UHGV virus genome: UHGV-1367341
From: a virus
Length of the DNA stretch: 54,338 nucleotides
Strand: one strand, 5' to 3'
The notes beneath the pieces are model-generated. The model worked only from the letters and a program-made list of their open reading frames with translations. It was not told the DNA's origin and made no database searches. The number at the start of each line of letters is the position of its first letter. Positions within the stretch are counted from its first letter, which is position 1. This document shows, piece after piece, positions 1-54,338 of this stretch. The position numbers and the translations under genes are program-made.

Positions 1-175
1 AGCCCCAGTCGTACCCAGCAGGGTCTGCCACCTTCTCGATGACCACCCCTTCTGAGCTAAGCATAAACTCTGCCCTGCCCTCGGGTGTATATTGTCGGTA
101 TATCATGTAGGAGAATATCGCGACAACAATAGCTCCACCAAGGAAGTGTATCAGACACTTAATGCGTTTATTCAT
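1..175 (-). CDS. N-terminal part of a small membrane protein; ATG at 175..173 and the ORF runs off the left edge
   Basis: Reverse-strand translation starts MNKRIKCLIHFLGGAIVVAIFSYMIY (one TM helix) with no stop before position 1. It is frame-continuous with 54202..54338 if the sequence is circular. Confidence 0.4.
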   Translation of the reverse strand, partial: MNKRIKCLIHFLGGAIVVAIFSYMIYRQYTPEGRAEFMLSSEGVVIEKVADPAGYDWG

Positions 176-187
176 ATCTGTTTTTCT

Positions 188-520
188 TTAATACCGAGGT
201 GTCGAAGTGTGGTTAATGCGATGTGCATTGGCATCCTGCTTCATGTGAATAACACCGAGTTCGGGGATCCCCCTGATACACGATAGTCTACTGACAACGT
301 CAATATCTCCAGTGTCTTCATGCTCGAACTGGAGTTCGAAATCCCATCTATAGGATGAGGGTGGTATTCCATGGAGTGAAGCATGTATATGGTAAGTCCC
401 AATAATACGGCCACCGTGTATTAGTAGTGCACTAAGATGCACACAGCTATCGCCCCACTCGCTGCGAACCTCCCATTTGAGTGGTAGAGGCAGCTCACGT
501 TCTAATTGCTCTTGCGTCAT
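188..520 (-). CDS. hypothetical small early protein (MTQEQ...)
   Basis: ORF abutting the stop of the upstream gene. Start sits in the repeated GTCATAGT context. Part of a compact leftward operon. Confidence 0.45.
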   Translation of the reverse strand: MTQEQLERELPLPLKWEVRSEWGDSCVHLSALLIHGGRIIGTYHIHASLHGIPPSSYRWDFELQFEHEDTGDIDVVSRLSCIRGIPELGVIHMKQDANAHRINHTSTPRY

Positions 521-525
521 AGTCG

Positions 526-801
526 TTATCCTTTAATGCCGAGCAGTCGGCAGACGATGTCGACGCGGTGGGCTTCGGCTTTAGCTTTCGGATCTTGCCC
601 TTTGTGGTACACTCCTACACAAAACGCTTTTTCTGAGAGAACCGATCCACGTATGTAAAGCTTTTCTCCAACTATTTCATATTGCAAAGTCGTCCCCCAC
701 GATATATAAAAAGGGGTGGTTACAGCTTTACCAGGGTTGTTACCCTCACTCCACTCCAGCGGGCATTTAGCCAGCTGCGCTTTTACTTCTTCGCGTGTCA
801 T
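526..801 (-). CDS. hypothetical small early protein (MTREEVK..., N-terminus paralogous to 1097..1351)
   Basis: ATGA start/stop overlap with the upstream gene. Shares the MTREE start and GTGTCATAGT context with 1097..1351. Confidence 0.45.
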   Translation of the reverse strand: MTREEVKAQLAKCPLEWSEGNNPGKAVTTPFYISWGTTLQYEIVGEKLYIRGSVLSEKAFCVGVYHKGQDPKAKAEAHRVDIVCRLLGIKG

Positions 802-1100
802 AGTGTCTTTACCAATTCTCTAAGGTCTTTCATGCATAGGTGGATAGAGCGCATTCGCGTTTGCGCATCCTCGCCACCATCGAGCTTGAATTTTATGTCC
901 ATTTCAATCTCGCCACCAAAGTCACCATCACTCTTTTCACGGCATATTACCCGAAAGTGTACCCACTTCGGATTATCGTCGTCTCCCTTATTACGGCAGG
1001 AGTATTGTATCACACTGCCGTCGTCAAGGGTGGCTGTTCCGATTAACATCCCCTTCTCGTCCTCATCCCACGTTAGCGTGGGTGTCGTTTTCTGTGTCAT
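798..1100 (-). CDS. hypothetical small early protein
   Basis: ATGA overlap coupling on both sides. Acidic 100-aa product. Confidence 0.45.
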   Translation of the reverse strand: MTQKTTPTLTWDEDEKGMLIGTATLDDGSVIQYSCRNKGDDDNPKWVHFRVICREKSDGDFGGEIEMDIKFKLDGGEDAQTRMRSIHLCMKDLRELVKTL

Positions 1101-1351
1101 AGTTCGTTATTTACCATGTAGGTTATAGCTATCTTCTTTAGTTTTGGCTCTGTTCTTTTGATATTGCCATATATCTTCTTAATTGGCTTATCATCCCCTG
1201 TCCTCCAGACTTCGATAACTGTTCGTCTTTTGCCGACCTTCATAAAGTATGCATGTAGGCTATGTGGCAGTCTTGTGCATATCTGTCCAGTGTATGGCGA
1301 CTCCACCCAATAGATATCTCCTATTAACTTTCGAGCTTCCTCTCGTGTCAT
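1097..1351 (-). CDS. hypothetical small early protein (MTREEARK...)
   Basis: 84-aa ORF with GTGTCATAGTTCGTT start context identical to the one at 1100. Confidence 0.45.
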   Translation of the reverse strand: MTREEARKLIGDIYWVESPYTGQICTRLPHSLHAYFMKVGKRRTVIEVWRTGDDKPIKKIYGNIKRTEPKLKKIAITYMVNNEL

Positions 1352-1422
1352 AGTTCGTTGTGTTATAGAGTGCGCCCCGCTCCAATGAAAGGAGGTGTAT
1401 AGCAGGGCGCACTCGTGGTTAG

Positions 1423-2025
1423 TTAGTCTTGATTATCTCGGTTGAACATTGAGTATATCTGCTCGACTATCCACGCTCTCCCCTCCGCCTTAGCTTCTTT
1501 GAGGGTGGGGAGGACCATATCGAGATTACTTTTCATGCGTTCCGATACGGAGTATACGCACCAGCCACCACCAGCTGAGTACTTGCAGATGTGTATCCGC
1601 CAAGCATTCACCATTGTCCACCACTCGTCGTCGCCAGCCTTGCACCATACAATCGGTCGCAGGCTTCTGTCGATGAGCTTGCGTGTGATAGCCTCGGAGG
1701 TGTCGGGGGCTTTTGCCCTCAGCTCCGCTCGCATTGCTTTGTACATGTTGATGCACAACCGATTGGTCTTGGCGAGCTTCTTTATGCAGAGTTTAAGCTC
1801 GTCTATCTCCTCGTCCTTGTCGGCCACCTCCTTTTCGAGCTTCTCCTTTTCTTGGAACAGCGAGTAGTTGTGCTTCGTGAGGCTCTCCCGTAGCTCCTCC
1901 TTGGACTTGTGGAGCTTCGTCAGCTCCTTTCGTTCGCTCCAAATCGTGAGCGTCACTGCTATTGACCACACGAGGAGGACACCGCAGGCGATGATGAGCA
2001 GGTCGATGATGTTGTCCGTTGTCAT
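1423..2025 (-). CDS. membrane-anchored coiled-coil protein
   Basis: N-terminal TM helix (IIDLLIIACGVLLVWSIAVTLTIW) followed by a charged heptad-like segment. 200 aa. Confidence 0.45.
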   Translation of the reverse strand: MTTDNIIDLLIIACGVLLVWSIAVTLTIWSERKELTKLHKSKEELRESLTKHNYSLFQEKEKLEKEVADKDEEIDELKLCIKKLAKTNRLCINMYKAMRAELRAKAPDTSEAITRKLIDRSLRPIVWCKAGDDEWWTMVNAWRIHICKYSAGGGWCVYSVSERMKSNLDMVLPTLKEAKAEGRAWIVEQIYSMFNRDNQD

Positions 2026-2031
2026 AGTCCC

Positions 2032-2628
2032 TTAGTATTTCTTCCCGTGCTTCGCAGGGCGTGTTTCGTTGTACTTTAGCTTGAGGTCGATGTGCGCCAT
2101 TAGGTCGATGCCGAGGCGGTCGCAGAGCAACTCCAGCGATTTAATGGCGTAGAGAATGGCGGTGCGGTGAGCGTACATATTGCAATGACAGCACACCTCT
2201 TGAAGGATAGGCCACAGCGCATCAGCAAGCGTCATTTCCCCATCGATGTAGAATGCAGATACGCCTAAGTCGATCTCTACCTCCTTCTCCGACAGCGCAC
2301 GATCTTTTGTCATCCACCCCAGCAGGTCGAGCATGCGTATCACTGCGTCGGCTATCTCGTCCTCCACTCTATCCTTGACCTCTCGGAGGAACTCTTGAGT
2401 ATAGGGCGCACCCGCTATACGCTGGAGTGTGTCTATCGTGTCGGGGTCAAGCTTCGCCCACTTGCCGATGCGGTCGGCTTCCACTGCCTCGGAAAGCTCC
2501 GAGACGACCAGCATCAGATAATGTCCGACGGAGTGGAACTCATCCCAAAAGCCTTTAGCCACTGCCCGCTGGTGGCAGTCCTTGGCGTAGCGGTTGAGCG
2601 TGTCTGCGTTGTAAAGTCTGTATGTCAT
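2032..2628 (-). CDS. hypothetical protein, possibly an all-alpha MazG-like NTP pyrophosphohydrolase (weak)
   Basis: EL(S)E..EA and EIADAV..ML acidic helix motifs resemble the MazG/HisE-type fold. Pattern match only. Confidence 0.4.
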   Translation of the reverse strand: MTYRLYNADTLNRYAKDCHQRAVAKGFWDEFHSVGHYLMLVVSELSEAVEADRIGKWAKLDPDTIDTLQRIAGAPYTQEFLREVKDRVEDEIADAVIRMLDLLGWMTKDRALSEKEVEIDLGVSAFYIDGEMTLADALWPILQEVCCHCNMYAHRTAILYAIKSLELLCDRLGIDLMAHIDLKLKYNETRPAKHGKKY

Positions 2629-2636
2629 AGTCGTTG

Positions 2637-3686
2637 CTATTTGATGATGTGTGATAAGATGTGTTTGACCACCTCAACCGTCCACCCGTTGCCGAGCATC
2701 TTGTAGGCTTGGGTGTCGGAACAGCCCCACTTGTACCAGTCGGGGATTGTTTGCAAGCGTGCGCACTCGGTAGGGGTGAGGCGGCGTAGCATATAGCCTA
2801 TTTTAGCCACGGGCTGTCCGCTGCCGTCGTTCCTCGCCCTTGCGGGGATGCACGGGGCTTTGCCTCCAGCTGTCGGGCGGAAGCCCTGCCCATCCTTGTG
2901 CGTTCGCCAAGTGCCAGGAGTAATTAGCAGATTGTCCTTCGTGACGCTCGTCAGGCTGTTGCTCTTGTTATCCTTCCGAAGTTCGATCTGTTGCTCGTTA
3001 TTGTCCCCTCGCCCACGCATAGCACATGCCATATTATTCACGTCCTGCGTAAGAGCTGCGCATTCAAGTGCATCCTCGTTGAGAGAGAGGTTGCGCATAT
3101 AGTATTTCTCATCCACTTCATCGTCGAGGATGTCTCCGATGTAGATGCCTCGGTCGGCGGGCTGGGGAATGTCCGTGAGCAACTCGCCCCATATCCCCTC
3201 GCTCTTCGTCAGAATATCGCTCCAATATAGGCGCACTCTATTCTGTGCAGACACAAGGGCGGAGTTAATCACAACGGGTCTAATGCCAAGGCTTTCGTTT
3301 ATCCTTACCTCGTCTGATGGACGCATCCGCACATTCTCAAGGAGGTACTTTACGTTGGGGTTGAGCTTTTGCACGTGGTGCAGGATGTCAAGGAACACCC
3401 AATACAGCCTGCTTCGTGGGTCGTCGTGACCGAGCATTTTACCAGCGAGCGAGAAGCCCTGACAGGGCGAGCCAGCGAGGAGGAGGTCTATCTCCTCCCA
3501 CTCAATGTTCCACTCCCGCCACTTCTCTACGTCTCCGAGCTGGATAGTCTCGGGGAAGTTAAGCTGCGTCTGTGCGATAGCGTGCTTGTCTATCTCGCTG
3601 GCATAGTACCTCTCGATAGGCACGCCAAGCTCTCGCAGGGCTATTTGTCCACAGCTCATTCCGTCAAAGAGTGATAGTACTTTCAT
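2637..3686 (-). CDS. DNA (cytosine-5)-methyltransferase
   Basis: Motif I LSLFDGMSCG, motif IV GSPCQGFSLAGK, motif VI LLENV and motif VIII QNRVRLY are all present in order. Start taken at MKVLSLFDG (ATG 3686..3684) rather than the longer ORF to 3791. Confidence 0.85.
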   Translation of the reverse strand: MKVLSLFDGMSCGQIALRELGVPIERYYASEIDKHAIAQTQLNFPETIQLGDVEKWREWNIEWEEIDLLLAGSPCQGFSLAGKMLGHDDPRSRLYWVFLDILHHVQKLNPNVKYLLENVRMRPSDEVRINESLGIRPVVINSALVSAQNRVRLYWSDILTKSEGIWGELLTDIPQPADRGIYIGDILDDEVDEKYYMRNLSLNEDALECAALTQDVNNMACAMRGRGDNNEQQIELRKDNKSNSLTSVTKDNLLITPGTWRTHKDGQGFRPTAGGKAPCIPARARNDGSGQPVAKIGYMLRRLTPTECARLQTIPDWYKWGCSDTQAYKMLGNGWTVEVVKHILSHIIK

Positions 3687-3712
3687 TCCGTTTCGTCTTG
3701 TGGTGTCTCCTA

Positions 3713-3895
3713 TTATCTCCCGAGTTGGAAGAGCATGACGAAGGCCCACACCAGGCAGGCAGTCCCGAAGATGTTTATCGGGATAAGCCACCAGCGGAGC
3801 TCCCTCCCCTCTTGCTCGTCCTCCTCCAGCAGTGCGTATGACGTCGGAGAAGTAAGCAAGCCCAGGAAAAACAGGGTGAGAAATTGAGTAGTCAT
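3713..3895 (-). CDS. small membrane protein (60 aa, two hydrophobic segments)
   Basis: ORF tightly packed between neighbours. Hydrophobic N- and C-terminal stretches. Confidence 0.4.
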   Translation of the reverse strand: MTTQFLTLFFLGLLTSPTSYALLEEDEQEGRELRWWLIPINIFGTACLVWAFVMLFQLGR

Positions 3896-3897
3896 GG

Positions 3898-4218
3898 TTA
3901 GTTATCTGCGCTTGAGTCGCCCTCCTTCTCCATAAGAGGTCGGGGAGTGCGTTGTGGTCGTGATACCCGAGTGCGTGCTTCGACGCGTCCCATTCGGGAG
4001 TTGAACTCGGTGAGGCAGTCCACCATGGATTGGTAGACCTCGTTCTGCCCCTTGCAGCAGTCCCGCAGTGTCGTGTGGTCCTCGATCAGCTTAGCGATGT
4101 CGGACTTCATGCTGGCGTGTATGCTGTCGAAAAGGCGGATGCGAGAGTGAATAGCCCAAATGAAATAGGCTGCGGTCAGGGCGCATACTATGAGCAGGCC
4201 CAGTGTTACGTATGTCAT
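3898..4218 (-). CDS. membrane-anchored hypothetical protein
   Basis: N-terminal TM helix LGLLIVCALTAAYFIWAI followed by a soluble domain. ATGA-type overlap with 4215..4775. Confidence 0.45.
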   Translation of the reverse strand: MTYVTLGLLIVCALTAAYFIWAIHSRIRLFDSIHASMKSDIAKLIEDHTTLRDCCKGQNEVYQSMVDCLTEFNSRMGRVEARTRVSRPQRTPRPLMEKEGDSSADN

Positions 4219-4775
4219 CCGTTAAATCCTTTGATAGGTGTTGCGATGTGGTGGATAGCCAGGAGCAGCGCGTCGCGGTCCTCCTGATTGGTGGCCCTTT
4301 GCTTGTGCTTAGGCAGTGTGAGTCGGTGACGCTTGCATACCATCAGGAGCTCCTCGTGTGTGATCTTCCCGTTCTTACCCTTCCACACCTTGCGTAGTGG
4401 TGGCTGGCAGATGAGCGGAAAATCGTAGTCGGTGATGAGGTCACGCAGGATCTCTCCAACCATGGCGCAGCGTCCGACGTTGTAGCCAGTCTTGGCTATT
4501 GCCTTGGCTTCCACCTGTCCACCGATGTGGCGGTTGTGCGATGTCCCCCACACATTCTCGAGGACGAAGCGGTAAGAGTAGTCGGTATCGAGATACTGCT
4601 CGTCCACCTCGTTGCGCCATTCCTGGAGCAAGCGTACGATCTTGGGGATTGTCAGCTGCTCCAGGTGAATAGTTCGGTCGGTGATATTGATGCAAGCCCA
4701 GCCCGAGCCCTGAGTGTCAGGGTCGATGCCGATGATCAGCTGCTTCTTTGGGCGGGTGGTTAGGTTGTTGCTCAT
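4215..4775 (-). CDS. RuvC-like Holliday junction resolvase
   Basis: IIGIDPDTQGSGWA matches the N-terminal catalytic Asp motif. VLENVW and DRDALLLAIHH resemble RuvC Glu and Asp-Asp-His motifs. Confidence 0.7.
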   Translation of the reverse strand: MSNNLTTRPKKQLIIGIDPDTQGSGWACINITDRTIHLEQLTIPKIVRLLQEWRNEVDEQYLDTDYSYRFVLENVWGTSHNRHIGGQVEAKAIAKTGYNVGRCAMVGEILRDLITDYDFPLICQPPLRKVWKGKNGKITHEELLMVCKRHRLTLPKHKQRATNQEDRDALLLAIHHIATPIKGFNG

Positions 4776-5263
4776 GACTTGTACACCTCATCCTCCCCGT
4801 AGATACATGTCAATCGGAATAAGACCGTCTCGATGAAGTATCGTCTGCACGCATCTTGGTCTTCCAATGGGCCTGTAATAGCACTATCCAATAAGAGTTC
4901 GTAGTCCTTGCACCTCAAAGCAAAGTCTACCTTTTCTCCCTGCTCCCACCCTGTGAATTTTTCGAGAGCTATACTCAGCCAGGCTTCACAAACTTCATCG
5001 AGATGCATAGTCAAGCCGAATTGAACGAAGCCGTCGGGAACAATCATAGTGTAATCGACGACTCTGGAGAGGTCCTCGATTGATATGCCCTTCCCTTCTT
5101 TCTTGCTCGCCTCCACAAGATCCAAGAGCTTCTTGGGCGTACCCTTCTTCAAGCAGATAAGCACCTTGTTGTGAATATCCATAAGCCTCTCCGCTTCCTT
5201 CTTGCTCTTTTCGCTCATGAATTTGAGGTTGGCGATCATTGTCTTTTTGTCTTCCATTTTCAC
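4772..5263 (-). CDS. hypothetical protein (163 aa)
   Basis: ORF overlapping the neighbour by 4 nt. No recognisable motif. Confidence 0.5.
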   Translation of the reverse strand: MKMEDKKTMIANLKFMSEKSKKEAERLMDIHNKVLICLKKGTPKKLLDLVEASKKEGKGISIEDLSRVVDYTMIVPDGFVQFGLTMHLDEVCEAWLSIALEKFTGWEQGEKVDFALRCKDYELLLDSAITGPLEDQDACRRYFIETVLFRLTCIYGEDEVYKS

Positions 5264-5269
5264 CTGTTG

Positions 5270-5659
5270 TTAGAATGGCAGATCATCAGCGGCTCCCGCT
5301 TGTGGTGCGGGTGCTGGTTGTGGTTGCGCAGGGGTGGCAGCTGGAGCGGTGGCTACCCGCTGTGGTGCTGGTGCAGCTTGCTGTGCTCCTGCCAGTACGA
5401 TGTTCCACGCCTTGATCTCAGTGTACCATCGCCCGTTGAACTCTCGGCTATCGATGTCTACGGAGACCATCACGTCCTGCCCCACCTGTGGTGTCTTGGC
5501 TACGTTGTCTCCGAAGAGTGAGATACAGACCTTGCGAGGGTATTGCCCGCCCTGCTCGAGGACGAACTCCTGCTTCTGCCATGGGTTGCCAGCCTTGGAC
5601 GTGCCTTGCTGGAGGGGGAGGACCTGCACGACCTTCCCGCTGATATTCATTTCGCTCAT
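5270..5659 (-). CDS. DUF3127-type OB-fold protein with SSB-like acidic C-terminal tip (DDLPF)
   Basis: MSEMNISGKVVQVLPLQQGTSKAGNPWQKQEFVLE...FNGRWYTEIKAW is the characteristic Bacteroidetes DUF3127 signature. The Ala/Pro/Gln-rich linker ends in AADDLPF, like the SSB C-terminal DDDIPF. Confidence 0.65.
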   Translation of the reverse strand: MSEMNISGKVVQVLPLQQGTSKAGNPWQKQEFVLEQGGQYPRKVCISLFGDNVAKTPQVGQDVMVSVDIDSREFNGRWYTEIKAWNIVLAGAQQAAPAPQRVATAPAATPAQPQPAPAPQAGAADDLPF

Positions 5660-5671
5660 ATCGCTGTGTGA

Positions 5672-6154
5672 TTAAAGTGTTGTCTGTTCTGTTACTCTGA
5701 TGAGGTAGCCTCTACGGACAAGCTCGTCAGGGGATAGATCGAGGAGGCAGTCGGAGGTGTCTGTACTCGACACGTTGCGCCTTTCCTCTTTCAGGGCATT
5801 TGCCTTCGTGAGTCGTCGGTACTTACCTGCGATAGCTTGCTCGTGGAAAGTGCACCCCGACTCTTCCTTGTACTTTCGGATGCACCCCATAAGGCCAAGG
5901 TCAGGGGTACGCTCGAGCATCACGATGATCTCGTCGATGATTGACGCTGGTATCACTCCATACCCTGCTGGCTTTCCTCCCTGGTGCTCGATGTACCTCG
6001 GGTGATGAGTCAGCTTGTGGCATATGTGATGGCGTGAATAGCCGTATCTCTTCGCAGCCATCCTCGATGCTGGCGTAGGCCTCATGCCGCCCTCGATCAC
6101 CAGCTGCAAGGCGTAGTCTACGATCTTCTCGAGAGGTGTGTTTCGCTCGATCAT
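5672..6154 (-). CDS. hypothetical protein (start chosen at MIERNTP to avoid overlap with 6157..6408)
   Basis: Contains His/Cys cluster HHICHKLTHH. The longer ORF to 6244 would overlap the upstream gene by 88 nt. Confidence 0.45.
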   Translation of the reverse strand: MIERNTPLEKIVDYALQLVIEGGMRPTPASRMAAKRYGYSRHHICHKLTHHPRYIEHQGGKPAGYGVIPASIIDEIIVMLERTPDLGLMGCIRKYKEESGCTFHEQAIAGKYRRLTKANALKEERRNVSSTDTSDCLLDLSPDELVRRGYLIRVTEQTTL

Positions 6155-6156
6155 GG

Positions 6157-6408
6157 CTAAGATTGGCTGATAGTTCGTAGCATCTTGCTCCGTTGCCAGC
6201 GCTCTTGTATCTCCTTCTCTGCAGCGGAGACGTCGGCCTTGCACTGCTTGAGCTTCTCCGAGAAGTAGGCGTGTACCTTTGGAGTTGTTGATCTACCGAT
6301 GATTGCAGGGAGTGCTTCAATGTGCACATTGAGGTTACGGATGCGATCCCGCAGGTCCTTGTCAGTGAGTTCGTCGAAGTTGTTGAAGTTGTAGCAGATG
6401 TCTTGCAT
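6157..6408 (-). CDS. hypothetical small protein
   Basis: 83-aa ORF packed between neighbours. Confidence 0.4.
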   Translation of the reverse strand: MQDICYNFNNFDELTDKDLRDRIRNLNVHIEALPAIIGRSTTPKVHAYFSEKLKQCKADVSAAEKEIQERWQRSKMLRTISQS

Positions 6409-6420
6409 AAGCGTTTGAGG

Positions 6421-7167
6421 TTATGACCTCGGCTGTGCTGACGCCAGTCGGTGGTCTGTTGATGATAAATGGACTATGACGCAGTCGCCTTGGATGCGAG
6501 AGGCAGTGCGGTCGTCGTAGAGGTTAGGACCGCTCAGTGCGTCGGGTGGATAGTTGCTTGTGATGATCGTTGGTCGGCTCAGTCGCTCTCCGTGCTGATC
6601 ACTGCGTCGGCAGATGATTGACGCTATGACGCTTGATCGTGATCCGTAGTACTGCGCCTCCTTGGGCTCTGCCCCGAGGTCTCCGATGTGCAGGACAAAG
6701 CGTCCCTCATCGAGATATTTCCCCGTCTCCTGGTAGTGTGCGGTGTAGTCCCTGGCGTGTGTCTCGCCATGGGTGGCACTGCTCCACAGCAGGGGTAGGT
6801 ATGACACGCTCCATTTGTCACGATCCTTGTCGTATTTCCAAAATGGGCGGTGCACTCCGACGATCTCGGAGAGGCGGTGCAGTAGTCGCACCAGCATGGT
6901 CTTGCCTGATCCCGTCGGACCCCACACGTACAAACCTCCGAAGGGGTTAGTGCAGGACGGGGAAGCGAGTAGCCAGGCGAGGGCTCTGCGGTATGCCTGT
7001 ATCTCGTCGGGCGATAGGTCGAAGGCTGGAGTCTCACGTCGTCCCAACTCGAGGAGGACGTCGAACGCGTCGTCAAAGGTGACGGGGTTCTTCATCAGCC
7101 GTGGCTCATACCCCTCGAAGGTGACGGGGTCAAGCGTTGCAAGCAGTTCTTCTTTCGTGAATGGCAT
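6421..7167 (-). CDS. DnaC/IstB-like AAA+ helicase-loader ATPase
   Basis: Walker A GPTGSGKT and Walker B-like VLHIGDLGAE. Placed directly downstream of the replication organiser gene. Confidence 0.65.
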   Translation of the reverse strand: MPFTKEELLATLDPVTFEGYEPRLMKNPVTFDDAFDVLLELGRRETPAFDLSPDEIQAYRRALAWLLASPSCTNPFGGLYVWGPTGSGKTMLVRLLHRLSEIVGVHRPFWKYDKDRDKWSVSYLPLLWSSATHGETHARDYTAHYQETGKYLDEGRFVLHIGDLGAEPKEAQYYGSRSSVIASIICRRSDQHGERLSRPTIITSNYPPDALSGPNLYDDRTASRIQGDCVIVHLSSTDHRLASAQPRS

Positions 7168-7179
7168 TGTGTCGTTGTG

Positions 7180-8265
7180 TTAGTCGGGATAGTCAGCGTA
7201 CTTTTCAGGGAAGTTGCGTTTGAGTACCGCTCGGTTGTCGTGGTCAAGTGCCAGCCACTTAGCCATTTCATCCTGTGGCGTAGGTGGCGCGCTTCGCTCA
7301 GGGTGGTATTCGGCATTGGTGTAGGTTGGTCGAGATTGCGAAGCTCGGGGGAATAGGGACTGCCGTTTGGCGTCCTCTTCCTTCTGACGCTTGTGCCAGG
7401 TGACCAGCGCGCTCTTCCAGCTCTTCATCTTGTTAGGGCCAACGCGCCAGCCGTTGCTCTCGTAGTGGGCTATGAACCTCTCGGGGTCTACTTCATAGCC
7501 CGCCCTCTCTATCTCAGCTCTGACTTCATCGAGGGAGGGCGGGGAAAAGCGCGTCGCTTTTTCCCCCTCTCTCTTTATGTCTTCTTGTCTTATAGTCTTG
7601 GGGCTTTGCCCCCCTATTATCCCCCCATCTACCTTACTTTTTTGGGCGTCTACCTTGGTGCTACCTTCCTCGCTACCTTCCTCTACCTTACTTTCTACCT
7701 TGGTCGTACCTTCCTCTACCTTACTTTCTACCTTACTTCTACCTTCCTCTGTACCTTCCTTTACCTTGGTGCTACCTTCCTCGCTACCTTCCTCTACCTT
7801 ACTTTCTACCTTGGTAGGTCTGTACTTTCTACCGCCCTTTGCCATGCGTTCGCGTGCCTCGGGAGATAGCTGTCGCTTGGATCGGTAGGTGGCTGGCTCG
7901 TCGCTTGGATCTTCCTCGGTGTGACTCTTCTTGATCACCCCCTCGTGGAAGTCTCGGAAGAGTCGTCGTGAGTAGAAGTATTCGCGTCCATCATCACCCA
8001 TCTCGATGACGAAGAGATCGAAGTCATGTATGATCGACCATATCATAGAGTGCTTCTTCGTGTGGATGAGCGCGGCTACGTAGTACTCGTCGAATTGCAT
8101 TCGAGGCTCTTTCCCTTCGTCTGCTGATAGCTGACTGAGTAGCTCAATGATGAGCCAGTAGTTTCCATATCCCTCAGCTCCATGGATAGCCATGAGTCGT
8201 CGGAGCTTTAGGTCTAAGCTGGCATGAATATCGTGGCGAAAATATCTGTCGGAGCACATACACAT
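7180..8265 (-). CDS. replication initiation / replisome organiser protein (DnaD-like C-terminus) with internal tandem-repeat linker
   Basis: C-terminal FIAHYESNGWRVGPNKMKSWKSALVTWHKRQ resembles the DnaD-domain tail. N-terminal winged-helix-like region. Central KVE/EEGS peptide repeats are encoded by the DNA repeats at 7629..7835. Start uncertain; an alternative ATG lies at 8193. Confidence 0.55.
   Translation of the reverse strand: MCMCSDRYFRHDIHASLDLKLRRLMAIHGAEGYGNYWLIIELLSQLSADEGKEPRMQFDEYYVAALIHTKKHSMIWSIIHDFDLFVIEMGDDGREYFYSRRLFRDFHEGVIKKSHTEEDPSDEPATYRSKRQLSPEARERMAKGGRKYRPTKVESKVEEGSEEGSTKVKEGTEEGRSKVESKVEEGTTKVESKVEEGSEEGSTKVDAQKSKVDGGIIGGQSPKTIRQEDIKREGEKATRFSPPSLDEVRAEIERAGYEVDPERFIAHYESNGWRVGPNKMKSWKSALVTWHKRQKEEDAKRQSLFPRASQSRPTYTNAEYHPERSAPPTPQDEMAKWLALDHDNRAVLKRNFPEKYADYPD
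7629..7835. repeat. iteron-like tandem array of CTACCTT / GTACCTT heptamers, including a perfect 54-bp direct repeat (7651..7704 and 7762..7815)
   Basis: The two 54-bp copies (7651..7704 and 7762..7815) are identical when read from the sequence. About 14 copies of (C/G)TACCTT(C/A) occur inside the replication gene. Confidence 0.8.
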
Positions 8266-8283
8266 AGTATATATGAGGTGTTA

Positions 8284-8604
8284 CTATTTACGTCTCATCT
8301 TCTCGGCTCTCCTTTTGAGGTCGTTGAAGATCGTCGTGTCGAGGATTATTGTTGATCGTCCTTCCTGGGTGAAGGCTTCGGGATAGTCTTTGATGCGTTG
8401 TCTGAGTGTTGCTGAGTTTCGTATGCCGAGATACGCCATCACTTCCTTGCGTCCGCTGATGGTGCGATGCTGTGGATCTTGTCGATGCCTCAGCTCTTCT
8501 CTGAGTGCCTCAGCTCCCTCTCGCATAGCATTCATGATGAGCTGCCGTAGATCCTCGGGGCTCATCTGAATGGTGACGGGGGTGTAGGTCTGTGTGGTTG
8601 GCAT
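8284..8604 (-). CDS. small putative DNA-binding protein (HTH-like)
   Basis: ISGRKEVMAYLGIRNSATLRQRI resembles a helix-turn-helix. Basic C-terminus. Confidence 0.4.
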   Translation of the reverse strand: MPTTQTYTPVTIQMSPEDLRQLIMNAMREGAEALREELRHRQDPQHRTISGRKEVMAYLGIRNSATLRQRIKDYPEAFTQEGRSTIILDTTIFNDLKRRAEKMRRK

Positions 8605-8605
8605 A

Positions 8606-9349
8606 TCAGAATGGTGTCTTATTGATCTCTATTGTCATGTCAGGTGCTGCTATCATCGTGGGCAGCCCCGTCGCCTCTTCGATTGATTGGCGGCAACGCT
8701 CTGCATTGGTGTTGCCTGCGGAGAGGTGTATGAGCAGTATCTGTCGTGAGGTGGTCAGGTCATTTGCCCGGAGCGTCCGTAAGCAAGTGCCGTAACTCAT
8801 GTGTGATCTTGTCGTGCGGTGGTACTGCGCTGGGTGGATAGCCCCTGATGCGAGTCGCTCCTTGATGAGGTTCTCGCTGTAGTTGCATTCGATGAGCCAG
8901 TGCGTCACCTTGGGGAAGCGGTATTTAAGTAGGTATGAGTCGGTGAGGAATAGCAGCCTCCCCATTTCTTCGTGCTCGATGAGGAAGCCCAGGGGCTCCT
9001 CTGCGTCGTGCTCTACGTCGAAGGGAAGGACCGAGAAGCTACCGATCTTCACTGCTCGCTTGCTCGTCAGTATTCGGAGCATGGGGTCGTCACCGAGCTG
9101 TAAAGCGTCGGCCGTCCCCTTGGAGCAGTAAAGCGGTACTCTTCGGCTGGTGACCCAGCGGGCCTCGCGGGCATGGTCTCCGTGCTCGTGTGAGAGGAGA
9201 CACCCCGCGAGGTGCTGTAGGTCAAAGTCCAGGGACTGGAGTAGCTGCTGCTTCTTGACTCCGCATTCGATGAGGAGCGTTTCCCCTGACGACGTACGAA
9301 GTATGTAGGCATTGCCTGCGCTGCTCGATCCGAGGACTGAGAGAGTCAT
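8606..9349 (-). CDS. metallo-beta-lactamase-fold hydrolase (putative nuclease partner of RecT)
   Basis: HxHxDH motif SHEHGDH plus downstream His/Asp ligands. Immediately downstream of recT with a 1-nt gap. Confidence 0.75.
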   Translation of the reverse strand: MTLSVLGSSSAGNAYILRTSSGETLLIECGVKKQQLLQSLDFDLQHLAGCLLSHEHGDHAREARWVTSRRVPLYCSKGTADALQLGDDPMLRILTSKRAVKIGSFSVLPFDVEHDAEEPLGFLIEHEEMGRLLFLTDSYLLKYRFPKVTHWLIECNYSENLIKERLASGAIHPAQYHRTTRSHMSYGTCLRTLRANDLTTSRQILLIHLSAGNTNAERCRQSIEEATGLPTMIAAPDMTIEINKTPF

Positions 9350-9350
9350 A

Positions 9351-10322
9351 TTAGAATGGTGCTTCTACTTGTGCTGCCTTGGGATTGCCTTCTGCCTTTG
9401 CTTCGGTAGCTGGTGGCGTGGTAGGCGTTGCCGTGGGTGGCTCGTAGATCTCGCCCGTCTCTCCGTCGAAGTCGAGGGGCTCGCTTGCGGTCTTGCTCTC
9501 GATCTCGTGAGCGACTTTGTTTGTCACATCCTCCACAGAGGTGTATTCGTCGCGGTCTACATAGTGTGCTTCGCCTTGCTCATCGATGACAGCTTGGTCG
9601 CTCTTGATAGCGTTCTGCATCTCTACGGAGAGTGGAGCGTACTTACTTAGCAGGAGCTTCAGTACGGTCTTCTTCGCCATAGCGTCAAAGTCCGTTGTCC
9701 ACTTACTGGAGGACTTTACCCAAGCCTTCGTACTCTTGTAGGTCTCGGAGTATCGGAGGGCGTGGGCTTCGACTTCGTCACGTGTCATATATAGGCACTT
9801 CGAGAAGCCGTTGGTCAGGCGGAAGTAAGCGACGTAGCCTATGATGGGTAGCGTCTCTCGGTTGGGCTTGGCTACGAAGCGGGTCTCCCCTGTGAGGAGG
9901 TCGAAGTCTTGAAGTTCACCCTCCCTGACTTCGGTGACATTGATCGCTTGGAACTGGCCGCTTCGGATGGCAAGCTGTATGAAGCCCTTGTATCCCAGCT
10001 GGAACTGCGCCTGTGCTGTGCCGTTCTTTCGGTTGTAAGGGATGACGTAGGCAAAGCCGAGGTTTGGATCGAGTGGCAGATCAAGGGCGGTCGCCTTGAT
10101 CCCTGCATGGATGATCGTCAGCGGGTCGCAGGCTTGTAGCCCCGTGCTGTTTGCCACCAGTGCTGTGATGTTGTTTACGAAAGAGGACTTCTTCGCAGAG
10201 AGCACCCGCTGGAGGTAGTCTTGGGTGCGCTGGTCAGCGAGGATATGGTTGAAGCCACTGAGCGTGTTGGCTTGGGGCTGTGCAGGCGCGCTGGCCGTTG
10301 GTTGGATTGTCTGTGGTGTCAT
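9351..10322 (-). CDS. recT: RecT-family single-strand annealing recombinase
   Basis: FAYVIPYNRKNGTAQAQFQLGYKGFIQLAIRSGQF...VREGE matches the RecT core. Acidic/Pro-rich tail ending EAPF. Confidence 0.8.
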   Translation of the reverse strand: MTPQTIQPTASAPAQPQANTLSGFNHILADQRTQDYLQRVLSAKKSSFVNNITALVANSTGLQACDPLTIIHAGIKATALDLPLDPNLGFAYVIPYNRKNGTAQAQFQLGYKGFIQLAIRSGQFQAINVTEVREGELQDFDLLTGETRFVAKPNRETLPIIGYVAYFRLTNGFSKCLYMTRDEVEAHALRYSETYKSTKAWVKSSSKWTTDFDAMAKKTVLKLLLSKYAPLSVEMQNAIKSDQAVIDEQGEAHYVDRDEYTSVEDVTNKVAHEIESKTASEPLDFDGETGEIYEPPTATPTTPPATEAKAEGNPKAAQVEAPF

Positions 10323-10328
10323 GTTGTC

Positions 10329-12320
10329 TTAATTGATATGTGTGACGTTTAACTCCTTGTCGTCGGAGACGCGGAGGAGGATGATCTGTGATGTGAGGTC
10401 GTCGGGGGGGGTCTGTATGCTCTCGCTGTTGTCGACGAAGACGGGCGCGCATACCTGGTGGTGCTCACTGAGTACTCGGATAATCTCGAGCCCTGCCGTG
10501 ATGCGGCTTGCGGTGTTGGCTGCCGTAATGGGCACTCCGTTTACCAGCGGCTGGCAGGTCTCTGAGGGGAACTCTCGGTTCTTGTCATCGATGGTGTACT
10601 CGAAGAGTCGGAAGGTCACGCCACGGAAGCGTGAGTTGATCACTCGCTCGCACTCCTCTACCTGATGCAGTGCCAGGCGGGTTGCTTCATATTCTTCCTT
10701 CTCTGCGTCGGCTATCTGCTGTGCGATTGCCTTGGCTTCGTCCTCGAGGATCTTGATGCGGTTTGTGTAGTCGTCCCACTGATCCTGTGAGGCGAGTAGC
10801 TTCTTTATCTCGTCGCGTCGGTCGGAGAGCTTCTTGCGCTTGGCGGTGTATGCCTCGGTGCTGTCGGTCTCAATCGTTGCGTTGTCGGCTTGCTTGAGTA
10901 GCTCCTGGATCTGCTTCTCGAGTTCGTTGTAGCCTGGGAGCTGCTCAGCTGGTGTGGGCTTTACGGCTTCCTCTTCGGGGAGATCGAGGAGCTCGGCTTG
11001 CTGCTTGATGAGTAACGCATTCAGCTTGTCGGCTTCCTCCTCTCTCTGTAAGATGAGAGCGGCGCAGTTGTCGGCAGATGCTTCGCACTGAGTGAGCTGC
11101 TCTTTGAGAGTTGCTCCGCTTTGTGCGAGGGTGTCGAGTTGTGCTTTCTTTTGACTCTGCCATACCGCCTCAGCCTTTGTGATCTGCTCGTCGGGGAGCT
11201 GCTGGTGGCAGTGTGGGCAGGTTGTCTCACCATTATATATGGTAGCATGGAGTGTCATCCACTCTTCGCGCATGGTGAGCACCTGGTCATTGAGCTTTAC
11301 TTTGTTTCCTGCGAGCACCTTGTGCTTCTCATTGAGTGAGGCGACCTCGCTCTTGGCTCGCTCGATGAGCTGCTTCGTCTCGTCGATCTTGTGCTGGAGC
11401 TCCCGACGATGTGCCCCTCGCTGGTAGGTCTCTTCGTCGGCTCGCTTGTGCTCCTCGGCAATGAGCTGACGCTGCTTGCTTCGGAGCTCCTGGATCTTGG
11501 CTTCTCGTTCGCTGGCCTCCTTGTCCTGCTTGCGCAGTCGCTCGGAGCTGCTGGCGATTGCCTTGTCTATATCGGTAAGCTCAGCTTCGATCCCTTCAAG
11601 CTCAGGCTCGAGCGTCTTGCGGTCCTGCCATTGTGGTAGCAGGATGCGCGTCTGATCGATCTTCGGCTGGATCTTGGCTGCGTCCTCCTTGAGCTTCTTC
11701 TTCCGAGCTGCGATGCGTCTGCGGAAGTCTGCCAGGCTCTTGCCATTGAGCTTGTCTACCAGCCCCTCCCACTCGGGAGAGGATGCTGCGATCTCCTCGA
11801 TGCTTGGCGTGTGTGCCACGTCGAAGAGGATGGCGCGCTGGTCCTCCCATTTCAGGGAGGCGAAGTACTCGGGGTTGGTCAGCAGCTTGAACGTCGTCTC
11901 ATCTATCAGAGCGGAGAGACGCTTGCCAAACTCCGTGACGCTGACGGGGACGTCATCCCAGTAGCAGTCGGTGTGGTGGCCTCGGAAGACCTCATCGGCT
12001 TGTCCGCGGGGCTTGACCCACTCCTCTACATAAGCGCGTCGGAGTGTGAGGGGCTCGCCATCTACGGAGAGTGTTACGGATACTTCGCAGGGGGCTTTGT
12101 CTGTGGTGTTGCCAGCCTCGTCGTAGCTCTTGACGTACTCGTCCTTGCGTCCGTTGCGGTCCTTACCGAACAGACACCAAAGGAAGGCATCGAGGTGGCG
12201 ACTCTTGCCTGAGCCGTTAGGCCCTGCAATGATTGTCTCGTTGGGAGAGAAGGTGGTGGTGCGTTCTCGCTCACCCCTGAAACCTATCATGGTGAGCGAC
12301 GTCAATCGAATTGTCTTCAT
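10329..12320 (-). CDS. SbcC/Rad50-like ATPase with coiled coil and CxxC zinc hook
   Basis: N-terminal Walker A GPNGSGKS. Long charged heptad region interrupted by TTCPHCHQQLP (CxxC hook). C-terminal ABC-like segment VFVDNSE. Confidence 0.65.
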   Translation of the reverse strand: MKTIRLTSLTMIGFRGERERTTTFSPNETIIAGPNGSGKSRHLDAFLWCLFGKDRNGRKDEYVKSYDEAGNTTDKAPCEVSVTLSVDGEPLTLRRAYVEEWVKPRGQADEVFRGHHTDCYWDDVPVSVTEFGKRLSALIDETTFKLLTNPEYFASLKWEDQRAILFDVAHTPSIEEIAASSPEWEGLVDKLNGKSLADFRRRIAARKKKLKEDAAKIQPKIDQTRILLPQWQDRKTLEPELEGIEAELTDIDKAIASSSERLRKQDKEASEREAKIQELRSKQRQLIAEEHKRADEETYQRGAHRRELQHKIDETKQLIERAKSEVASLNEKHKVLAGNKVKLNDQVLTMREEWMTLHATIYNGETTCPHCHQQLPDEQITKAEAVWQSQKKAQLDTLAQSGATLKEQLTQCEASADNCAALILQREEEADKLNALLIKQQAELLDLPEEEAVKPTPAEQLPGYNELEKQIQELLKQADNATIETDSTEAYTAKRKKLSDRRDEIKKLLASQDQWDDYTNRIKILEDEAKAIAQQIADAEKEEYEATRLALHQVEECERVINSRFRGVTFRLFEYTIDDKNREFPSETCQPLVNGVPITAANTASRITAGLEIIRVLSEHHQVCAPVFVDNSESIQTPPDDLTSQIILLRVSDDKELNVTHIN

Positions 12321-12686
12321 AATGTGTCGTGTATTAATGAGTGTCTACTTTGTTGCGTGGTTGCGCTCTCCCGAGTTGGCCACGCTCGTACATTGCTGGC
12401 GGTTGCACCCTCACGGGCTTGCCGTCATAAAACGATAGATAAGATTCATCACTATTATATCGGGCGGTATGACAGACCCGATGGGGAGCCGCTCGAAATT
12501 GCGGCTGAGTGTCTACTTTTTTTGGCAGCCCTACTCTCCCGAGCAAGGCTACCACATTTAACTTAACTAAACAGCAATGTCAGTAATGAAAAAAAACACT
12601 TTGTGCAGCGGCCGTGCCCCTTACAACACGACCGCCATTCTCAACACAATACACATACGTAAACAATCCGCATGTTGCTCTTACAA

Positions 12687-12878
12687 TTAGTAGTCATCCC
12701 CGTCTCTGTTATCGTACAGCTCTTTGAATGTGATCGGGAGCATAGCAGGGGCGAAGATCTGAATGATGATGCGGGGCATATCATTGAAGTGCCAGCCCAT
12801 AGCGTAGATGGCGAAGGAGAGGAGGGTCAGGATAAGCGAGCAGGTGAGCGTCGCTTTCATGGAAATCTTACGTGTCAT
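12687..12878 (-). CDS. small membrane protein (MTRKISMKATLT...)
   Basis: Start in GTGTCATAGTCGT context identical to other early genes. Single TM helix. The longer ORF to 12950 is also possible. Confidence 0.35.
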   Translation of the reverse strand: MTRKISMKATLTCSLILTLLSFAIYAMGWHFNDMPRIIIQIFAPAMLPITFKELYDNRDGDDY

Positions 12879-13083
12879 AGTCGTATCTCTTATTATTATA
12901 TGTAGTGTCGTCAGGAGGCTTCCGAGCCTCGGGTGTTCCGTGCCTGCCACGGCTTCGCCCTGCGCACATTAGGTCGCAGGCTAACGACAATGGGTTAATC
13001 ACGTGCAGGCCTTTCACCTGCAGATTAATTCGTATCGCCATTGTTTGTATCAAGTATGTCAAAGATCGCTGTCGCTGGAGGGC

Positions 13084-13299
13084 TTAGCCTTCGGAAGAGG
13101 TGGTTGTGTTCAGCTTTTCAGCTCTCTCGAGAGCGTTGTAGACTGTGTTCATACTCACCTTGTACTTCTTGACGAGAGCCTTTTTGCTCTGCCAAGCCCC
13201 CCTACCTTGTGCCAGGAGTCGCTGGTACTCAGCCTGTATCTTTAGAGCACGCTCATCTAACTTTTCAGAGTGGCTCTTAGGAACTCTTATTTCAGCCAT
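13084..13299 (-). CDS. Cro-like small HTH regulator, divergent from the repressor gene
   Basis: 71 aa. KKALVKKYKVSMNTVYNALERA is HTH-like. Position and orientation are classic for cro. Confidence 0.5.
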   Translation of the reverse strand: MAEIRVPKSHSEKLDERALKIQAEYQRLLAQGRGAWQSKKALVKKYKVSMNTVYNALERAEKLNTTTSSEG

Positions 13300-13339
13300 A
13301 TTGCAGGTGGTGGATTATCTTTATCTTTGTTTCAAATTT

Positions 13340-13357
13340 TGCTTCAACTTTGAAGCA
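13340..13357. promoter_or_regulatory. candidate operator palindrome TGCTTCAA-CT-TTGAAGCA
   Basis: 8-bp inverted arms read directly from the sequence. Located in the cro/cI intergenic region. Confidence 0.3.
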
Positions 13358-13386
13358 TTTGTTGTAGCTCCTCTTGAACTACACTG

Positions 13387-13418
13387 CAAAGGTAAACCAA
13401 TTTGGTTGACTTACCAAA
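13387..13418 (-). promoter_or_regulatory. Bacteroidetes-type promoter for the leftward early operon (TTTG-N20-TACCTTTG on the minus strand)
   Basis: The minus strand reads TTTG at 13418..13415, a 20-nt spacer, then TACCTTTG at 13394..13387. This matches the Bacteroides TTTG/TAnnTTTG consensus and spacing. Confidence 0.4.
13395..13407. promoter_or_regulatory. candidate operator palindrome AACCAA-T-TTGGTT inside the spacer of the leftward promoter
   Basis: 6-bp inverted arms between the -33 and -7 elements of the predicted promoter. Confidence 0.3.
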
Positions 13419-13474
13419 TCTTTGTCAGCCTTTTTGGGTGACTTATTCCACAAGATGCTGTAATACTGCACCTT

Positions 13475-14203
13475 ATGAGCGAGAAAAATTTTTCTGCCCT
13501 TGCAGAATACTTCAAAAGCAAGGGCGTTACACAGAGTGCTATTGCCGAAAATCTCGGAGTTAGCAAGGCCTATGTAAATTCTCTGATGACTGGAAAGAAG
13601 GCATTTGGCAAGGCGCAGGCGGCTAAGTGGGGCGACCTGTACGGCCTCTCACCCTCGTGGTTGCTCACTGGGGAGGGCGAGATGCTGAAGGATGGCGCAC
13701 CAGCTACACAGCCCGCACCAGAAAACAGCGCACGCCCACTCGTAAGTAGCGACCGCGATTGGGTAGAGATACCTCTTGTGCCACACCGCGCGAAAGCAGG
13801 AGCGCTATCGGGCTTCGGGGACCCCTGCTGGGAAGAAGACAAACAGACGATGCCTGTGCTGATCGACAAGAGGCTGAAAGGAGATTACCTGCTCTTTGAA
13901 GTGTCTGGCGACAGTATGGACGACGGCACCAGTACAGCGTTTCTCGATGGTGACGTGCTTCTCTGCCGTGTCCTTCCTAAAAGCGACTGGCAGTATGGTA
14001 TCAAGAAGCGCTCTGCTACGTATTGCGTGATCGCAACGCAGGCGGATGGTATCGTACTGAAGCAAGTGACGCACCACGACAAGTCAGAAGGAACGATCAC
14101 TTGCCACTCTCTAAATCCCGACTACTCGGACTACGACCTGAAGCTAAGTGAAGTGCAAGCCCTCTTCTACGTGGAGCGACTTGCACAGCGGGCTTTGGTG
14201 TAG
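13475..14203 (+). CDS. CI/LexA-like repressor (N-terminal HTH plus C-terminal S24 peptidase domain)
   Basis: HTH is SQSAIAENLGVSKAYVNSLMTG. Ala-Gly cleavage site in HRAKAGALS. Ser nucleophile in FEVSGDSMDDG. Lys in GIVLKQV. Confidence 0.85.
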   Translation: MSEKNFSALAEYFKSKGVTQSAIAENLGVSKAYVNSLMTGKKAFGKAQAAKWGDLYGLSPSWLLTGEGEMLKDGAPATQPAPENSARPLVSSDRDWVEIPLVPHRAKAGALSGFGDPCWEEDKQTMPVLIDKRLKGDYLLFEVSGDSMDDGTSTAFLDGDVLLCRVLPKSDWQYGIKKRSATYCVIATQADGIVLKQVTHHDKSEGTITCHSLNPDYSDYDLKLSEVQALFYVERLAQRALV

Positions 14204-14227
14204 GGAACGTACAATTGAAATGATGAG

Positions 14228-14791
14228 ATGATGAGACATATATATGTAGCCTTCGCAGTACTACTGCTCATTCTCACAACAGGTGTAACAGGTTTCTCTC
14301 AGCGTAATGCTAAGTCAAAGGATATCGTCACACGAACGATCATAGGATGCACGCTTGGAGAAACTACCATAGACCAAATAGAGAAGAAGATTCAAGCACA
14401 AGGAGGGACAATTAAAATTAGAGACGGACAAGAGGGGCCACGGTCTAAGACAATAGACGTCAATGGTGTGAAGTTCTGGGGAAAGATCCGCAATAAGATC
14501 ATACTGAAAACAATAGATGACGTTCTTTACTTTGTTGCCTTCTTGATTTATGATAAAGAGGAAGCGGACGGATTGAAAGCCAGCTTATCTTCTAAATACA
14601 TAACTTGGGTAGACAATAGTGATATTCCTCTAAAGCCTTACCGAGGGTACGCAGTGGGTATAAGTGCCTCTGTGTCAATGAGCTATGAGTATAGCGATGA
14701 ATACAATCAAAACTTCAAACGTGCGGTACTCACGTATATAGACAAAGCGCTTTGTAGCAAGGCGCTAAAGATAAGGGACTCTGACCTGTAA
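14228..14791 (+). CDS. secreted/exported moron protein with signal peptide, markedly lower GC than neighbours
   Basis: N-terminal signal-like MMRHIYVAFAVLLLILTTGVTGFSQ. Codon usage visibly AT-rich (about 40% GC by eye versus high-50s around it). Confidence 0.6.
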   Translation: MMRHIYVAFAVLLLILTTGVTGFSQRNAKSKDIVTRTIIGCTLGETTIDQIEKKIQAQGGTIKIRDGQEGPRSKTIDVNGVKFWGKIRNKIILKTIDDVLYFVAFLIYDKEEADGLKASLSSKYITWVDNSDIPLKPYRGYAVGISASVSMSYEYSDEYNQNFKRAVLTYIDKALCSKALKIRDSDL

Positions 14792-14865
14792 ATAAACAAT
14801 AGAGATCGAGGACTCTCCGCCTTTTTAACTTATCTTGCAGGCATAGGTAACCAACGACAACAACA

Positions 14866-15078
14866 ATGAAAGCTATCAAACTACTCCTAAGCGGACTGTG
14901 CGCCATCTTTGTAGCGCCATCCTCAAAGCCCGACCATGGTGCAGAATGGGCTAAGTCTTATCTTGAGCAATACAAGCGAACAACCGACCGCCAGCGTCTA
15001 ACAGGAGACTGGAATGCAGTCAAGGAAGACATGGGGCGCGCTTGGAAGAAGATCCTCAGCGAGCATGGCGAAGAATAG
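14866..15078 (+). CDS. small secreted/membrane protein (70 aa)
   Basis: N-terminal hydrophobic signal KLLLSGLCAIFVAPSS. Confidence 0.4.
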   Translation: MKAIKLLLSGLCAIFVAPSSKPDHGAEWAKSYLEQYKRTTDRQRLTGDWNAVKEDMGRAWKKILSEHGEE

Positions 15079-15484
15079 CGTAAGGCGCACGCAAGCCACC
15101 GTGCAGCGTGAAGATCAAGTCGGGATGCTACGAGAAGAGCATATCATCATTGACAACAACCCGATGCCCACAGCTGAGGAGCTATTGAAGTATAAAGATA
15201 TCTCCCCTGACCTCGTGCAGTACTTTATGAAAATTACCGATGAGGAGCGAAGCATACGCCACGAAGTCACCCGACAGAGTATCGAGCTGACCCAAATGGA
15301 TAGCAAACGACGACACCGCGAGCGGATATTAGGGTTGGTGTTTGCATTTATGACGATTTTGGTCTTCCTCGGGATAACTGCCTATGCGCTTTATCTTGAC
15401 AAGCCATGGCTGGCTGGGATCTTCAGCACCTTGTCTATTGCTGGTATCATCTCAGCCTTCATTCAAGGACATAAGGAAGGGTGA
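15065..15484 (+). CDS. DUF2335-like membrane protein
   Basis: PTAEELLKYKDISPDLVQYFMKITDEERSIRHE followed by two C-terminal TM helices resembles DUF2335 proteins of prophages/ICEs. Start at MAKNS overlaps the previous stop by 14 nt. Confidence 0.45.
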   Translation: MAKNSVRRTQATVQREDQVGMLREEHIIIDNNPMPTAEELLKYKDISPDLVQYFMKITDEERSIRHEVTRQSIELTQMDSKRRHRERILGLVFAFMTILVFLGITAYALYLDKPWLAGIFSTLSIAGIISAFIQGHKEG

Positions 15485-15526
15485 TCGAGATCGCAGGCCC
15501 TACTTCAAAGAAATTAAGGAACACTT

Positions 15527-15775
15527 ATGCCCAAAGAGGAGAACCAAAGTGTAGCGTCATACATCCTACTAATCGCAATACTTCTGTGCCTGCTTGTTCA
15601 GACCATGCAGACGCACCGAACGGCAAGTGAGGTGCACAAGCTACGCACCAAGATAGACACCCTCATTGAAGAGGGGGCGTTTGATGGACATGAATGCAAT
15701 GACTACTCCAGCGAGCTCAATGAAATCAATGGGACGCTTGATGATATCCTGAGCGCTGTGAATAACATTTGGTAG
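15527..15775 (+). CDS. small membrane protein (82 aa)
   Basis: One TM helix SYILLIAILLCLLV followed by a coiled/charged tail. Confidence 0.4.
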   Translation: MPKEENQSVASYILLIAILLCLLVQTMQTHRTASEVHKLRTKIDTLIEEGAFDGHECNDYSSELNEINGTLDDILSAVNNIW

Positions 15776-15831
15776 GCAGCCTCAACTCTTTCCGAACTGG
15801 AAATAGTTGCTCTGCATCAGCATAGCAGTCG

Positions 15832-17187
15832 TTGCATAATCTGCAACAACTCACAACCACGCACAACATGCTACCTATACGTCGCACCTGCCGCTTCCTT
15901 CTTGATCCACAAAAGGGGTGGACGGCATACAAGATACGCTACCGCATCCGCTACGGAGGGTACATTACCACCGTGGCCGTGGGTCATCGCGCAGAGCCCA
16001 GCAAATGGAGTGCAGAGTCCGAACGCTGTATGAAGAATACCAGCCACGGGGAGAAGCGCACACCAGCCGCTGCAATCAATCGCGCTATCCAATACGTCGA
16101 GGAGTCAATGGAGCGAGCCTTTACCTACTTCGAAGGAGAGGAGCGACTACCAAGCCCCGAGGAACTCAAAGCCAAGTATAACGAGTACCTGCAGTCAGCT
16201 CTCGGCATCGAGGAGGCCAAGGCGCAGGCAATACTCCCCGAGGACAACAGCACTATCGTAGCAGTCTTTGACGCCTTCGTCGCATCGGAGAGCGTGAGAC
16301 GTAGCTGGAGCGAGAGGCACAATGCGAACATACGCACGGCACGTATGCACGTATCTGAGTATGCAGGTAAGGACACCCTGGACCACATCAGTAGCGAGTG
16401 GGTAGCAGGCCTTATCACCTACCTCACCACGAAGCGAGGACTCCTCAACACATCAATAGACAAGACGCTGCGCATACTAAAGAGTCTACTCTACTGGGCA
16501 CAAGGCCAGGGGATATATGAAAAGGATTACCGACGCTTCTTCGACGTACGCCTCAAGGGTATCGACGCAAACAGAGCCGAAGTATATCTCACCTGGGAAG
16601 AGCTGAGCAGTCTTGTCTCCGTGGATCTCAGATTACATTCAGAGCGAGTAGCCCGCGATCTCTTCTGCTTCCTCTGCTTTACAGGGCTTCGATACTCCGA
16701 CCTCAAGAAGCTCACACACGAGAGTATCACGCCCACCAGCATACGTTACTTTGCACAGAAGACCGACCAGCTCATCGAGGTAAACCTCAATGACCACGCC
16801 CGCGCTATCCTCGCAAAGTACGAAGGAGGGGATACCCCACTACCGCCAATGGCGGAGCAGCGACTCAACAGAACGCTCAAGAGCGTCTGCGAGCAGGCAG
16901 GTATCAACGCGCCCGTCACACGACTACGATACTCAGGACGCCACCGCATCGAGGAGACGCTGAAAAAGTATGAGGTCATAACATCACACGTCGGCCGCCA
17001 TACCTTCGTGGTGCAGGCCCTCACACTCGGCATCCCCTCTGAGGTTATCAGGAAGTACACGGGCCACAAGACCGAAGCAACTATGCGCCCGTACATCGCA
17101 ATAGCCGATACCCTCAAGGCTCAAGAAATGGAAAAGTTCAATCGTCCCCTGCTCGAGAAAAAGAGGACGAATAGAGGACGATTTTAG
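15832..17187 (+). CDS. tyrosine-type site-specific integrase
   Basis: Catalytic motifs in order: GLRYSDL (Arg), HVGRHTF (His-x-x-Arg), YTGHKTEATMRPYIAI (His ... Tyr). Bacteroidetes-style N-terminal arm-binding region. True start may be ATG 15868. Confidence 0.85.
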   Translation: MHNLQQLTTTHNMLPIRRTCRFLLDPQKGWTAYKIRYRIRYGGYITTVAVGHRAEPSKWSAESERCMKNTSHGEKRTPAAAINRAIQYVEESMERAFTYFEGEERLPSPEELKAKYNEYLQSALGIEEAKAQAILPEDNSTIVAVFDAFVASESVRRSWSERHNANIRTARMHVSEYAGKDTLDHISSEWVAGLITYLTTKRGLLNTSIDKTLRILKSLLYWAQGQGIYEKDYRRFFDVRLKGIDANRAEVYLTWEELSSLVSVDLRLHSERVARDLFCFLCFTGLRYSDLKKLTHESITPTSIRYFAQKTDQLIEVNLNDHARAILAKYEGGDTPLPPMAEQRLNRTLKSVCEQAGINAPVTRLRYSGRHRIEETLKKYEVITSHVGRHTFVVQALTLGIPSEVIRKYTGHKTEATMRPYIAIADTLKAQEMEKFNRPLLEKKRTNRGRF

Positions 17188-17560
17188 TAGCGTTATATTG
17201 CTTTCTATTGTTTCCTATTATCTCGAGCCCACTACGAAAGCCCGCTCCACAAGCGCAATAGAGGATAATAGAGGGTAATAGAGAGTGATTATTGATACTC
17301 CCACTCTGGGTACAACTATGCTTTGCAATTCATTGAATTACAGGCATATACAAGACGAAGGATTAAGCAGGGGACGATTTAGGGGACGATTTTATACCCG
17401 CCTTCTAAATTAGATAGGTTTACATTTGGGCTGAGAAATGTCCAAGGCGTGTCCAAGATAAAACCATTTTCGTGACCTCACGGAATGGTACGGAGACGCA
17501 AGAAGGTGAGAAAGAGAGCTTTGCAAATGTCCAAAGCGAATGCCCCAAAACTTCATCTAC
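17188..17560. promoter_or_regulatory. candidate attP region with arm-type direct repeats and a core-like palindrome
   Basis: Tandem AATAGAGRRT x3 at 17257..17286 plus ATAGAGGA at 17171. GGACGATTT(T)A x3 (17174..17187, 17371..17382, 17383..17396). (A/G)TGTCCAA x3 (17437..17459, 17527..17534). Palindrome CGTGA-CC-TCACG at 17471..17482. Perfect palindrome TTTGCAAA at 17520..17527. Confidence 0.4.
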
Positions 17561-17644
17561 CTTTGTAGACAAGAAAGCCAAGCAGCTTTTTCTTTACAAC
17601 CACCAGTTTAGAGCGGGGAGGCCCACAGCTTCCTCGCTCTTCTT

Positions 17645-17929
17645 TTATGCCATCTCCTCAGCGAGCTTCGTGAGGTCGTCCTCGACGGATGTGCTGTTCA
17701 CATTCGCGGTGAGGTCTACCTGGGTGCTCTGCATCTTCGGCAGGACGAAGCCCATGAGCTTAACCATGACGTCGAGGCGGTCCTTCGGTGGCAGTGCATC
17801 GAGGTCCTCCTTCATCAATCCGCTCTCTTGATACTTGTCAATCACATTAACTATAAGCTCTCGGCTTAGCTTCGTCGTCTTGTTCACTGAGCCAGGCTTT
17901 CGCCCGCCCGTCTTTCTTCCCTTTGCCAT
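17645..17929 (-). CDS. small basic DNA-binding-like protein (MAKGRKTGGRKPGSVNKTT...). Possibly TerS-like or Xis-like
   Basis: Lys/Arg-rich N-terminus followed by a helical segment is typical of small terminase and excisionase-like N-termini. Lone minus-strand gene next to attP. Confidence 0.4.
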   Translation of the reverse strand: MAKGRKTGGRKPGSVNKTTKLSRELIVNVIDKYQESGLMKEDLDALPPKDRLDVMVKLMGFVLPKMQSTQVDLTANVNSTSVEDDLTKLAEEMA

Positions 17930-18011
17930 GTTGCTTTACTCTATATGTCGTGTGCGCGCTAAGCTATCACATTATCTTGCACCACATATAACATATAGAG
18001 CAGAAACAGAT

Positions 18012-18530
18012 ATGCCATTACCAATCGCAAGCCTTGTCGGTGCAGGCATCGGAGCTATCGGGAGTATCTTCGGGGGCATCGCAGCAAGTAAAGCAGCCAA
18101 GCGCGCACGCCAGGGAGTCATGAGCAGCATGCGTGACAATCAGACCTGGTATGATCGAAGATACAATGAGGACGCCCTCCAGCGAGCCGACGCCCTCCGA
18201 ACTATGGAGCGCACCCGTGAGGCTATTGCCAAGCGTAACCAGCGTGCACAGGCAGTGCAGGCCGTCATGGGTGGCACTGAGGAGTCGGTGCAGGCGGAAC
18301 GCGAGGCGGGCAATGAGGCCCTCTCCAATGTAGCCAGCGCAATCGCAGCCGACGGAGCGAAGCGAAAGGACCTCATCGAGAGCCAGTACATCCAGCGTCG
18401 TGACGGCTTCCAGCAGCAGCTCAACCAAATCGAGAACAACCGAGCCCAGGGTATCACCCAGGCTATCGGAGGCGTAGCACAGGCAGGCGCAGGTATCGCC
18501 AGTGCCTTCGACCCACAAAGCAGTAAGTAA
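18012..18530 (+). CDS. glycine-zipper membrane-associated protein, first gene of the late operon
   Basis: MPLPIASLVGAGIGAIGSIFGGIAASKAAK (GxxxG repeats), then a helical Gln/Ala-rich region. Start taken at ATG 18012; the longer ORF from 17835 overlaps the opposite-strand gene. Confidence 0.45.
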   Translation: MPLPIASLVGAGIGAIGSIFGGIAASKAAKRARQGVMSSMRDNQTWYDRRYNEDALQRADALRTMERTREAIAKRNQRAQAVQAVMGGTEESVQAEREAGNEALSNVASAIAADGAKRKDLIESQYIQRRDGFQQQLNQIENNRAQGITQAIGGVAQAGAGIASAFDPQSSK

Positions 18531-18531
18531 T

Positions 18532-19752
18532 ATGGGAGTGCTCGACGATATTCGGAAGGGCACGGGGCGCGAGGTGTCACGCAAGGAGGACGCACCCGCC
18601 AATGTGCAGCAGGCGACCACCGCCTCTGCACCTTCACAGACACCCGCTGCCCCTACCCCTCCTGCCCCTCAGCCACAAGCCACAGCCACAGCCCCCGCGC
18701 CCAATCAGGGTGGCGGGGCTACAGCTATTAAGCGCATCCAGCAACTCGCACCTACTCCCGAGCTACCCCAGGTGCAACTCACCCAGGCGGACAAGGAGAA
18801 GGTCACACGCCCCACATCTTATGTGGAGATACTCCGACACCTCACTCCATTCACTCCTCCCACTGCCGAGGAGGTGGAGAAAGACCGACGACGCCAGCGT
18901 AGCCGTGAGGCTATCGCAGCAATAGGTGACGGGGTGCGAGCTATCAGCAACCTTGTTGCGACAGCTAACTATGCTCCCAATGCCTACAAGCCCACCGAGA
19001 CAATGCTCGGGAGTGTGCAGGACAGATACGAGAAACTGCGAGCCGCAAAAAAAGCGGATGCCGACGCCTATCTCCAAGCCTACATGAGAGCCAAGCAGCT
19101 CGACGATCATAACGACCAGGCAAGAGACGCACTGCAACTCCGACGTGAGCAGGCAGCACTCGACCACCAGCTCAAGCTCGCCAAGCAGTCGCAGGAATAT
19201 CAGAGGTGGGTGGCACAGCTCGGTGAGAAGGAAGCCGACCGCAAGCTCCGTCTACAGCTGGGTATGGCTGGCATCCAACAGCGAGCCAACGCACTCGAGG
19301 AGACCAAGCGACACAACCGCGCATCGGAAAGCGAGCAGAGACGACGCACGGGTATTATGGAGACACGTGCAGCCAATGCCGCAGGCGGTGGTGGCGGTGG
19401 CAGATCGGTATTCATCGACTTCGGTGACGACGAGGACGGGGAAGACCTGGGCGGTGTGGAGATCCCGAAGTCTGTACTGAACGATGCCAACATCGGACAG
19501 ATCTACAACCAGCTACCCGAGTCTGTACGCGCTCAGCATCGCACGAAGAGGGGCTTCGGGTCTAAGGCTACATATACCGAGCCAAAGGCAAAGGAAATGC
19601 TCAAGATCATCGGGCAGAACATCAACGACCCCAATGTGCAGAAAGCTATCACGCGATTGCAGAATGTACGGAAGAGCGAGCCTAAGCCAAAGCCAGCACC
19701 AGCACCCGCACCAGCGAAGCCAGCAGCTAAGAAGAAACTCAACTTAGAATAA
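18532..19752 (+). CDS. Pro/Ala-rich low-complexity protein (possible internal virion or scaffold-like protein)
   Basis: Long PAPTPPAPQPQ tracts, a poly-Gly run and a KPKPAPAPAPAKPAAKKK tail. Start at MGVLDD immediately after the upstream stop. Confidence 0.45.
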   Translation: MGVLDDIRKGTGREVSRKEDAPANVQQATTASAPSQTPAAPTPPAPQPQATATAPAPNQGGGATAIKRIQQLAPTPELPQVQLTQADKEKVTRPTSYVEILRHLTPFTPPTAEEVEKDRRRQRSREAIAAIGDGVRAISNLVATANYAPNAYKPTETMLGSVQDRYEKLRAAKKADADAYLQAYMRAKQLDDHNDQARDALQLRREQAALDHQLKLAKQSQEYQRWVAQLGEKEADRKLRLQLGMAGIQQRANALEETKRHNRASESEQRRRTGIMETRAANAAGGGGGGRSVFIDFGDDEDGEDLGGVEIPKSVLNDANIGQIYNQLPESVRAQHRTKRGFGSKATYTEPKAKEMLKIIGQNINDPNVQKAITRLQNVRKSEPKPKPAPAPAPAKPAAKKKLNLE

Positions 19753-19769
19753 CCAAACACCTGCCATTC

Positions 19770-22700
19770 ATGCCAAACGATAAGACGCAAAAGAACTTAT
19801 CGAGCCTCCACAACACGCTGGAGACCATGGGATATGAAGTACCCAACATCGACCAGTTCACAAAGTATATGCGCAAGGAGAAGAACCTGCGCACAGTGTA
19901 TGATGCAATAGCCTCTGATGGAGGGTACGAGCTTCCCGACTTCGACACCTTTAAGGCAAACATGGGGTGGATAAAGCCAACGCCAGCGGGAGTGCCTACA
20001 CCACTGAGACCAAAGGATCAGCTCGCACCAACTGGAAAGCCTGATGCGCCCGCTACTCCCTTTGGCTTTGACCTCTCCGCAAATCCCAAGAAGCCCTCGC
20101 ACGCACCTAAGGCGCGCCTGGGCTTCCCACGTCTCGACAAGAAGATGCGCCCTGTGCAGGAGGTGAACGACCCAAGTGTACCCCTGCTCAAGACCACACG
20201 AGACGTCGCACAAGATGAGAATGGCAACGTCGTAAACGTGGTACAGCCCGAGCTTGTCCCCGACTTCGACCCCAACAATGGCGGGGTGACCGCTCCCAAG
20301 GCTCTCTTGGACGTAACGACGGGTAAGACTATTCGCCCCACCGAGCTGAGCAAGGAGGAGGTAGACGGCTACAACGCTGGCAATATCGACGCGGTAAAAG
20401 ATCCCAAGCTGCGTCAGGCTTTGAAGGAGGCTAATGTCATCTACACACCTGACGTTGATATGGAGAAAGTCCACAGAGACCAGGTGCGCGACCTCGAGCA
20501 GGAAATCGATGCAGACCTAAAGACGGCTTACGATAGCTTCACAGACAAGGCAGCAGCCAAGGCGAAGGACACGCGTAACCTTATGCGCTTTGGTCTTGCC
20601 ACTGCTGGTGCGTCAATGGGTGGCGGAGCTACCACAATGGGTATGCACGCTAACCCACTTGCTGTGGAGAGCGACCCTGAGATCTACATGCTCAAGCTCG
20701 CAAAGCACAATATCCAAGACGCTAAGAACTACATCGCGGAAGCTGACCATAACGCGCAGGAGGGGACATTCTCCAAGTGGTTGGAAAGTAGCTTTGCTGG
20801 AGGTGCTGCCCGCGGCTTCGCACAAAAGCTCTTTGATACTCGCACATGGGATATGGGTATCGGTGATGCTGGTGAGGCGGCTTCTATCAAGGCTGCCGTA
20901 AACAAAGCGGACCTCGGGGAGAAGCTGACGCCAGCAGAAGATAAGCTGCTGCAATCCATGGTTACAAAGATGGCTGTCGAGGCATACTTCAATAGTCAAG
21001 TGGGTCATGGATATACAGCTGGGAGTGTGTCGGCATACTCAATCCCCTTCATGCTCGAAATGGCTGTCAATCCCGTATCTACATCGGGGAATGCTATCGG
21101 AGCAAAGCTTATGCGCTATGCTGTCCGTAAGTTCGGACTTAACGTAGCGGGAAAGGCTCTACGCAAGAAGGCCGTAAAGGCTGCCGTGAAGTATGGTATA
21201 GGAGGGCTGACGAGTGCAGCGGTATCATCCGCAGCTCTAACTGCAACGAGTGGTACTGCGCACGTGGCGGCAGACGCAACAAGCCGAAATACTGGAGAGC
21301 TGAAGTTCGACTACAAGGCAGACCCTGAAACGGGAGAATTGCGAGCTCAGTATAGCGGTCACGAAGAAGGTGACGACGCACTCACGGCAACGGGTAAGGC
21401 GTTCTTCATGCGCTTCATGGAAAACTTCAGCGAATACTCGGGCGAAGCCTTAGCACCTATCGCGGCAGGCGTTGCCAAGGGCGTCGGAGCTGGAGCAAAG
21501 GCCGCTGGTAAGGCAATCGCTTCTCACATGGGTAAGGCTGGGGCTAAGATCCTGGATGCTGGACGATGGGGGACAAAGGCCGCACGTGAGCTCATCGACA
21601 ACATCAGTGCGTCGGAGTTCGGCCGCACTATAACGGCACTCGAGAAGAAGGCGCACTATAATGGTAAGGTGCTGGAGTTCGCAGAAGAAAAGATCAGCGA
21701 CCTGGCGTCCGTGCTTATCGGGGATAAGGACCTATCCACCGACAAGGGCAAGGGCTTCTTCAACCTGGACGATAATATCGATACCTTCCTCGGGGTGTCA
21801 CTTACGGGTGGCGTGATCAGTGCCGCACAGACCGCAGGCTACTTTGCTGGCGGTGGTGCGCGTGGAATGGCCCGCTATCAGATCGGGCAGAGCGAGGGTG
21901 CAGTGTGGAGTACGCTCACCACGGATGAGCAACGCAAGGCGTGGGACGACGTGCGCAGACAGATCCTTCTCCAGGATGGTAAGGAGCAGGTAGACGCTGT
22001 GAAGTCCGCACTCACCAACCCCAACTTCAACGCAGAGCAGCGTCGCGCTATCCTCGACTACACTAAGTCGGTGCAGACCTACAAGGGTATGAGCGAGTAC
22101 CGACGCAAGCAGAGCGAGGATACCAACACAGACCCATTGCAGAACGAGCTGGCAGACTCTTACGATAAGGGCGCAGAGATGACCCAAGCCGAAGAGATGA
22201 GCCACGCACGCAGCTGGTATGAGTTCGCACAGCAGAAGGCGGCAGAGCGTCTCGGGGTAGATGCTGAGGCTCTCGATGAAATGGGAGCACCTGACCAACT
22301 CACGCTCGACCAGGTGGCACAGCTACGAGAGGAGCACAGCGAACAGGCAGTGCAGTCTTATGTGGACTACCTCAATGCACGTGCTACCTACGAGGGTATG
22401 ATCGGGAGTGTCTCCCAGGGCATACAGGCTGAGGCTGCACAAGCCGAGCAGGCAGTGCGCTCACAGCAGCACAAGGACGGAACGCTCCGTCGTGCCACTC
22501 TCCGTGGTACGGAAGGGCAGCACGTCGAAGTGCATATCAAGGATGGCGACCTTGTCATGGATGAGGAGGGCCGTATCGATACCGACAAGTCCAGTAAGGA
22601 CTTCATCGTTCGCGATAACGAGACGGGCGTCGTGCGCTTCGCCAGCATCGATGACATTATCAGTGCAGAGCAGCCCACGAGTGCCGACGACGCAGTGAGC

Positions 22701-25700
22701 GAAGCGGTCAATGCCGTCTACGAACGCAGAGAGAAGGAAGCGGCCGACGCTATCAACGGGACTATCACCCCGCAGGTAGGAGCAGTATACAATCTCCTCG
22801 ATGCTGATGGGAACCCCCAGCAGATCGCTATCCAACAGGTAGGCCAAGACGGCACACTCGACGTGGACTACTCGGGAGTGCCCCACAAGATGACTACCGA
22901 CGAACTGCAGGCCATGGCGGACAACACACGCGCCCGACAGATCGAGAATGAGCATGCAGCCCAGGTACAGCAGGCCAAGGCTGAGGAGAGAGAGGAACGC
23001 GAACAGGCAGGCCTCCCACGCTATGCACTCAATGATGAGCTGACCATTCGCACCCCCGAAGGTGAGGAGGTCACAGCCTACGTCACCAACGAGGAGGATG
23101 CCGACGGGAATATCGAGGTGTACTTTAATGAGCCCTTCGATGGGAAGAAGGTGCACCTCTTCACTAAGGACTACCTCGACGGGGTGGTAGTGGGTACACG
23201 CCTCAGCCCCGAAAGCAACGGGAACACGCAGGCCGTGGAAGCTCCAGCCACTCCAGCAGCACCAGCCTTAGCGCAGGTACAGCCCGCAGAGGAGGGAGCT
23301 ACAACAGAGGAGGAAGGGCCCGCACCAGCACCTACCCATGAGGAGGAAGTAGACGATGCGCCAGCTGACCCCAACGATGAGAGCCTCTCACCCGAGGAAG
23401 CATACGAAGCGGTGTTGCGTGCAACCAATGGTGACGTAGTCCTCGCTCTCGAAGTCATCGAGAGCACAATTGCCGACAAGGAGAAGGCACTTGCCAAGGC
23501 CAAGAAGGCCAAGCCACGAAGTGCCGACACTATCGAGGGTAAGATCCAGGCGCGCGAAGAAGTAGCTGCTGGTATCGAAGCCGCAGAGACCTCACTCGCA
23601 CATTGGCAGGCCGTCGCTGAAATCGCAGCCGAGCAGGTGCAGGAGGAAGTGGCAGAGGTAGCCGAGCCCGTCGCTGAGCAGACAGAGCAGGAGAGCGAAG
23701 AACCTACGGCCGAGCAAGAGCCCGCAGAGGAAGAGGCTGCCGAGGAGCAAGAGCCCGAGGCGGAGCAGGAGGAAGAAGCTATCCCCGCATCCGAGGACAC
23801 CGCACCTGAATGGGGTAAGGACAATCCAGCCGACGCACGCGCACGTGGGTACATTAAGGTAGAAGGCTTGCGAGTAGATCGTCAGGGGCAGCTCTCCGAC
23901 GCACTCATCGGCAAGGAGTCTGACGTGAAGTTCGCAACGAATGACACACAGCAGGCTCACTACGCTATCATCGAAGCCGAAAGCCTGCAGCCAAGCCACA
24001 TCAGAGGATACCAAAATCAGCTGCACTTTATTCCCGAGGCACAGCCAAAGGATCGAAGCGACGTTGTCAGCGAGCAGGCGGCAGTACGTATCGCAGCTAA
24101 TATCAATCCCGAGGAGATCACAACGAGTGCCACAGCTTACACGGGTGCTCCTACCATCAACGCGCGTGGCGAGGTGATCCAGGGGAATAGCCGTGCCGAC
24201 GCACTGCGTGCTGTGTGGGAGTCGTTCCGTGATACGAGCGGAGCGAAGTACAAGCAGTACCTCATCGAGAATGCAGAGGCCCTCGGTATTGACCCCGAAG
24301 CTATCGAGGGGATGAAGTCCCCCGTGCTGGTGCACCTTGCCGACGTCAGCGACGAGCGAGCCATCGAGCTGGGGCAGTACCGACAGGCCGACATCGAGAG
24401 CGGTGGCGTCGAACGTATCAACCCACAAACACTCTATGCTAAGATCGGGGAGAAGCGTGATACCTTCATTCGCTTCCTACTGGGGACAAGCGACGACGAC
24501 CTCAGCCTTGCCGAGTCCATCACACGCAATGCGGCTGAGACACTGAGCTGGCTCAACCGCCAGGGCTTTATCTCTGACACGCAATTCCGTAGTGCCTTCG
24601 GTGCTAAGGGTGAGATCACGGCAGAAGCTAAGGAGGACCTCCGTAATGCTTTGTACCGCTCCTTCTTCGAGGGCGCGCACAACAGCCTGGAGGCAGAGTT
24701 CTACAACCTGCCCAAGCGCACCCAGCAGGCACTACTCCGCGTCTCATATCGCGACCAGCAGAGCCCAGCAGATGCGCACTTCCTCGATGAACTTCAAGCA
24801 TCGGTAAGTGCATACAACGCCCTCATGGGGTACACTCCATTCGCTGAGGCTAAGACCTTCGAGGATGCAGAGCGTGCTATCGAAACGTGGATGCGCTTCT
24901 CGGGTGACCTCATTACGGGTGAGGTGAACTCCGAGCAGTATAGTAACTTTGCTGTACAGCTCGCACTCCGCTATAAGTTCCTAACGCAGAAGGAGCTTAT
25001 CTCAAAGCTCAATGCGGTGTACGACGCAGTGCAGGCCGTCTCCGAGGACACCCTCTTCGGAGAAGGCGAGGTAAATCCTAAGACGCTTGCCGAGGCGGTG
25101 AGCGAAGTGTTCAGCATAAATATCGACAACAATACAGAAGAAGATGGAAGTACTGGAAGCAGCTCTCCTGGCAGCGACCTTGAAGGGAGCAATGGCGGGG
25201 AACAAGAAGGACAAGGAACACCTGGCGGCAATGAACAAGATCAGAGCCGAGCAGGGACGCCCGAGCGTAGAGGAAGAGCTGCAAGCGATCCTCAAGAAGG
25301 GGAAGGAGTAACCACCGAAGCAGAAGAAGTAGCCCCCGAAGCGGGGGACACCCAGGCGAGTGATGCGACTGGGGAGGGCTATCGTTTGTCTGCTATTGCG
25401 GCTAAGCGAGGAGGAAACTTCTTTGAGAATAGTGAGGGAAGTATCGACTTAGTCAAGATCTCGGACAATGTGTTTGAAGCTATTGGTATCAAGCCATTGC
25501 CAATGAGAATGACCGAGGCGATGGCTCAGCATATCATTAAGCAACATGCAAAGGAGCTGGGTATATCAACGCAAGAGGAGGCAGTCGCCTTTGTTGTTGG
25601 TATCATGCAGCACTTCGACCACGTACGAGAAGGGAACAAACCCAACACCTACATCTTCTCCATAGAGAAGGGTCGTAGCCGTACGGGAAAGAGAGCGGTT

Positions 25701-28700
25701 ACATTAGTCTTGCCGTCTAAGAGTGGGGAATATCTTGGTGTGTCTTCCTCGGGGTACGAGAAGGTAAGCAGATTAAAAGAAAGAGCGTTGCTTTGGGAGG
25801 AGGGCGCGAATAATATGGCTCCTACTACAGAGACCGCCTCTGCAAATGTTCCCACCCCATCAGCCACACAAGGCGGAATGACTGGGGGCAGCGCATCAAA
25901 CCAAAGCAATGCCCTTTCGCAAGGCAAAGATAGCAAAAAGGATACAGCTGAGGGAGAAGCGAATGATGGCAATCAAGATGATCTTTCAATTGAAGAGAAG
26001 GAAGCTCTGCTATCCAAGGCTAAGCAAGAGCTTGAAGAGAAGGAGGCAGAGCGCACAGCCGTAGCGGAGCAGGCTATTGCTCTCATGAAGGACTACTACG
26101 ACAGCGGTGCAATCCCCGGCATGGATAGTGGCGAGTTTCATGGGCAGGCTACCCTTATCCTCATCGGCTTCAAAGACCGAAGTAATCTTGAGCTGATGAA
26201 AGCCCCTGGGCTTAGTGAGCTTCTACCCAGCCTGTATAAGCTGGCAGACGAGGCGAGAGAGAAGAAGATGCTGGTCCGAAAGTATGAGAAGGAGCTCAGC
26301 CAAGCAACGGAAGAAGAGGGCGAAACGTCCACCTATAACGATGCTATCCGAGATGAGCTTGTCAATACGATGCGAGATGCAGGTATCGAGGTCGTCACGG
26401 ACGAAGCTGAAGGTCAGGCGGTGCTTGATGCAGCGCGCGCTGGTGAGGCACAAATGCAACGAGCCTACCATGGGACGGATGCTGACTTTGAAGCCTTTGA
26501 CCATAGTCACATGGGAGAGGGCGCAGGTGGTCAAGCATACGGCTGGGGCTCTTACTTCACCGAGGAGGAGGGCGTCGCTCGGTCCTATGCAGGTGGTGGC
26601 TTCGTATATGAGGCAGAGCTGCCCGATGATACGGGAAGCAACTACCTGCATTTTGAGAGCAAGCCAAGCAATAAGGACATCGCCCGTGTAAAGAGGGAGC
26701 TTGTGGAATACATCCTTCGCAATGACGAAGAGGGTATGTACGACTATCCTCAAGGCAAGGACGACTTGACGCAGGAGGTGGATGACGCAGGAGAGCCTAC
26801 TACATGGAGAGACCTTTATGGTACGGTATCTTCGCACCTTGGCTCAGATAAGGAGGCCAGCGCATTCTTCCACTCCATCGGGTATGTTGGTATCCAATAT
26901 AACTCTTCTGAGACCGATGGGGGAAAGAAGAACCTCGTCATCTTCGATGAGAGCGACATCGCCATACAATCAAAGGTGCGCCTATTCAAGACCAGCAGCG
27001 GAGAGGCGTACGGCTTTGTCAAGGATGGGAAGATCTACCTCGACCTCAAACACGCAACGGCCGAGACGGCTATCCACGAGTACACGCACCTATGGGCGAG
27101 TGCCCTACGTCGAGTAAACCCTCGTGCGTGGAAGTCTATACGGAAGCAACTCAAGGGCTTCGAACTGTGGGCGAACATCGAAAGTAGATACCCCGAACTC
27201 AAGGGTGATGAAGATGCCTTAGCAGATGAGGTGCTTGCTCAGTACTCGGGCAAGCGCGGTGCTCAACGCATTGAGGAGGAGATGCAGAAGGAGGATAATG
27301 CTACGGACCTTGTAGGAAAGGCGCGTGTGCTCGCAGCGTTCAATAGCCTCAAGGAAGCACTCAAAACCTTTTGGACTGAGGTCGCAGACTTCTTCGGGAT
27401 GGACTATTATAAGTCCGTGGAAGACGCAGCTGACAAGGCTATGAGCGACCTTCTGCGTGGGGTAAATCCTAATGCAGTAGAAGCAAAAAAGAAGGAGGCT
27501 ACGAAGAAGAAGCCCACGAAGAAGTCAACCGCGAAGAAGGAGATAGCTACGTCAAGTGTCATCGCCCCCGACAGCGAACGATACAATGGGTATATCGTGG
27601 CTCTCCCCAAGTCTGGGAAGGCTGGCGCAGAAGTCGGTAACATAGAGGAGTTCGTAGCAGCAGATGGAATGCGAGAGGGGCTGACGGTTATCTACCAAGC
27701 CCCCGAAGGGTTTGCCGTGGCCAGCAACGGCACTATGGCCATTGCAGACAAAACGCAGTTCGACGTGTACAAGAAGGGGAAGGCGTACAAGCTGGACGGG
27801 ACAACGATTGATGCTGGGGCATGGAAGCCCCTCAAAGATAAGTGGCAGTCATTCGTCTCTACGGAAACGAGAGGTGATAACTCCGACCCATTCACAGAGT
27901 CCCCCGTCAAGATACCCCGACTATCCAAGTATTTAGATCAAGTAGAGCAAGACCTCTACAACAGATGGAAGGCTGACAAGAGCGGAGGGCGTACAAGGGA
28001 TAGCTTCAAGGCGTATCGTAGTCGTGCATTGGTGTCTATCCCCAATGGGCGAGGAGAATACGTTAGTTATCCATATACAGATCTGAGAACCATAGCCTTG
28101 GCCGCAAAGCGATTAGGCGTTACATCCTTCTTCGTGGAAGGGGATCTACACTTTGGCTCTTCCGAACAGCCTGGCCGTCGTCTTGTCGGCAATGGTAGAC
28201 TCGGATCTGTGGTACACGCGGGCTATTTTGAAACAAGAGACCATAATGCATCCAAGAGGAAAGAACTCTCCTATCTGTATGATGAGTCTGTTGGAGTCAA
28301 GGATATAGACGAAGGGGTACGCATGCAGAAGGAGCTCGAGGAGAAGGACGCGAAGTACGCAGAGATGGACGCCCAGGTGAGCGCAGCCAACAACGTGAGC
28401 AATGCGGAGGAGGATACCGAAGAAGCTAATGACGAGGAGGTGCGCTACCGCTCCGACGAGTTAGACGAAGTTAGTAATCGGTTCAATGCGGAGCTTGCTC
28501 AGCTCACAGAAGAGAATTCAGATAGCACTATCTTCTCCCTTGGCATGCCTTCTTCCGAACTTATCGCAGGCGGAGTAGCTCCTAAACTTATGCGTCTATA
28601 TGGGAACAAGGTGATCAAGAAGATGAAGAAGCATGGATTTGCTTTGTCTGACCTTCTGGATCTGCCGAAAGCTGTTGCACAGCCTATTGCAGTGTTCTCA

Positions 28701-31700
28701 ACACATAGGGATGGGAGTCACGCAATTCTTACAGAACTCAAGACAGATGAAGGGAACATACTGGTTACTCTTGAAGTAGGTAAGGGTGGTGCCGATGTAG
28801 ACTTTAATCTACTTACATCTACTTACGGCAAGAGTCACGGCAAGGTTGTTCAATGGCTTAATTCAGGTAAGGCGACCTATATAAATAAAGAAAAAGCCCT
28901 TGAGTATCTTGCCAGCGCTCCCGCTCCAATTGCGGGTGCTAAACAAGCTCAAGAGCTTTCTCTTGCCACAAAGGTAGTAGAAACTTTTGACAACCCACCC
29001 CTTGCGAGCGAAGATCTCGGGATCGGCAATGATAATCAAGCGGCCGAGGATAACGACGATGAGGTACGCTTCCGCAGCAGCCGCCTATCCCCTGAGCTTC
29101 AAGCTATCAAGGATCAGGCAAAGGCGGATGGGAGCTTCATGAAAGCCCCCAATGGGAGACCCACCAACCTTACAGAGAAGCAATGGCTACAAGTCCGTAC
29201 GCCTGAGTTCAAGGAGTGGTTCGGAGACTGGGAGAACGACCCAACAAATGCGTCTAAGGTAGTAGATGAGAACGGGGAGCCGATGGTGGTGTATCATGGG
29301 ACGAGCGTCAGTAGTAGACGTTTCTTCAAATTTAAGGACGGAGCCCCTAATTGGTTTACGCCATCGGAGTATTATGCAAAGGCTTTCACATTCGATGAAG
29401 ATATCCCTGTCATGTATCCCTCGTTTATCAAGATCAAGAAGCTCATGCACTTAGGGTACATTGATGGCGATGTGATATCAGGAAAGATCAGGTCGCTATC
29501 TCTTGATACGGGGATAAGTGAGAGTAGCATCAGATACATAGTGTCGAAAGAAAGAGCAGATAAGGTCTATCAAATAACCAATTCACCACTCTTCAAAAGA
29601 GAGGCTATGGCTCTTGGTTATGACGGGATGATGGCATTTGAAGCTGGCGTCGACTCTTTCGCGATCTTCTCACCCTCCCAGGTCAAGAGTGCCACAGAGA
29701 ATGTTGGCTCGTTTGACGGGATGAATGATGATATCCGATACAGCTCATACGATGCAGCCGAGCGAGAGGACCTCGACATGCAGGATCTCGACGAGGTGGC
29801 CAACAGCGCAGCAGAAGCCCTCGGGGAAAGCGTCCGCGTCATTCACGACACGTCAGAGATTGAAGGCCGCAGTGAAAGCGAGACGAACAGAATGCGCGGT
29901 GCTAAGGGTTGGTATGATCCTAAGACGGGGCAGGTGGTAGTGGTGCTACCTAATGCGGAGAGCGCAGACGACGTCGAAGCTACTATCCTCCATGAGGTCG
30001 TAGGGCACAAGGGCTTGCAGGAGCTTGTCGGTAAGGACCAGTTCGGCAAGTTCCTTGACGAGGTGTTCGAAGGTGCTAACGAAGCCGTGCGAAATGGTAT
30101 TGTCGAGCGAAGCAAGAGATACGGGTGGAACACCCGCCTTGCCACCGAGGAGTATATCGCAGAGCTTGCTGAGCAGGGCTTCAAGGATCTCGAAGCACGC
30201 GACCTGTGGAACGTTGTACGCAACGCCTTCTACAACCTTCTCAGCCGAGTGAAGCTCGCGCTGGGCTGGGACGTCAGCGACCGCGAACTCCGCTATATGC
30301 TTTGGCGCACGTATCAGATGAAGAAGGGCGAGGGCCTTATGGGGCAGGCTAAGGATATAGCTATGCAGGAGAAGCTGGGCGTAGGTAACTACGAAGAGGC
30401 CCGCTTCCGTCAGGGTGAGTCAGCCGCCCCCGTAAAGGTAGCCGCCACCTATGATGCGCTTATCAAGAAGTCGAGCTATCAGACACAGGAGGCTCTCCAA
30501 GATAGCATGCTCTCGCTCAAGAAGGTCATGGAAATGATCATGCAGGCCAAGGGTGATGCTAAGTACATCGAGGAGATCGAGGGCTATCAAAATGCCTACA
30601 TGGGAGAGAACAGAGTGTCGAGCGTAAACCAAGCTGAGGCCGCTGCATATAGCCGTATGGCACTCGAGCCCCTGGTGGAAGAGGTAAGCCGTCTTGCCAA
30701 GAAGGCTCACCACTCATACGTCACGGACTACATGATGGCTAAGCACGGGCTTGAGCGTAACCGCGTGATGGCTTTCCAAAAGGCCGTAGAGGCTGACGTC
30801 GATGCGCACAACAAGGCCGTCAAGGAAAGTGGCGAGGGCGAGGAGCTCACGGCAAGCAGTCTGTGGGATGCGTACCTCAATGATACGGATCGCCTGAGAA
30901 ACGAAGCCGACTACCGCGAAGGGCGTATTACGGCTGACGTATGGCACAAGACCGACGACGAGATCCGTGCACGCTACGCACCGAGCTATGCTGAGTACCG
31001 CGAGCGAGACTATGCTGGTCTTACGGGCTTGCTTGATCGTCCCGACGTAGATATTCAGACGCTCGAAGAGGAGGCTATCGAAGAGGTCATGAAGTTCGAG
31101 AATGAGAACGACGTCACCGACCTATGGGAGCTCACGAACAAGGCTACCGACGCACCGCTTGCAAAGCAGTACGAAGGAGGGCTTATGAGCAGAGAGACGC
31201 TGGAACACGTACGCAACATGTACGGGTACTACATCCCACTGCGAGGCTTCGATGAGACGACCAGCGACGAAGCATATAGCTACCTCGGTGACCGAGACCG
31301 CGCCTTCTCTCCCACGCTGAAGAAAGCTAAGGGACGTAGCAGCAAGGCAGAGGACCCGCTCGCACACATCGCAAGTATGATGGAGTCGGCTATCTTGCAG
31401 AGCAACCGCAATAAGCTGGTGCGTCAGAAGTTCCTAAACTTCGTAGAGAACAACCCCAGCGACCTGTTCAGCGTGCAGAAGCTATGGGTGCAGTGGAACA
31501 ACACAACTAAGACCTGGGATGCCGTGCTCCCTGAGTTCGACCCCAACGACACGAGCGAGGAGGTGATCCGTAAGACGCAAGAGTTCGAGGAGGCGATGCG
31601 CAAAAGCCAACGTGAAAACCCCGAGCTCTTCAAGCTGGCAAGCGAGCAGCCCTCTATCCCCTATCGCGTCGTCGGTCAGGATAAGAAGATGCAGCACCAA

Positions 31701-33524
31701 ATCATTGTCAAGCGTGGAGGCCGTGACGTTGTGATCATCGTCAATGGCGACCCACGTGTGGCAATGGCGGTCAATGGGCTGACTAATCCTGATTCAGACG
31801 CTAATGGTCACGTAGGTGCTTTCTTCAAGTGGACAGCAGCCGTGAATAGAAAGCTCGCAGGCTTCTATACGTCGCTCAGCCCGAACTTCGTGGTGAAGAA
31901 CTTCATCCGAGATATTATATACGCTAACACTATTGCGTGGGTCAAGGAGTCACCCACCTACGCAATGACCTACCACGCCAACGTAGCCAAGCTCGCAGGG
32001 CAGATGCACAGGCTTGTCCACCTCTATGAGCACGACAAGCTGGATATGTCCAACGAGACGCACCGCGCGTTTAAGCTCTTCATGGAGAATGGAGGTGAGA
32101 CGGGCTACTCGCAGCTCCGTAGCATGGACCTCCATAAGAAGGAGATCGAGCGTATGATGAAGGAGTCAGGGGGGCGTATTAGCCTCAAGCAGGGCTTCCG
32201 ATTGCTCGGAGACACTATGGAGTTTGCCAACCGAGGCATCGAAGACCTATCTCGCTTCGCTGCGTTCCTGACGAGTAGACAGATGGGCCGCACTATCGAC
32301 CGCTCTATCTACGACGCAAAGGAGATGACCGTGAACTTCAACAAGAAGGGAGCGGGCTCTACCTTCTCTAAAGCGCATACGCAGACGAAGGCTGGTAAGG
32401 CTTCAGCGTACCTTTCGGGATTTGGCCGTAGCTTCTACCTCTTCTGGAACGTATCTATCCAGGGGTCTGTGAACATCGCCCGTGCTGTGAAGAGAAACCC
32501 TAAGAAGGGTGCGGCATATCTCGCCACCTTCCTCGCTCTCGGTATTCTTCAGACGATGCTACCAGCACTCACTGGTGGTGACGATGATGACAGATACTGG
32601 AACTTACCCGACTATGTAAGGCGTAATAATATCTGTTTCTTTGTAGGAGACGTGCTTGTGAAGATCCCTCTACCGCAGGAAGCCCGCGCTATCTTCGGCA
32701 TAGGTGAGCTGGGGATGAGTTACATGTCAGGGAAGGAAGATAAAGATGCTTGGATGGTAGCCTACACCATGGCTGGGCAGCTGTCTCAGATAATGCCACT
32801 TGACCTAATGGACGACTCGGGTCCGATCCACGCACTTATGCCAAGCCTTGCTAAACCCGCCTTCGAGGCATATACCAACCACAGCTGGATGGGGCGCCCT
32901 ATTTGGAAGGATACCGACTACAATAAGGCTATGCCCGCCTGGACCAAGGCTTATAAGTCTACGGGCGGTGTTTACGTATGGCTGGCTAAGGAGCTGAACG
33001 CACTCACGGGTGGTGACGACTACAAACAGGGATGGGTAAACATCAACCCTGCGAGGATTGAGTACCTATTCAAGGGTTACCTCGGTGGGCTCTACACAGC
33101 GGCCGATCAGATAATCAAGTCCAGCGAGACCGCCTTCGGTGATCGTGAGTTCTCGATGCGTGACGTGCCTATCCTCTCGGGCTTCCTCGACGGGGCTGAC
33201 GAACGCAACGATATGCGCAATGTCAATAACACGTACTACCACTTCAAGGAAGAAGCTAAGGAGGTCCTGCGCCTGGGTAAGTCCTACGAGAGTGATCTCG
33301 AGCAAGGAAAGAGTGACTCCACGGACTACGCTAAGAAGCTCGACGAGCTGGTGAACACCAAATCGTATGAGCGTGCGCTGCTCTTCGAGGATCTCAGTAA
33401 GGAGATCGAGGAGATGCAGAAGGCCCTGAAGGAGGCTACCGATCCCAAGGAGGCAGAGGAGCTACAGGCAGAGATTGACAAACAGAAGAAGGCACTGGTG
33501 ATCCAGCTGCGCCAAATGAAATAA
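19770..33524 (+). CDS. giant 4,584-aa polyvalent-type cargo protein (ADP-ribosyltransferase-like and metallopeptidase modules, ParB-like region, acidic linkers)
   Basis: Single uninterrupted 13.7-kb ORF. Contains two YHGT(S/D) motifs, two HExxH motifs, a ParB-like GEVIQGNSRADALRA motif and long Glu/Ala/Pro low-complexity linkers. Every antisense ORF in the span is low-complexity. Confidence 0.85.
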   Translation: MPNDKTQKNLSSLHNTLETMGYEVPNIDQFTKYMRKEKNLRTVYDAIASDGGYELPDFDTFKANMGWIKPTPAGVPTPLRPKDQLAPTGKPDAPATPFGFDLSANPKKPSHAPKARLGFPRLDKKMRPVQEVNDPSVPLLKTTRDVAQDENGNVVNVVQPELVPDFDPNNGGVTAPKALLDVTTGKTIRPTELSKEEVDGYNAGNIDAVKDPKLRQALKEANVIYTPDVDMEKVHRDQVRDLEQEIDADLKTAYDSFTDKAAAKAKDTRNLMRFGLATAGASMGGGATTMGMHANPLAVESDPEIYMLKLAKHNIQDAKNYIAEADHNAQEGTFSKWLESSFAGGAARGFAQKLFDTRTWDMGIGDAGEAASIKAAVNKADLGEKLTPAEDKLLQSMVTKMAVEAYFNSQVGHGYTAGSVSAYSIPFMLEMAVNPVSTSGNAIGAKLMRYAVRKFGLNVAGKALRKKAVKAAVKYGIGGLTSAAVSSAALTATSGTAHVAADATSRNTGELKFDYKADPETGELRAQYSGHEEGDDALTATGKAFFMRFMENFSEYSGEALAPIAAGVAKGVGAGAKAAGKAIASHMGKAGAKILDAGRWGTKAARELIDNISASEFGRTITALEKKAHYNGKVLEFAEEKISDLASVLIGDKDLSTDKGKGFFNLDDNIDTFLGVSLTGGVISAAQTAGYFAGGGARGMARYQIGQSEGAVWSTLTTDEQRKAWDDVRRQILLQDGKEQVDAVKSALTNPNFNAEQRRAILDYTKSVQTYKGMSEYRRKQSEDTNTDPLQNELADSYDKGAEMTQAEEMSHARSWYEFAQQKAAERLGVDAEALDEMGAPDQLTLDQVAQLREEHSEQAVQSYVDYLNARATYEGMIGSVSQGIQAEAAQAEQAVRSQQHKDGTLRRATLRGTEGQHVEVHIKDGDLVMDEEGRIDTDKSSKDFIVRDNETGVVRFASIDDIISAEQPTSADDAVSEAVNAVYERREKEAADAINGTITPQVGAVYNLLDADGNPQQIAIQQVGQDGTLDVDYSGVPHKMTTDELQAMADNTRARQIENEHAAQVQQAKAEEREEREQAGLPRYALNDELTIRTPEGEEVTAYVTNEEDADGNIEVYFNEPFDGKKVHLFTKDYLDGVVVGTRLSPESNGNTQAVEAPATPAAPALAQVQPAEEGATTEEEGPAPAPTHEEEVDDAPADPNDESLSPEEAYEAVLRATNGDVVLALEVIESTIADKEKALAKAKKAKPRSADTIEGKIQAREEVAAGIEAAETSLAHWQAVAEIAAEQVQEEVAEVAEPVAEQTEQESEEPTAEQEPAEEEAAEEQEPEAEQEEEAIPASEDTAPEWGKDNPADARARGYIKVEGLRVDRQGQLSDALIGKESDVKFATNDTQQAHYAIIEAESLQPSHIRGYQNQLHFIPEAQPKDRSDVVSEQAAVRIAANINPEEITTSATAYTGAPTINARGEVIQGNSRADALRAVWESFRDTSGAKYKQYLIENAEALGIDPEAIEGMKSPVLVHLADVSDERAIELGQYRQADIESGGVERINPQTLYAKIGEKRDTFIRFLLGTSDDDLSLAESITRNAAETLSWLNRQGFISDTQFRSAFGAKGEITAEAKEDLRNALYRSFFEGAHNSLEAEFYNLPKRTQQALLRVSYRDQQSPADAHFLDELQASVSAYNALMGYTPFAEAKTFEDAERAIETWMRFSGDLITGEVNSEQYSNFAVQLALRYKFLTQKELISKLNAVYDAVQAVSEDTLFGEGEVNPKTLAEAVSEVFSINIDNNTEEDGSTGSSSPGSDLEGSNGGEQEGQGTPGGNEQDQSRAGTPERRGRAASDPQEGEGVTTEAEEVAPEAGDTQASDATGEGYRLSAIAAKRGGNFFENSEGSIDLVKISDNVFEAIGIKPLPMRMTEAMAQHIIKQHAKELGISTQEEAVAFVVGIMQHFDHVREGNKPNTYIFSIEKGRSRTGKRAVTLVLPSKSGEYLGVSSSGYEKVSRLKERALLWEEGANNMAPTTETASANVPTPSATQGGMTGGSASNQSNALSQGKDSKKDTAEGEANDGNQDDLSIEEKEALLSKAKQELEEKEAERTAVAEQAIALMKDYYDSGAIPGMDSGEFHGQATLILIGFKDRSNLELMKAPGLSELLPSLYKLADEAREKKMLVRKYEKELSQATEEEGETSTYNDAIRDELVNTMRDAGIEVVTDEAEGQAVLDAARAGEAQMQRAYHGTDADFEAFDHSHMGEGAGGQAYGWGSYFTEEEGVARSYAGGGFVYEAELPDDTGSNYLHFESKPSNKDIARVKRELVEYILRNDEEGMYDYPQGKDDLTQEVDDAGEPTTWRDLYGTVSSHLGSDKEASAFFHSIGYVGIQYNSSETDGGKKNLVIFDESDIAIQSKVRLFKTSSGEAYGFVKDGKIYLDLKHATAETAIHEYTHLWASALRRVNPRAWKSIRKQLKGFELWANIESRYPELKGDEDALADEVLAQYSGKRGAQRIEEEMQKEDNATDLVGKARVLAAFNSLKEALKTFWTEVADFFGMDYYKSVEDAADKAMSDLLRGVNPNAVEAKKKEATKKKPTKKSTAKKEIATSSVIAPDSERYNGYIVALPKSGKAGAEVGNIEEFVAADGMREGLTVIYQAPEGFAVASNGTMAIADKTQFDVYKKGKAYKLDGTTIDAGAWKPLKDKWQSFVSTETRGDNSDPFTESPVKIPRLSKYLDQVEQDLYNRWKADKSGGRTRDSFKAYRSRALVSIPNGRGEYVSYPYTDLRTIALAAKRLGVTSFFVEGDLHFGSSEQPGRRLVGNGRLGSVVHAGYFETRDHNASKRKELSYLYDESVGVKDIDEGVRMQKELEEKDAKYAEMDAQVSAANNVSNAEEDTEEANDEEVRYRSDELDEVSNRFNAELAQLTEENSDSTIFSLGMPSSELIAGGVAPKLMRLYGNKVIKKMKKHGFALSDLLDLPKAVAQPIAVFSTHRDGSHAILTELKTDEGNILVTLEVGKGGADVDFNLLTSTYGKSHGKVVQWLNSGKATYINKEKALEYLASAPAPIAGAKQAQELSLATKVVETFDNPPLASEDLGIGNDNQAAEDNDDEVRFRSSRLSPELQAIKDQAKADGSFMKAPNGRPTNLTEKQWLQVRTPEFKEWFGDWENDPTNASKVVDENGEPMVVYHGTSVSSRRFFKFKDGAPNWFTPSEYYAKAFTFDEDIPVMYPSFIKIKKLMHLGYIDGDVISGKIRSLSLDTGISESSIRYIVSKERADKVYQITNSPLFKREAMALGYDGMMAFEAGVDSFAIFSPSQVKSATENVGSFDGMNDDIRYSSYDAAEREDLDMQDLDEVANSAAEALGESVRVIHDTSEIEGRSESETNRMRGAKGWYDPKTGQVVVVLPNAESADDVEATILHEVVGHKGLQELVGKDQFGKFLDEVFEGANEAVRNGIVERSKRYGWNTRLATEEYIAELAEQGFKDLEARDLWNVVRNAFYNLLSRVKLALGWDVSDRELRYMLWRTYQMKKGEGLMGQAKDIAMQEKLGVGNYEEARFRQGESAAPVKVAATYDALIKKSSYQTQEALQDSMLSLKKVMEMIMQAKGDAKYIEEIEGYQNAYMGENRVSSVNQAEAAAYSRMALEPLVEEVSRLAKKAHHSYVTDYMMAKHGLERNRVMAFQKAVEADVDAHNKAVKESGEGEELTASSLWDAYLNDTDRLRNEADYREGRITADVWHKTDDEIRARYAPSYAEYRERDYAGLTGLLDRPDVDIQTLEEEAIEEVMKFENENDVTDLWELTNKATDAPLAKQYEGGLMSRETLEHVRNMYGYYIPLRGFDETTSDEAYSYLGDRDRAFSPTLKKAKGRSSKAEDPLAHIASMMESAILQSNRNKLVRQKFLNFVENNPSDLFSVQKLWVQWNNTTKTWDAVLPEFDPNDTSEEVIRKTQEFEEAMRKSQRENPELFKLASEQPSIPYRVVGQDKKMQHQIIVKRGGRDVVIIVNGDPRVAMAVNGLTNPDSDANGHVGAFFKWTAAVNRKLAGFYTSLSPNFVVKNFIRDIIYANTIAWVKESPTYAMTYHANVAKLAGQMHRLVHLYEHDKLDMSNETHRAFKLFMENGGETGYSQLRSMDLHKKEIERMMKESGGRISLKQGFRLLGDTMEFANRGIEDLSRFAAFLTSRQMGRTIDRSIYDAKEMTVNFNKKGAGSTFSKAHTQTKAGKASAYLSGFGRSFYLFWNVSIQGSVNIARAVKRNPKKGAAYLATFLALGILQTMLPALTGGDDDDRYWNLPDYVRRNNICFFVGDVLVKIPLPQEARAIFGIGELGMSYMSGKEDKDAWMVAYTMAGQLSQIMPLDLMDDSGPIHALMPSLAKPAFEAYTNHSWMGRPIWKDTDYNKAMPAWTKAYKSTGGVYVWLAKELNALTGGDDYKQGWVNINPARIEYLFKGYLGGLYTAADQIIKSSETAFGDREFSMRDVPILSGFLDGADERNDMRNVNNTYYHFKEEAKEVLRLGKSYESDLEQGKSDSTDYAKKLDELVNTKSYERALLFEDLSKEIEEMQKALKEATDPKEAEELQAEIDKQKKALVIQLRQMK
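23950..24450 (+). other. ParB/Srx-like nuclease-type domain inside the giant protein
   Basis: GEVIQGNSRADALRAVWE (nt 24168..24221) resembles ParB box II (G-x-x-R-x-x-A). Preceded by a box-I-like IPEAQPKDRS. Confidence 0.35.
26457..26760 (+). other. ART-like domain 1 (AYHGTDADFEAF ... GWGSYFTEEEG ... VYEAEL)
   Basis: H-G-T NAD-binding-type motif at nt 26469..26477, downstream aromatic S/T-Y-F motif and acidic residue. Pattern of H-Y-E-class ADP-ribosyltransferases (ART-PolyVal-like). Confidence 0.4.
27060..27095 (+). other. zincin HExxH motif 1 (TAIHEYTHLW)
   Basis: HEYTH at nt 27075..27089, about 200 aa downstream of ART-like domain 1. Confidence 0.45.
29283..29580 (+). other. ART-like domain 2 (VVYHGTSVSSRRFF ... 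NWFTPSEYYAKAF)
   Basis: Second H-G-T motif at nt 29295..29303 with similar downstream pattern. Internal duplication of domain 1. Confidence 0.4.
29976..30020 (+). other. zincin HExxGH motif 2 (ILHEVVGHKG)
   Basis: HEVVGH at nt 29991..30008, about 230 aa downstream of ART-like domain 2. Confidence 0.45.
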
Positions 33525-33535
33525 GAGAGAAGCGA

Positions 33536-35506
33536 ATGAATACCTACACTAAGAAGCTACGTCGGCTGAGCCAGGTTGGCGGGCAAAAGAAGATTGACTC
33601 CGTTGGATCTACCAAGCACCACGGGGAGTACAACCGAGCTATGGGCGTACTCCTCGAGGCGCGTCGTAGCTGGGACGCCATGTCACGTTTCCGAAAGGAT
33701 CGCGAGCGGTGCAAGCGGTACACCTACGGGGATCAGTGGAAGGATGTCGTCAATGTGGACGGCAAGACGATGACCGAGGAGAAGTATATCATGGAGCAAG
33801 GTAGCGTCCCATTGAAGAACAACCTCATCCGTCGCCTTGTGCGTAACGTCCTCGGTGCATACCTCAAGCAGACGAAAGAGCCTGTATGCGTGGCGCGAGA
33901 CAGAGACGAGCAGCGACTCGGAGAGACGATGAGCACGATCCTCCAGTACAATATGCAGCTCAATAGTATGACCGAGATAGGAGCGCGCTCTATGGAGGAG
34001 TTCGTCATCAGCGGGCTAACGGTCCAGCATAAGAGCTACGGGGTGCGTGAGGGTCGCCTGGACTGCTGGACACGTAATGTCAATCCGAGCATGTTCTTCT
34101 TGGACTCCAATTCACAGGACGTGCGCGGATGGGACGTAAGCATCCTCGGTGAGATCCATGATATTGACTTACAAACGCTCTTCCGAGAGTTTGCCAGCAG
34201 CCGCGAGGAGTGCGAACGCCTGCGTGAGATCTACCGCTATGCACGCGACGGGGATTACGTGAGTCAATACTTTTCGGATTTCCCTGACTTCGGGTATAGT
34301 GATGCGCGTACTTACGACTTCTTCACAGGTCGCGATCCCCGTCGCTGTCGTGTCATCGAGGTATGGCGCAAGGAGACGAAGGAGCGATACTTGTGCCACG
34401 ACCCTAACAACGGGGAGGTATACAAGATCGAGACGGAGGACTACGGGAAGATGGTAGAGGCTGTGAATAGAGACCGCATGGTAATGGCCGCTGAGCAGGG
34501 GATCCCCGAGGAGGATGTGCCACTAATCGAGGCGACGTGGTTTGTAGACGATTATTGGTACTTCTACTACCTCAGTCCCTTCGGTCATATCCTAAAGGAG
34601 GGAGAGACCCCATACCACCACAAGAGCCACCCCTATGTCTTCAAGGCCTACCCCTTCATTGATGGGGAGATCCACTCCTTCGTCTCCGACGTCATCGACC
34701 AGCAGCGATATACGAACCGCCTCATAACGCTATACGACTGGGTAATGCGCTCAAGCGCGAAGGGGGTGCTTCTTGTCCCCGAGGATAGCATACCTACCAA
34801 TACGACTCCCGAGGAATTTGCGGAAGAGTGGAGTCGCTTCAACGGGGTAATCGCCTTTACCCCCAACAAGCAGGGGGTACTACCTCAGCAGATCTCGAGC
34901 AACGCCACGAATATCGGCATCGGGGAGCTACTGAATATCCAGCTCAAGCTCTTCGAAGATGTGTCAGGGGTACATGGTGCATTGCAGGGTAAGCCAGGCT
35001 TTGCGGGGATGAGCTCCAGCCTATACGCTCAGCAGACGCAGAACGCGACGAACTCGCTGGTGGATCTCATGGATAGCTTTAGCGCGTTCACGATCCAGGG
35101 GGCGTATAAGGATGTGAAGAACATTCAGCAGTTCTACGATGAGAAGCGCGTGGTGAATATCGCGGGCAATGACTCGAGTCTACTCCCCGACGATCCCCGC
35201 AAGATCCGTGATATTGAGTTCGACCTCTCTATTGCTGAGAGCTCCTCGAGCCCTGCATATCGACAGCTCGCTAATGAGTTCCTCCTCGAGGTATGGAAGG
35301 CTGGTCAGATCACGCTCAACCAGCTATTGGAGGTGGGCGACTTCCCATTTGCGGACAAGCTCTTACAGAGTCTCGACTCGCAAGCTGAGCAGATGAAGCA
35401 GGGCATAGCCCCCGAAGGGATAAGCCCCGAAATGCAGCAGCAGGCTATGGCTATGGCTGATCCAGCTGCCGTAGAAATGGCTCACCGAGCCCTCACGGCA
35501 AACTAA
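33536..35506 (+). CDS. putative portal protein (656 aa)
   Basis: Size, position between the cargo megaprotein and the terminase, and alpha/beta-rich composition. No motif-level confirmation possible by eye. Confidence 0.4.
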   Translation: MNTYTKKLRRLSQVGGQKKIDSVGSTKHHGEYNRAMGVLLEARRSWDAMSRFRKDRERCKRYTYGDQWKDVVNVDGKTMTEEKYIMEQGSVPLKNNLIRRLVRNVLGAYLKQTKEPVCVARDRDEQRLGETMSTILQYNMQLNSMTEIGARSMEEFVISGLTVQHKSYGVREGRLDCWTRNVNPSMFFLDSNSQDVRGWDVSILGEIHDIDLQTLFREFASSREECERLREIYRYARDGDYVSQYFSDFPDFGYSDARTYDFFTGRDPRRCRVIEVWRKETKERYLCHDPNNGEVYKIETEDYGKMVEAVNRDRMVMAAEQGIPEEDVPLIEATWFVDDYWYFYYLSPFGHILKEGETPYHHKSHPYVFKAYPFIDGEIHSFVSDVIDQQRYTNRLITLYDWVMRSSAKGVLLVPEDSIPTNTTPEEFAEEWSRFNGVIAFTPNKQGVLPQQISSNATNIGIGELLNIQLKLFEDVSGVHGALQGKPGFAGMSSSLYAQQTQNATNSLVDLMDSFSAFTIQGAYKDVKNIQQFYDEKRVVNIAGNDSSLLPDDPRKIRDIEFDLSIAESSSSPAYRQLANEFLLEVWKAGQITLNQLLEVGDFPFADKLLQSLDSQAEQMKQGIAPEGISPEMQQQAMAMADPAAVEMAHRALTAN

Positions 35507-35524
35507 GATAGGGACGTGAAATGA

Positions 35525-35562
35525 TTAGCCCCGTGCTCGACGTTGGTTGGGCACGGGGCTAA
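35525..35562. terminator. bidirectional hairpin terminator between convergent portal and terL genes
   Basis: Perfect 12-bp inverted repeat TTAGCCCCGTGC ... GCACGGGGCTAA with a 14-nt loop. Confidence 0.5.
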
Positions 35563-35564
35563 TA

Positions 35565-37709
35565 CTATATAGTGGCTTCGCTCACGGGCTTTGATCTCCT
35601 GCTGGCGGCCCGTCGCTGCTCTGCCGTCTTTACCTGTATGATCTTCGGCAGTGGCATTTCCTTCGTATTGGAGCTGATGTACAAGCCTATTGCGCGCGTC
35701 ATCAGAAGGTCGTCATGCTTACCGAGGATAGCTCCGTATGCTCCATTCTGTTTGCGCTCATAGGTGATGTACTCATTCAGACAACGCTCGTCACGCTCGA
35801 CGTATAGCCCTTCTCGGATGAAGGTGATAAGGACGTCGATGATGATAGGCTTCGTGTGCACGTTCGTATGGAAGCCATACTTGCGAGGCACGGAGTCGCG
35901 TATCTCATCGGCAGACTGCGGGCGTGCATACAGGTTGTCGTACACGTCTTTGATCTGATTGAGGATGAAGTGCGAATGATCTCCGTCCACTTGTCGGTTG
36001 GGGTCTTTGGTCTCGAGGGTGTTACTCTCAATGACAAGGAGGGCCTCATCGTAGTACTTGGCGATCTGTGCAGACTTCCACGCAAGTTTGTCCATATCGA
36101 TGTGCCCGTACCACTGAGCCACGACCACGGGCTTACCCCCATCCATCATAAAGAGCCTGTCGAACACACAGATGACGGAGTAGTCAGCACCTCGGCTACG
36201 CCCCCCAATATCCACCACGACAAGGTATCTATTCGTGATGCGCTCGCCCGGGTCTATCTCGGGCTTCTCCCAAATAGTGAATAGCCCTTGGTGATCTTCA
36301 ACAAAGCGCACGTTGGTAATAGCATCCTCGCCCGTCGCTCCATTGGCCACGACGTCACCCACGAAGCGTGGAGGCTTACATGTAGGTCTCAACGCTTCCA
36401 CTTGGTACATGTCGAATACGCGTTGTCCTGAGTGGACGAAGGCTTCGATGTCGTCGGAGGGGAACTCAGATGCCATATCCCCGTGGTCGCTCTTGCTCTT
36501 TCGCTCCTGGATATACCAGTGTATCGCCTCGAGGGTAGCACCCTGCTCCCATAGCCACCACAGGTATTTGCCTGGCTCTGCTCGGTCGCTCGCAGCATAG
36601 TCCGCTCTCCTGTTCTTCCATAGCTCTGTGGCGAAGGCTTCGCGGTCGGGTATGTCAAGGCTGTACTGCTCGATCTCAAACCATGCAACGAAGAGGGCTT
36701 TGAATTGCGAGTCGCCACGACGGGCCGCATCATACTCTCGTTGGAAGAAGTTCCCCGTACCATTGGCGGTGGACTCATACACGATCATGGTGTGGGGCTT
36801 GTAGAGTACCCCCGAACAAGCTGATCGAATGATCTGCTCGGGCGTCTTCCCCTCAGTGGTCTTCCATAGCCCCACCTCAGTGCAGTGCACCAGGTTGTAG
36901 TCACCACCACGCGCGCTGTCGGGAGCTTCTGCTGTCCCCAGCTTGATATTACACGAACGCTGAGGGATGCGCCTCACGTTTCTCTCCGACCCTATGCCGA
37001 TTAGCTTTGGCTCATTAGGCTTGAACGATGCCCCTATCGGGTATAGCCGCTCTATGGGGTAGGCATTGATAAGACGCTCGAACATGTTGCTTACCTCGGT
37101 AGAGGCAGCTTTGACGTGACCGACGATAAGGGAGTTTAGCCCCACCTGGTGCACCAGCTGAAGCCACGCCATATATATCTGTGTGGCGGTAGAGCCACCC
37201 CACTGACGCGCCTTCAACAGGATAAGGCGTATAGGAGCACCAGCAAGACGCTGACGCTCGAAAGCCTCGACGAGTTTACGCTGTGGGTGATTGAGCTTGA
37301 AGCGCACGTCAGAGCCACCCCCCTTGCGTTTGATGAACACCTGGACCGCAGCCCAAAAGAAAAAATCATGCTTCTCTCTCAGTCGGAGGAACACCTCTAC
37401 GAGTGCCTTCCTGTTCTCCTCCGTCTCCTCTCCGTACCTCTCCACAAGGAATTTGGATATGCTCCCCGCCTTGGATAGACGCTTGATGAGAGGTATATCC
37501 TTCATCGAGGTAGGCAGGTATTGCACCTTCATAGCACCGAAGTCAGAGAGGCGCAGCTCGAAACGCTCCAGCGGTGACCCTAACCCCGTGATGGGATTAA
37601 ATGGTGCATGGAGAGCTTCGAGCCGTCGCTCATTCTCTTGTAGTATTCGTGCTACTTCTTCGCGCATTGAGTGAGGTATCCGATACCGAGGCCCATGATG
37701 AAGCCCCAA
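35565..37709 (-). CDS. terL: terminase large subunit
   Basis: ATPase motif LKARQWGGSTATQ (K-x-R-Q-x-G-x-S/T type). Nuclease-domain motif MIVYESTANGTGNFF. 714 aa. Confidence 0.8.
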   Translation of the reverse strand: MGLHHGPRYRIPHSMREEVARILQENERRLEALHAPFNPITGLGSPLERFELRLSDFGAMKVQYLPTSMKDIPLIKRLSKAGSISKFLVERYGEETEENRKALVEVFLRLREKHDFFFWAAVQVFIKRKGGGSDVRFKLNHPQRKLVEAFERQRLAGAPIRLILLKARQWGGSTATQIYMAWLQLVHQVGLNSLIVGHVKAASTEVSNMFERLINAYPIERLYPIGASFKPNEPKLIGIGSERNVRRIPQRSCNIKLGTAEAPDSARGGDYNLVHCTEVGLWKTTEGKTPEQIIRSACSGVLYKPHTMIVYESTANGTGNFFQREYDAARRGDSQFKALFVAWFEIEQYSLDIPDREAFATELWKNRRADYAASDRAEPGKYLWWLWEQGATLEAIHWYIQERKSKSDHGDMASEFPSDDIEAFVHSGQRVFDMYQVEALRPTCKPPRFVGDVVANGATGEDAITNVRFVEDHQGLFTIWEKPEIDPGERITNRYLVVVDIGGRSRGADYSVICVFDRLFMMDGGKPVVVAQWYGHIDMDKLAWKSAQIAKYYDEALLVIESNTLETKDPNRQVDGDHSHFILNQIKDVYDNLYARPQSADEIRDSVPRKYGFHTNVHTKPIIIDVLITFIREGLYVERDERCLNEYITYERKQNGAYGAILGKHDDLLMTRAIGLYISSNTKEMPLPKIIQVKTAEQRRAASRRSKPVSEATI

Positions 37710-38155
37710 AGGTGTACGAATTGATTGATGAGAGGGAATATGCAGCTAACGGCAAAGCCAACGGCAAGCCAGGTAAGCCACTCGCGTTTGCGTACCACCT
37801 GGGGAGTTACCATGCCTATCAGGGCGTAGCATGCACCTGAAAGCCCAGTCGTTGGTAAGGTGAGAATGTGCGCATCGCAGATCCCGTACAATGTGGCCAC
37901 GGGGAATAGCGACGCAATGATATAGGACGTCAGCAGCTGTCGTGCGGTTACGCCCATATAGAACACCAGCGAGAGTAAGCACCAGCAGTTTACAAGCCAG
38001 TGGAAGATGGACGCATGAAAAAGCGAGTAGGTCCAACGCCCCCACCATGGGCCCGTGTTGTATATCCCTACGCTGCCGTGGGGAATGGGGAGCAAATAGA
38101 GGACGAATGTAAGTAGAGCGATGGCGAGGCTTAGCGTTTTGGTCTTGTCTTGCAT
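37652..38155 (-). CDS. rhomboid-family intramembrane serine protease
   Basis: TM2 HWLVN (H-x-x-x-N). Catalytic Ser in GLSGA. Catalytic His in VHLWGFIMGLGIG. Six predicted TM helices in 167 aa. Confidence 0.7.
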   Translation of the reverse strand: MQDKTKTLSLAIALLTFVLYLLPIPHGSVGIYNTGPWWGRWTYSLFHASIFHWLVNCWCLLSLVFYMGVTARQLLTSYIIASLFPVATLYGICDAHILTLPTTGLSGACYALIGMVTPQVVRKREWLTWLAVGFAVSCIFPLINQFVHLWGFIMGLGIGYLTQCAKK

Positions 38156-38550
38156 AGCTGCTTGGCTTCGTTAATCTTCTCGTAGGTCTTGCGGTCGGAG
38201 AGATAGAGCTTGGGGGCTGGAGCATTGACTACCCGTATTACGGCATCCTCGAGAGATAGCCCCAAAGGGCTATTGAGAAGTAGCATTACACGCTTGTATA
38301 TCTCCTCGTACATCTCCTGCGTCGAAGGCGTTTTGATAGGGCATTCACCACCTAAGCGTATCATCTTCTGAATGACACGCACCGCCCTATCCTCTGACAC
38401 GAAGAAGCGGGAGTACTCGCTGTTCTTCACATGCTGTACGACGTTCTTCATGTTTATGTAAAAGCACATCGAAGTAGCCTCTCGGTACTTCGTCAGTATC
38501 TCACAAAGCACTCGGTGCTTATACTCGTAGCACGATCTTTTGCCTGGCAT
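38131..38550 (-). CDS. hypothetical protein upstream of rhomboid/terL (possible small terminase subunit)
   Basis: 139 aa, basic. First gene of the leftward packaging unit. Function by position only. Confidence 0.35.
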   Translation of the reverse strand: MPGKRSCYEYKHRVLCEILTKYREATSMCFYINMKNVVQHVKNSEYSRFFVSEDRAVRVIQKMIRLGGECPIKTPSTQEMYEEIYKRVMLLLNSPLGLSLEDAVIRVVNAPAPKLYLSDRKTYEKINEAKQLCKTRPKR

Positions 38551-38681
38551 AGCTCGCTCCTTTATTTTGGTATGCCTTAAAGATACGCATTAGGGGGTTC
38601 AATTCCAATATATAATACGCAATATGTCACAGCATTAGGGCGGGTGCTTTATAGATTTGCTTCATCTATAAAATTAGGCTT

Positions 38682-39491
38682 ATGGAAATAGATGAACAGA
38701 AGGACCTTGCACCCGCAGATCCCCCTGCTGCTGAGGTGAGTAAGCGCGACCGACTCAAGGCGCGCTTGAAGGACAAATATCCCGACGACGATATGGACGA
38801 CGATGAAGTCCTCGCTGGTCGTATCAACGACGACTACGACGACTACGAAGGCCAGTTAGAAGGGTACAAGGGGAGAGAGAAGGAGATCGCAGGCCTCTTT
38901 GGCCGTGACCCCCGAAGTGCGAGCTTCATCTCGCGTTGGGCTGGTGGCGAAGATCCCGCAGTCCTTCTTGTCGAAACGTTCGGAACGGAGATTACCGACG
39001 CTATCGGAGACCCTGAGAAGCAGGAGCAGATCGCGGAGGCTAATCAGAAGTTCCTCGACCGCATCGCTAACTCCGAGAAGCTCGAGAAGGAGTACGAGGA
39101 AAACCTGGGTGAGTCTCTCAACGTGATTGGCAAGCTCCAGGAAGAAGGCGTACCCGACGAGGATATTGACAAGGCTATGGAGCTGCTCCAAAACATTGTC
39201 ACTGACGGGGTGCGCGGGAAGTTCACACGCGAGACCATCGAAATGGCACTCAAGGCTATTGGCTACGACAACGCAGTGGCAGAGGCCGAGGAGACGGGAC
39301 GCGTGGCAGGGCGCAATGAGAAGATTGACGTGAAGCTCCGTAAGCCCGAAGAAGGCGACGGCACGGCCAACCTCTCGGGAGGTGGCTCAACCCCTGAAAG
39401 ACCTACACCCAACCTGGGTGCTCTTGGTGAAGCATCAACCCGCAAGAGCATTTGGGACAAGGGCAAGATGAAGAGAGTTAAGCGAGAGTAA
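38682..39491 (+). CDS. acidic helical protein, scaffold-like
   Basis: 269 aa, very acidic, Asp/Glu-rich. Immediately upstream of the putative capsid gene. Possible TAGATTTG -7 element at 38652..38659. Confidence 0.4.
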   Translation: MEIDEQKDLAPADPPAAEVSKRDRLKARLKDKYPDDDMDDDEVLAGRINDDYDDYEGQLEGYKGREKEIAGLFGRDPRSASFISRWAGGEDPAVLLVETFGTEITDAIGDPEKQEQIAEANQKFLDRIANSEKLEKEYEENLGESLNVIGKLQEEGVPDEDIDKAMELLQNIVTDGVRGKFTRETIEMALKAIGYDNAVAEAEETGRVAGRNEKIDVKLRKPEEGDGTANLSGGGSTPERPTPNLGALGEASTRKSIWDKGKMKRVKRE

Positions 39492-39516
39492 TATCAACCA
39501 ACTAACCAAAATCAAA

Positions 39517-40941
39517 ATGAATAAGAAGCAAGTAGTAACTAACATCTCAAACCTGGGTCTGCTCCTCTTGGCAGGCATCTTCGGGGGTGGTGCTATGGCT
39601 GTCGTCGGTCCTCTTCCTGATGCAGGTAAGACTGATAGCGGTGCAGCCGTAGGCCAGGGTGGCAAGGAAATAGGCAACGAAGGTATCGCCAACCGCACCA
39701 CGGGTGAGGCTGAGGGCGATCCCGACTACTATTCCAAGGCCATTGACGATCGCATCATTAAGATCCGTCCAATGTCCACCCCTATCGACCAGATCAGCCG
39801 ACACTCCGAAGCTCGCAAGATCGATAGCATGGTAGTGAAGTACCCCTCAGTAGGTACGCGCCCTATCTCCACGACGACATCGAAGGCGATGACGGCACAG
39901 CTCGCCACCGACGCCAGCATCAAGCTGGAGGTAGCTGACGCGAGCATGTTCACGCTCGACGATACGATCCGTGTCGTAGGCATCAAGGGGCAGTTCGACG
40001 AAAATGGTAACGCCTACCCCGTTGGAGCTGCACCCGACCTCGTGCTGCACGTCTGTGGACGTGACAACAACACGAACATGCCTGTTGTCTATGCCGTCAA
40101 TGGCGCGAAGAACGCGAAGGGGCAGCCCATACTCGTCCCACAGATCCCTCAGAATACGCGCCTGGTGCGAATGGGTAAGGCTGGTAGCGAGCTTGACGTA
40201 CAGACGGGACGCTTCAACAACATCCCCACCTTCGAGGAGCAGTACTGCCAAAACTTCATGATCCAAATCGAGCAGTCCACGATCGACAAGATGTCTGCAA
40301 AGAACGTCAAGTGGGACTTCTCGGACCTGGAAGAAGATGGCATCTACGATATGCGCCTTGCACAGGAGAACACCTATCTCTTCGGTGCGAAGAGTAGGAT
40401 CGTCCACCCCTCTAAGGATGGCTCTGCTACGTGGTTCACAGGCGGTATTTGGCATCAGGCGGGTAAGGATATCGAGGTCGGTACGTACGTCGCTTCGGCA
40501 AGACGCACTGACATCACCGATGAGCAGCTTGTAGATATCTCCAAGGACCTCTTCGTAGGTACAGGTGTCGGCAACAAGCGCAAGATCCTTTTCTGCGGTA
40601 GCGAAATGCTCGCAGCGTTCTCGAAGATCAAGAGCGACAAGTTCCGCCTGAAGGAGTCGGTAGAGTCGTGGGATCTCCAGTTCAAGTCCTGGATCACCGA
40701 CTTCGGTGAAATCATGGTCATGCATCATGAGCTCTTCGACCTGAATGGTATGAGCGACTGCGGTCTCGCACTCGATCCCGAGTTCCTCGTCAAGAACACC
40801 TTCCTCTCCTGGCAGCGTAATATCCTCGACATGAAGGCAGCAGGTATCCGCAATACCGACGCCGTTGTCCTCCAGGAGATCGCCTGCCTGTATCTCCGCT
40901 ATCCAAAGGCTCACGCTCGCCTCAAGCTGAAGAAGGCGTAA
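39517..40941 (+). CDS. putative major capsid protein (474 aa)
   Basis: Size and position after the scaffold-like gene. Followed by a strong hairpin terminator. No motif-level confirmation. Confidence 0.5.
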   Translation: MNKKQVVTNISNLGLLLLAGIFGGGAMAVVGPLPDAGKTDSGAAVGQGGKEIGNEGIANRTTGEAEGDPDYYSKAIDDRIIKIRPMSTPIDQISRHSEARKIDSMVVKYPSVGTRPISTTTSKAMTAQLATDASIKLEVADASMFTLDDTIRVVGIKGQFDENGNAYPVGAAPDLVLHVCGRDNNTNMPVVYAVNGAKNAKGQPILVPQIPQNTRLVRMGKAGSELDVQTGRFNNIPTFEEQYCQNFMIQIEQSTIDKMSAKNVKWDFSDLEEDGIYDMRLAQENTYLFGAKSRIVHPSKDGSATWFTGGIWHQAGKDIEVGTYVASARRTDITDEQLVDISKDLFVGTGVGNKRKILFCGSEMLAAFSKIKSDKFRLKESVESWDLQFKSWITDFGEIMVMHHELFDLNGMSDCGLALDPEFLVKNTFLSWQRNILDMKAAGIRNTDAVVLQEIACLYLRYPKAHARLKLKKA

Positions 40942-40985
40942 GCCTTAGAGTGTCCGTTGTCTTTTGTGATGTGTCTGTAAAGGAC

Positions 40986-41027
40986 GGGGGCGGATGCCCT
41001 TTGGTGTCTGCCCCCTCCTTTATTATT
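40986..41027 (+). terminator. rho-independent terminator after the capsid gene
   Basis: GGGGGCGGA ... TCTGCCCCC stem (one mismatch) followed by TCCTTTATTATT. Confidence 0.5.
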
Positions 41028-41032
41028 AACGA

Positions 41033-41512
41033 ATGAAGAAACGAATGAATAAAAGATATATCTCAGGCACTTGCCTTAGCCTTAGCCTCGGCCGTGACGC
41101 TACGTCCTATCGTCACATTGCCTTTGAGCCTCAAATGGAGCGTGGCAGTGCATACGTAACTGACGATGAAGAGGAGCAGGCGGAGCTGGAGGCTCACCCC
41201 TACTTCGGCACATACTTCGAGGAAGATCCCTACTACACGGATAACTCGGAGTCAGCAGTGGAGGAAGCCAAGGTCGAAGAAGATCATGACGAGAAGAGCG
41301 AGGGCGTGGTCCTCTCCTTCTCTAACGAGTCCGACGCTAAGGAAGCCCTCGCTACCGACTATGGTGTAGCCCGCTCTAATCTGAGGTCACGTAAGTCCAT
41401 CGAAAAAGCAGCTGTGTCCGTAGGTGTAAAAATCAACTGGACGGACGTCTCACCCTCTGCCACTGACGACGCTGACGACGCTGACGGCTCAGACGATACC
41501 GACAAGGAGTAA
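41033..41512 (+). CDS. acidic hypothetical protein (possible head decoration or lipoprotein)
   Basis: N-terminal MKKRMNKRYISGTCLSLSLG signal-like segment. Very acidic with a DDADDADGSDDTD tail. Confidence 0.4.
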   Translation: MKKRMNKRYISGTCLSLSLGRDATSYRHIAFEPQMERGSAYVTDDEEEQAELEAHPYFGTYFEEDPYYTDNSESAVEEAKVEEDHDEKSEGVVLSFSNESDAKEALATDYGVARSNLRSRKSIEKAAVSVGVKINWTDVSPSATDDADDADGSDDTDKE

Positions 41513-41518
41513 TCCTCC

Positions 41519-42163
41519 ATGGAGTACGCTATCGAAGAATTGAAGCGGTCGGTAAGGGTGGCACTGGACGAGAACAACACCAGTGCCACCCTTACCTCTC
41601 TTGGTGACGTCGATACGCTAAGTGTCGAGGAGATCATCGAGAGTAAGCTGGAGGATGCTGCGCTCATCGTCCACCGCGATGCCCCACGCCACCTGCTGGA
41701 TGTGGGTCTGCCCTTCTCGGGGACTATACGCTGGGAGAGTGCCGTCGGCTATGGCCGTGGCGTAATGACGCTCCCTGCCGACTTCCTGCGTCTTGTCACC
41801 TTCCGTATGAGTGATTGGAGAAAGGACGTCACAGAGCCTATCTACGAAGATGACCCACGATATGCATTACAGCTTAGTGCCTTCTCGGGTGTTCGTGGTT
41901 GTCCTGAGAAACCCGTGGTGGCTCTTATCCAAGCTCCCGAGGGTCTGACGCTGGAGCTATACAGCTGCGAGGCTGGGGAGTCTATCCAGGTGGAGAAGGC
42001 TCGCTACCTACCTCGCCCTAAGATCCGAGAAGGCAAGCTCACGATCTGTGAGCGTCTGCGCGAGGCCGTGGTCTACTACGCAGGGGCACTCACCGCGCTC
42101 ACGCTGGGCAATGGAGAGCAGGCCAAGGCCCTAATGGAAACCAGTAAGACACTAATGGAATAA
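41519..42163 (+). CDS. hypothetical structural protein (214 aa)
   Basis: Positioned between capsid and tail-fibre genes. Its stop TAA (42161..42163) overlaps the next start ATG (42163..42165) by one nucleotide. Confidence 0.4.
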   Translation: MEYAIEELKRSVRVALDENNTSATLTSLGDVDTLSVEEIIESKLEDAALIVHRDAPRHLLDVGLPFSGTIRWESAVGYGRGVMTLPADFLRLVTFRMSDWRKDVTEPIYEDDPRYALQLSAFSGVRGCPEKPVVALIQAPEGLTLELYSCEAGESIQVEKARYLPRPKIREGKLTICERLREAVVYYAGALTALTLGNGEQAKALMETSKTLME

Positions 42164-44985
42164 TGAAAGCAAGGCTTGTGAACTTAGGCGTATTCGCTAC
42201 GCTGCTTGATGTGTATTCGCGCTTCCCACAGGGGGGCGTGGAAGGCGACTATGTGATTGTCGACGGCAAGGAGCTCTTGTGGGATAAGCACCGCCTCCGA
42301 TGGGGCGACGCACCACGCAACGACGTAACGGAGCTGCGCCCTGATCCAAGCCCTTACCCAGGTATTCCAGGTGGCGGAGTGGGCTCTGCTGAGCTGGCGA
42401 GCCTTCGCACCGAGGTAGAGAAGCTGCGTGATCGTGTGGGTGAGCCTAATGGCATTGCTCCGCTCGACTCCGATGGACTGCTCCCTACTAAGCACCTGCC
42501 GCCCGAGGCTAATATCGAGCACAGAATACGCACTGAGCTCAACGACAGCATTAGCCCACTTACGGCACGTGTTCTACGTCTGCTCCAGGGCGACCCCTCT
42601 TTGCAGTGGCTCTTTGTAGAGTCAGCTACGAGTACACGACGTGTGGAGCATGTGGTCCGCTACTCGAATACATATAAGAAGCTATCCGTACCAGCTGGCG
42701 TCATTCGCCACCTCACCATGGGGATCGAAGGGGTGCGCCCCGACCGACCACTCTCCGACTACAAGACGTGGGACGTACCAGGGATTGAGGTGGATGTAGA
42801 TGATGCCGTACGCAACCTCTATGTGTATGCGCGATGCAGCAAGACCGACAACACGGGGACATTCGTCACCAGCGATGGCTTCAAGCCTATGGAAGGCGAG
42901 GAAGGCTACTACCACCTGCTTGTCGGTATGCTGAGCTCACTACCCAACAGGGTGTTCACACCTCTGTACGGGCTTGTGGAGATACCAGCGGCAGCTCTCC
43001 GCATCGACAAGCTCATCTCGCCTGACGGGGAGTTCGTCATCGACTTAGTACGTAAGGAGATCCGAGGGTATAAGGTATCCTTCACGGGGGGAGGTGCAAG
43101 CGGTGGTCCTGATGCCGACACCATACTCGAGGGCATCTTAGGGCAGGCTCGAAGCTACACCGACGACAAGACCAACGGACTCAAGGGCTACGTCGATACC
43201 AAGTCGGCAGGTGCTCGAAGCTACACTGACAGCAAATTCACGGAGGCGGGACGCTCCTTAGAGGATAAGGCCAATGCGGTAATCGCCAACCTCCAAGGCT
43301 ACGCAGACGGCAAGGCACAGGAAGGGAGAGAGTACACCGAGGCGCAGGTGCAGGCGTTGCGAGGTGAGCTCACGACAGGGCTCTCGGGAGTGACTGAAAT
43401 GAATGCGAAGATCGAGCGCATGCAGGAGCAGCTCGACGGGAAGGTATCTAATTGGTACTTCAATGGTGCGCCCTCCGCCACTACCCCACCGACGTCGCAG
43501 TGGACGACGGAGAAGGACAAGAAGGCTCACATCGGGGACACCTTCACCTCGCTGGATAAGTCCCCAAGCCCCAACGCAGGGAAGAGCTGGAGATACACAC
43601 CTTCCTATACATGGGAGGAGATCGTGGACAGCGACAGCCTGAAAGCGTTGCAGCTTGCCAAGGAAGCCAAGGCAGCAGCCGACGGCAAGACGACCACACA
43701 CCTAAAAAAGCCCACATCCTACCAGGTGGGGGACAGCTGGGTGATGACCGAAGACAACTCTATCGGAGGCGTGAACTATCCACGAGGGACTACACTCTTC
43801 GCGAAGGAGGCCTCTACGACATTCAATGCACTACACTGGGTGCGCTTGGACGACTACATATCATCGGTAGAAGCCAAGGGCTATGCCGACGGGAAGGCAG
43901 GCGAGGCACTGAATGGAGCAAAGCAATACGCTGACGCTGGGGACAAGACTACGTCCAAGCGTATTGACAGCCAGGCAGCGGCTACCCTTGTGGGGGCAAA
44001 GAACTATACCGACAGCAAGCACAACGAGGGGAAGGCATATACCGACGGGAAGGCGGGACAAGCCAAGAGCGAGGCGGTAGCCGAAGCCGAGAAGAAGGAC
44101 GGAGAGGTACGTAAGTATGCCGACGATGCAGCAACGAAGGCCACGGATAAGGCAAAGAGCTACACCGACGGGAAGCTCAAGGCTATCGAGGGCAATGCAC
44201 GACTGCTCGACTACCTACGAACGTCTATCACCGACGGGACGACCGACATCTATGGCGGGCTTGTCCTTACCAACTTTATTGCGGCACGTGATCCGAGGAC
44301 AAGGCAGGTGCGCAGCTTCTTCGCTGGATCTGCTAACACCTCTCTCCCTGCCTTTGCGGCTGGCGTTACGGGCTTCGGCACTACAGGCGAGAAGCGTGTG
44401 GTGGAGATCAACCACGACGGCACGGGCCATTGGGGCCAGATGGAAGTGATGGAAGGCGGCAAGGTATTGCGTATTGCCTCAATGCTATTCGGTGGAAAAC
44501 TCCCCGACACCTATACCCACGACTTCCGCACGCTTGAGTTCAACGACACACGTAACGAACGTTGCCGCGTCTACATCGGAGACGAAGGGGCACTCTTCTT
44601 CATGGGTATGTGGGGGGCAAGCCCTCGCTTCGTGCGTATCTCGAACAAGGCAAACAAGCCCATTGTGCAGATCCGTGGCGACATCGACATCCCTGGTCTT
44701 CTGCTCTCGGGCCGAGTAAATCCGAGAACGATGCGCCTTGAGTATGCGTGGGGAGCAAAGAAGGACTCCATGCGAGTAGAGCGTATTGGTCAAGGTATGT
44801 ACAAGATCCACCACACGCTGGGACACACACGCTACAATGTGATATGTAACGCATCGGGTAATGGTGGGCACAACGCCAGCTATGTAGAGCACTCGCCCAA
44901 TTACTTCACGATACGCACCAACCACGACAACGGGGTATATGATGACATTTGGTTCTCATTCATTGTCGTAGGAGACAACTATTAA
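42163..44985 (+). CDS. tail fibre protein
   Basis: GIAPLDSDGLLPTKHLP motif typical of phage fibre proteins. Tandem A(K/R)xYTDxK peptide repeats. 940 aa. Confidence 0.65.
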   Translation: MKARLVNLGVFATLLDVYSRFPQGGVEGDYVIVDGKELLWDKHRLRWGDAPRNDVTELRPDPSPYPGIPGGGVGSAELASLRTEVEKLRDRVGEPNGIAPLDSDGLLPTKHLPPEANIEHRIRTELNDSISPLTARVLRLLQGDPSLQWLFVESATSTRRVEHVVRYSNTYKKLSVPAGVIRHLTMGIEGVRPDRPLSDYKTWDVPGIEVDVDDAVRNLYVYARCSKTDNTGTFVTSDGFKPMEGEEGYYHLLVGMLSSLPNRVFTPLYGLVEIPAAALRIDKLISPDGEFVIDLVRKEIRGYKVSFTGGGASGGPDADTILEGILGQARSYTDDKTNGLKGYVDTKSAGARSYTDSKFTEAGRSLEDKANAVIANLQGYADGKAQEGREYTEAQVQALRGELTTGLSGVTEMNAKIERMQEQLDGKVSNWYFNGAPSATTPPTSQWTTEKDKKAHIGDTFTSLDKSPSPNAGKSWRYTPSYTWEEIVDSDSLKALQLAKEAKAAADGKTTTHLKKPTSYQVGDSWVMTEDNSIGGVNYPRGTTLFAKEASTTFNALHWVRLDDYISSVEAKGYADGKAGEALNGAKQYADAGDKTTSKRIDSQAAATLVGAKNYTDSKHNEGKAYTDGKAGQAKSEAVAEAEKKDGEVRKYADDAATKATDKAKSYTDGKLKAIEGNARLLDYLRTSITDGTTDIYGGLVLTNFIAARDPRTRQVRSFFAGSANTSLPAFAAGVTGFGTTGEKRVVEINHDGTGHWGQMEVMEGGKVLRIASMLFGGKLPDTYTHDFRTLEFNDTRNERCRVYIGDEGALFFMGMWGASPRFVRISNKANKPIVQIRGDIDIPGLLLSGRVNPRTMRLEYAWGAKKDSMRVERIGQGMYKIHHTLGHTRYNVICNASGNGGHNASYVEHSPNYFTIRTNHDNGVYDDIWFSFIVVGDNY

Positions 44986-45019
44986 CCAGCACCAACCTAA
45001 CCAACCAAAACCAAAGACT

Positions 45020-45589
45020 ATGAGTATTATCGACTTCTTCGACCCTGACGCCTTTTCTAAGACGGAGATCACGCACGCAGCGGTCATCGGTATCTTCTGC
45101 TATGCGAGCGTGACTATCGCCCGCTTCCTTGACCTTGCGTCCGCGCTTATGCGAGATAAACGCTTTGATGAAAAGCAGGCTCGCATCATCGTAAGCGAGG
45201 GTAAGCTGGAGGGAGACCCAAAGAAGCTCGCAAAGAAGTTCGGTAACGGAGCGTCAAGCAAGGGCTACGCTTCATTCGTTATCAGACTTGCGATATACTA
45301 CTTCTGCGTGGCTCTTGCAGGCATTGCCGATGGGATTCTGCTTATGTCTGATGCGTGGTCATACGCTCACCTGCACGAGCTCCCATACATATCAATGTTG
45401 GTGACGCTACTTATAGTACATACGGAGTTCACGAGTATTTGGGAGAATAGCCCCAAGAACGTGACACAGAGTATGGAGAAGAGTATGCGACGCTTCGTGA
45501 AGGGAGCTAAGGCGATACGCAACAAGGACGTCGAAGAGATCCGAGAGATCTTTGTCGAGAGAGTAAAGAGAGAAGAAGGAGAAGAGTAA
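45020..45589 (+). CDS. holin-like membrane protein
   Basis: Three predicted TM helices followed by a charged C-terminus. Immediately upstream of the endolysin. Confidence 0.4.
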   Translation: MSIIDFFDPDAFSKTEITHAAVIGIFCYASVTIARFLDLASALMRDKRFDEKQARIIVSEGKLEGDPKKLAKKFGNGASSKGYASFVIRLAIYYFCVALAGIADGILLMSDAWSYAHLHELPYISMLVTLLIVHTEFTSIWENSPKNVTQSMEKSMRRFVKGAKAIRNKDVEEIREIFVERVKREEGEE

Positions 45590-45602
45590 TACCAATACGA
45601 CT

Positions 45603-46064
45603 ATGAGCAAGTACTTTTCATTGTCCGAGATGACGCATAGCGACACCGCTATCCGTCTCGGCATACCCAATGATCCAAACAAAGATCAGATTATGTACCT
45701 CGAGCGGCTTATGGAGTATCTCGATGGGGTACGTGAGGAGTTTGCCAACCCTATTATCGTGCGCTCAGGTCTCCGAGTGCCTAAGCTCAACAAAGCCGTT
45801 GGCGGTGTTGCGGATAGTCAGCACGTGCTGGGGCAAGCTGCCGACATCGTACCACGCGACCACAAGCTGTTGAAGAAGCTACTCCATACCATTTGGGATC
45901 GCGGGGGCTTCGATCAGCTGATATGGGAGCACCCCGAGGGGCGCAGCGAGTGGATACACGTATCCATTGCAGGGAAAAACAAGACGCCACGAGGGCAGGT
46001 GCTGGAGTACGACGGGAAGAGATACACGACGATGAAGAAACCTATTAACCCCAATACACTATGA
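45603..46064 (+). CDS. peptidase M15 (L-Ala-D-Glu / D-Ala-D-Ala peptidase family) endolysin
   Basis: [30 protein letters not shown] (S-G-x-R ... GG ... S-x-H ... G-x-A-x-D) and EWIHVS zinc-ligand motifs. Confidence 0.8.
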
Positions 46065-47899
46065 GCATATTCGGACGAGCAGAAGCAGGAACGAAGGGGA
46101 CATTACAGCTTGTTCAGCGAGGTACGGACAAGCTCATCCCAGTGGAGTTCATCAAAGATCCATCGGGAGAGGTGCTTGACCCTGCCCTATTCGAGAACCT
46201 CATTGTGAGTGTGACCAACGAGCGGTCCGCACTCTGTGCCACACCACCAGTGAGCATAAGTGGTAACACGCTTATCGTCGAGATGACCGCAGATATTACG
46301 CGACGCCTTGACTTAGGCGTATGTGTGATGACGGCTAATGGGCGCATCCCCGACGAAGCGTATCACGACGGCTACCACGACTACGAGGTGGTGATCCCCA
46401 TCTGCAAGATAACGAAGTACGGGAGTAATGAGACTCCAGTAAAGGTAACAGCCAAGGTGCTGGAAGTCCTCCGTGGTCTGAGTGCCTATGAGATCCTTGT
46501 GAAGCATGGGTATACCAAGACGGAGGCGCAGTTCGCAGAGGAGTTAATCCCTAAGAATGGAGGAGGAGCAGGTACACCTGATACACCAGGAACTCCAGGC
46601 GCACCAGGAGAGAGAGGTTCAAAGGGCGACCCAGGTCCAAAGGGAGAGCAGGGGATACCAGGTCCTCAAGGTCCTCCAGGTCCTCCAGGACCAACTGGTC
46701 CAGCTGGCCCTCCAGGTCCTATTGGTCCTATTGGCCCTATTGGCCCAGCTGGACCAAGGGGTGAACGGGGTGAACGGGGTGAACGAGGCGAACAAGGCCC
46801 TGCTGGCTCTGCTGGGCCAAAGGGTGAAAAGGGCGACAGCGCCTATGCCATCTACCTCAAGACCACCAAGGATACCACCAAGCTAACCGAGGCGCAGTAT
46901 GCAGCAATCAATGCAACGACGACCCAATACCTCTATCGAATAAATAAAGGCACTGAAGCGCTTATGAACGAGCAAACGATGTCGGCAGATCAGCTCATGG
47001 AGCTTGACAGCCACCGACGTAACATAATCAACGCCCTACGAGACAAGGGCGCCCAGGTCTCCGACGACGACGGACTGGAAACACTGGAGGAGAAGATCGG
47101 AGCGCTAAGTATCTATGTGCCGATCATCTTCAAGTCGCAGCAGTTCATTGACTGGAAAGATACATCGCTCCCGACGATGCAACTCTCTGTGGCCTATCGA
47201 CCAGCTGATCTCAGCTATTGCTTTGCACGAAATCCATACTTGACAAAGCTGCCAGAGGTGCGAGGCATAGAAAATGCAGCTAACGTATCCAACCTTGCTA
47301 GTGGTTGCTCCGCTCTGACAAACGTCTCACTACCAGATCTCCTTGTAGCGCAGTATGTTACTAATGCCTTTAATGGATGCTACGCATTGGAGTCGGCGAC
47401 TATAGGCTCACTTCCCAAAGCCCTCTCGTTAGAAAGCTTATTCAATGGATGCGGTGTGCTAAATTCGGTAACGACAGGGAGCGCTCCAAAGGCGACCAAT
47501 GTAAAACTGATGTTCTACAATTGCTCATCGTTGAAGAGCGTATCTCTTGACCTCTCAGGAGGAGAGATAACAAATTCTGAGTACATGTTCTCGGGGTGCT
47601 CAAGGCTAACGTCCGTGACTGGCGTAATAGATCTCACAAGTACCATAAGTACTGGTACTATGTTTGCCTATTGCTCCGACCTCAAGGAGGTGCGCGTCAA
47701 GGGGCTCAAGGTAGACCTCGATCTCTCCGCCTGCGCTTCGCTCTCCGTGGAGAGCGTGAAGTACTTAGTCGATAACCTCCAGCAGGTGACGGGCAAGAGC
47801 ATCACGCTTGCGAGTGCTTGGCAGACGGCACACCCCACCGAGGCGCGAGCGTATGCACAGAAAGCCACCGCCAAGGGCTTCGCACTAACCTTCCGATAA
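46061..47899 (+). CDS. collagen-repeat fibre protein with C-terminal BspA-type leucine-rich-repeat domain
   Basis: About 89 residues of uninterrupted G-X-Y. C-terminal repeats of the form F.GC..L.S.....P.......[10 protein letters not shown] are typical of BspA/TpLRR-type LRRs. Confidence 0.75.
46571..46837 (+). repeat. collagen-like (G-X-Y)n coding repeat, including GGTCCTATTGG x3 and GGTGAACGGGG x3
   Basis: Read directly: [11 protein letters not shown] and [11 protein letters not shown]. Confidence 0.85.
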
Positions 47900-47910
47900 C
47901 AGATATAACT

Positions 47911-48123
47911 ATGGAGATTGAACTTAAAGAGGTCGCTGGCTACCTGTACGTCAATGTCGAGCATAGCATCGTAGTTCGCTTCGGCTACTGCCCAAAGGAT
48001 GACGCCCATCTGTGGGTGCTCACGCCCGAGGAGGAAGCACTCGCCTTAGAGGCGCAGTGGAAGGCGGAGGACGAGGAGCGCAGACGTAAGGAAGAAGGAG
48101 CTCTCCATCCGAAGGAAGAGTAA
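47911..48123 (+). CDS. small hypothetical protein (70 aa)
   Basis: ATG at 47911 after the fibre gene. Acidic, Lys/Glu-rich tail. Confidence 0.35.
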   Translation: MEIELKEVAGYLYVNVEHSIVVRFGYCPKDDAHLWVLTPEEEALALEAQWKAEDEERRRKEEGALHPKEE

Positions 48124-48175
48124 CTAACAACGGGGGCGGGGTGCAGAGCCTCGCCCCTCCTCAATACATAGAGAT

Positions 48176-48619
48176 ATGAAGACAAATAGATTAGAGTGGT
48201 GGGAGACGCTCATCGTGATCGTTGCCGTGGCACTGATAGGCTATGCCCTCACATCCTGCTCCCCGAAGGTGCGTGTCGTACCCGTAGAGCGGACGAGGGT
48301 AGAGTGGAGAGACCGCCTGCGCTTGGATAGCATCTACGTACACGATAGCATCTACCTCACCGAGCGTATGGCAGGCGATACTATTTACAAGGTCAAAGAG
48401 GTGTACCGCTGGCGTGACCGCTGGAGAGTAGACACTATCAATACAGGGCGAGTAGATAGCGTGCGAGTGACCGAGGTCGTCGAAGTGCCAGCCAAGCTCA
48501 CAGCATGGCAGTCAATGCGCCTCAAAGCCTTTGCCCCCCTGCTCGCTATTGCACTCGCCCTCGGGGCGTGGGTGTCGAGGAAGTTGTGGCTACCATTGCT
48601 CCGAGGCTTAATTGGATAA
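48176..48619 (+). CDS. lipoprotein with C-terminal TM helix, unimolecular-spanin-like
   Basis: Signal peptide with lipobox-like LTSC. Arg/Trp-rich middle. C-terminal helix FAPLLAIALALGAWV. Confidence 0.35.
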   Translation: MKTNRLEWWETLIVIVAVALIGYALTSCSPKVRVVPVERTRVEWRDRLRLDSIYVHDSIYLTERMAGDTIYKVKEVYRWRDRWRVDTINTGRVDSVRVTEVVEVPAKLTAWQSMRLKAFAPLLAIALALGAWVSRKLWLPLLRGLIG

Positions 48620-49103
48620 GGATATGAAAGAGATCACACTGAATGTAAGCAAGGTGCTGGTGTACAATGAGGTCAAGAAGAGTGCCAGCTACCAGGCTGC
48701 AAAGCTCATAGACAAAGACCCTACAGCATACGACCGACTGCTCCCTACTGATAGTAGCCGTGAGCTCCTGGAGCGGTATTGGAGAGAGGCGGTGAATGCC
48801 CTGATCGGAGGGATGCGTGGGTATATCAAGGAGCACCCCACCCTGTCGGTGGGCCGTGCAGTAGAGCTGGGAGAGAACTTCGTAGTGAAGCTCAACGTGA
48901 GTACCCGCTTCGACGACGGAGCTATACCAGCAATAGAAGCTGGCATACACAGCTTCCTCACCATGGCCGTGCTGTCGGAGTGGTATCGGACGAGCTACCC
49001 CGAGGGTAGTGCGCCAGCCGCTGAGGAGGCGAGTACGCACCTCTCCGCTATGCTAAAGAAGCTGCACTACAAGCGTCCACCCGTTGCACCCACAAGAGCC
49101 TAA
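48612..49103 (+). CDS. paralog 1 of a triplicated structural-module family
   Basis: Shares N-terminal ITLNVSKVLVYNEV-type motif and C-terminal IHSFL...LSEWY motif with the next two genes. Confidence 0.45.
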   Translation: MDKDMKEITLNVSKVLVYNEVKKSASYQAAKLIDKDPTAYDRLLPTDSSRELLERYWREAVNALIGGMRGYIKEHPTLSVGRAVELGENFVVKLNVSTRFDDGAIPAIEAGIHSFLTMAVLSEWYRTSYPEGSAPAAEEASTHLSAMLKKLHYKRPPVAPTRA

Positions 49104-49109
49104 GCCAAT

Positions 49110-49610
49110 ATGCAGAACGTAACTATTAGTATCAAGCTCCCCGAGGTCTACTACCAGGTGGCCCTACAAGCGCACCTACTCGGGGAAGCCGACTTATCGC
49201 AAGACAAAGACGCACGGGCCGTATCCCTCTCCCAGCTCGACGTAGAGGGGGAGAGTCGTGAGGTCATCCTTCGTGCGGTCAAAGCGTCCGACGCAAGCCT
49301 GCGCCAACGTCTGCACCTCTATCTCACGGAGGAGAATACAGCGACGTCCGTAGACAATGTGCCAAAGGACGAAGATGCCCTCACCTTCTCTCTACGCCTC
49401 CCCGACAACTTCTTCCTGCCAGCAGTCAAGGATATGGAGGAGGCTATCCACCATTACCTGGTTCACACGTGTCTGTCGGAGTGGTACGCACTGATGAAGG
49501 ATGAAATGGCAAGCGCATACAGCAAGTTCGCACAAGCGGACCTCGACAAGATGAAGCAGGCGTCATCGCGACGCATACGCCCTACACGACCAGCTAACCC
49601 CTACGAATAA
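49110..49610 (+). CDS. paralog 2 (VTISIKLPEVYYQV ... IHHYLVHTCLSEWY)
   Basis: Same motif pair as 48612..49103. Confidence 0.45.
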   Translation: MQNVTISIKLPEVYYQVALQAHLLGEADLSQDKDARAVSLSQLDVEGESREVILRAVKASDASLRQRLHLYLTEENTATSVDNVPKDEDALTFSLRLPDNFFLPAVKDMEEAIHHYLVHTCLSEWYALMKDEMASAYSKFAQADLDKMKQASSRRIRPTRPANPYE

Positions 49611-50203
49611 TGGAGAGACGAACATACCTTCACGACCTTAATGCCCGTCTTATTACGGAGCGACTCGACGGAGATCACCAGCGGGCTACGCTCACCTTCT
49701 ATACAGATGAGCTCATATACGACATACGCAACATCGCTTATATCTATGGTGTGGCTAAGTCGGACAAGCAGCCCGACGTAGACAATCATCTTACCTTTGA
49801 TATTGGCGAAGAGGGGAATGTGGATCGTATCGCGCGTGTGCTGGACCTTTCGTTCAGTGAGATCCAGGAAGCACTCTACCCTTACACGCGTTCCCCGCTG
49901 CTGGAGGGTCTCAGCTGCGGGTGCGAGATACACCAGCGTGACGATATACTCGACACCGAGCGAGAGGAGTATACCCTCAATATGATTGTGCCTTCGCTCA
50001 TGTCGCGGCATACGCTCACCTATGCAGAGAACTGGATACACGAGTTCCTGGTGTGTCGCGCCTTTGCAGAGTGGCTGATGCTCATCGGGGATAGTAGCTT
50101 TAATGTGTGGCTCGAGAAGGCTGAGATAGCCAAGAAAGAGATCATGCGAGCTATGGCTCGACGTACAGGGAAGATCAGACGCAAGATGAGCCCATTCGTA
50201 TAG
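49610..50203 (+). CDS. paralog 3 (LTFYTDELIYDI ... IHEFLVCRAFAEWL)
   Basis: Same motif pair. Its stop TAA (49608..49610) overlaps the paralog 3 start ATG (49610..49612) by one nucleotide. Confidence 0.45.
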   Translation: MERRTYLHDLNARLITERLDGDHQRATLTFYTDELIYDIRNIAYIYGVAKSDKQPDVDNHLTFDIGEEGNVDRIARVLDLSFSEIQEALYPYTRSPLLEGLSCGCEIHQRDDILDTEREEYTLNMIVPSLMSRHTLTYAENWIHEFLVCRAFAEWLMLIGDSSFNVWLEKAEIAKKEIMRAMARRTGKIRRKMSPFV

Positions 50204-50222
50204 GGCTCGACACAAACAAAAA

Positions 50223-50263
50223 GCGGGGGCAGCTACCGAGGTATTCTCAGTAACTGCCCCCGC
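50223..50263. terminator. bidirectional terminator between convergent late (+) and leftward (-) transcription units
   Basis: Perfect 10-bp inverted repeat GCGGGGGCAG ... CTGCCCCCGC. On the minus strand it is followed by TTTTTGTTTGTG; on the plus strand by TTCATTT. Confidence 0.6.
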
Positions 50264-50282
50264 TTCATTTGCAGAGAGGTCT

Positions 50283-52913
50283 CTATCGTGGCTTATCTGT
50301 CATCTTGGGGAGGTACTCAATGGTACACCCAAAGATTGCTTCCTCGGGGTCAAGCTGGCATAGCAAGGCCACCTTGAAATACTTGAAAGGAGTACCGCTG
50401 ATACCTCGCAGGATGTGGTCCGCACTTGATGAGATCACATGCCAGTCGAAGAGGTCACGCGAGCCGTAGAGGATCGTTCGCACGTGCCCCTTGCGGAAGT
50501 ACCCACGCTGTATCACAGAGCGGATAGTCTTCATCGTGTCGGGTGCTCCGAGCTTCAACGGGCGTGTCACCAGCAACCCTCGTACGCCCTTTGTTGGGTC
50601 GATCTTAGAATAGTCCACCACCTTACCATCCTTCGTCACGGCTATCGTCTGCGGGTAGGAGTTCACGGCCTTGCGAATGTCGGTAGGAGTAGTACTCCAC
50701 TGCTTGCTCTTGAGCGAGTAGACGTAGGTGTACGACGTCTTGGGGTTGTAGGCATACAGACGCTGACGTGGGTAGTCGTAGATCATCTCTGCCTCAGCGA
50801 GGAAATCCTTGAGAGGGAGGTGGTCTGTCTGCTCCTTGGGGATACCTGCCTCTCTCGATAGTTCGTCAGACTTGGGCAACCCCTTCAGCGATGAGCTTCG
50901 ATTTGGGTCGAGCGAGTCAGAGATACACACACATTGCGAGCCTGACAACATCATGATACCACGCTCACTGGTGAACAGCACCGCGTTGTCGATCTGCGTT
51001 ATGCTCTTTGGATTGATGCACACGTCACGTGAGATCGGCTGCTTGGCGGTATATGTCCCGTCCTTTGCCACCTCGAGAGCCCATACGCCATCTGTGGACA
51101 GGGCATAGAGGGGGAACTGACCGAACTGCCCTGCGGAGAGAGCCTTCGTGGCCGCGCTAATCCCGAGGATCTTACCTGTACCGATTGAGTTCACCCCACG
51201 CGTCGGGAAGTTAAACGGGTTGTTCACCTCCGAGGTGTACACCTTGTTGGGCAATGGGAAGGTACGCTTAGAGGTAGCTTGCACATTGCTCTCGAATGCT
51301 CGGAGGTCACGCTCCGAAGAGCTCACCCATCCCTCAATAGGAGACAGGTGCATGCCCATAGCATAACCCCCTGAGAGGAAGCTGTGCTTTGTGAGCTCGC
51401 GCTCCAGCTTCTTGTATATCCAAGTCGATCCTACTACCTCCTGCTTGTATGCCACCACCTTGTAGGCTCTGTTATCGGGGCAGTAGACGAACGTCAGTAG
51501 CTTGTCTACATCCACGCTCGAATATACCCCTGCACTTATATATACGTCCTCCCCGTCGTCTCCCTTGATGACGAAGAACATATATAAGAACTGGCTCGCC
51601 ACGGGTGTGGTATACGGGAATAGCCTCCAGCGATCACTCTGTGGGAGTAGCTGCTCCGAGAGGCCCGTGATATTTAGACGTGAGTTGTAGATATACGCGC
51701 TCGTCGGCACGGTCTTGTGATGCGACTTCGCGTCATCATGGAGCGTTTCGTACGTGGCGATGTGCTCTAAGAAGCCCTCCTTATCGAAGCGCATATCCAG
51801 CTCATGGCTTAGGGATATAACCCCTGGTTTGATCTCGGCTGACTTGATGAGGTAGAATGAGCTGATGCCCCTAATCTGAGCGTCTACTCGCTCGGAGTTG
51901 TTCAGGGCGTACCACTTGTTATCGTGCCATGCCGTCGGGTCTAAGATATTCACCTCCCACTCGCCAGGTATGACCCACGGCTGGAAGCGTCCCGTGCTAC
52001 GTATCTCGGGAGTGAAGCCTGAGTAAGCCCTGGATATGGAGAAGGGGCGAAGGATGAGACCGAGCGGATCAAGGACAGAGCCATTACCCGTGAGCGGGTG
52101 CTCCTGGTCCCATGTGTATATAGGAGACGATATAAAGAAGTCTACGCTCTTCACGATGTCACCCCACTTGGTCAGTCGCTTGTAGTCCTCGGGGTCGTCA
52201 AGTGCGTGGGAGAGGTCACTCACAGATAGCGAAAGTTTTATCTTGCCTCCGCTGAACATGAAACGATTGCAGGTATTCGGGATCATAAGCACAGGAGGCG
52301 ACGGCATCGTGGTAGATCCATCATAGAGCCTGAGAGCATAGCGAATAAAGAAGGGGAAGATGAACTTACCCTCCTTGTCGTAGTGCTTGGCGCGCATCCT
52401 ATTGAGTAGCGACGCCAGCTGCTGCTCGCGATCTCGCCCCCTATCGTAGTTCTCCTCTACTACCACCTCCTTAGTCTTGAGCGCGAAGGACACCTTGGGG
52501 AATGGTATCTGATCACCCAGGTGTATGTATCCCTTTGTGGAGTCCTTGTAAAGGAAGTAGTGCATACCCGTAGGGGTGAGCACCAGGAGCGTATTGCCAA
52601 CGCTCTGTATCTCCGTGATGTCCTTGCCCACGCTATCGAGCGGCACTAATGTTCCCCCGTCCTTGGTGTATGCGAGCTCTCCCGTCTCGGGGTCACGAAG
52701 GATATAGTGGCGAAATGACGGGGTCACATGAACGTGATCGATCGTCTTCCCCTTCGGCAGGTCAAAGATTGCAGCTGGAGGCTGAATAGGCTTCAAAGCC
52801 TCATCCTCGGGGACAAGGCCTGACACACCTTCGAGATCCCCGTCGGGCACTGCATAGTCGTCGGGGGTTGTGGAGAAGCCGCGGTAACGGATCTCTCGTA
52901 TCTGTGTAGGCAT
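50283..52913 (-). CDS. large hypothetical protein (876 aa), beta-rich, no enzymatic motif recognised
   Basis: Last gene of the long leftward unit. N-terminus MPTQIREIRYRGFS carries the (I/V)R(Y/F)R motif that recurs in the giant cargo protein. Confidence 0.55.
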   Translation of the reverse strand: MPTQIREIRYRGFSTTPDDYAVPDGDLEGVSGLVPEDEALKPIQPPAAIFDLPKGKTIDHVHVTPSFRHYILRDPETGELAYTKDGGTLVPLDSVGKDITEIQSVGNTLLVLTPTGMHYFLYKDSTKGYIHLGDQIPFPKVSFALKTKEVVVEENYDRGRDREQQLASLLNRMRAKHYDKEGKFIFPFFIRYALRLYDGSTTMPSPPVLMIPNTCNRFMFSGGKIKLSLSVSDLSHALDDPEDYKRLTKWGDIVKSVDFFISSPIYTWDQEHPLTGNGSVLDPLGLILRPFSISRAYSGFTPEIRSTGRFQPWVIPGEWEVNILDPTAWHDNKWYALNNSERVDAQIRGISSFYLIKSAEIKPGVISLSHELDMRFDKEGFLEHIATYETLHDDAKSHHKTVPTSAYIYNSRLNITGLSEQLLPQSDRWRLFPYTTPVASQFLYMFFVIKGDDGEDVYISAGVYSSVDVDKLLTFVYCPDNRAYKVVAYKQEVVGSTWIYKKLERELTKHSFLSGGYAMGMHLSPIEGWVSSSERDLRAFESNVQATSKRTFPLPNKVYTSEVNNPFNFPTRGVNSIGTGKILGISAATKALSAGQFGQFPLYALSTDGVWALEVAKDGTYTAKQPISRDVCINPKSITQIDNAVLFTSERGIMMLSGSQCVCISDSLDPNRSSSLKGLPKSDELSREAGIPKEQTDHLPLKDFLAEAEMIYDYPRQRLYAYNPKTSYTYVYSLKSKQWSTTPTDIRKAVNSYPQTIAVTKDGKVVDYSKIDPTKGVRGLLVTRPLKLGAPDTMKTIRSVIQRGYFRKGHVRTILYGSRDLFDWHVISSSADHILRGISGTPFKYFKVALLCQLDPEEAIFGCTIEYLPKMTDKPR

Positions 52914-52921
52914 ACTCTAAT

Positions 52922-53305
52922 CTATTTACGTGGTGGCTGGATCTCGTAGTAGGTGGTGCTGGCTATCTGACGACGCTTGACGTAGAGCTGGACCACCTCA
53001 TCCTCGATGTCGTAGCGGTAGAGGATAGCGGCAGCCGTAGGTGTCAGGCTCTCGAAGCCGTGGGTGTTGGTATCCTCGTTATACTGGATAACTGGGGCAG
53101 CCTTTACTTGGGCTTCAGAGGCATCCTCAGGCAGGAAGGAGAAGCCGTATGTGGCGCGATCCTGTATCGAGAATACAAGCATACGCCTGCCGACAGCCTT
53201 CTCGCCTCCCATTTCTCGCAGTAGTCGAGGTGAAAGTGTTATTGACGAGTCTCGCGAGTCTATGGTCACAAGGCGTTTGCGCTGGTCGAGGAGCTTCTTA
53301 AACAT
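52922..53305 (-). CDS. hypothetical protein (127 aa)
   Basis: ORF overlapping its upstream neighbour by 8 nt. Confidence 0.4.
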   Translation of the reverse strand: MFKKLLDQRKRLVTIDSRDSSITLSPRLLREMGGEKAVGRRMLVFSIQDRATYGFSFLPEDASEAQVKAAPVIQYNEDTNTHGFESLTPTAAAILYRYDIEDEVVQLYVKRRQIASTTYYEIQPPRK

Positions 53306-53528
53306 AGGGTTGGAAGTTGGTTATCTTGGTGCGGCTTCGGAATGAGATCGTCTTGATGAAGTTGAACGACCTGTTCGACGCAAGGACCTCTCGGTGGGCC
53401 CTCGCATCCTCCTTTGTCTCGAAGATGTGGGAGGCTATCTCGCAGTTACGCGTGCCTATATGGTAGACGATATTCGCGTAGTATCGACGACCGAGGATGT
53501 GGTCAATGATTAGTGATAGTAGGTTCAT
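53298..53528 (-). CDS. hypothetical small protein (76 aa)
   Basis: ORF in the compact leftward array. Confidence 0.35.
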   Translation of the reverse strand: MNLLSLIIDHILGRRYYANIVYHIGTRNCEIASHIFETKEDARAHREVLASNRSFNFIKTISFRSRTKITNFQPYV

Positions 53529-53589
53529 AGCTCTGCTTTTGAAGTAGCCCCCTCTCCGCTTGTCGTACGCAGAGAGGGGGCTGGGTTAG

Positions 53590-53790
53590 TTACTCTTTGG
53601 GGGTGTTGTGTAGGGCATCGAGGAACGCCTCGGCTACCGCCTTGCCGTATCGGTCGGAGAAGCACCCATTAAACTCGATGCTTAGCCCGGGGCCGTGCAT
53701 AGTGAAACGGGTGTGCGTAGCTTCGTCGAAGCCGAATTGAGATCCGCCAGGGATCGTCGTCCACTGAACGCGAGGGTGAGAGATCTTCAT
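53590..53790 (-). CDS. hypothetical small protein (66 aa)
   Basis: ORF two nucleotides downstream of 53793..54179. Confidence 0.35.
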   Translation of the reverse strand: MKISHPRVQWTTIPGGSQFGFDEATHTRFTMHGPGLSIEFNGCFSDRYGKAVAEAFLDALHNTPKE

Positions 53791-53792
53791 GG

Positions 53793-54179
53793 CTATGCAG
53801 CTTTGATGATGTCTACAATGTCGAGGACTCGAGCGTCGGTGACGTCTTGGATGCGTCCGTAGCTTGCCATGTCGGAGGCATCCATGATTGACAGCTCCTT
53901 GACAAGCGTCTTGCGCGTCACCTTCTTGCCGTCCACCTCATCGACAACACTCACGATATAGTAGCCAGCCGACGTGCTGTCCACGTCAAGCCCCATGGCG
54001 TCGTTTACCCCTAACGGCTTTAGGCTCTTGATAGCCACGGGTGATGGCGTGAGCTCATTGAGGTACTCCAGCGTGCGAGCCTCTGCCTCTGTGTAAGAGG
54101 CTGCGTTGACGAGGTAGGTCTCGGTGATTTTCTTGTCCTCCAGGTTATGGTAGGATACTCGTGCGATAAATAGGTCCAT
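53793..54179 (-). CDS. hypothetical protein (128 aa)
   Basis: ORF with an acidic C-terminal half. Confidence 0.45.
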   Translation of the reverse strand: MDLFIARVSYHNLEDKKITETYLVNAASYTEAEARTLEYLNELTPSPVAIKSLKPLGVNDAMGLDVDSTSAGYYIVSVVDEVDGKKVTRKTLVKELSIMDASDMASYGRIQDVTDARVLDIVDIIKAA

Positions 54180-54201
54180 GTTAGTTTGTATTAGTTTTCT
54201 A

Positions 54202-54338
54202 TCTGTTCTTTACTCGGTCACCTACATTCGTATGCATATAGGTGACTGCATCGACTTTCAGCTCTGTTACGTCCCCGTTGTCAAGCCTGACTTTGAGATA
54301 GTACCTATCGGGTCTATACACTATATCCCCCTCCCAAA
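54202..54338 (-). CDS. C-terminal part of an ORF entering from the right edge (... WEGDIVYRPDRYYLKVRLDNGDVTELKVDAVTYMHTNVGDRVKNR*)
   Basis: Open frame from the edge to the stop (rc TAG at 54199..54201). Codon phase joins exactly with the ORF at 1..175. Confidence 0.4.

Follow-up and report, generated by a model that had tools for sequence, protein, structure and literature searches.

Within the 54,338-nucleotide stretch of UHGV virus genome UHGV-1367341 analysed here (the window), one gene carries the hexamer TACCTT again and again, at intervals of about one turn of the DNA helix. The question raised by this locus is whether the repeats matter as DNA, and in particular whether they are the iterons of a replication origin embedded in the gene of its own initiator, or whether they are only the trace of a repetitive peptide.

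Sequence and position of the array

Sixteen copies of TACCTT lie on the plus strand between 7630 and 7812, all in one orientation, at successive spacings of 21, 11, 12, 10, 12, 11, 10, 12, 11, 12, 10, 11, 12, 10 and 12. Read on the coding (minus) strand, the array occupies 7629-7835 and consists of 16 exact AAGGTA words plus a degenerate unit at its 5' end, with A-S-N-AAGGTA-G-A as the consensus of a unit and a period that averages 11 bp. As heptamers, 13 of the 16 copies read CTACCTT, two read GTACCTT and one reads TTACCTT. The first-pass annotation had counted about 14 copies of (C/G)TACCTT in about 200 bp; the array is real, and 15 of the 16 copies fit that pattern. The annotation had also ended the array at 7835, and a degenerate 17th unit, TACTTTCTACC at 7823-7833, reaches there. 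Equally exact are the two identical 54-mers that it described, at 7651-7704 and 7762-7815 on the minus strand, and the sequence separating them is related to both. For the array, Tandem Repeats Finder gives periods of 12, 33, 45 and 78 that overlap one another.

Chance is excluded as the source of the array. TACCTT occurs 43 times on the two strands of the window against 16.7 +/- 4.5 expected from dinucleotide shuffles, none of which reached 43, and 16 of the 43 copies are packed within 183 bp. The 27 copies outside the array, a number at the upper edge of the shuffle range, are unclustered, and no second array or cluster of extra hexamers was found in the window. The helically phased array is the only one of its kind in the window, with 16 copies against a maximum of three in 50 block shuffles. 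The window's most strand-asymmetric 250 nt are those at 7557-7806, where the plus strand is 20% purine (z = -5.3).

The initiator gene and its neighbours

The array lies inside the gene of a 361-residue replication initiator (7180-8265, minus strand), in which the 16 units correspond to codons 152-211 and encode ...TKVESKVEEGSEEGSTKVKEGTEEGRSKV... The protein has an N-terminal domain (residues ~10-118), a disordered linker (~145-225) and a conserved C-terminal domain (~240-304). Earlier described as DnaD-like, it contains no DnaB_2/DnaD domain that we could find; its sole Pfam match is to Lin1244_N/DUF4373 (PF14297), at 26.2 bits against a cut-off of 25, over residues 8-90. This match exceeds the gathering score, and relatives are precomputed as PF14297, which places the protein in Lin1244_N. 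Pfam returned no match in the initiator to RepA_N (PF06970) or to a lambda O domain. A match to PHROG 2562 labels it "replication initiation protein".

In the AF2 model both the N-domain and the C-domain are confident; the former is composed of helices and a beta-hairpin and is similar to winged-helix proteins. The linker that the repeats encode, between the two domains, has pLDDT < 50. Fold matches in BFVD comprise phage replication initiators, replisome organisers, Lin1244_N proteins and one protein labelled lambda GpO N-terminal (E = 3e-4). The Foldseek search against PDB gave no significant match, the best having E = 0.07; the top matches, 4pt7, 4pql and 5kbj (E = 0.07-0.3), are structures that we take to be RepA N-domains. 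A conserved basic segment, RERMAKGGRKYRP, is also present in the initiator. A literature search found no functional study of the DUF4373/Lin1244_N family.

Immediately downstream of the initiator gene is a gene for a DnaC-like helicase loader (6421-7167, minus strand), as the first-pass annotation had it; the product matches PHROG 50 (E = 1.5e-11), PHROG 3277 (E = 1e-6) and, weakly, Pfam AAA. Judged by the annotated genes, which encode an SbcC-like protein, RecT, the initiator, the loader, an SSB-like DUF3127 protein and a RusA-like resolvase, the context of the array is a replication/recombination module. No replicative helicase was identified among the annotated module genes, and neither the module nor the remaining annotated ORFs yielded a partition gene. 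The phage carries an integrase and a CI-like repressor, and an integrated prophage copy exists; it is a temperate phage, probably of a Bacteroidales host. GC and AT skew gave no origin signal, G exceeding C over nearly the whole window.

The array in close relatives

More than 400 related proteins were found, along with many contigs of about 55 kb. A second large-database protein search, with alignment, yielded little that was not already in the close family. The region had no match when its nucleotide sequence was compared with 50,697 phage records, and a scan of species-representative genomes found no relative.

All close relatives have the array at the same place. Copy number is 10-25 in the DNA loci and 5-36 as inferred from 206 proteins, a spread that may in part be an artefact of short-read assembly. 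The 54-mer pair is a recent internal duplication within this copy-number-variable array, since relatives vary in copy number and do not all share the duplication.

Variability of this kind would suit a different explanation, in which low-complexity sequence, neutral or of use only to the protein, has expanded as a minisatellite that the disordered linker tolerates, kept uniform by slippage and gene conversion and having no function as DNA. The predicted disorder of the linker, the wide range of copy number, the perfect 54-bp duplication as a sign of recent expansion, and the tolerance of frame-shifted readings in the neighbouring G-run element (see below) are all in its favour, as is the dispensability of the linker peptide encoded by the origin of pSK41 (PMC5703833). 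Several features of the relatives bear on this explanation. The hexamer is maintained in initiators that are only ~35-44% identical, and the array is retained both in P0126-type initiators, whose N-domain is ~35% identical, and in P0122-type initiators, whose C-terminal half is different. In loci L024 and L025 the linker peptide is another one, and the array spacings (11, 21, 12, 21, 43, 11 and 22) are close to whole helical turns even so, which slippage alone does not explain.

Selection on the DNA word

Two reading frames pass through the hexamer: AAG-GTA, which encodes K-V, and xAA-GGT-Axx, which encodes E/Q-G-S/T/K. The first-pass annotation had described the encoded peptide as a KVE/EEGS linker. 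In either frame the A at position -3 of the hexamer is 99% conserved. A hexamer in the third frame would give AGG-TAG or AGG-TAA, a stop, and for this reason the spacing is not constant; it toggles among 10, 11 and 12 (72, 74 and 95 instances, respectively) around a mean of ~11 bp. Slippage alone does not account for a hexamer that is kept in two frames while the stop frame is avoided. Nor does it explain the comparison of orthologous arrays of the same length, where variable columns number 3 of 234 in the core and 39 of 249 in the spacer (Fisher p = 2.4e-9), making the core 12-fold less variable than the spacer.

Arrays in distant homologues

The family defined by the C-domain has about 15,000 representatives at E <= 0.001, with at least four N-domain families attached. 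Where a homologue has just the C-domain in common, its N-domain is of another family (DUF6291, DUF1376 or Phage_rep_org_N); such homologues have arrays of their own at the same place in the gene, mostly with 11-bp spacing. The repeated words in these arrays include AACCAA (seven copies), AAACCC (six), AAGCAA (five) and AAACGC (four). Those spaced at exactly 11 bp pass, as a consequence, through all three reading frames. Arrays were found in 10 of 54 genes of a first homologue set against 2 of 320 control ORFs, and in 16 of 77 genes of an expanded set against 18 of 545 controls (p = 2.5e-7), where most of the 18 control matches are ORFs overlapping the same arrays. Peptide repeats were seen at the protein level in the distant homologues P0129 and P0146; scans with these two proteins recovered no DNA from their close relatives.

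The two-frame use of the hexamer, the conservation of core over spacer, the persistence of the hexamer in diverged initiators and the separate arrays of the homologues together indicate that selection acts on the array DNA and not only on the peptide. Independent arrays at the same gene position in unrelated lineages, many with a spacing of exactly 11 bp that is not a multiple of a triplet, are a further difficulty for neutral or protein-level expansion, which we judge to be quite unlikely. If the origin reading is right, the arrays would illustrate plainly how DNA-binding sites and a reading frame can constrain one another.

Elements flanking the array

Adjoining the array is a conserved element of the form G6-ATAATA-G6-C-AAA-GCCCC (7600-7629, minus strand), in which GGGGC and GCCCC form a small inverted repeat. 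Three 1-nt homopolymer indels change how this almost identical DNA is translated, to GGIIGGQSPK in the window and to GGDNRGGKAPK in relatives; 29 close relatives have the former reading and 177 the latter. The element is also found in the L021-L025 group, in which the N-domain is ~35% identical. Next to it is a 33-bp candidate DNA-unwinding element (7567-7599, minus strand) that is 33% G+C and 82% purine on the coding strand. The 40-bp segment at 7560-7599 is the least stable part of the gene body adjoining the array (duplex-stability z = +2.3); stability is lower still at several intergenic sites of the window.

A palindrome with an 11-bp stem and a 3-nt loop, GGGGAAAAGCG-CGT-CGCTTTTTCCC on the plus strand, occupies 7541-7565, with an imperfect extension over 7527-7579. 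Its arm at lower coordinates encodes R-F-S-P, with which the conserved C-domain begins. Among 74 distinct homologous genes, 30 have their longest perfect palindrome at this junction, against ~1.7 expected, and the arms change together between lineages. The gap from array to palindrome is 81 nt in the window and 39-142 nt in homologues, mostly 76-94, with 2 nt in one case of 12/24-bp spacing. A tract of low G+C is clear in distant array-bearing homologues, where the gap mostly has 21-38% G+C and as a rule stays under the mean of the gene.

The palindrome segment would also fold as RNA (z = -3.6), and G6/G7 runs with compensating indels flank ATAATA. Both observations would suit an action of the purine-rich repeats and the hairpin in the mRNA, for example through translation pausing, stability or G-run frameshifting. 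Such a role is nevertheless highly improbable: at 80% purine, the repeats are predicted to find no partner for RNA pairing, Rfam has no RNA family at the array, and 11-bp helical phasing and an A+T-rich gap are features of DNA geometry. A promoter and terminator scan near the array gave counts not above those of shuffles, and no tRNAs were found. The only notable match of that scan is the palindrome, which is terminator-like on the antisense strand.

A candidate replication origin

Three things are seen directly: sequence-level selection on a DNA word, helical phasing, and a layout of iterons, lower-G+C tract and palindrome that recurs in homologous genes. We conclude from these comparisons that the array is probably the iteron part of a phage replication origin, embedded in the DNA that encodes the linker of the initiator. 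An origin within the initiator gene was the proposal of the first-pass annotation, and it gains support from the two-frame hexamer, the conservation of core over spacer, the layouts in distant homologues, the lower-G+C tract and the palindrome. Several observations count against an origin: the candidate unwinding tract is short here and only moderately A+T-rich, GC skew gives no signal, the fold match to solved initiator structures is not significant, and the nearest named relative, Porphyromonas phage005b, has no comparable array in its initiator gene.

In the mechanism we propose, the Lin1244_N initiator, made from its own gene, would bind the 11-bp units (A-S-N-AAGGTA-G-A) cooperatively. 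Because the sites lie about one helical turn apart, the bound initiator could build a wrapped nucleoprotein complex over ~180 bp. The resulting strain, together with transcription through the gene and supercoiling, would open the 33-bp A+T/purine-rich tract at 7567-7599. The conserved C-domain would recruit the DnaC-like loader encoded by the adjacent gene, together with the host helicase. The palindrome at 7541-7565 would form the far edge of the origin, and could be a cruciform or a loading site.

The factor that binds the array could also be a protein other than the initiator, since the same hexamer is kept across strongly diverged N-domains and different C-domains, unlike what a simple co-evolution of one initiator with one iteron would produce. 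The array might then be a set of cis-acting sites with a role other than that of an origin, binding a different phage or host protein. Early-operon autoregulation or silencing, copy control by handcuffing, a centromere-like site and a packaging signal are the roles to be weighed. DNA-level selection and ~11-bp phasing would fit other nucleoprotein arrays as well, and the parC centromere of plasmid R1, which is built of 11-bp direct repeats, provides a parallel. However, the array is always tied to an initiator linker, in four N-domain families, and in the manner of an origin it has a lower-G+C tract and a palindrome after it, so that these roles, taken jointly, seem rather unlikely. The array was not classed as a ParR/parC-type centromere: the annotated ORFs include no partition genes, and the phage integrates, as seen from its integrase, CI-like repressor and prophage copy. 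A further point against these roles is the portal gene, ~26 kb from the array; terminase genes were not identified.

It is conceivable, though we hold it only tentatively, that the array represents one case of an origin cassette of fixed geometry in the linker DNA of a large superfamily of phage initiators. Perhaps such a cassette consists of ~11-bp-phased, lineage-specific iterons, a lower-G+C gap (mostly 76-94 nt) and a co-varying palindrome over the first C-domain codons, a description that is still speculative. Copy number (5-36) and slippage in the G-runs could tune replication strength or incompatibility, or could yield truncated regulatory initiators.

If the array is an origin, a concrete origin of ~300 bp (7527-7835), with its initiator and loader, would be available for widespread temperate phages of the human microbiome, and could serve in phagemids or shuttle vectors. 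Origins could then also be predicted by a simple rule across thousands of uncharacterised phage genomes, from arrays phased at 11 bp in the linker of an initiator with the shared C-domain and, after the array, a lower-G+C tract and then a palindrome.

Comparison with known systems

The nearest named homologue is the "replication initiation protein" of Porphyromonas gingivalis phage005a/b, with 46.8% identity over the N- and C-domains. These phages share a syntenic series of genes for SbcC-like, RecT, Apyc1-like, initiator and DnaC-like loader proteins, and the phage005b gene syntenic to 6421-7167 is itself annotated as a DnaC-like loader. The R-x-F junction carries the same palindrome (z = -6.4), with an A+T-rich (GATAAA)4 tract ahead of it. 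The initiator differs in having 236 residues, and in its gene no more than two 13-bp repeats occur, at a distance of 21 bp; there is no comparable array in the phage005b initiator gene, and a 24-bp tandem repeat of 15.5 copies is present in another gene of the phage005b module.

In phage SPP1, oriL lies in gene 38, whose product G38P (pfam09524) binds boxes in its own gene near an A+T-rich unwinding element and works with the phage loader G39P (PMC5737612). The present phage resembles SPP1 in placing repeats within the organiser's own gene and in having a phage loader. It differs in the Pfam family of the initiator and in its repeats, to which the AB boxes are unrelated in sequence and organisation. 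SPP1 also encodes its own helicase, in contrast to the annotated module genes here.

The analogy with lambda drawn in the first-pass annotation stands in part. Lambda iterons are ~19 bp long, number four to six and have internal dyad symmetry; the units here are 11-bp direct repeats with a 6-bp core, in 5-36 copies. Lacking dyad symmetry in its units and a Pfam match in its initiator, the system was not assigned to the lambda O/Phage_rep_O family. What comparative evidence favours is the more general part of the analogy, an iteron-type origin in the initiator gene. In lambda the origin lies within the initiator gene O, and the difference between four and six iterons amounts to 13 extra residues (PMC7466680). 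The present phage resembles lambda in the position of the origin, here a probable one, in the middle of the initiator gene, in an iteron number that differs between relatives and alters protein length, and in a loader gene directly downstream (P in lambda, DnaC-like here). The lambda iterons are followed by an A+T-rich tract, for which this phage has a weak candidate.

The closest architectural match is to RepA_N initiators such as Rep of pSK41. The winged-helix N-domain of pSK41 Rep binds Rep boxes that lie in its own gene, in the dispensable linker-coding centre of rep, and its C-domain contacts host replication proteins (PMC5703833). The likeness is one of analogy and not of detected homology; RepA_N membership was rejected, as there is no Pfam match and the likeness in fold is weak (E = 0.07-0.3). 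Rep has four boxes where the present gene has a long 11-bp array, and pSK41 is a plasmid of Gram-positive bacteria (Firmicutes) whereas the present element is a temperate phage, probably of Bacteroidales. The arrangement itself is already known, from lambda, SPP1 and pSK41, and most likely occurs here in an unstudied protein family.

Phased Hexamer Array in the Initiator Gene

The first-pass annotation had noted iteron-like repeats at 7629-7835, and the observation is borne out by 16 phased copies of TACCTT and an identical pair of 54-mers (7651-7704 and 7762-7815). The copies lie on the plus strand at 7630-7812, in a single orientation throughout, with start-to-start steps of 10-12 bp and a single exception of 21 bp; 13 copies are CTACCTT, with GTACCTT at two sites and TTACCTT at one. 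At 7823-7833 a degenerate unit, TACTTTCTACC, prolongs the array to the end of the annotated interval. Tandem Repeats Finder reports overlapping periods of 12, 33, 45 and 78, and the 54-mer pair is a recent duplication within a dynamic array. On both strands of the whole window the word occurs 43 times, against 16.7 +/- 4.5 expected from dinucleotide-preserving shuffles. A scan for phased arrays found 16 copies here versus at most 3 in 50 shuffles, and no second helically phased hexamer array anywhere in the window. The interval 7557-7806 is the window's top 250 nt for purine/pyrimidine asymmetry (z = -5.3).

The 27 copies of TACCTT/AAGGTA outside the array equal the highest count seen in shuffles (16.7 +/- 4.5, maximum 27) and show no clustering across the whole window; two of them, at 13203 and 13389, fall in the regulatory region.

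Arrays in the fetched DNA loci of relatives hold 10-25 copies, and proteins from 206 close-relative clusters carry 5-36 units of K-V plus E/Q-G, with a mode of 22. Assembly artefact may lie behind part of this spread. Lambdoid phages vary likewise, 4 versus 6 iterons shifting O by 13 residues (PMC7466680).

Genomic Context

The array lies within an ORF of 361 aa at 7180-8265 on the minus strand. Its sole Pfam match is Lin1244_N/DUF4373 (residues 8-90, 26.2 bits, cut-off 25), a family for which a literature search found no functional study. PHROGs assigns the protein to family 2562, "replication initiation protein", and its C-terminal part to an unnamed family. The earlier label "DnaD-like" is not upheld, as no DnaD/DnaB_2 domain was detected. 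The gene immediately downstream, at 6421-7167, does match DnaC-like helicase loaders, as proposed (PHROG 50, E = 1.5e-11). On the downstream side there are also an SSB-like DUF3127 protein (5270-5659) and, at 4215-4775, a RusA-like resolvase. Upstream, all on the minus strand, are a 106-aa ORF (8284-8604), a metallo-beta-lactamase-fold hydrolase (8606-9349), RecT (9351-10322) and an SbcC-like ATPase (10329-12320). The hydrolase counterpart in a prophage relative (L015) carries the Anti-Pycsar Apyc1 Pfam family, and that of a Porphyromonas phage is annotated as an anti-Pycsar nuclease.

This gene content, together with a CI-like repressor (13475-14203), an integrase (15832-17187) and a relative that keeps this gene order as an integrated copy in a 469-kb scaffold, marks the region as a temperate phage's early module for replication and recombination. 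The closest named relative is Porphyromonas gingivalis phage005a/b, whose syntenic gene (236 aa) carries the annotation "replication initiation protein" and has a "DnaC-like helicase loader" gene after it. This relationship, with the DUF2693 RNA, DUF3127 and DUF4494 features, which we take to be associated with Bacteroidales, makes hosts in that order probable. The region separating the early operon from the repressor gene contains the DUF2693 RNA (RF02956) at 12905-13067 on the minus strand, a full-length Rfam match of 168 bits (gathering 81, E = 8e-34), and a Mor-like ORF of 71 aa lies at 13084-13299.

Other features were seen elsewhere in the window. Just past the integrase, 17155-17400 includes some of its least stable DNA and two tandem repeats, AATAGAGGAT x2.7 at 17257-17283 and AGGGGACGATTT x2 at 17369-17392, which are possible attP arm-type sites. 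One ORF of 4584 aa (19770-33524, plus strand) occupies a quarter of the genome; it encodes a "polyvalent protein" with the domains LPD14, ddrB-ParB, MuF_C, ART-PolyVal (ADP-ribosyltransferase) and LPD38, and a P22-like portal gene (33536-35506) comes directly after it. In the structural region, runs of 9-bp repeats (CCAGGTCCT, GGTCCTATT and similar; 46658-46815, plus strand) look like collagen-like G-X-Y; their ORF (46061-47899, 612 aa) is probably a tail fibre.

Selection on the DNA Word

Read on the coding strand, AAGGTA is translated as AAG-GTA (K-V) at nine sites and as xAA-GGT-Axx (E-G-S/T/R) at seven; in relatives the second frame also codes Q-G-K/T/S. The third frame, xxA-AGG-TAG/TAA, makes a stop with 84% of observed seventh bases and is never used in the array. 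Motif statistics cover 271 units, drawn from the window and from 17 related genes. In both frames the A three bases 5' of the word is 99% conserved, and the two bases after the word are mostly G-A, which defines an 11-bp unit, A-S-N-AAGGTA-G-A. Spacing toggles between 12, 11 and 10 bp (95, 74 and 72 instances, mean about 11), a pattern that reads as site spacing of about one helical turn that also has to keep a reading frame open.

In equal-length orthologous arrays, 3 of 234 core columns vary versus 39 of 249 spacer columns (p = 2.4e-9). The word is kept in P0126-type initiators, whose N-domain is about 35% identical (L020-L023, 4-9 copies), in the P0122/P0123 type with a different C-terminal half, and in two loci (L024/L025) despite a differently coded linker, with peptide NKVD/KQGE and spacings of 11, 21, 12, 21, 43, 11 and 22, near whole helical turns. 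These results show selection on the array word as DNA rather than on the peptide; frame use, the core/spacer contrast and the phasing all contradict an expansion that is purely neutral or acts at the peptide level alone. Since one word is conserved across diverged N-domains and different C-terminal halves, the candidates for the binding determinant are the N-domain, a conserved basic segment just upstream of the array (RERMAKGGRKYRP) and another factor.

Arrays in Distant Homologs

The C-terminal domain, RF-PPT-EEV...Y-SNGW-VG-NKMK-WK...W, has 15,286 representatives at E <= 0.001, joined to N-domains of the Lin1244_N, DUF6291, DUF1376 and Phage_rep_org_N families, and was used to recover distant homologous loci. 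Many of these genes have hexamer arrays of their own in linker-coding DNA, such as AACCAA (L044, 7 copies), AAACCC (L062, 6), AAGCAA (L074, 5), AAACGC (L098, 4), GCCAAC (L186, 4) and ACGTTA (L060, 4, spaced 12, 12 and 11). Many are exactly 11 bp apart and so run through all three frames; their words are free of stops in every frame, in keeping with the stop-avoidance account of AAGGTA toggling. Counting arrays of at least 4 phased copies, we found them in 10 of 54 distinct genes versus 2 of 320 ORFs taken as controls from those loci, and in an expanded set in 16 of 77 versus 18 of 545 (p = 2.5e-7). The latter test is conservative, because most control matches are antisense or overlapping ORFs across the very same arrays.

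Gap, G-Run Element and Palindrome

Behind the homolog arrays lies a gap of 39-142 nt, in most cases 76-94 (2 nt in one case spaced at 12/24 bp), with G+C mostly 21-38% and usually below the gene mean (26-47%); in L044, L062 and L074 the tract is built of AATGTA/AATGAT. A palindrome follows, centred just 5' of the R-F codons that open the C-domain. Of 74 distinct genes, 30 have their longest perfect palindrome within this 12-nt junction zone, against an expectation of about 1.7. Stems of 7 bp or more are found there in 37% of the genes versus 1.1% at random positions, and folding z is below -2 in 24 of 59 distinct segments. The arms co-vary across lineages: AAAAGCG/CGCTTTT, AGTGAAACG/CGTTTCACT, CAAACCG/CGGTTTG and GGCGGGAAGCG/CGCTTCCGCC. 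The palindrome might conceivably act in mRNA, a role that leaves the 11-bp geometry unaccounted for.

In the window the last iteron is 81 nt from the F codon. The counterparts here are a G6-ATAATA-G6-CAAAGCCCC element (7600-7629), a 33-bp low-G+C tract (7567-7599; 33% G+C, 82% purine) that is the weakest duplex inside the gene beside the array (40-bp stability z +2.3), and a palindrome with an 11-bp stem (7541-7565). The G-run element, retained in the L021-L025 group, is read in two frames, as GGIIGGQSPK in the window and 28 close relatives and as GGDNRGGKAPK in 177, the switch being made by three compensating 1-nt homopolymer indels. Among relatives (L001-L027) these homopolymers are G6/G7, G6/G7 and C4/C5; as each run differs by one base, about 20 nt of near-identical DNA are translated in two frames. 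One uncompensated slip would cut the initiator short about 30 codons on, just past the palindrome.

Model of the Initiator Protein

An AlphaFold2 model, made with a 50-sequence alignment as input, is confident for the N-domain (residues about 10-118, pLDDT above 90; helices 19-50, 60-66, 72-81, beta-hairpin 86-98, helix 100-117) and for the C-domain (about 240-304). The linker between them, about 145-225, has pLDDT below 50, and this disordered segment is exactly what the array repeats code for. Foldseek returned no significant match in the PDB; the weak top matches there (E = 0.07-0.4) are winged-helix proteins, including ORC2 and 4pt7, 4pql and 5kbj, which we take to be staphylococcal RepA N-domain structures. 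Among predicted viral structures, 18 match at E <= 1e-3, with the annotations replication initiator, replisome organiser, Lin1244_N, DUF6291 and "lambda GpO N-terminal". The predicted N-domain fold resembles winged-helix proteins.

A Putative Origin and Its Known Counterparts

Iterons, then a candidate melting tract, then a palindrome, in the inter-domain linker DNA of an initiator gene that has its loader gene beside it, match known gene-embedded origins, so 7527-7835 is quite likely the origin of this phage, and the array the part that the initiator would bind. An iteron origin embedded in the initiator gene, as first proposed from sequence, is supported by DNA-level selection, homolog layout and known origin architectures. 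In this phage the A+T-rich tract is a weak one, and GC skew over the window gives no information on the origin. By analogy, the initiator would bind cooperatively on one helix face, array DNA would be wrapped, 7567-7599 would open, and the C-domain would recruit the DnaC-like loader and host helicase. The array might possibly be a cis-acting site with a non-origin role, which fits poorly with its consistent tie to initiator linkers; moreover, the annotated ORFs include no partition genes, the phage integrates, and about 26 kb separate the array from the portal gene.

An origin within an initiator gene is a kind of element already well known. In lambda, ori sits centrally within O and includes an A+T-rich tract (PMC7466680). 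In SPP1 oriL, AB boxes and an unwinding element are likewise embedded in an initiator gene, gene 38 (PMC5737612). The closest architectural match is pSK41 Rep, whose winged-helix N-domain binds boxes central in rep and whose origin-coded central segment is a dispensable linker (PMC5703833). The initiator family is itself not uniform, as the phage005b gene lacks a long array; it shows a pair of 13-bp repeats at a distance of 21 bp, a (GATAAA)4 tract and the palindrome. That phage (L016, PP754928.1) has a 24-bp x15.5 tandem repeat (CAGTGCAACGGTTCGGGCCTGGGG) at 6719-7090, inside another gene of the module, a CDS for a hypothetical protein some 2 kb downstream of its initiator and loader genes, and the window has no counterpart of it. 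Compared with the known systems, what is new is the Lin1244_N/DUF4373 family, in phages of probably Bacteroidales hosts, and the form: 11-bp direct units with a 6-bp core, in 5-36 copies, their spacing shaped by stop-codon avoidance.

Follow-up and report, generated by a model that had tools for sequence, protein, structure and literature searches.

The gene found at 19770..33524 (+) of the window, as we call the whole 54,338-nucleotide stretch analysed here (UHGV virus genome UHGV-1367341), most probably encodes a polyvalent ejection protein of around 500 kDa belonging to a temperate, short-tailed Bacteroidales phage. The host group would be the oral or gut Bacteroidales, and among them probably an oral Porphyromonas. 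The protein shows a three-part organisation, in which conserved N- and C-terminal modules flank a variable effector array with acidic linkers, and this central array is exchangeable between sister phages. It belongs to the already described class of polyvalent proteins, of which it is a good example and not a new kind of system.

The domain content of the protein was analysed by profile searches, and polyvalent-type Pfam domains were detected above their curated cut-offs, namely LPD14, ddrB-ParB, ART-PolyVal (twice), MuF_C and LPD38. The sequence-only reading had proposed a string of several units in a polyvalent-type protein, and the presence of unrelated effector domains (ParB, two ART and MuF_C) together with LPDs agrees with it. 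All the features described below lie on the + strand. LPD14 (PF18827, 21420..21842, aa 551-691) scored 38.2 bits against a cut-off of 27. Two acidic Glu/Ala/Pro linkers were delimited by composition at 23190..23429 (aa 1141-1220) and 23550..23879 (aa 1261-1370), with more than 50% of E+A+P per 60-aa window and up to 72% in the second; they coincide with the low-complexity stretches that had been pointed out by nucleotide position. A DdrB-type ParB/Srx domain (PF18763, 23943..24335, aa 1392-1522), a predicted nuclease/NTPase, was found with 87-92 bits where a ParB/Srx-like region was expected; the region also matches phrog_5143 and phrog_2299, and the block comprising aa 1345-1791 is 46% identical to proteins gp55 and gp3 of the cultured Bacteroides phages BKO1-TP3 and BS-TP4, respectively.

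The two YHGT-type ADP-ribosyltransferase-like domains that had been proposed correspond to two matches to ART-PolyVal (PF18760), both with profile scores above the gathering cut-off and an ART fold, the His of the YHGT motif being the one catalytic position reliably assigned in the two of them. The first one (26460..26948, aa 2231-2393, YHGT at 2233) scored 32.5 bits as a per-domain value from the scan of the protein in tiles, only 1.3 bits over the cut-off of 31.2, and the second (29265..29714, aa 3166-3315, YHGT at 3175) scored 59 bits and has 638 homologs, most of them annotated as PF18760. Between them lies MuF_C (PF18819, 28617..28898, aa 2950-3043; 54-57 bits). A possible second MuF_C/PBECR-like unit at 25482..25799 (aa ~1905-2010) is suggested by a pattern compared by eye with that of aa 2950-3043, and gave no Pfam match in the tile scan. 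Towards the C-terminus, the sole strongly hydrophobic, transmembrane-like helix (32514..32570, aa 4249-4267; Kyte-Doolittle mean of 1.63 over 19 aa), which corresponds to helix 545-568 of an AF2 model of the C-module, is followed by LPD38 (PF18857, 32586..33176, aa 4273-4469) with 141 bits. The complete protein had no match among PDB sequences by phmmer, NCBIfam gave noise only, and a megablast comparison of the gene with 50,697 phage records was also negative.

Two candidate metallopeptidase domains were located, M1 at 26982..27404 (aa ~2405-2545), with HEYTH at 2436-2440 and an invariant E2487, and M2 at 29892..30359 (aa ~3375-3530), with HEVVGH at 3408-3413 and invariant E3461 and E3468. 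Their assignment as candidates comes from the invariant H-E-H...E pattern and from weak matches, those of M2 being to the putative metallopeptidase DUF6782 (2/9, best E 0.03). Neither matched the Pfam zincin models, including MPTase-PolyVal, nor the zincin fold in a fold search, and the M1 profile recovered only spurious S100-B matches among PDB sequences. It had been claimed that each ART domain is followed by an HExxH motif around 200 aa later. This holds for HEYTH, the only HExxH in the protein, whereas the second motif, 233 aa past the second YHGT, is an HExxxH that belongs to the C-terminal block, with which M2 is kept together in 40 homologs, and it is not a partner of the second ART. 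Concerning the internal duplication also claimed, self-BLASTP of the protein showed no repeat, the two ART-plus-motif modules compared with each other at E>1, and profile-profile alignment of M1 and M2 with hhalign gave E 0.03-0.05 and a probability of 1-2%, so the duplication was rejected at the sequence level.

Both ends of the protein, described earlier as about 1,400 N-terminal and 950 C-terminal residues devoid of recognisable motifs, turned out to be conserved family modules. The N-terminal one (19770..23189, aa 1-1140) is Gly/Ala-rich and, according to cluster and profile searches, specific to the Bacteroidales lineage. With a limit of E<=1e-3 it was detected in 629 clusters, of which 276 remain at E<=1e-30, and in nearly all cases it forms the N-terminus of proteins of 2,500-6,927 aa. 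Its profile matches BKO1-TP3 gp55 and BS-TP4 gp3 and does not match phages JC1, GP4 and phi24B. The C-terminal block (29787..33521, aa ~3340-4584) is common to all the relatives and contains the HExxxH domain, the hydrophobic helix and LPD38. It corresponds to phrog_14770 (E 8e-267), is 91-99% identical in 14 IMG/VR loci and 41% identical to BS-TP4 gp3 and BKO1-TP3 gp55. Its portion at aa ~3780-4500 shares 23-26% identity with JC1 gp69, GP4 gp68 and phi24B, with blastp E values for the C-module of 2e-42 (JC1 gp69), 2e-37 (GP4 gp68) and 6e-32 (phi24B gp47/48); tblastn with this module retrieved 355 phage records. A profile-based scan of contigs from species-representative genomes found 165 relatives, whereas a scan with single-sequence patterns found no match. 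Among the giant proteins carrying the N-module, 97/119 also end in the C-module.

The centre of the protein is made of the DdrB-type ParB, ART-PolyVal 1 with the HExxH domain, MuF_C and ART-PolyVal 2. In near-identical sister phages (91-99% identity), a DarB-type methyltransferase-SNF2 helicase cassette replaces aa ~2066-3090 (alleles L005, L006, L008, L009 and L010). IMG/VR contigs L001, L012, L003 and L007 have the same architecture as our protein, and P0276 has almost the same one, within a family of hundreds of members. The combination of domains, which the sequence-only reading could not match to a described protein, is therefore not unmatched. From these data we put forward, with slightly more doubt than belief, that the N- and C-modules constitute a general delivery chassis of Bacteroidales podophages, in which whole effector cassettes are swapped within one phage population (ART/MuF_C versus DarB-type methylase-helicase, with or without ParB), and whose passage through the tail strictly demands near-total cysteine avoidance. 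With such a chassis, the injected anti-defence repertoire would be a population-level polymorphism, and the locus would offer a natural system, amenable to engineering, for injecting proteins into gut and oral Bacteroidales.

The giant gene lies in a morphogenesis module, as had been anticipated from its position before the portal. A P22-like portal gene adjoins its 3' side (33536..35506, +; PF16510, E 1e-43), followed by TerL and the major capsid protein, with the tail genes also downstream, and the same order of giant gene and portal is found in BKO1-TP3 (gp55) and BS-TP4 (gp3). Directly upstream, 18502..19752 (+) encodes a Cys-free protein of 416 aa, a probable companion ejection or virion protein homologous to BS-TP4 gp2 (E 4e-22). 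It shares its position with JC1 gp68, GP4 gp69 and phi24B vb_24B_47, all of them Cys-free, and JC1 gp68 was found in the virion by proteomics (PMC9144972). Before it, a 231-aa protein with one Cys (17835..18530, +) shows a weak match to the T7 gp14 family (PF24072, E 0.0048, 17.3 bits, below the cut-off of 27), which we take as a lead only. Further upstream there is a lysogeny module, with an integrase (15832-17187) and a CI-like repressor (13475-14203).

The giant protein almost lacks cysteine, with a single one in 4584 residues, whereas the remaining ORFs of the window reach 1.16% (P=3e-22). Over 80 prophage copies cysteine amounts to 0.21% of 251,536 residues. Similar values were found in the homologs of the C-module (0/4515 in JC1, 0/3224 in GP4 and 2/2807 in phi24B) and in the T7 ejection proteins gp15 (0/747) and gp16 (0/1318).

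From its homologs, to which it is ~24% identical over ~700 aa of the C-module only, we infer a location in the virion. JC1 gp69 was identified by 51 unique peptides in CsCl-purified virions (PMC9144972), and phi24B gp47 is abundant in virions and invisible in cryo-EM, being proposed as an encapsidated ejection protein (bioRxiv 10.64898/2026.04.10.717836). As suggested by these homologs and by its composition, the giant protein would be packaged in the capsid, adjoining the portal, and at infection would exit through the tail channel largely unfolded, which we propose as the reason why it has almost no cysteine, like T7 gp15 and gp16. Packaging, ejection and envelope crossing are probably the tasks of the conserved end modules, and the enzymatic domains would act in the host within the first minutes, when ADP-ribosylation of host targets and the ParB-type nuclease/NTPase activity could weaken the defences or bring about a host takeover. 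The HExxH/HExxxH candidate domains would probably cut the polyprotein into working pieces. The targets and the anti-defence role are proposed by analogy with the proteins of Iyer et al. (2017) and with the precedents of T4 Alt and P1 Dar.

It is possible, on the unlikely side, that the protein is mainly a structural part of an ejectosome, extending the short tail over the periplasm as a conduit, with its enzymes devoted to envelope penetration and not to anti-defence or host takeover. This was proposed for the homolog gp47 by the authors of the phi24B work, and the C-module being the sole part kept across phyla, the transmembrane-like helix beside LPD38, the Cys-free composition similar to that of T7 gp15/gp16, and the Cys-free companion and weakly gp14-like genes upstream are consistent with it. 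However, Pfam searches with the whole protein and its tiles revealed no lysozyme, transglycosylase or peptidoglycan peptidase domain, ART, ParB and MuF_C have cytoplasmic targets in known systems, and there is a single hydrophobic helix in 4,584 aa. In addition, the AF2 model of the C-module (pLDDT 72) found no match in the PDB with Foldseek at E<=1e-3, including the known ejectosome proteins of T7, A4 and DEV, so a conduit or ejection role receives no fold support from solved structures. A structural role of this kind is compatible with the injected polyvalent protein that we favour.

It is very improbable that the lysogen produces the protein from its prophage as an unpackaged toxin or a factor of superinfection exclusion. 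Toxins, too, contain ART and ParB-type nuclease domains, and the integrase and the repressor are nearby, but the gene forms an uninterrupted series with the portal and structural genes, in the same orientation, no secretion or immunity partner was seen, the homologs are virion proteins, and the bias against cysteine is that of ejected proteins. Still harder to sustain is a virion RNA polymerase of the N4 type, or some other starter of transcription or replication; the size and the virion-associated position resemble the N4/DEV enzymes (PMC5512222), but Pfam, PHROGs and NCBIfam gave no family of RNA polymerases, primases or other polymerases, no PDB sequence matched, and the phage is temperate, with its CI-like repressor and integrase. 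As none of these four sources revealed a T7-like single-subunit RNA polymerase domain, the N4-like candidate was rejected.

Finally, an assembly or sequencing artefact in which a frameshift or stop went unnoticed and several genes were fused, as the extreme length and an abrupt junction at aa 2005 in the relative L003 could suggest, is hardly credible, with independent assemblies counting strongly against it. The ORF starts with ATG and runs for 4,584 codons (13.7 kb) without internal stops, compared with 159 and 292 stops in the two alternative frames and a longest stop-free run of 249 codons in 200 shuffled controls. The start is supported because the homologs P0275 (98% identity) and P0276 (74%) align with it from residue 1. 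The frame is open in 11/11 IMG/VR loci long enough for the test and in 76/80 loci from Bacteroidales genomes, among them the cultured Phocaeicola massiliensis DSM 17679, Bacteroides congonensis and Prevotella sp. MGM2, and the sequenced isolates BKO1-TP3 and BS-TP4 carry versions of 5,553 and 5,391 aa. With a dN/dS of 0.13-0.16, these data confirm the single uninterrupted ORF of the sequence-only reading.

Bacteroidales are the dominant order of the human gut and oral cavity, and giant polyvalent proteins occupy around a quarter of the genomes of such phages. To our knowledge, there is almost no experimental knowledge on those of Bacteroidales. What is gained here is a clean domain map and evidence for conserved ends with an exchangeable effector centre. 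Furthermore, the almost complete lack of cysteine, which T7 gp15/gp16 and the proteomically verified homologs also show, could help to spot ejected proteins in metagenomic phages.

Compared with known systems, the giant protein resembles the polyvalent proteins of phages and conjugative elements (Iyer et al. 2017, J Bacteriol; PMC5512222), with a single giant chain that holds many enzymatic domains unrelated to each other, a gene placed in the neighbourhood of late/virion genes, and interspersed HEXXH/HEXXXH metallopeptidase-like units. It carries Pfam families that originate in that study (ART-PolyVal, ddrB-ParB, MuF_C, LPD14 and LPD38), where two of them, LPD38 and DdrB-ParB, appear among the domains restricted to the phage type. 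In contrast to that set, for which polyvalent MPTases including an HEXXXH clade are described (section 8), the HExxH/HExxxH units of our protein fall short of Pfam MPTase-PolyVal. In the portion of that text that was searched, the word cysteine has 0 occurrences, and neither a tripartite layout nor cysteine avoidance was met.

With the T7 gp14-gp15-gp16 set, encapsidated and ejected via a short tail, the likeness lies in the Cys-free gp15 and gp16 and in the weak gp14-family match two genes upstream. The giant protein is 3.5 times the size of gp16, no sequence or fold similarity was detected, and the N-terminal lytic transglycosylase or other gp16 homology is absent by Pfam and by Foldseek of the C-module, leaving composition as the sole likeness to gp16. 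The resemblance to P1 DarB, a large head-packaged protein injected to shield the incoming DNA, is one of concept only. By Pfam, our 4,584-aa allele has no methyltransferase or helicase, and it has no sequence similarity to DarB; the sister cassette does not align with it. The DarB-like label given earlier was consequently rejected for this allele, the cassette homologous to P1 darB being that of the sister alleles.

A closer group is that of the LPD38-ending giant proteins of 933W/Bcep22/GP4-type podophages, namely phi24B gp47 (2,811 aa; an Stx phage), JC1 gp69 (4,515 aa; Burkholderia), Bcep22 gp75 and GP4 gp68 (3,224 aa; Ralstonia), with presence in the virion shown for JC1 gp69 and phi24B gp47 only. 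They share with our protein the ~700-aa C-terminal module (23-26% identity, E 1e-32 to 1e-42), the giant size, the Cys-free composition, the temperate short-tailed type of phage, related portals and a Cys-free upstream companion. They differ in lacking homology to the N-module, in their effectors (for the Bcep22 group a lytic transglycosylase, a methylase and a helicase; for phi24B, LPD5 and LPD1) and in the position of the gene, which closes the structural module ahead of the lysis genes and is not next to the portal.

The last comparison is with the pair of temperate Bacteroides phages BKO1-TP3 and BS-TP4 (PQ571269/PQ571277), whose proteins gp55 (5,553 aa, annotated as "DarB-like antirestriction") and gp3 (5,391 aa) have no mention as DarB or polyvalent in the consulted part of the Gut Microbes 2025 article (PMC12694917). 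They share with our protein the N-module (~25-28% identity by BLAST, and matched over its full length by the profile), the ParB block (46%), the C-block (41%), the synteny of giant gene and portal, and the homologous upstream gene, whereas their centre carries an InPase and an SNF2 helicase/DarB-type cassette in place of the two ARTs and MuF_C present here.

The ORF at 19770..33524 (+) starts with an ATG and, as shown by the ORF listing and its translation, runs through 4,584 codons without a stop, whereas the other two frames of the same interval contain 159 and 292 stops and the longest stop-free run in 200 shuffles was 249 codons. A frameshift or an artefact behind this length is effectively excluded, since the frame is kept open in independent contigs, genome loci and phage isolates. 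The C-terminal third is present in 14 IMG/VR contigs (91-99% identity), with the frame open to the limit of the fetched DNA in every contig long enough to test. A profile scan (one genome per species) detected 165 relatives, and in 76 of the 80 fetched genome loci the frame stayed uninterrupted throughout the 10-kb flank (at least 4,170 aa), including the cultured isolates Phocaeicola massiliensis DSM 17679, Bacteroides congonensis and Prevotella sp. MGM2. Versions of 5,553 and 5,391 aa are encoded by the sequenced phage isolates BKO1-TP3 and BS-TP4, respectively. The annotated start matches that of homologs aligning from residue 1, and a dN/dS of 0.13-0.16 was measured in the C-terminal block. 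The single uninterrupted ORF proposed in the sequence-only reading is confirmed. One relative, the IMG/VR contig L003, begins with 550 nt (L003:1-550) of unrelated, AT-rich, non-coding-looking DNA that runs straight into the giant ORF at window aa 2005; either the assembly is chimeric or the copy is truncated.

Pfam searches of the full-length protein, and of the protein cut into ten overlapping tiles, recovered LPD14 (aa 551-691, 38 bits), ddrB-ParB (aa 1392-1522, 87-92 bits), a first ART-PolyVal (ART1, aa 2231-2393, 32.5 bits for a cutoff of 31.2), MuF_C (aa 2950-3043, 54-57 bits), a second ART-PolyVal (ART2, aa 3166-3315, 59 bits) and LPD38 (aa 4273-4469, 141 bits). These matches confirm the ParB-like region and the two ART domains that had been predicted, the latter with YHGT at aa 2233 and 3175, and the predicted Glu/Ala/Pro-rich linkers are indeed present at aa 1141-1220 and 1261-1370. 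PHROG 14770 covers aa 3338-4575 (E 8e-267). By eye, aa ~1905-2010 (window 25482-25799) resembles a second MuF_C/PBECR-type unit parallel to aa 2950-3043, with a helix bearing H..K.H followed by three strands, and had no Pfam match.

A zincin HExxH motif had been claimed after each ART domain, and this held for the first only: HExxH occurs once, as HEYTH at aa 2436 after ART1, and the second motif, at aa 3408, is HEVVGH, that is, HExxxH, independent of ART2. In the domain bearing the former (M1, aa ~2405-2545) two Gly, H-E-Y-x-H, a Trp and the downstream E2487 are invariant in 14 homologs, and the model has three strands ahead of the motif helix. In the domain bearing the latter (M2, aa ~3375-3530) the invariant residues are H-E-x-x-x-H and, further downstream, the Glu residues E3461 and E3468. 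Neither matched Pfam MPTase-PolyVal; the sub-threshold zincin families were SprT-like for M1 (2/14 members, best E 0.008) and DUF6782 for M2 (2/9 members, best E 0.03). Polyvalent metallopeptidases are described as including an HEXXXH clade (Iyer et al. 2017, PMC5512222). M1 and M2 are likely, but unproven, metallopeptidases. Because M2 lies upstream of the C-module (aa ~3340-4584) in 40 homologs without ART2, it is part of the conserved C-terminal block and no partner of ART2. Pairwise and profile comparisons detected no similarity between the two ART-plus-motif units beyond the motif itself, which leaves the proposed internal duplication unsupported.

The ends of the protein, taken at first as devoid of motifs, are both family modules. 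Searched exhaustively with HMMER, aa 1-1140 (N-module) matched 629 clusters at E<=1e-3, of which 276 reached E<=1e-30; almost always the match is at the N-terminus of a protein of 2,500-6,927 aa. Of the 119 matched proteins of at least 2,500 aa, 97 also close with the C-module, which stops a median of 4 residues short of the C-terminus. The C-module is 41% identical to the Bacteroides phage proteins of BKO1-TP3 and BS-TP4, and over its last ~700 aa it shares 23-26% identity with the C-terminal parts of JC1 gp69, GP4 gp68 and phi24B gp47/48, from Burkholderia, Ralstonia and Stx phages, and of many Vibrio phage proteins; the N-module profile did not reach the proteobacterial phages JC1, GP4 or phi24B. 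The predicted C-module structure (pLDDT 72) consists mainly of helices, with no significant PDB match, and a single strongly hydrophobic helix (aa 4249-4267) lies just ahead of LPD38. The N-module, over aa 153-1229 (window 20226-23456), is only 67-68% identical to the related loci L001 and L012 and 94% to L002, whereas the remainder is 87-97% identical to all three, which suggests recombination breakpoints inside the gene.

Phages whose flanking blocks are 91-99% identical carry one of two central alleles. Type A, with ART1-M1-X-MuF_C-ART2, is that of the window, L001, L002, L003, L007 and L012, and the ParB region is additionally absent from L002. Type B (L005, L006, L008, L009 and L010) has ~2,200 aa in place of window aa ~2066-3090 (nt 25965-29040), comprising a methylase-like part and an SNF2 helicase, homologous to phage P1 DarB (E 2e-8) and 26-30% identical over 96-99% of its length to the methylase-helicase part of the "DarB-like" proteins of Bcep22, Ralstonia and PEp14. 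Judged by homology, the DarB-like architecture attributed to the window's protein thus does not apply to it, but to its sister alleles.

Upstream of the giant gene are a CI-like repressor, an integrase, a 231-aa protein (17835-18530, +) with a weak, sub-threshold match to the T7 gp14 family (E 0.005), and, directly adjacent, a Cys-free 416-aa protein (18502-19752, +); the last two ORFs overlap by 29 nt as listed. With the giant gene, these two may make up an ejection cassette of three genes. On the downstream side the phage encodes a P22-like portal, the major capsid protein and tail fibres, as well as TerL on the opposite strand. The left, early/recombination arm carries RecT, an SMC-like ATPase, an MBL-fold nuclease and a C5 cytosine DNA methylase (2637-3791, -; Pfam E 2e-39), a second, independent anti-restriction device of this phage. 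The window holds an entire temperate genome of podovirus type, as phage or prophage. A 940-aa tail-protein-like ORF lies at 42163-44985; the corresponding large gene of BS-TP4, gp14, is a reported target of a diversity-generating retroelement (PMC12694917). The closest named proteins are from Porphyromonas sp. (93% identity), Prevotella, Paraprevotella, Alistipes and Bacteroidaceae MAGs. A Bacteroidales-type C-module (40-47% identity) also appears in some Bacillota-, Staphylococcus- and Lachnospiraceae-labelled MAGs (L023, L027, L073, L088 and others), probably through binning contamination and not as true host range.

The evidence for packaging and ejection is indirect. Homologs sharing the C-terminal end are virion proteins: JC1 gp69 ranked second by score in purified virions and was detected with 51 unique peptides (PMC9144972), and phi24B gp47, abundant in virions and missing from the cryo-EM map, was proposed to be an encapsidated ejection protein (bioRxiv 10.64898/2026.04.10.717836). 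The giant protein has one Cys in 4,584 residues, versus 1.16% in the other 41 ORFs (P=3e-22). Similar values were found in JC1 (0/4515), GP4 (0/3224), phi24B (2/2807), BS-TP4 (4/5391) and BKO1-TP3 (8/5553), with a median of 0.15% in 119 giant representatives and 0.21% in 80 prophage copies, and the gene directly upstream is Cys-free in the window, BS-TP4, phi24B, GP4 and JC1. The classical ejected core proteins of T7, gp15 (0/747) and gp16 (0/1318), also lack Cys. Such a composition would be expected of chains threading a narrow channel and crossing the periplasm, and a near-total lack of Cys may mark ejected proteins in general. Cysteine is not mentioned in the searched text of the polyvalent-protein paper (PMC5512222) or of a 2022 ejection-protein review.

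The analysis shows the domains and how they are conserved, the exchange of cassettes, the synteny and the homology to virion proteins; for packaging in the window's phage, route, processing and targets, we infer the following. The giant protein and the upstream Cys-free protein(s) would be incorporated close to the portal as the procapsid assembles, and at infection the giant protein would be ejected either before the DNA or along with it. Roles in packaging, ejection and at the membrane would fall to the C-module, joined in Bacteroidales by the N-module. Inside the host cell the enzymes of the centre would then act: host targets would be ADP-ribosylated by the two H-Y-E-type ARTs, an NTP-regulated nuclease would be provided by the DdrB-type ParB, and the HExxH and HExxxH domains may release pieces of the giant protein.

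Compared with known systems, the protein shows no homology to DarB (whose homologous cassette lies in sister alleles) or to T7 gp16 and no sign of being an N4-type vRNAP. With the polyvalent proteins it shares unrelated effector domains in one chain, the family-marker domains and a setting among virion genes, and with the LPD38-ending giant virion proteins the C-terminal module of ~700 aa. It belongs to an already known class, in a lineage widespread in Bacteroidales. Its domain combination, proposed as unmatched, recurs in the public contigs L001 and L012 and, nearly unchanged, in the homologous protein P0276. What seems under-described is the layout of conserved ends and variable centre, the polymorphism between ART and DarB cassettes within a population, and the avoidance of cysteine.

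Follow-up and report, generated by a model that had tools for sequence, protein, structure and literature searches.

What does a predicted rhomboid protease do in the packaging region of a phage genome, and on which protein would it act? The question is raised by UHGV virus genome UHGV-1367341, analysed here as one stretch of 54,338 nucleotides (the window), in which a short gene overlaps the genes on either side of it. To our knowledge, it has yet to be established for most bacterial rhomboids which proteins they naturally cleave and what part they play in the cell. The genes concerned are:

37652..38155, minus strand: rhomboid intramembrane serine protease gene (predicted), ATG start, 167 aa

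35565..37667, minus strand: large terminase subunit (TerL), 700 aa from the ATG at 37667; phrog_2 terminase large subunit, E=8.7e-18

38131..38550, minus strand: orf139, conserved upstream partner gene of the rhomboid; phrog_27246 (function not assigned)

The first-pass annotation had recognised a rhomboid by three hallmarks in a compact six-TM protein of 167 aa, and all three are found where it placed them: the TM2 motif H52-W-L-V-N56 (with H47 upstream, which gives a GlpG-like HxxxxHxxxN spanning H47-N56), the GxSG Ser motif G104-L-S106-G107, and the last-TM His motif V-H148-L-W-G151-F-I-M-G155. The codons for S106 (tca) and H148 (cac), read directly from the sequence, lie on the minus strand at 37838..37840 and 37712..37714. 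Rhomboid (PF01694) is the sole Pfam match above threshold (E=4.4e-9, 37.1 bits versus a gathering score of 22.6); it takes in residues 36-161 and covers profile positions 3-139 of 143. Across 100 relatives there is no variation at H47, H52, N56, G104, S106 or H148, and G155 is kept in at least 90%; 84 of the 100 individually pass Pfam Rhomboid at E<1e-3. Since these relatives are only 25-46% identical to the window protein, the invariant catalytic set is a signature of selection on catalysis.

A single-sequence phmmer search against the PDB gave no rhomboid match, and the family profile was needed. This profile aligned with HiGlpG (2nr9) at E=5e-8, with the Ser, the His and HxxxN all in register. 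The family GlSgv falls on GLSGV of HiGlpG and EcGlpG (GlpG Ser201, at the start of TM4), H148 on the His of AAHISGLIVGL in 2nr9 (GlpG His254, TM6), and H47-xxxx-H52-xxx-N56 on HLSNLHILFN of 2nr9 (GlpG H150 and N154, the residues that stabilise the oxyanion). The AF2 model (mean pLDDT 96.6, pTM 0.91) has six TM helices at residues 2-21, 50-67, 71-93, 106-119, 123-137 and 145-166; it begins directly with TM1 and has no N-terminal cytoplasmic domain. In a Foldseek search of the PDB the top 37 matches were all GlpG or iRhom (probability 1.00, TM 0.5-0.71). By the positive-inside rule (K+R 8.0 inside versus 1.6 outside), 100 of 100 family members are N-in/C-in. A profile alignment of the Ser and His, together with the topology, had been set beforehand as the check on the assignment; the 2nr9 alignment, the model, the fold search and the charge distribution all agree with a rhomboid. 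The protein is confirmed as a genuine member of the rhomboid family (PF01694/MEROPS S54). It is probably also an active protease, an activity that we infer one step beyond family, fold, catalytic residues and topology.

The best structural comparison is GlpG of H. influenzae and E. coli (S54; PDB 2nr9 and 2ic8), with which the phage protein shares the six-TM core fold (TM-score 0.6-0.7), the Ser on TM4 in GxSG, the His on TM6 followed by GxxxG, HxxxxHxxxN on TM2 and the N-in/C-in topology. Unlike GlpG, to which it is ~20% identical, it has no cytoplasmic N-terminal domain, has shortened loops, counts 167 aa (192 aa in HiGlpG, 276 aa in EcGlpG) and is encoded by a phage in a packaging operon. 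The L1 loop is ~10 residues shorter than in HiGlpG; it contains W38-G-R40, in which the Arg is the one most family members have (consensus RLxY) but the Trp shows no conservation. The GlpG equivalog cut-offs were missed (NCBIfam NF008155 and TIGR04239, 14.9 bits versus 335 and 13.8 versus 250), as was that of rhombosortase TIGR03902 (31.6 bits versus 84). No PHROG family matches the protein, and neither Pfam nor PHROG gave homology to known prohead protease families. In BFVD the top fold matches are two proteins, of Podoviridae sp. ctzXp5 and ctsfx1, that bear the database label 'GlpG-like' (UniProt/BFVD; TM 0.69-0.79, 155-160 aa).

Rhomboids had been described as rare in phages, and the reference collections bear this out. 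A tblastn search of INPHARED found the gene in 2 of 50,697 records, a third being revealed by TerL synteny, while BFVD holds only 8 rhomboid folds and PHROGs no family. A word-indexed homologue search returned only three close relatives; an exhaustive HMMER search gave a family of 386 representative clusters. The survey of relatives that the first-pass annotation had proposed found the order orf139, rhomboid, TerL with overlapping frames in 88 of 88 loci, then in every further MCP-anchored covering locus; no fetched locus covering the region (~165 in all, three cultured Bacteroides phages among them) departs from it. Counted over the loci with a rhomboid match, orf139 stands upstream in 166 of 170, with the rhomboid between it and TerL. 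BF1-TP2 keeps the order although its TerL is 48% identical and its portal gene has moved. The same family occupies the same position in BS-TP4 (gp8) and BF1-TP2 (gp59; GenBank PQ571277 and PQ571263), under auto-annotated labels only, and the rhomboid is among the ~12 genes common to these two phages and the window. It evolves faster than its neighbours, with 33-41% identity in relatives versus ~60% for TerL, portal and MCP. Its distances track those of TerL (r=0.90) and the MCP core (r=0.91), which argues for vertical inheritance. The rhomboid is a core gene of a very large lineage, with fixed synteny, and not an accessory gene. Its place beside terL, which had at first seemed an oddity, is instead a fixed and ancestral feature of that lineage.

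The lineage is best described as a group of temperate, podovirus-like Bacteroidales gut phages in which the rhomboid is ancestral; assignment to the Quimbyviridae was ruled out, those phages being myovirus-like. Hosts are as different as Bacteroides, Prevotella and Sodaliphilus. A scan of genome contigs with a narrow pattern, which is no census of cellular homologues, found two MAG contigs with a homologue, in Prevotella and Sodaliphilus. Phages of this lineage are numerous and often met with in gut metagenomes: their MCP family comprises more than 2,300 clusters at 90% identity, and BS-TP4 was present in 31% of healthy-donor viromes (PMC12694917). Few rhomboids are smaller than those of this family (~155-180 aa), a point in their favour as objects of structural and mechanistic studies.

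The gene is tightly set between its neighbours. Its start shares 25 nt with orf139 (38131..38155). As had been noted, it adjoins and overlaps terL, by 16 nt if TerL begins at ATG 37667, the start picked by gene callers in relatives, or by 58 nt with an alternative upstream TTG at 37709. The 16-nt overlap of the rhomboid stop with TerL suggests that the two are probably translationally coupled. TerL itself gives tblastn matches to the annotated TerL of Vibrio, Stx and Shigella phages. In most loci the gap between rhomboid and TerL is -34 to +8 nt; gaps of -103 to -234 in four among those listed may reflect first-ATG ORF calls that over-extend TerL. The rest of the morphogenesis block is laid out as follows:

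33536..35506, plus strand: portal protein, P22-type, convergent with TerL; PF16510 E=1.2e-43, phrog_156 E=1.6e-90

38551..38681, no strand: divergent intergenic region of 131 bp between the orf139-rhomboid-TerL operon and the scaffold-like/MCP operon, read from the sequence

38682..39491, plus strand: orf269, acidic, probably helical, scaffold-like, just upstream of the MCP gene; phrog_22323

39517..40941, plus strand: major capsid protein (MCP), SU10/HK97-type, 474 aa; PF17236 E=2.7e-31, from residue 65

39517-39630, plus strand: signal-anchor-like pro-segment of the MCP, N-terminal ~38 aa, lead candidate substrate

Late promoters are presumed to lie within the 131-bp region. In every locus, BF1-TP2 with its relocated portal gene included, the MCP operon lies next to the rhomboid operon and points away from it. 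From its position and composition orf269 would be a scaffold; it is kept in BS-TP4 (50%) and BF1-TP2 (31%).

The upstream gene, orf139, had been taken for a putative small terminase. It has conserved motifs (RFWVSxxRA and PAPKFYLT) and an AF2 model of six helices (pLDDT 86). Its sequence has no Pfam or NCBIfam match and a PHROG match of no known function, its 30-sequence profile found no sequence match in the PDB, and a fold search with the model found no PDB match (best E=0.6). With Pfam, PHROGs, NCBIfam, the PDB profile and AF2 plus Foldseek all negative for TerS, the label 'small terminase' is one given by position only, upstream of TerL in the operon.

Our preferred reading is that the rhomboid is a catalytically competent, minimal morphogenetic protease acting on a membrane-inserted virion precursor, with the MCP pro-segment as its likeliest substrate. 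We give this a probability of roughly 40%. A six-TM enzyme of minimal size and with no extra domains would sit N-in/C-in in the host inner membrane, its Ser106-His148 active site opening to the periplasmic side as in GlpG. It would be expressed late, from an operon shared with orf139 and TerL, with translation probably coupled, and would cut a phage-encoded virion-protein precursor inserted in the membrane; in the MCP the likely cleavage site would be ...G-V-x-M-A|x-A-[ST]-x-LPDAG.... Pfam, PHROG and further domain searches found no protease domain in the structural module other than the rhomboid.

Several properties of the MCP N-terminus point to it as the substrate. A basic, then hydrophobic, small-residue TM-like segment begins the protein in 162 of 162 loci and 120 of 120 homologues. 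It has a junction motif, V-x-M-A-x-A-[ST]-x-LPDAG, with conservation of 0.84-0.98 (V29 0.84, M31 0.84, A32 0.96, A34 0.84, LPDAG 0.90-0.98), far more conserved than the hydrophobic core upstream of it. V29, A32 and A34 fit the P4/P1/P2' rule of Strisovsky et al. 2009, by which P4 is large and hydrophobic, P1 small and P2' hydrophobic (PMC2941825); the window's own clade departs from it at the proposed P4 position (GGGAMAVV). Flank charges of +2.6/-1.9 predict an N-in/C-out orientation. This counts against the MCP, since all bacterial rhomboid substrates characterised so far are oriented the other way round, and a capsid protein would nominally end up in the periplasm. The work behind the P4/P1/P2' rule also offers an explanation of how type II proteins might loop into the rhomboid active site (PMC2941825). 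Signal-peptide-like MCP N-termini, taken to be cut off by a phage protease, have a precedent in Bacteroidota phages (PMC10367356).

A more detailed version, which we consider doubtful, has the MCP made as a membrane-tethered precursor with the rhomboid as its maturation protease. In one form that is consistent with the topology, the N-terminal signal-anchor would enter the membrane as a hairpin (N-in), and a ~35-residue Gly/Asp-rich linker would thread back across the membrane to a capsid domain already folded in the cytoplasm. On cutting at the periplasm-facing V-x-M-A|x-A the linker would slip back and free an assembly-competent MCP, and capsid assembly would be coupled to the membrane and to co-expression of the terminase.

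Co-inheritance does not tell the candidates apart. Rhomboid and MCP segment co-occur in 100% of in-family loci (160+), and with no variation this gives no independent test and no power. No outgroup with only one of the two was found; MW202692, the next INPHARED relative by TerL (only 28% identical), lacks an annotated rhomboid, and no MCP homologue was detected in it. In mirror-tree and partial Mantel analyses of 48 non-redundant loci the rhomboid correlated about equally with every module gene (partial r given TerL: MCP N-terminus 0.58, MCP core 0.61, orf269 0.70). These values show no specific co-evolution and reflect vertical co-inheritance only.

Two known systems bear comparison with the proposed MCP cleavage. 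Prohead proteases (HK97 gp4, T4 gp21) do the same proposed job, as proteases of the morphogenesis module that cut an MCP N-terminal pro-segment. Their fold and catalytic environment are unrelated to those of the rhomboid; they are soluble proteins that assemble together with the procapsid, in its interior, and their gene usually lies between those for portal and MCP, whereas the rhomboid is membrane-embedded and encoded next to TerL. Rhombosortase (TIGR03902) is the best NCBIfam match of the phage protein and similarly small; in the rhombosortase/GlyGly-CTERM system a dedicated rhomboid frees its own partner protein from a TM anchor that has small residues at the junction and a basic tail. The phage rhomboid is not a member of that family, and the MCP segment, lying at the N-terminus, is GlyGly-CTERM in mirror image.

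A host inner-membrane protein could be the substrate instead, in line with the host target that the first-pass annotation had raised, the rhomboid remodelling the host envelope late in infection; we regard this as rather unlikely. Possible targets are a sensor or defence protein in the membrane, which would be inactivated, and a transporter or the Tat/Sec machinery, which would be altered, with lysis timing or superinfection exclusion as possible outcomes. Cellular rhomboid substrates such as MgtE and orphan respiratory subunits offer precedents, and the faster evolution of the rhomboid (33-41% versus ~60%) is compatible with the tracking of diverse hosts. Host-directed phage genes, however, are usually variable accessory genes, whereas the rhomboid keeps a fixed place overlapping TerL and belongs to the ~12 core genes found across differing hosts. 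PADLOC gave no match that would link it to defence or anti-defence. Characterised bacterial rhomboids do act on cellular proteins such as TatA (PMC2941825).

Within the phage genome the main rival to the MCP is a second virion protein:

18012..18530, plus strand: Gly-zipper internal-virion/ejection-type protein, 172 aa from Met 18012; weak match to PF24072 T7_gp14, E=0.0048

Its N-terminal, GxxxG-rich TM helix is followed by a basic patch (SKAMKKVKK). That this protein, and not the MCP, is the conserved substrate strikes us as quite unlikely. Its N-out/C-in helix would be clipped near the periplasmic face of the producer-cell inner membrane, permitting release or maturation for packaging into the capsid. 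The orientation is the classical TatA-like one, with 1-5 residues ahead of a Gly-rich TM whose helix is destabilised, and the basic patch behind it; the weak similarity to T7 gp14 also speaks for this candidate. At least 118 viral contigs encode relatives (the N-terminus is conserved in the 80 fetched), and the protein is kept in BS-TP4 and BF1-TP2. In Providencia stuartii AarA, which has seven TM segments, activates TatA by taking off a short N-terminal extension. Cleavage of the Gly-zipper protein would resemble AarA-TatA in its N-out/C-in single TM, small P1 and periplasmic-face clip, and 'LPIA|SL' in the window protein fits the P4/P1/P2' motif (PMC2941825), although such a fit is loose in a Gly/Ala-rich helix. 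Most relatives, moreover, have no removable N-terminal extension, their TM starting at residue 2-3, and in this the candidate differs from TatA, as it does in that enzyme and candidates are both viral. The gene also lies ~19.6 kb from the rhomboid. Ejection proteins with Gly-zipper N-termini, furthermore, are known from phages without a rhomboid.

The first-pass annotation had offered a holin or spanin as possible targets; the MCP N-terminus and the Gly-zipper protein are better candidates. None of the window's other single-pass TM ORFs, the holin, spanin-like and other small ones included, is detectably conserved in the cultured relatives BS-TP4 and BF1-TP2, though small TM proteins diverge fast and analogues in relatives are possible. 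That they are not detectably kept where the rhomboid is argues against them as the conserved substrate.

Very unlikely, in our estimate, is that the MCP segment is an ordinary Sec signal peptide, or a non-membrane pro-peptide, cut by host signal peptidase I, the rhomboid being unrelated or a housekeeper that clears signal peptides, TM stubs or mis-inserted phage proteins. A32-x-A34 is a canonical signal-peptidase-I site (-3/-1) and the segment has textbook n-, h- and c-regions, so the rhomboid would not be strictly needed. Other Bacteroidota phages, the Porphyromonas 'Nixviridae' (Matrishin et al. 2023), likewise have SignalP-positive MCPs predicted to start with a signal peptide, whose removal by a phage protease is assumed; they are said to encode prohead proteases, and a rhomboid is not mentioned (PMC10367356). 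Their MCPs were not detected as homologues of the present family. Export of a capsid protein would, however, be biologically senseless, so that something out of the ordinary must account for the segment in any case; signal peptides are not usually conserved beyond the AxA site, as LPDAG is here, and pure housekeeping fits poorly with strict core-gene status in a packaging operon.

That the rhomboid is a non-catalytic, pseudoprotease-like anchor or chaperone tethering terminase or procapsid to the membrane is extremely improbable, for all its tight coupling to TerL and the existence of iRhom (seen among the fold matches) and Derlin, because pseudoproteases characteristically lose catalytic residues and here Ser, His, HxxxN and GxSx are invariant in 100 members.

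The rhomboid stands as a fixed core gene in a compact viral morphogenesis module with two conserved, co-encoded candidate substrates, and three cultured phage-host pairs (BS-TP4, BKO1-TP3 and BF1-TP2) make the enzyme-substrate question directly approachable. If the MCP is the substrate, capsids of this lineage would mature in a novel way, within and coupled to the membrane, and an intramembrane protease would for the first time be seen in the role of capsid or prohead protease; the signal-peptide-like MCP N-termini of other Bacteroidota phages would be explained as well.

The gene itself is already auto-annotated in GenBank and UniProt; the MCP segment as a candidate substrate is new. The paper describing BS-TP4 and BF1-TP2 never mentions the rhomboid gene (PMC12694917), and a literature search that paired phage rhomboids with capsid, terminase or prophage turned up nothing beyond annotations in passing, and no paper discussing the gene. 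One such passing annotation is the 'rhomboid membrane protein' of Stenotrophomonas phage DLP5. In BKO1-TP3 the rhomboid, gp50, is mislabelled 'glycoside hydrolase'.

The first-pass annotation had placed a rhomboid protease gene between a putative small terminase gene and that of the large terminase, TerL, and its position proved to be exact.

37652..38155, minus strand: rhomboid ORF, ATG start, 167 aa

All three hallmark motifs named there were found in the protein. The stretch H47-ASIF-H52-WLV-N56 follows the GlpG pattern HxxxxHxxxN, G104-L-S106-G107-A-C-Y-A-L-I-G is a near match to GLSGVVYALMG of GlpG, and V-H148-L-W-G151-F-I-M-G155 follows the TM6 pattern AHxxGxxxG. In the raw sequence, the Ser106 codon is tca (37838-37840, minus strand) and the His148 codon is cac (37712-37714). 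Pfam Rhomboid (PF01694) matched residues 36-161 with E=4.4e-9 (37.1 bits against a gathering score of 22.6), and a single-sequence query of PDB sequences returned no rhomboid. When 1.84 billion representatives were searched exhaustively with HMMER, a distinct family emerged, with 386 clusters at E<1e-3, of which 170 reached E<1e-10. Its members are nearly all 145-190 aa long, and 84 of 100 scanned one by one passed Pfam Rhomboid. Exactly six columns (H47, H52, N56, G104, S106 and H148) were invariant in an alignment of 100 members with 25-46% identity to the window protein. The family profile matched H. influenzae GlpG (2nr9) over essentially the full length (E=5e-8) and E. coli GlpG with E of about 1e-5, and the Ser, His and HxxxN of GlpG were all aligned with the phage protein. 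An AlphaFold2 model built from the 100-member alignment had six long helices (mean pLDDT 96.6, pTM 0.91), and its best 37 Foldseek matches in the PDB were all GlpG or iRhom (probability 1.00, TM-scores 0.5-0.71). Catalytic alignment and fold, the two points on which the annotation had staked the assignment, thus both came out in its favor, and by every available test the window protein is a rhomboid.

The protein is a minimal rhomboid core, with shortened loops and without extra domains. By its NCBIfam scores it is neither a GlpG orthologue (14.9 bits, cut-off 335) nor a rhombosortase (31.6 bits, cut-off 84), although rhombosortase was the best NCBIfam match. By the positive-inside rule, the topology is N-in/C-in for all 100 family members, with a mean of 8.0 Lys and Arg on the predicted cytoplasmic side versus 1.6 outside, so the active site is predicted to face the periplasm, like that of GlpG. 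No PHROG was matched by the window rhomboid (E<0.1) or by that of the cultured phage BF1-TP2 (6550-7017 of L091, record PQ571263; E<0.001), and matches were strong for almost all neighboring core genes (for example, 710 bits for the major capsid protein, MCP). This lineage's rhomboid seems to be missing from, or not clustered in, PHROGs v4.

Rhomboids had been described as rare in phages, and the databases agree. Using tblastn, the window rhomboid matched 2 of 50,697 INPHARED records, and BFVD contains eight rhomboid folds. Several of these come from giant viruses, and two, 'GlpG-like' proteins of 155-160 aa from uncultured gut podoviruses, probably belong to the family of the window protein. 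INPHARED contained no nucleotide-level match to the window. Protein searches related it to three cultured temperate Bacteroides phages, BS-TP4, BKO1-TP3 and BF1-TP2, all from one study (PMC12694917). In BS-TP4 and BKO1-TP3 the rhomboid is 36-38% identical to that of the window, and TerL, portal and MCP about 60%. BF1-TP2 is more distant (about 48% for TerL and MCP), and its 155-aa rhomboid was too diverged to be detected by tblastn at the threshold used. Two of the three genes already carry the GenBank label "rhomboid"; since GenBank and UniProt labels record the gene, the bare observation is not new, and the paper describing the phages nowhere mentions it (PMC12694917). 'Glycoside hydrolase' is the erroneous label of the rhomboid of BKO1-TP3 (gp50), and 'tail spike protein' that of TerL in PQ571277, PQ571269 and PQ571263. 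For the MCP, the BF1-TP2 record has 'DUF5309 family protein', and those of BS-TP4 and BKO1-TP3 have 'DUF2951 domain-containing protein'; these labels, too, are annotation errors.

The rhomboid gene overlaps the 139-aa ORF upstream of it (orf139) by 25 nt. The overlap with terL noted earlier was borne out, at 16 nt for the TerL start ATG 37667, the gene callers' choice in six near-identical contigs, or 58 nt for the longest TerL ORF, which starts at TTG 37709. The proposed survey of relatives covered 80 IMG/VR loci anchored on the rhomboid (of about 200 encoding a relative), six assembly contigs and two MAG contigs (Prevotella, Sodaliphilus), followed by 80 further loci anchored on the MCP (of at least 495). 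In 88 of the 88 first loci, orf139, rhomboid and TerL follow one another on one strand, and the scaffold-like orf269 and then the MCP diverge from them; gene order was identical in all MCP-anchored loci reaching far enough. Even clades with a low rhomboid score on the family profile (51-67 bits) keep the order. The portal gene of BF1-TP2 (L091 9193-11061) is found on the TerL strand, downstream of that gene, and is not convergent with it. The portal has moved there, yet the orf-rhomboid-TerL and divergent scaffold-MCP units are unchanged, indicating that both stay together through rearrangement. The rhomboid-TerL junction measures -34 to +8 nt in most loci, and such small overlaps and gaps suggest translational coupling. 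Larger apparent overlaps (-103 to -234 nt) occur in four listed loci, where TerL may be over-extended by first-ATG ORF calls.

Whole-genome comparison found only about 12 genes common to the window, BS-TP4 and BF1-TP2, all in the virion module and including the rhomboid. The rhomboid is far more diverged than TerL, portal and MCP (33-41% versus about 60% identity). Across 48 non-redundant loci, its pairwise distances nevertheless follow the TerL (r=0.90) and MCP-core (r=0.91) distances, which points to a gene inherited vertically with the module and not gained repeatedly. Pfam and PHROG searches found no other protease domain in the structural module, and PADLOC defence models gave no match.

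The orf139 family is conserved, with the motifs RFWVSxxRA and PAPKFYLT. It has no Pfam match and a PHROG match without known function; a 30-sequence profile matched no PDB sequence, and a six-helix AF2 model (pLDDT 86) had no significant PDB fold match (best E=0.6). The earlier name of small terminase thus found no backing in these searches. By position only, orf139 may be a novel TerS.

A part in virion production, and not a host-specific accessory function, is favored by core status and the coupling to TerL. The reading adopted here is an active, GlpG-oriented and minimal rhomboid that would be made late, together with TerL, and would process a phage-encoded, membrane-inserted precursor of a virion protein. 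The core proteins were searched on this argument for conserved TM segments, and two were found.

39517-39630: MCP residues 1-38, a signal-peptide/signal-anchor-like segment and conserved LPDAGK junction
17835..18530, plus strand: ORF of the Gly-zipper protein (likely start Met 18012), with a TM helix and basic patch

The holin, spanin-like and other small TM ORFs of the window showed no detectable conservation in the cultured relatives. This makes them poor candidates for a lineage-wide substrate, with fast-evolving analogues being possible. A possible unimolecular spanin is a 147-aa ORF (48176-48619, plus strand) with two hydrophobic segments, one N-terminal with the lipobox-like end ...LTSC, the other near the C-terminus; no conservation was detected in BS-TP4 or BF1-TP2.

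The MCP pro-segment is our preferred candidate substrate, with a probability of about 0.3. The MCP family comprises roughly 2,300 clusters, and Pfam homology to SU10_MCP starts only at residue 65. The first ~38 residues, MNKKQVVTNISNLGLLLLAGIFGGGAMAVVGPLPDAGK, comprise a basic n-region, a hydrophobic helix with a small-residue-rich C-terminal part and the conserved LPDAGK, after which a Gly/Asp-rich linker of about 35 residues leads to the capsid fold. All 162 loci in which the N-terminus is complete and all 120 database homologues have this architecture, and the segment is also found in BF1-TP2. In 50 sequences filtered to <75% identity in the N-terminal region, the junction is conserved (G24 0.92, G28 0.88, V29 0.84, M31 0.84, A32 0.96, A34 0.84 and L-P-D-A-G 0.90-0.98), unlike the variable hydrophobic core, a pattern that fits a recognition or processing site and not a plain anchor. 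V29, A32 and A34 are compatible with the large hydrophobic P4, small P1 and hydrophobic P2' of the rhomboid motif (Strisovsky et al. 2009; PMC2941825). The rhomboid and MCP operons are divergent neighbors in all loci. Porphyromonas 'Nixviridae' MCPs also have predicted signal peptides, assumed by the authors to be cut by prohead proteases (PMC10367356), whereas in this lineage the rhomboid was found and no prohead protease.

The objections to the MCP are serious. In 180 of 181 sequences, the charges of the flanks (+2.6/-1.9) predict an N-in/C-out segment, opposite in orientation to TatA-type bacterial substrates, and this would nominally export the capsid protein. Such export is unexpected, which makes the signal-like segment puzzling in its own right. 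In addition, A32-x-A34 is a textbook signal-peptidase-I site, and in the window's own clade the residue at the proposed P4 is Gly. The 100% co-occurrence of rhomboid and MCP segment carries no statistical weight, because no lineage was found without either trait. Nor does co-evolution tell the candidate substrates apart: with TerL controlled, the partial Mantel correlation with the rhomboid was highest for orf269 (0.70) and lowest for orf139 (0.47), with the MCP N-terminus (0.58), the linker (0.59) and the MCP core (0.61) in between.

A host membrane protein as the target is somewhat less likely than the MCP, and in so far as it implies a host-specific accessory function it is disfavored by the core status and TerL coupling. 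The Gly-zipper protein, the second candidate among the core proteins, is less likely again. From Met 18012, most likely the true start, this protein reads MPLPIASLVGAGIGAIGSIFGGIAASKAAKRARQ..., and the conserved N-terminus begins MPLPIASLVGAGIGAIGSIFGGIAASK; the mechanical ORF (17835-18530) has a TTG start about 59 codons too early. The TM helix is followed by the basic patch, similarity to the internal virion protein gp14 of T7 is weak, and conservation extends to at least 118 viral contigs, BS-TP4 and BF1-TP2. The BS-TP4 annotation misses or contradicts the ORF, gp62 being placed on the other strand of the same region. The N-out/C-in orientation predicted for the Gly-zipper protein is that of classical substrates, but the helix begins at residue 2-3 in most relatives, leaving no extension for removal. 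N-termini of the Gly-zipper type are also known from ejection proteins in phages without a rhomboid. That signal peptidase I handles the MCP, the rhomboid having an unrelated or clean-up role, draws support from the A32-x-A34 site and is improbable. A non-catalytic role is very improbable, as the invariant catalytic residues argue for real proteolysis rather than a pseudoprotease.

Returning to the preferred reading, a new mode of capsid maturation is a real possibility. The substrates of bacterial rhomboids are a long-standing problem, for which this lineage, with its cultured phages and compact genetics, is a tractable system. The literature searched contained no account of a distinct phage clade of minimal rhomboids, of a rhomboid as a fixed packaging/morphogenesis core gene in a very large, prevalent lineage of temperate Bacteroidales phages, or of a rhomboid co-occurring universally with a signal-anchor-like MCP pro-segment with a conserved junction.

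The window seems to span the complete genome of a temperate phage.

13475..14203: CI-like HTH/S24 repressor
15832..17187: tyrosine integrase
19770-33524, plus strand: polyvalent protein of 4,584 aa with LPD14, ddrB-ParB, MuF_C, ART-PolyVal and LPD38 domains
33536..35506, plus strand: portal, P22-type
39517..40941, plus strand: MCP, SU10/HK97-type
holin (weak match)
M15 endolysin

The polyvalent protein, encoded directly upstream of the portal, is probably an injected anti-defence protein; its versions in relatives range from about 2,900 to >5,700 aa and differ in domain sets (helicase, DarB-like). The G+C content of the window is 54%, well above typical Bacteroides genomes, and MAG contigs with relatives are labelled Rikenellaceae, Bacteroidaceae, Prevotella and Sodaliphilus. 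Directly downstream of the repressor, a 187-aa ORF (14228-14791, plus strand) has an N-terminal signal-like hydrophobic segment; in Bacteroidales prophages, neighbor genes of CI-like repressors encode signal-peptide/TM proteins co-expressed in lysogeny (2026 preprint, 10.64898/2026.06.25.734096). Just past the endolysin, a 612-aa protein (46061-47899, plus strand) has collagen triple-helix repeats and BspA-type leucine-rich repeats. Even contigs with 92-100% identity in the flanking structural genes differ here in length and gene split, as expected of a receptor-binding/host-range module.
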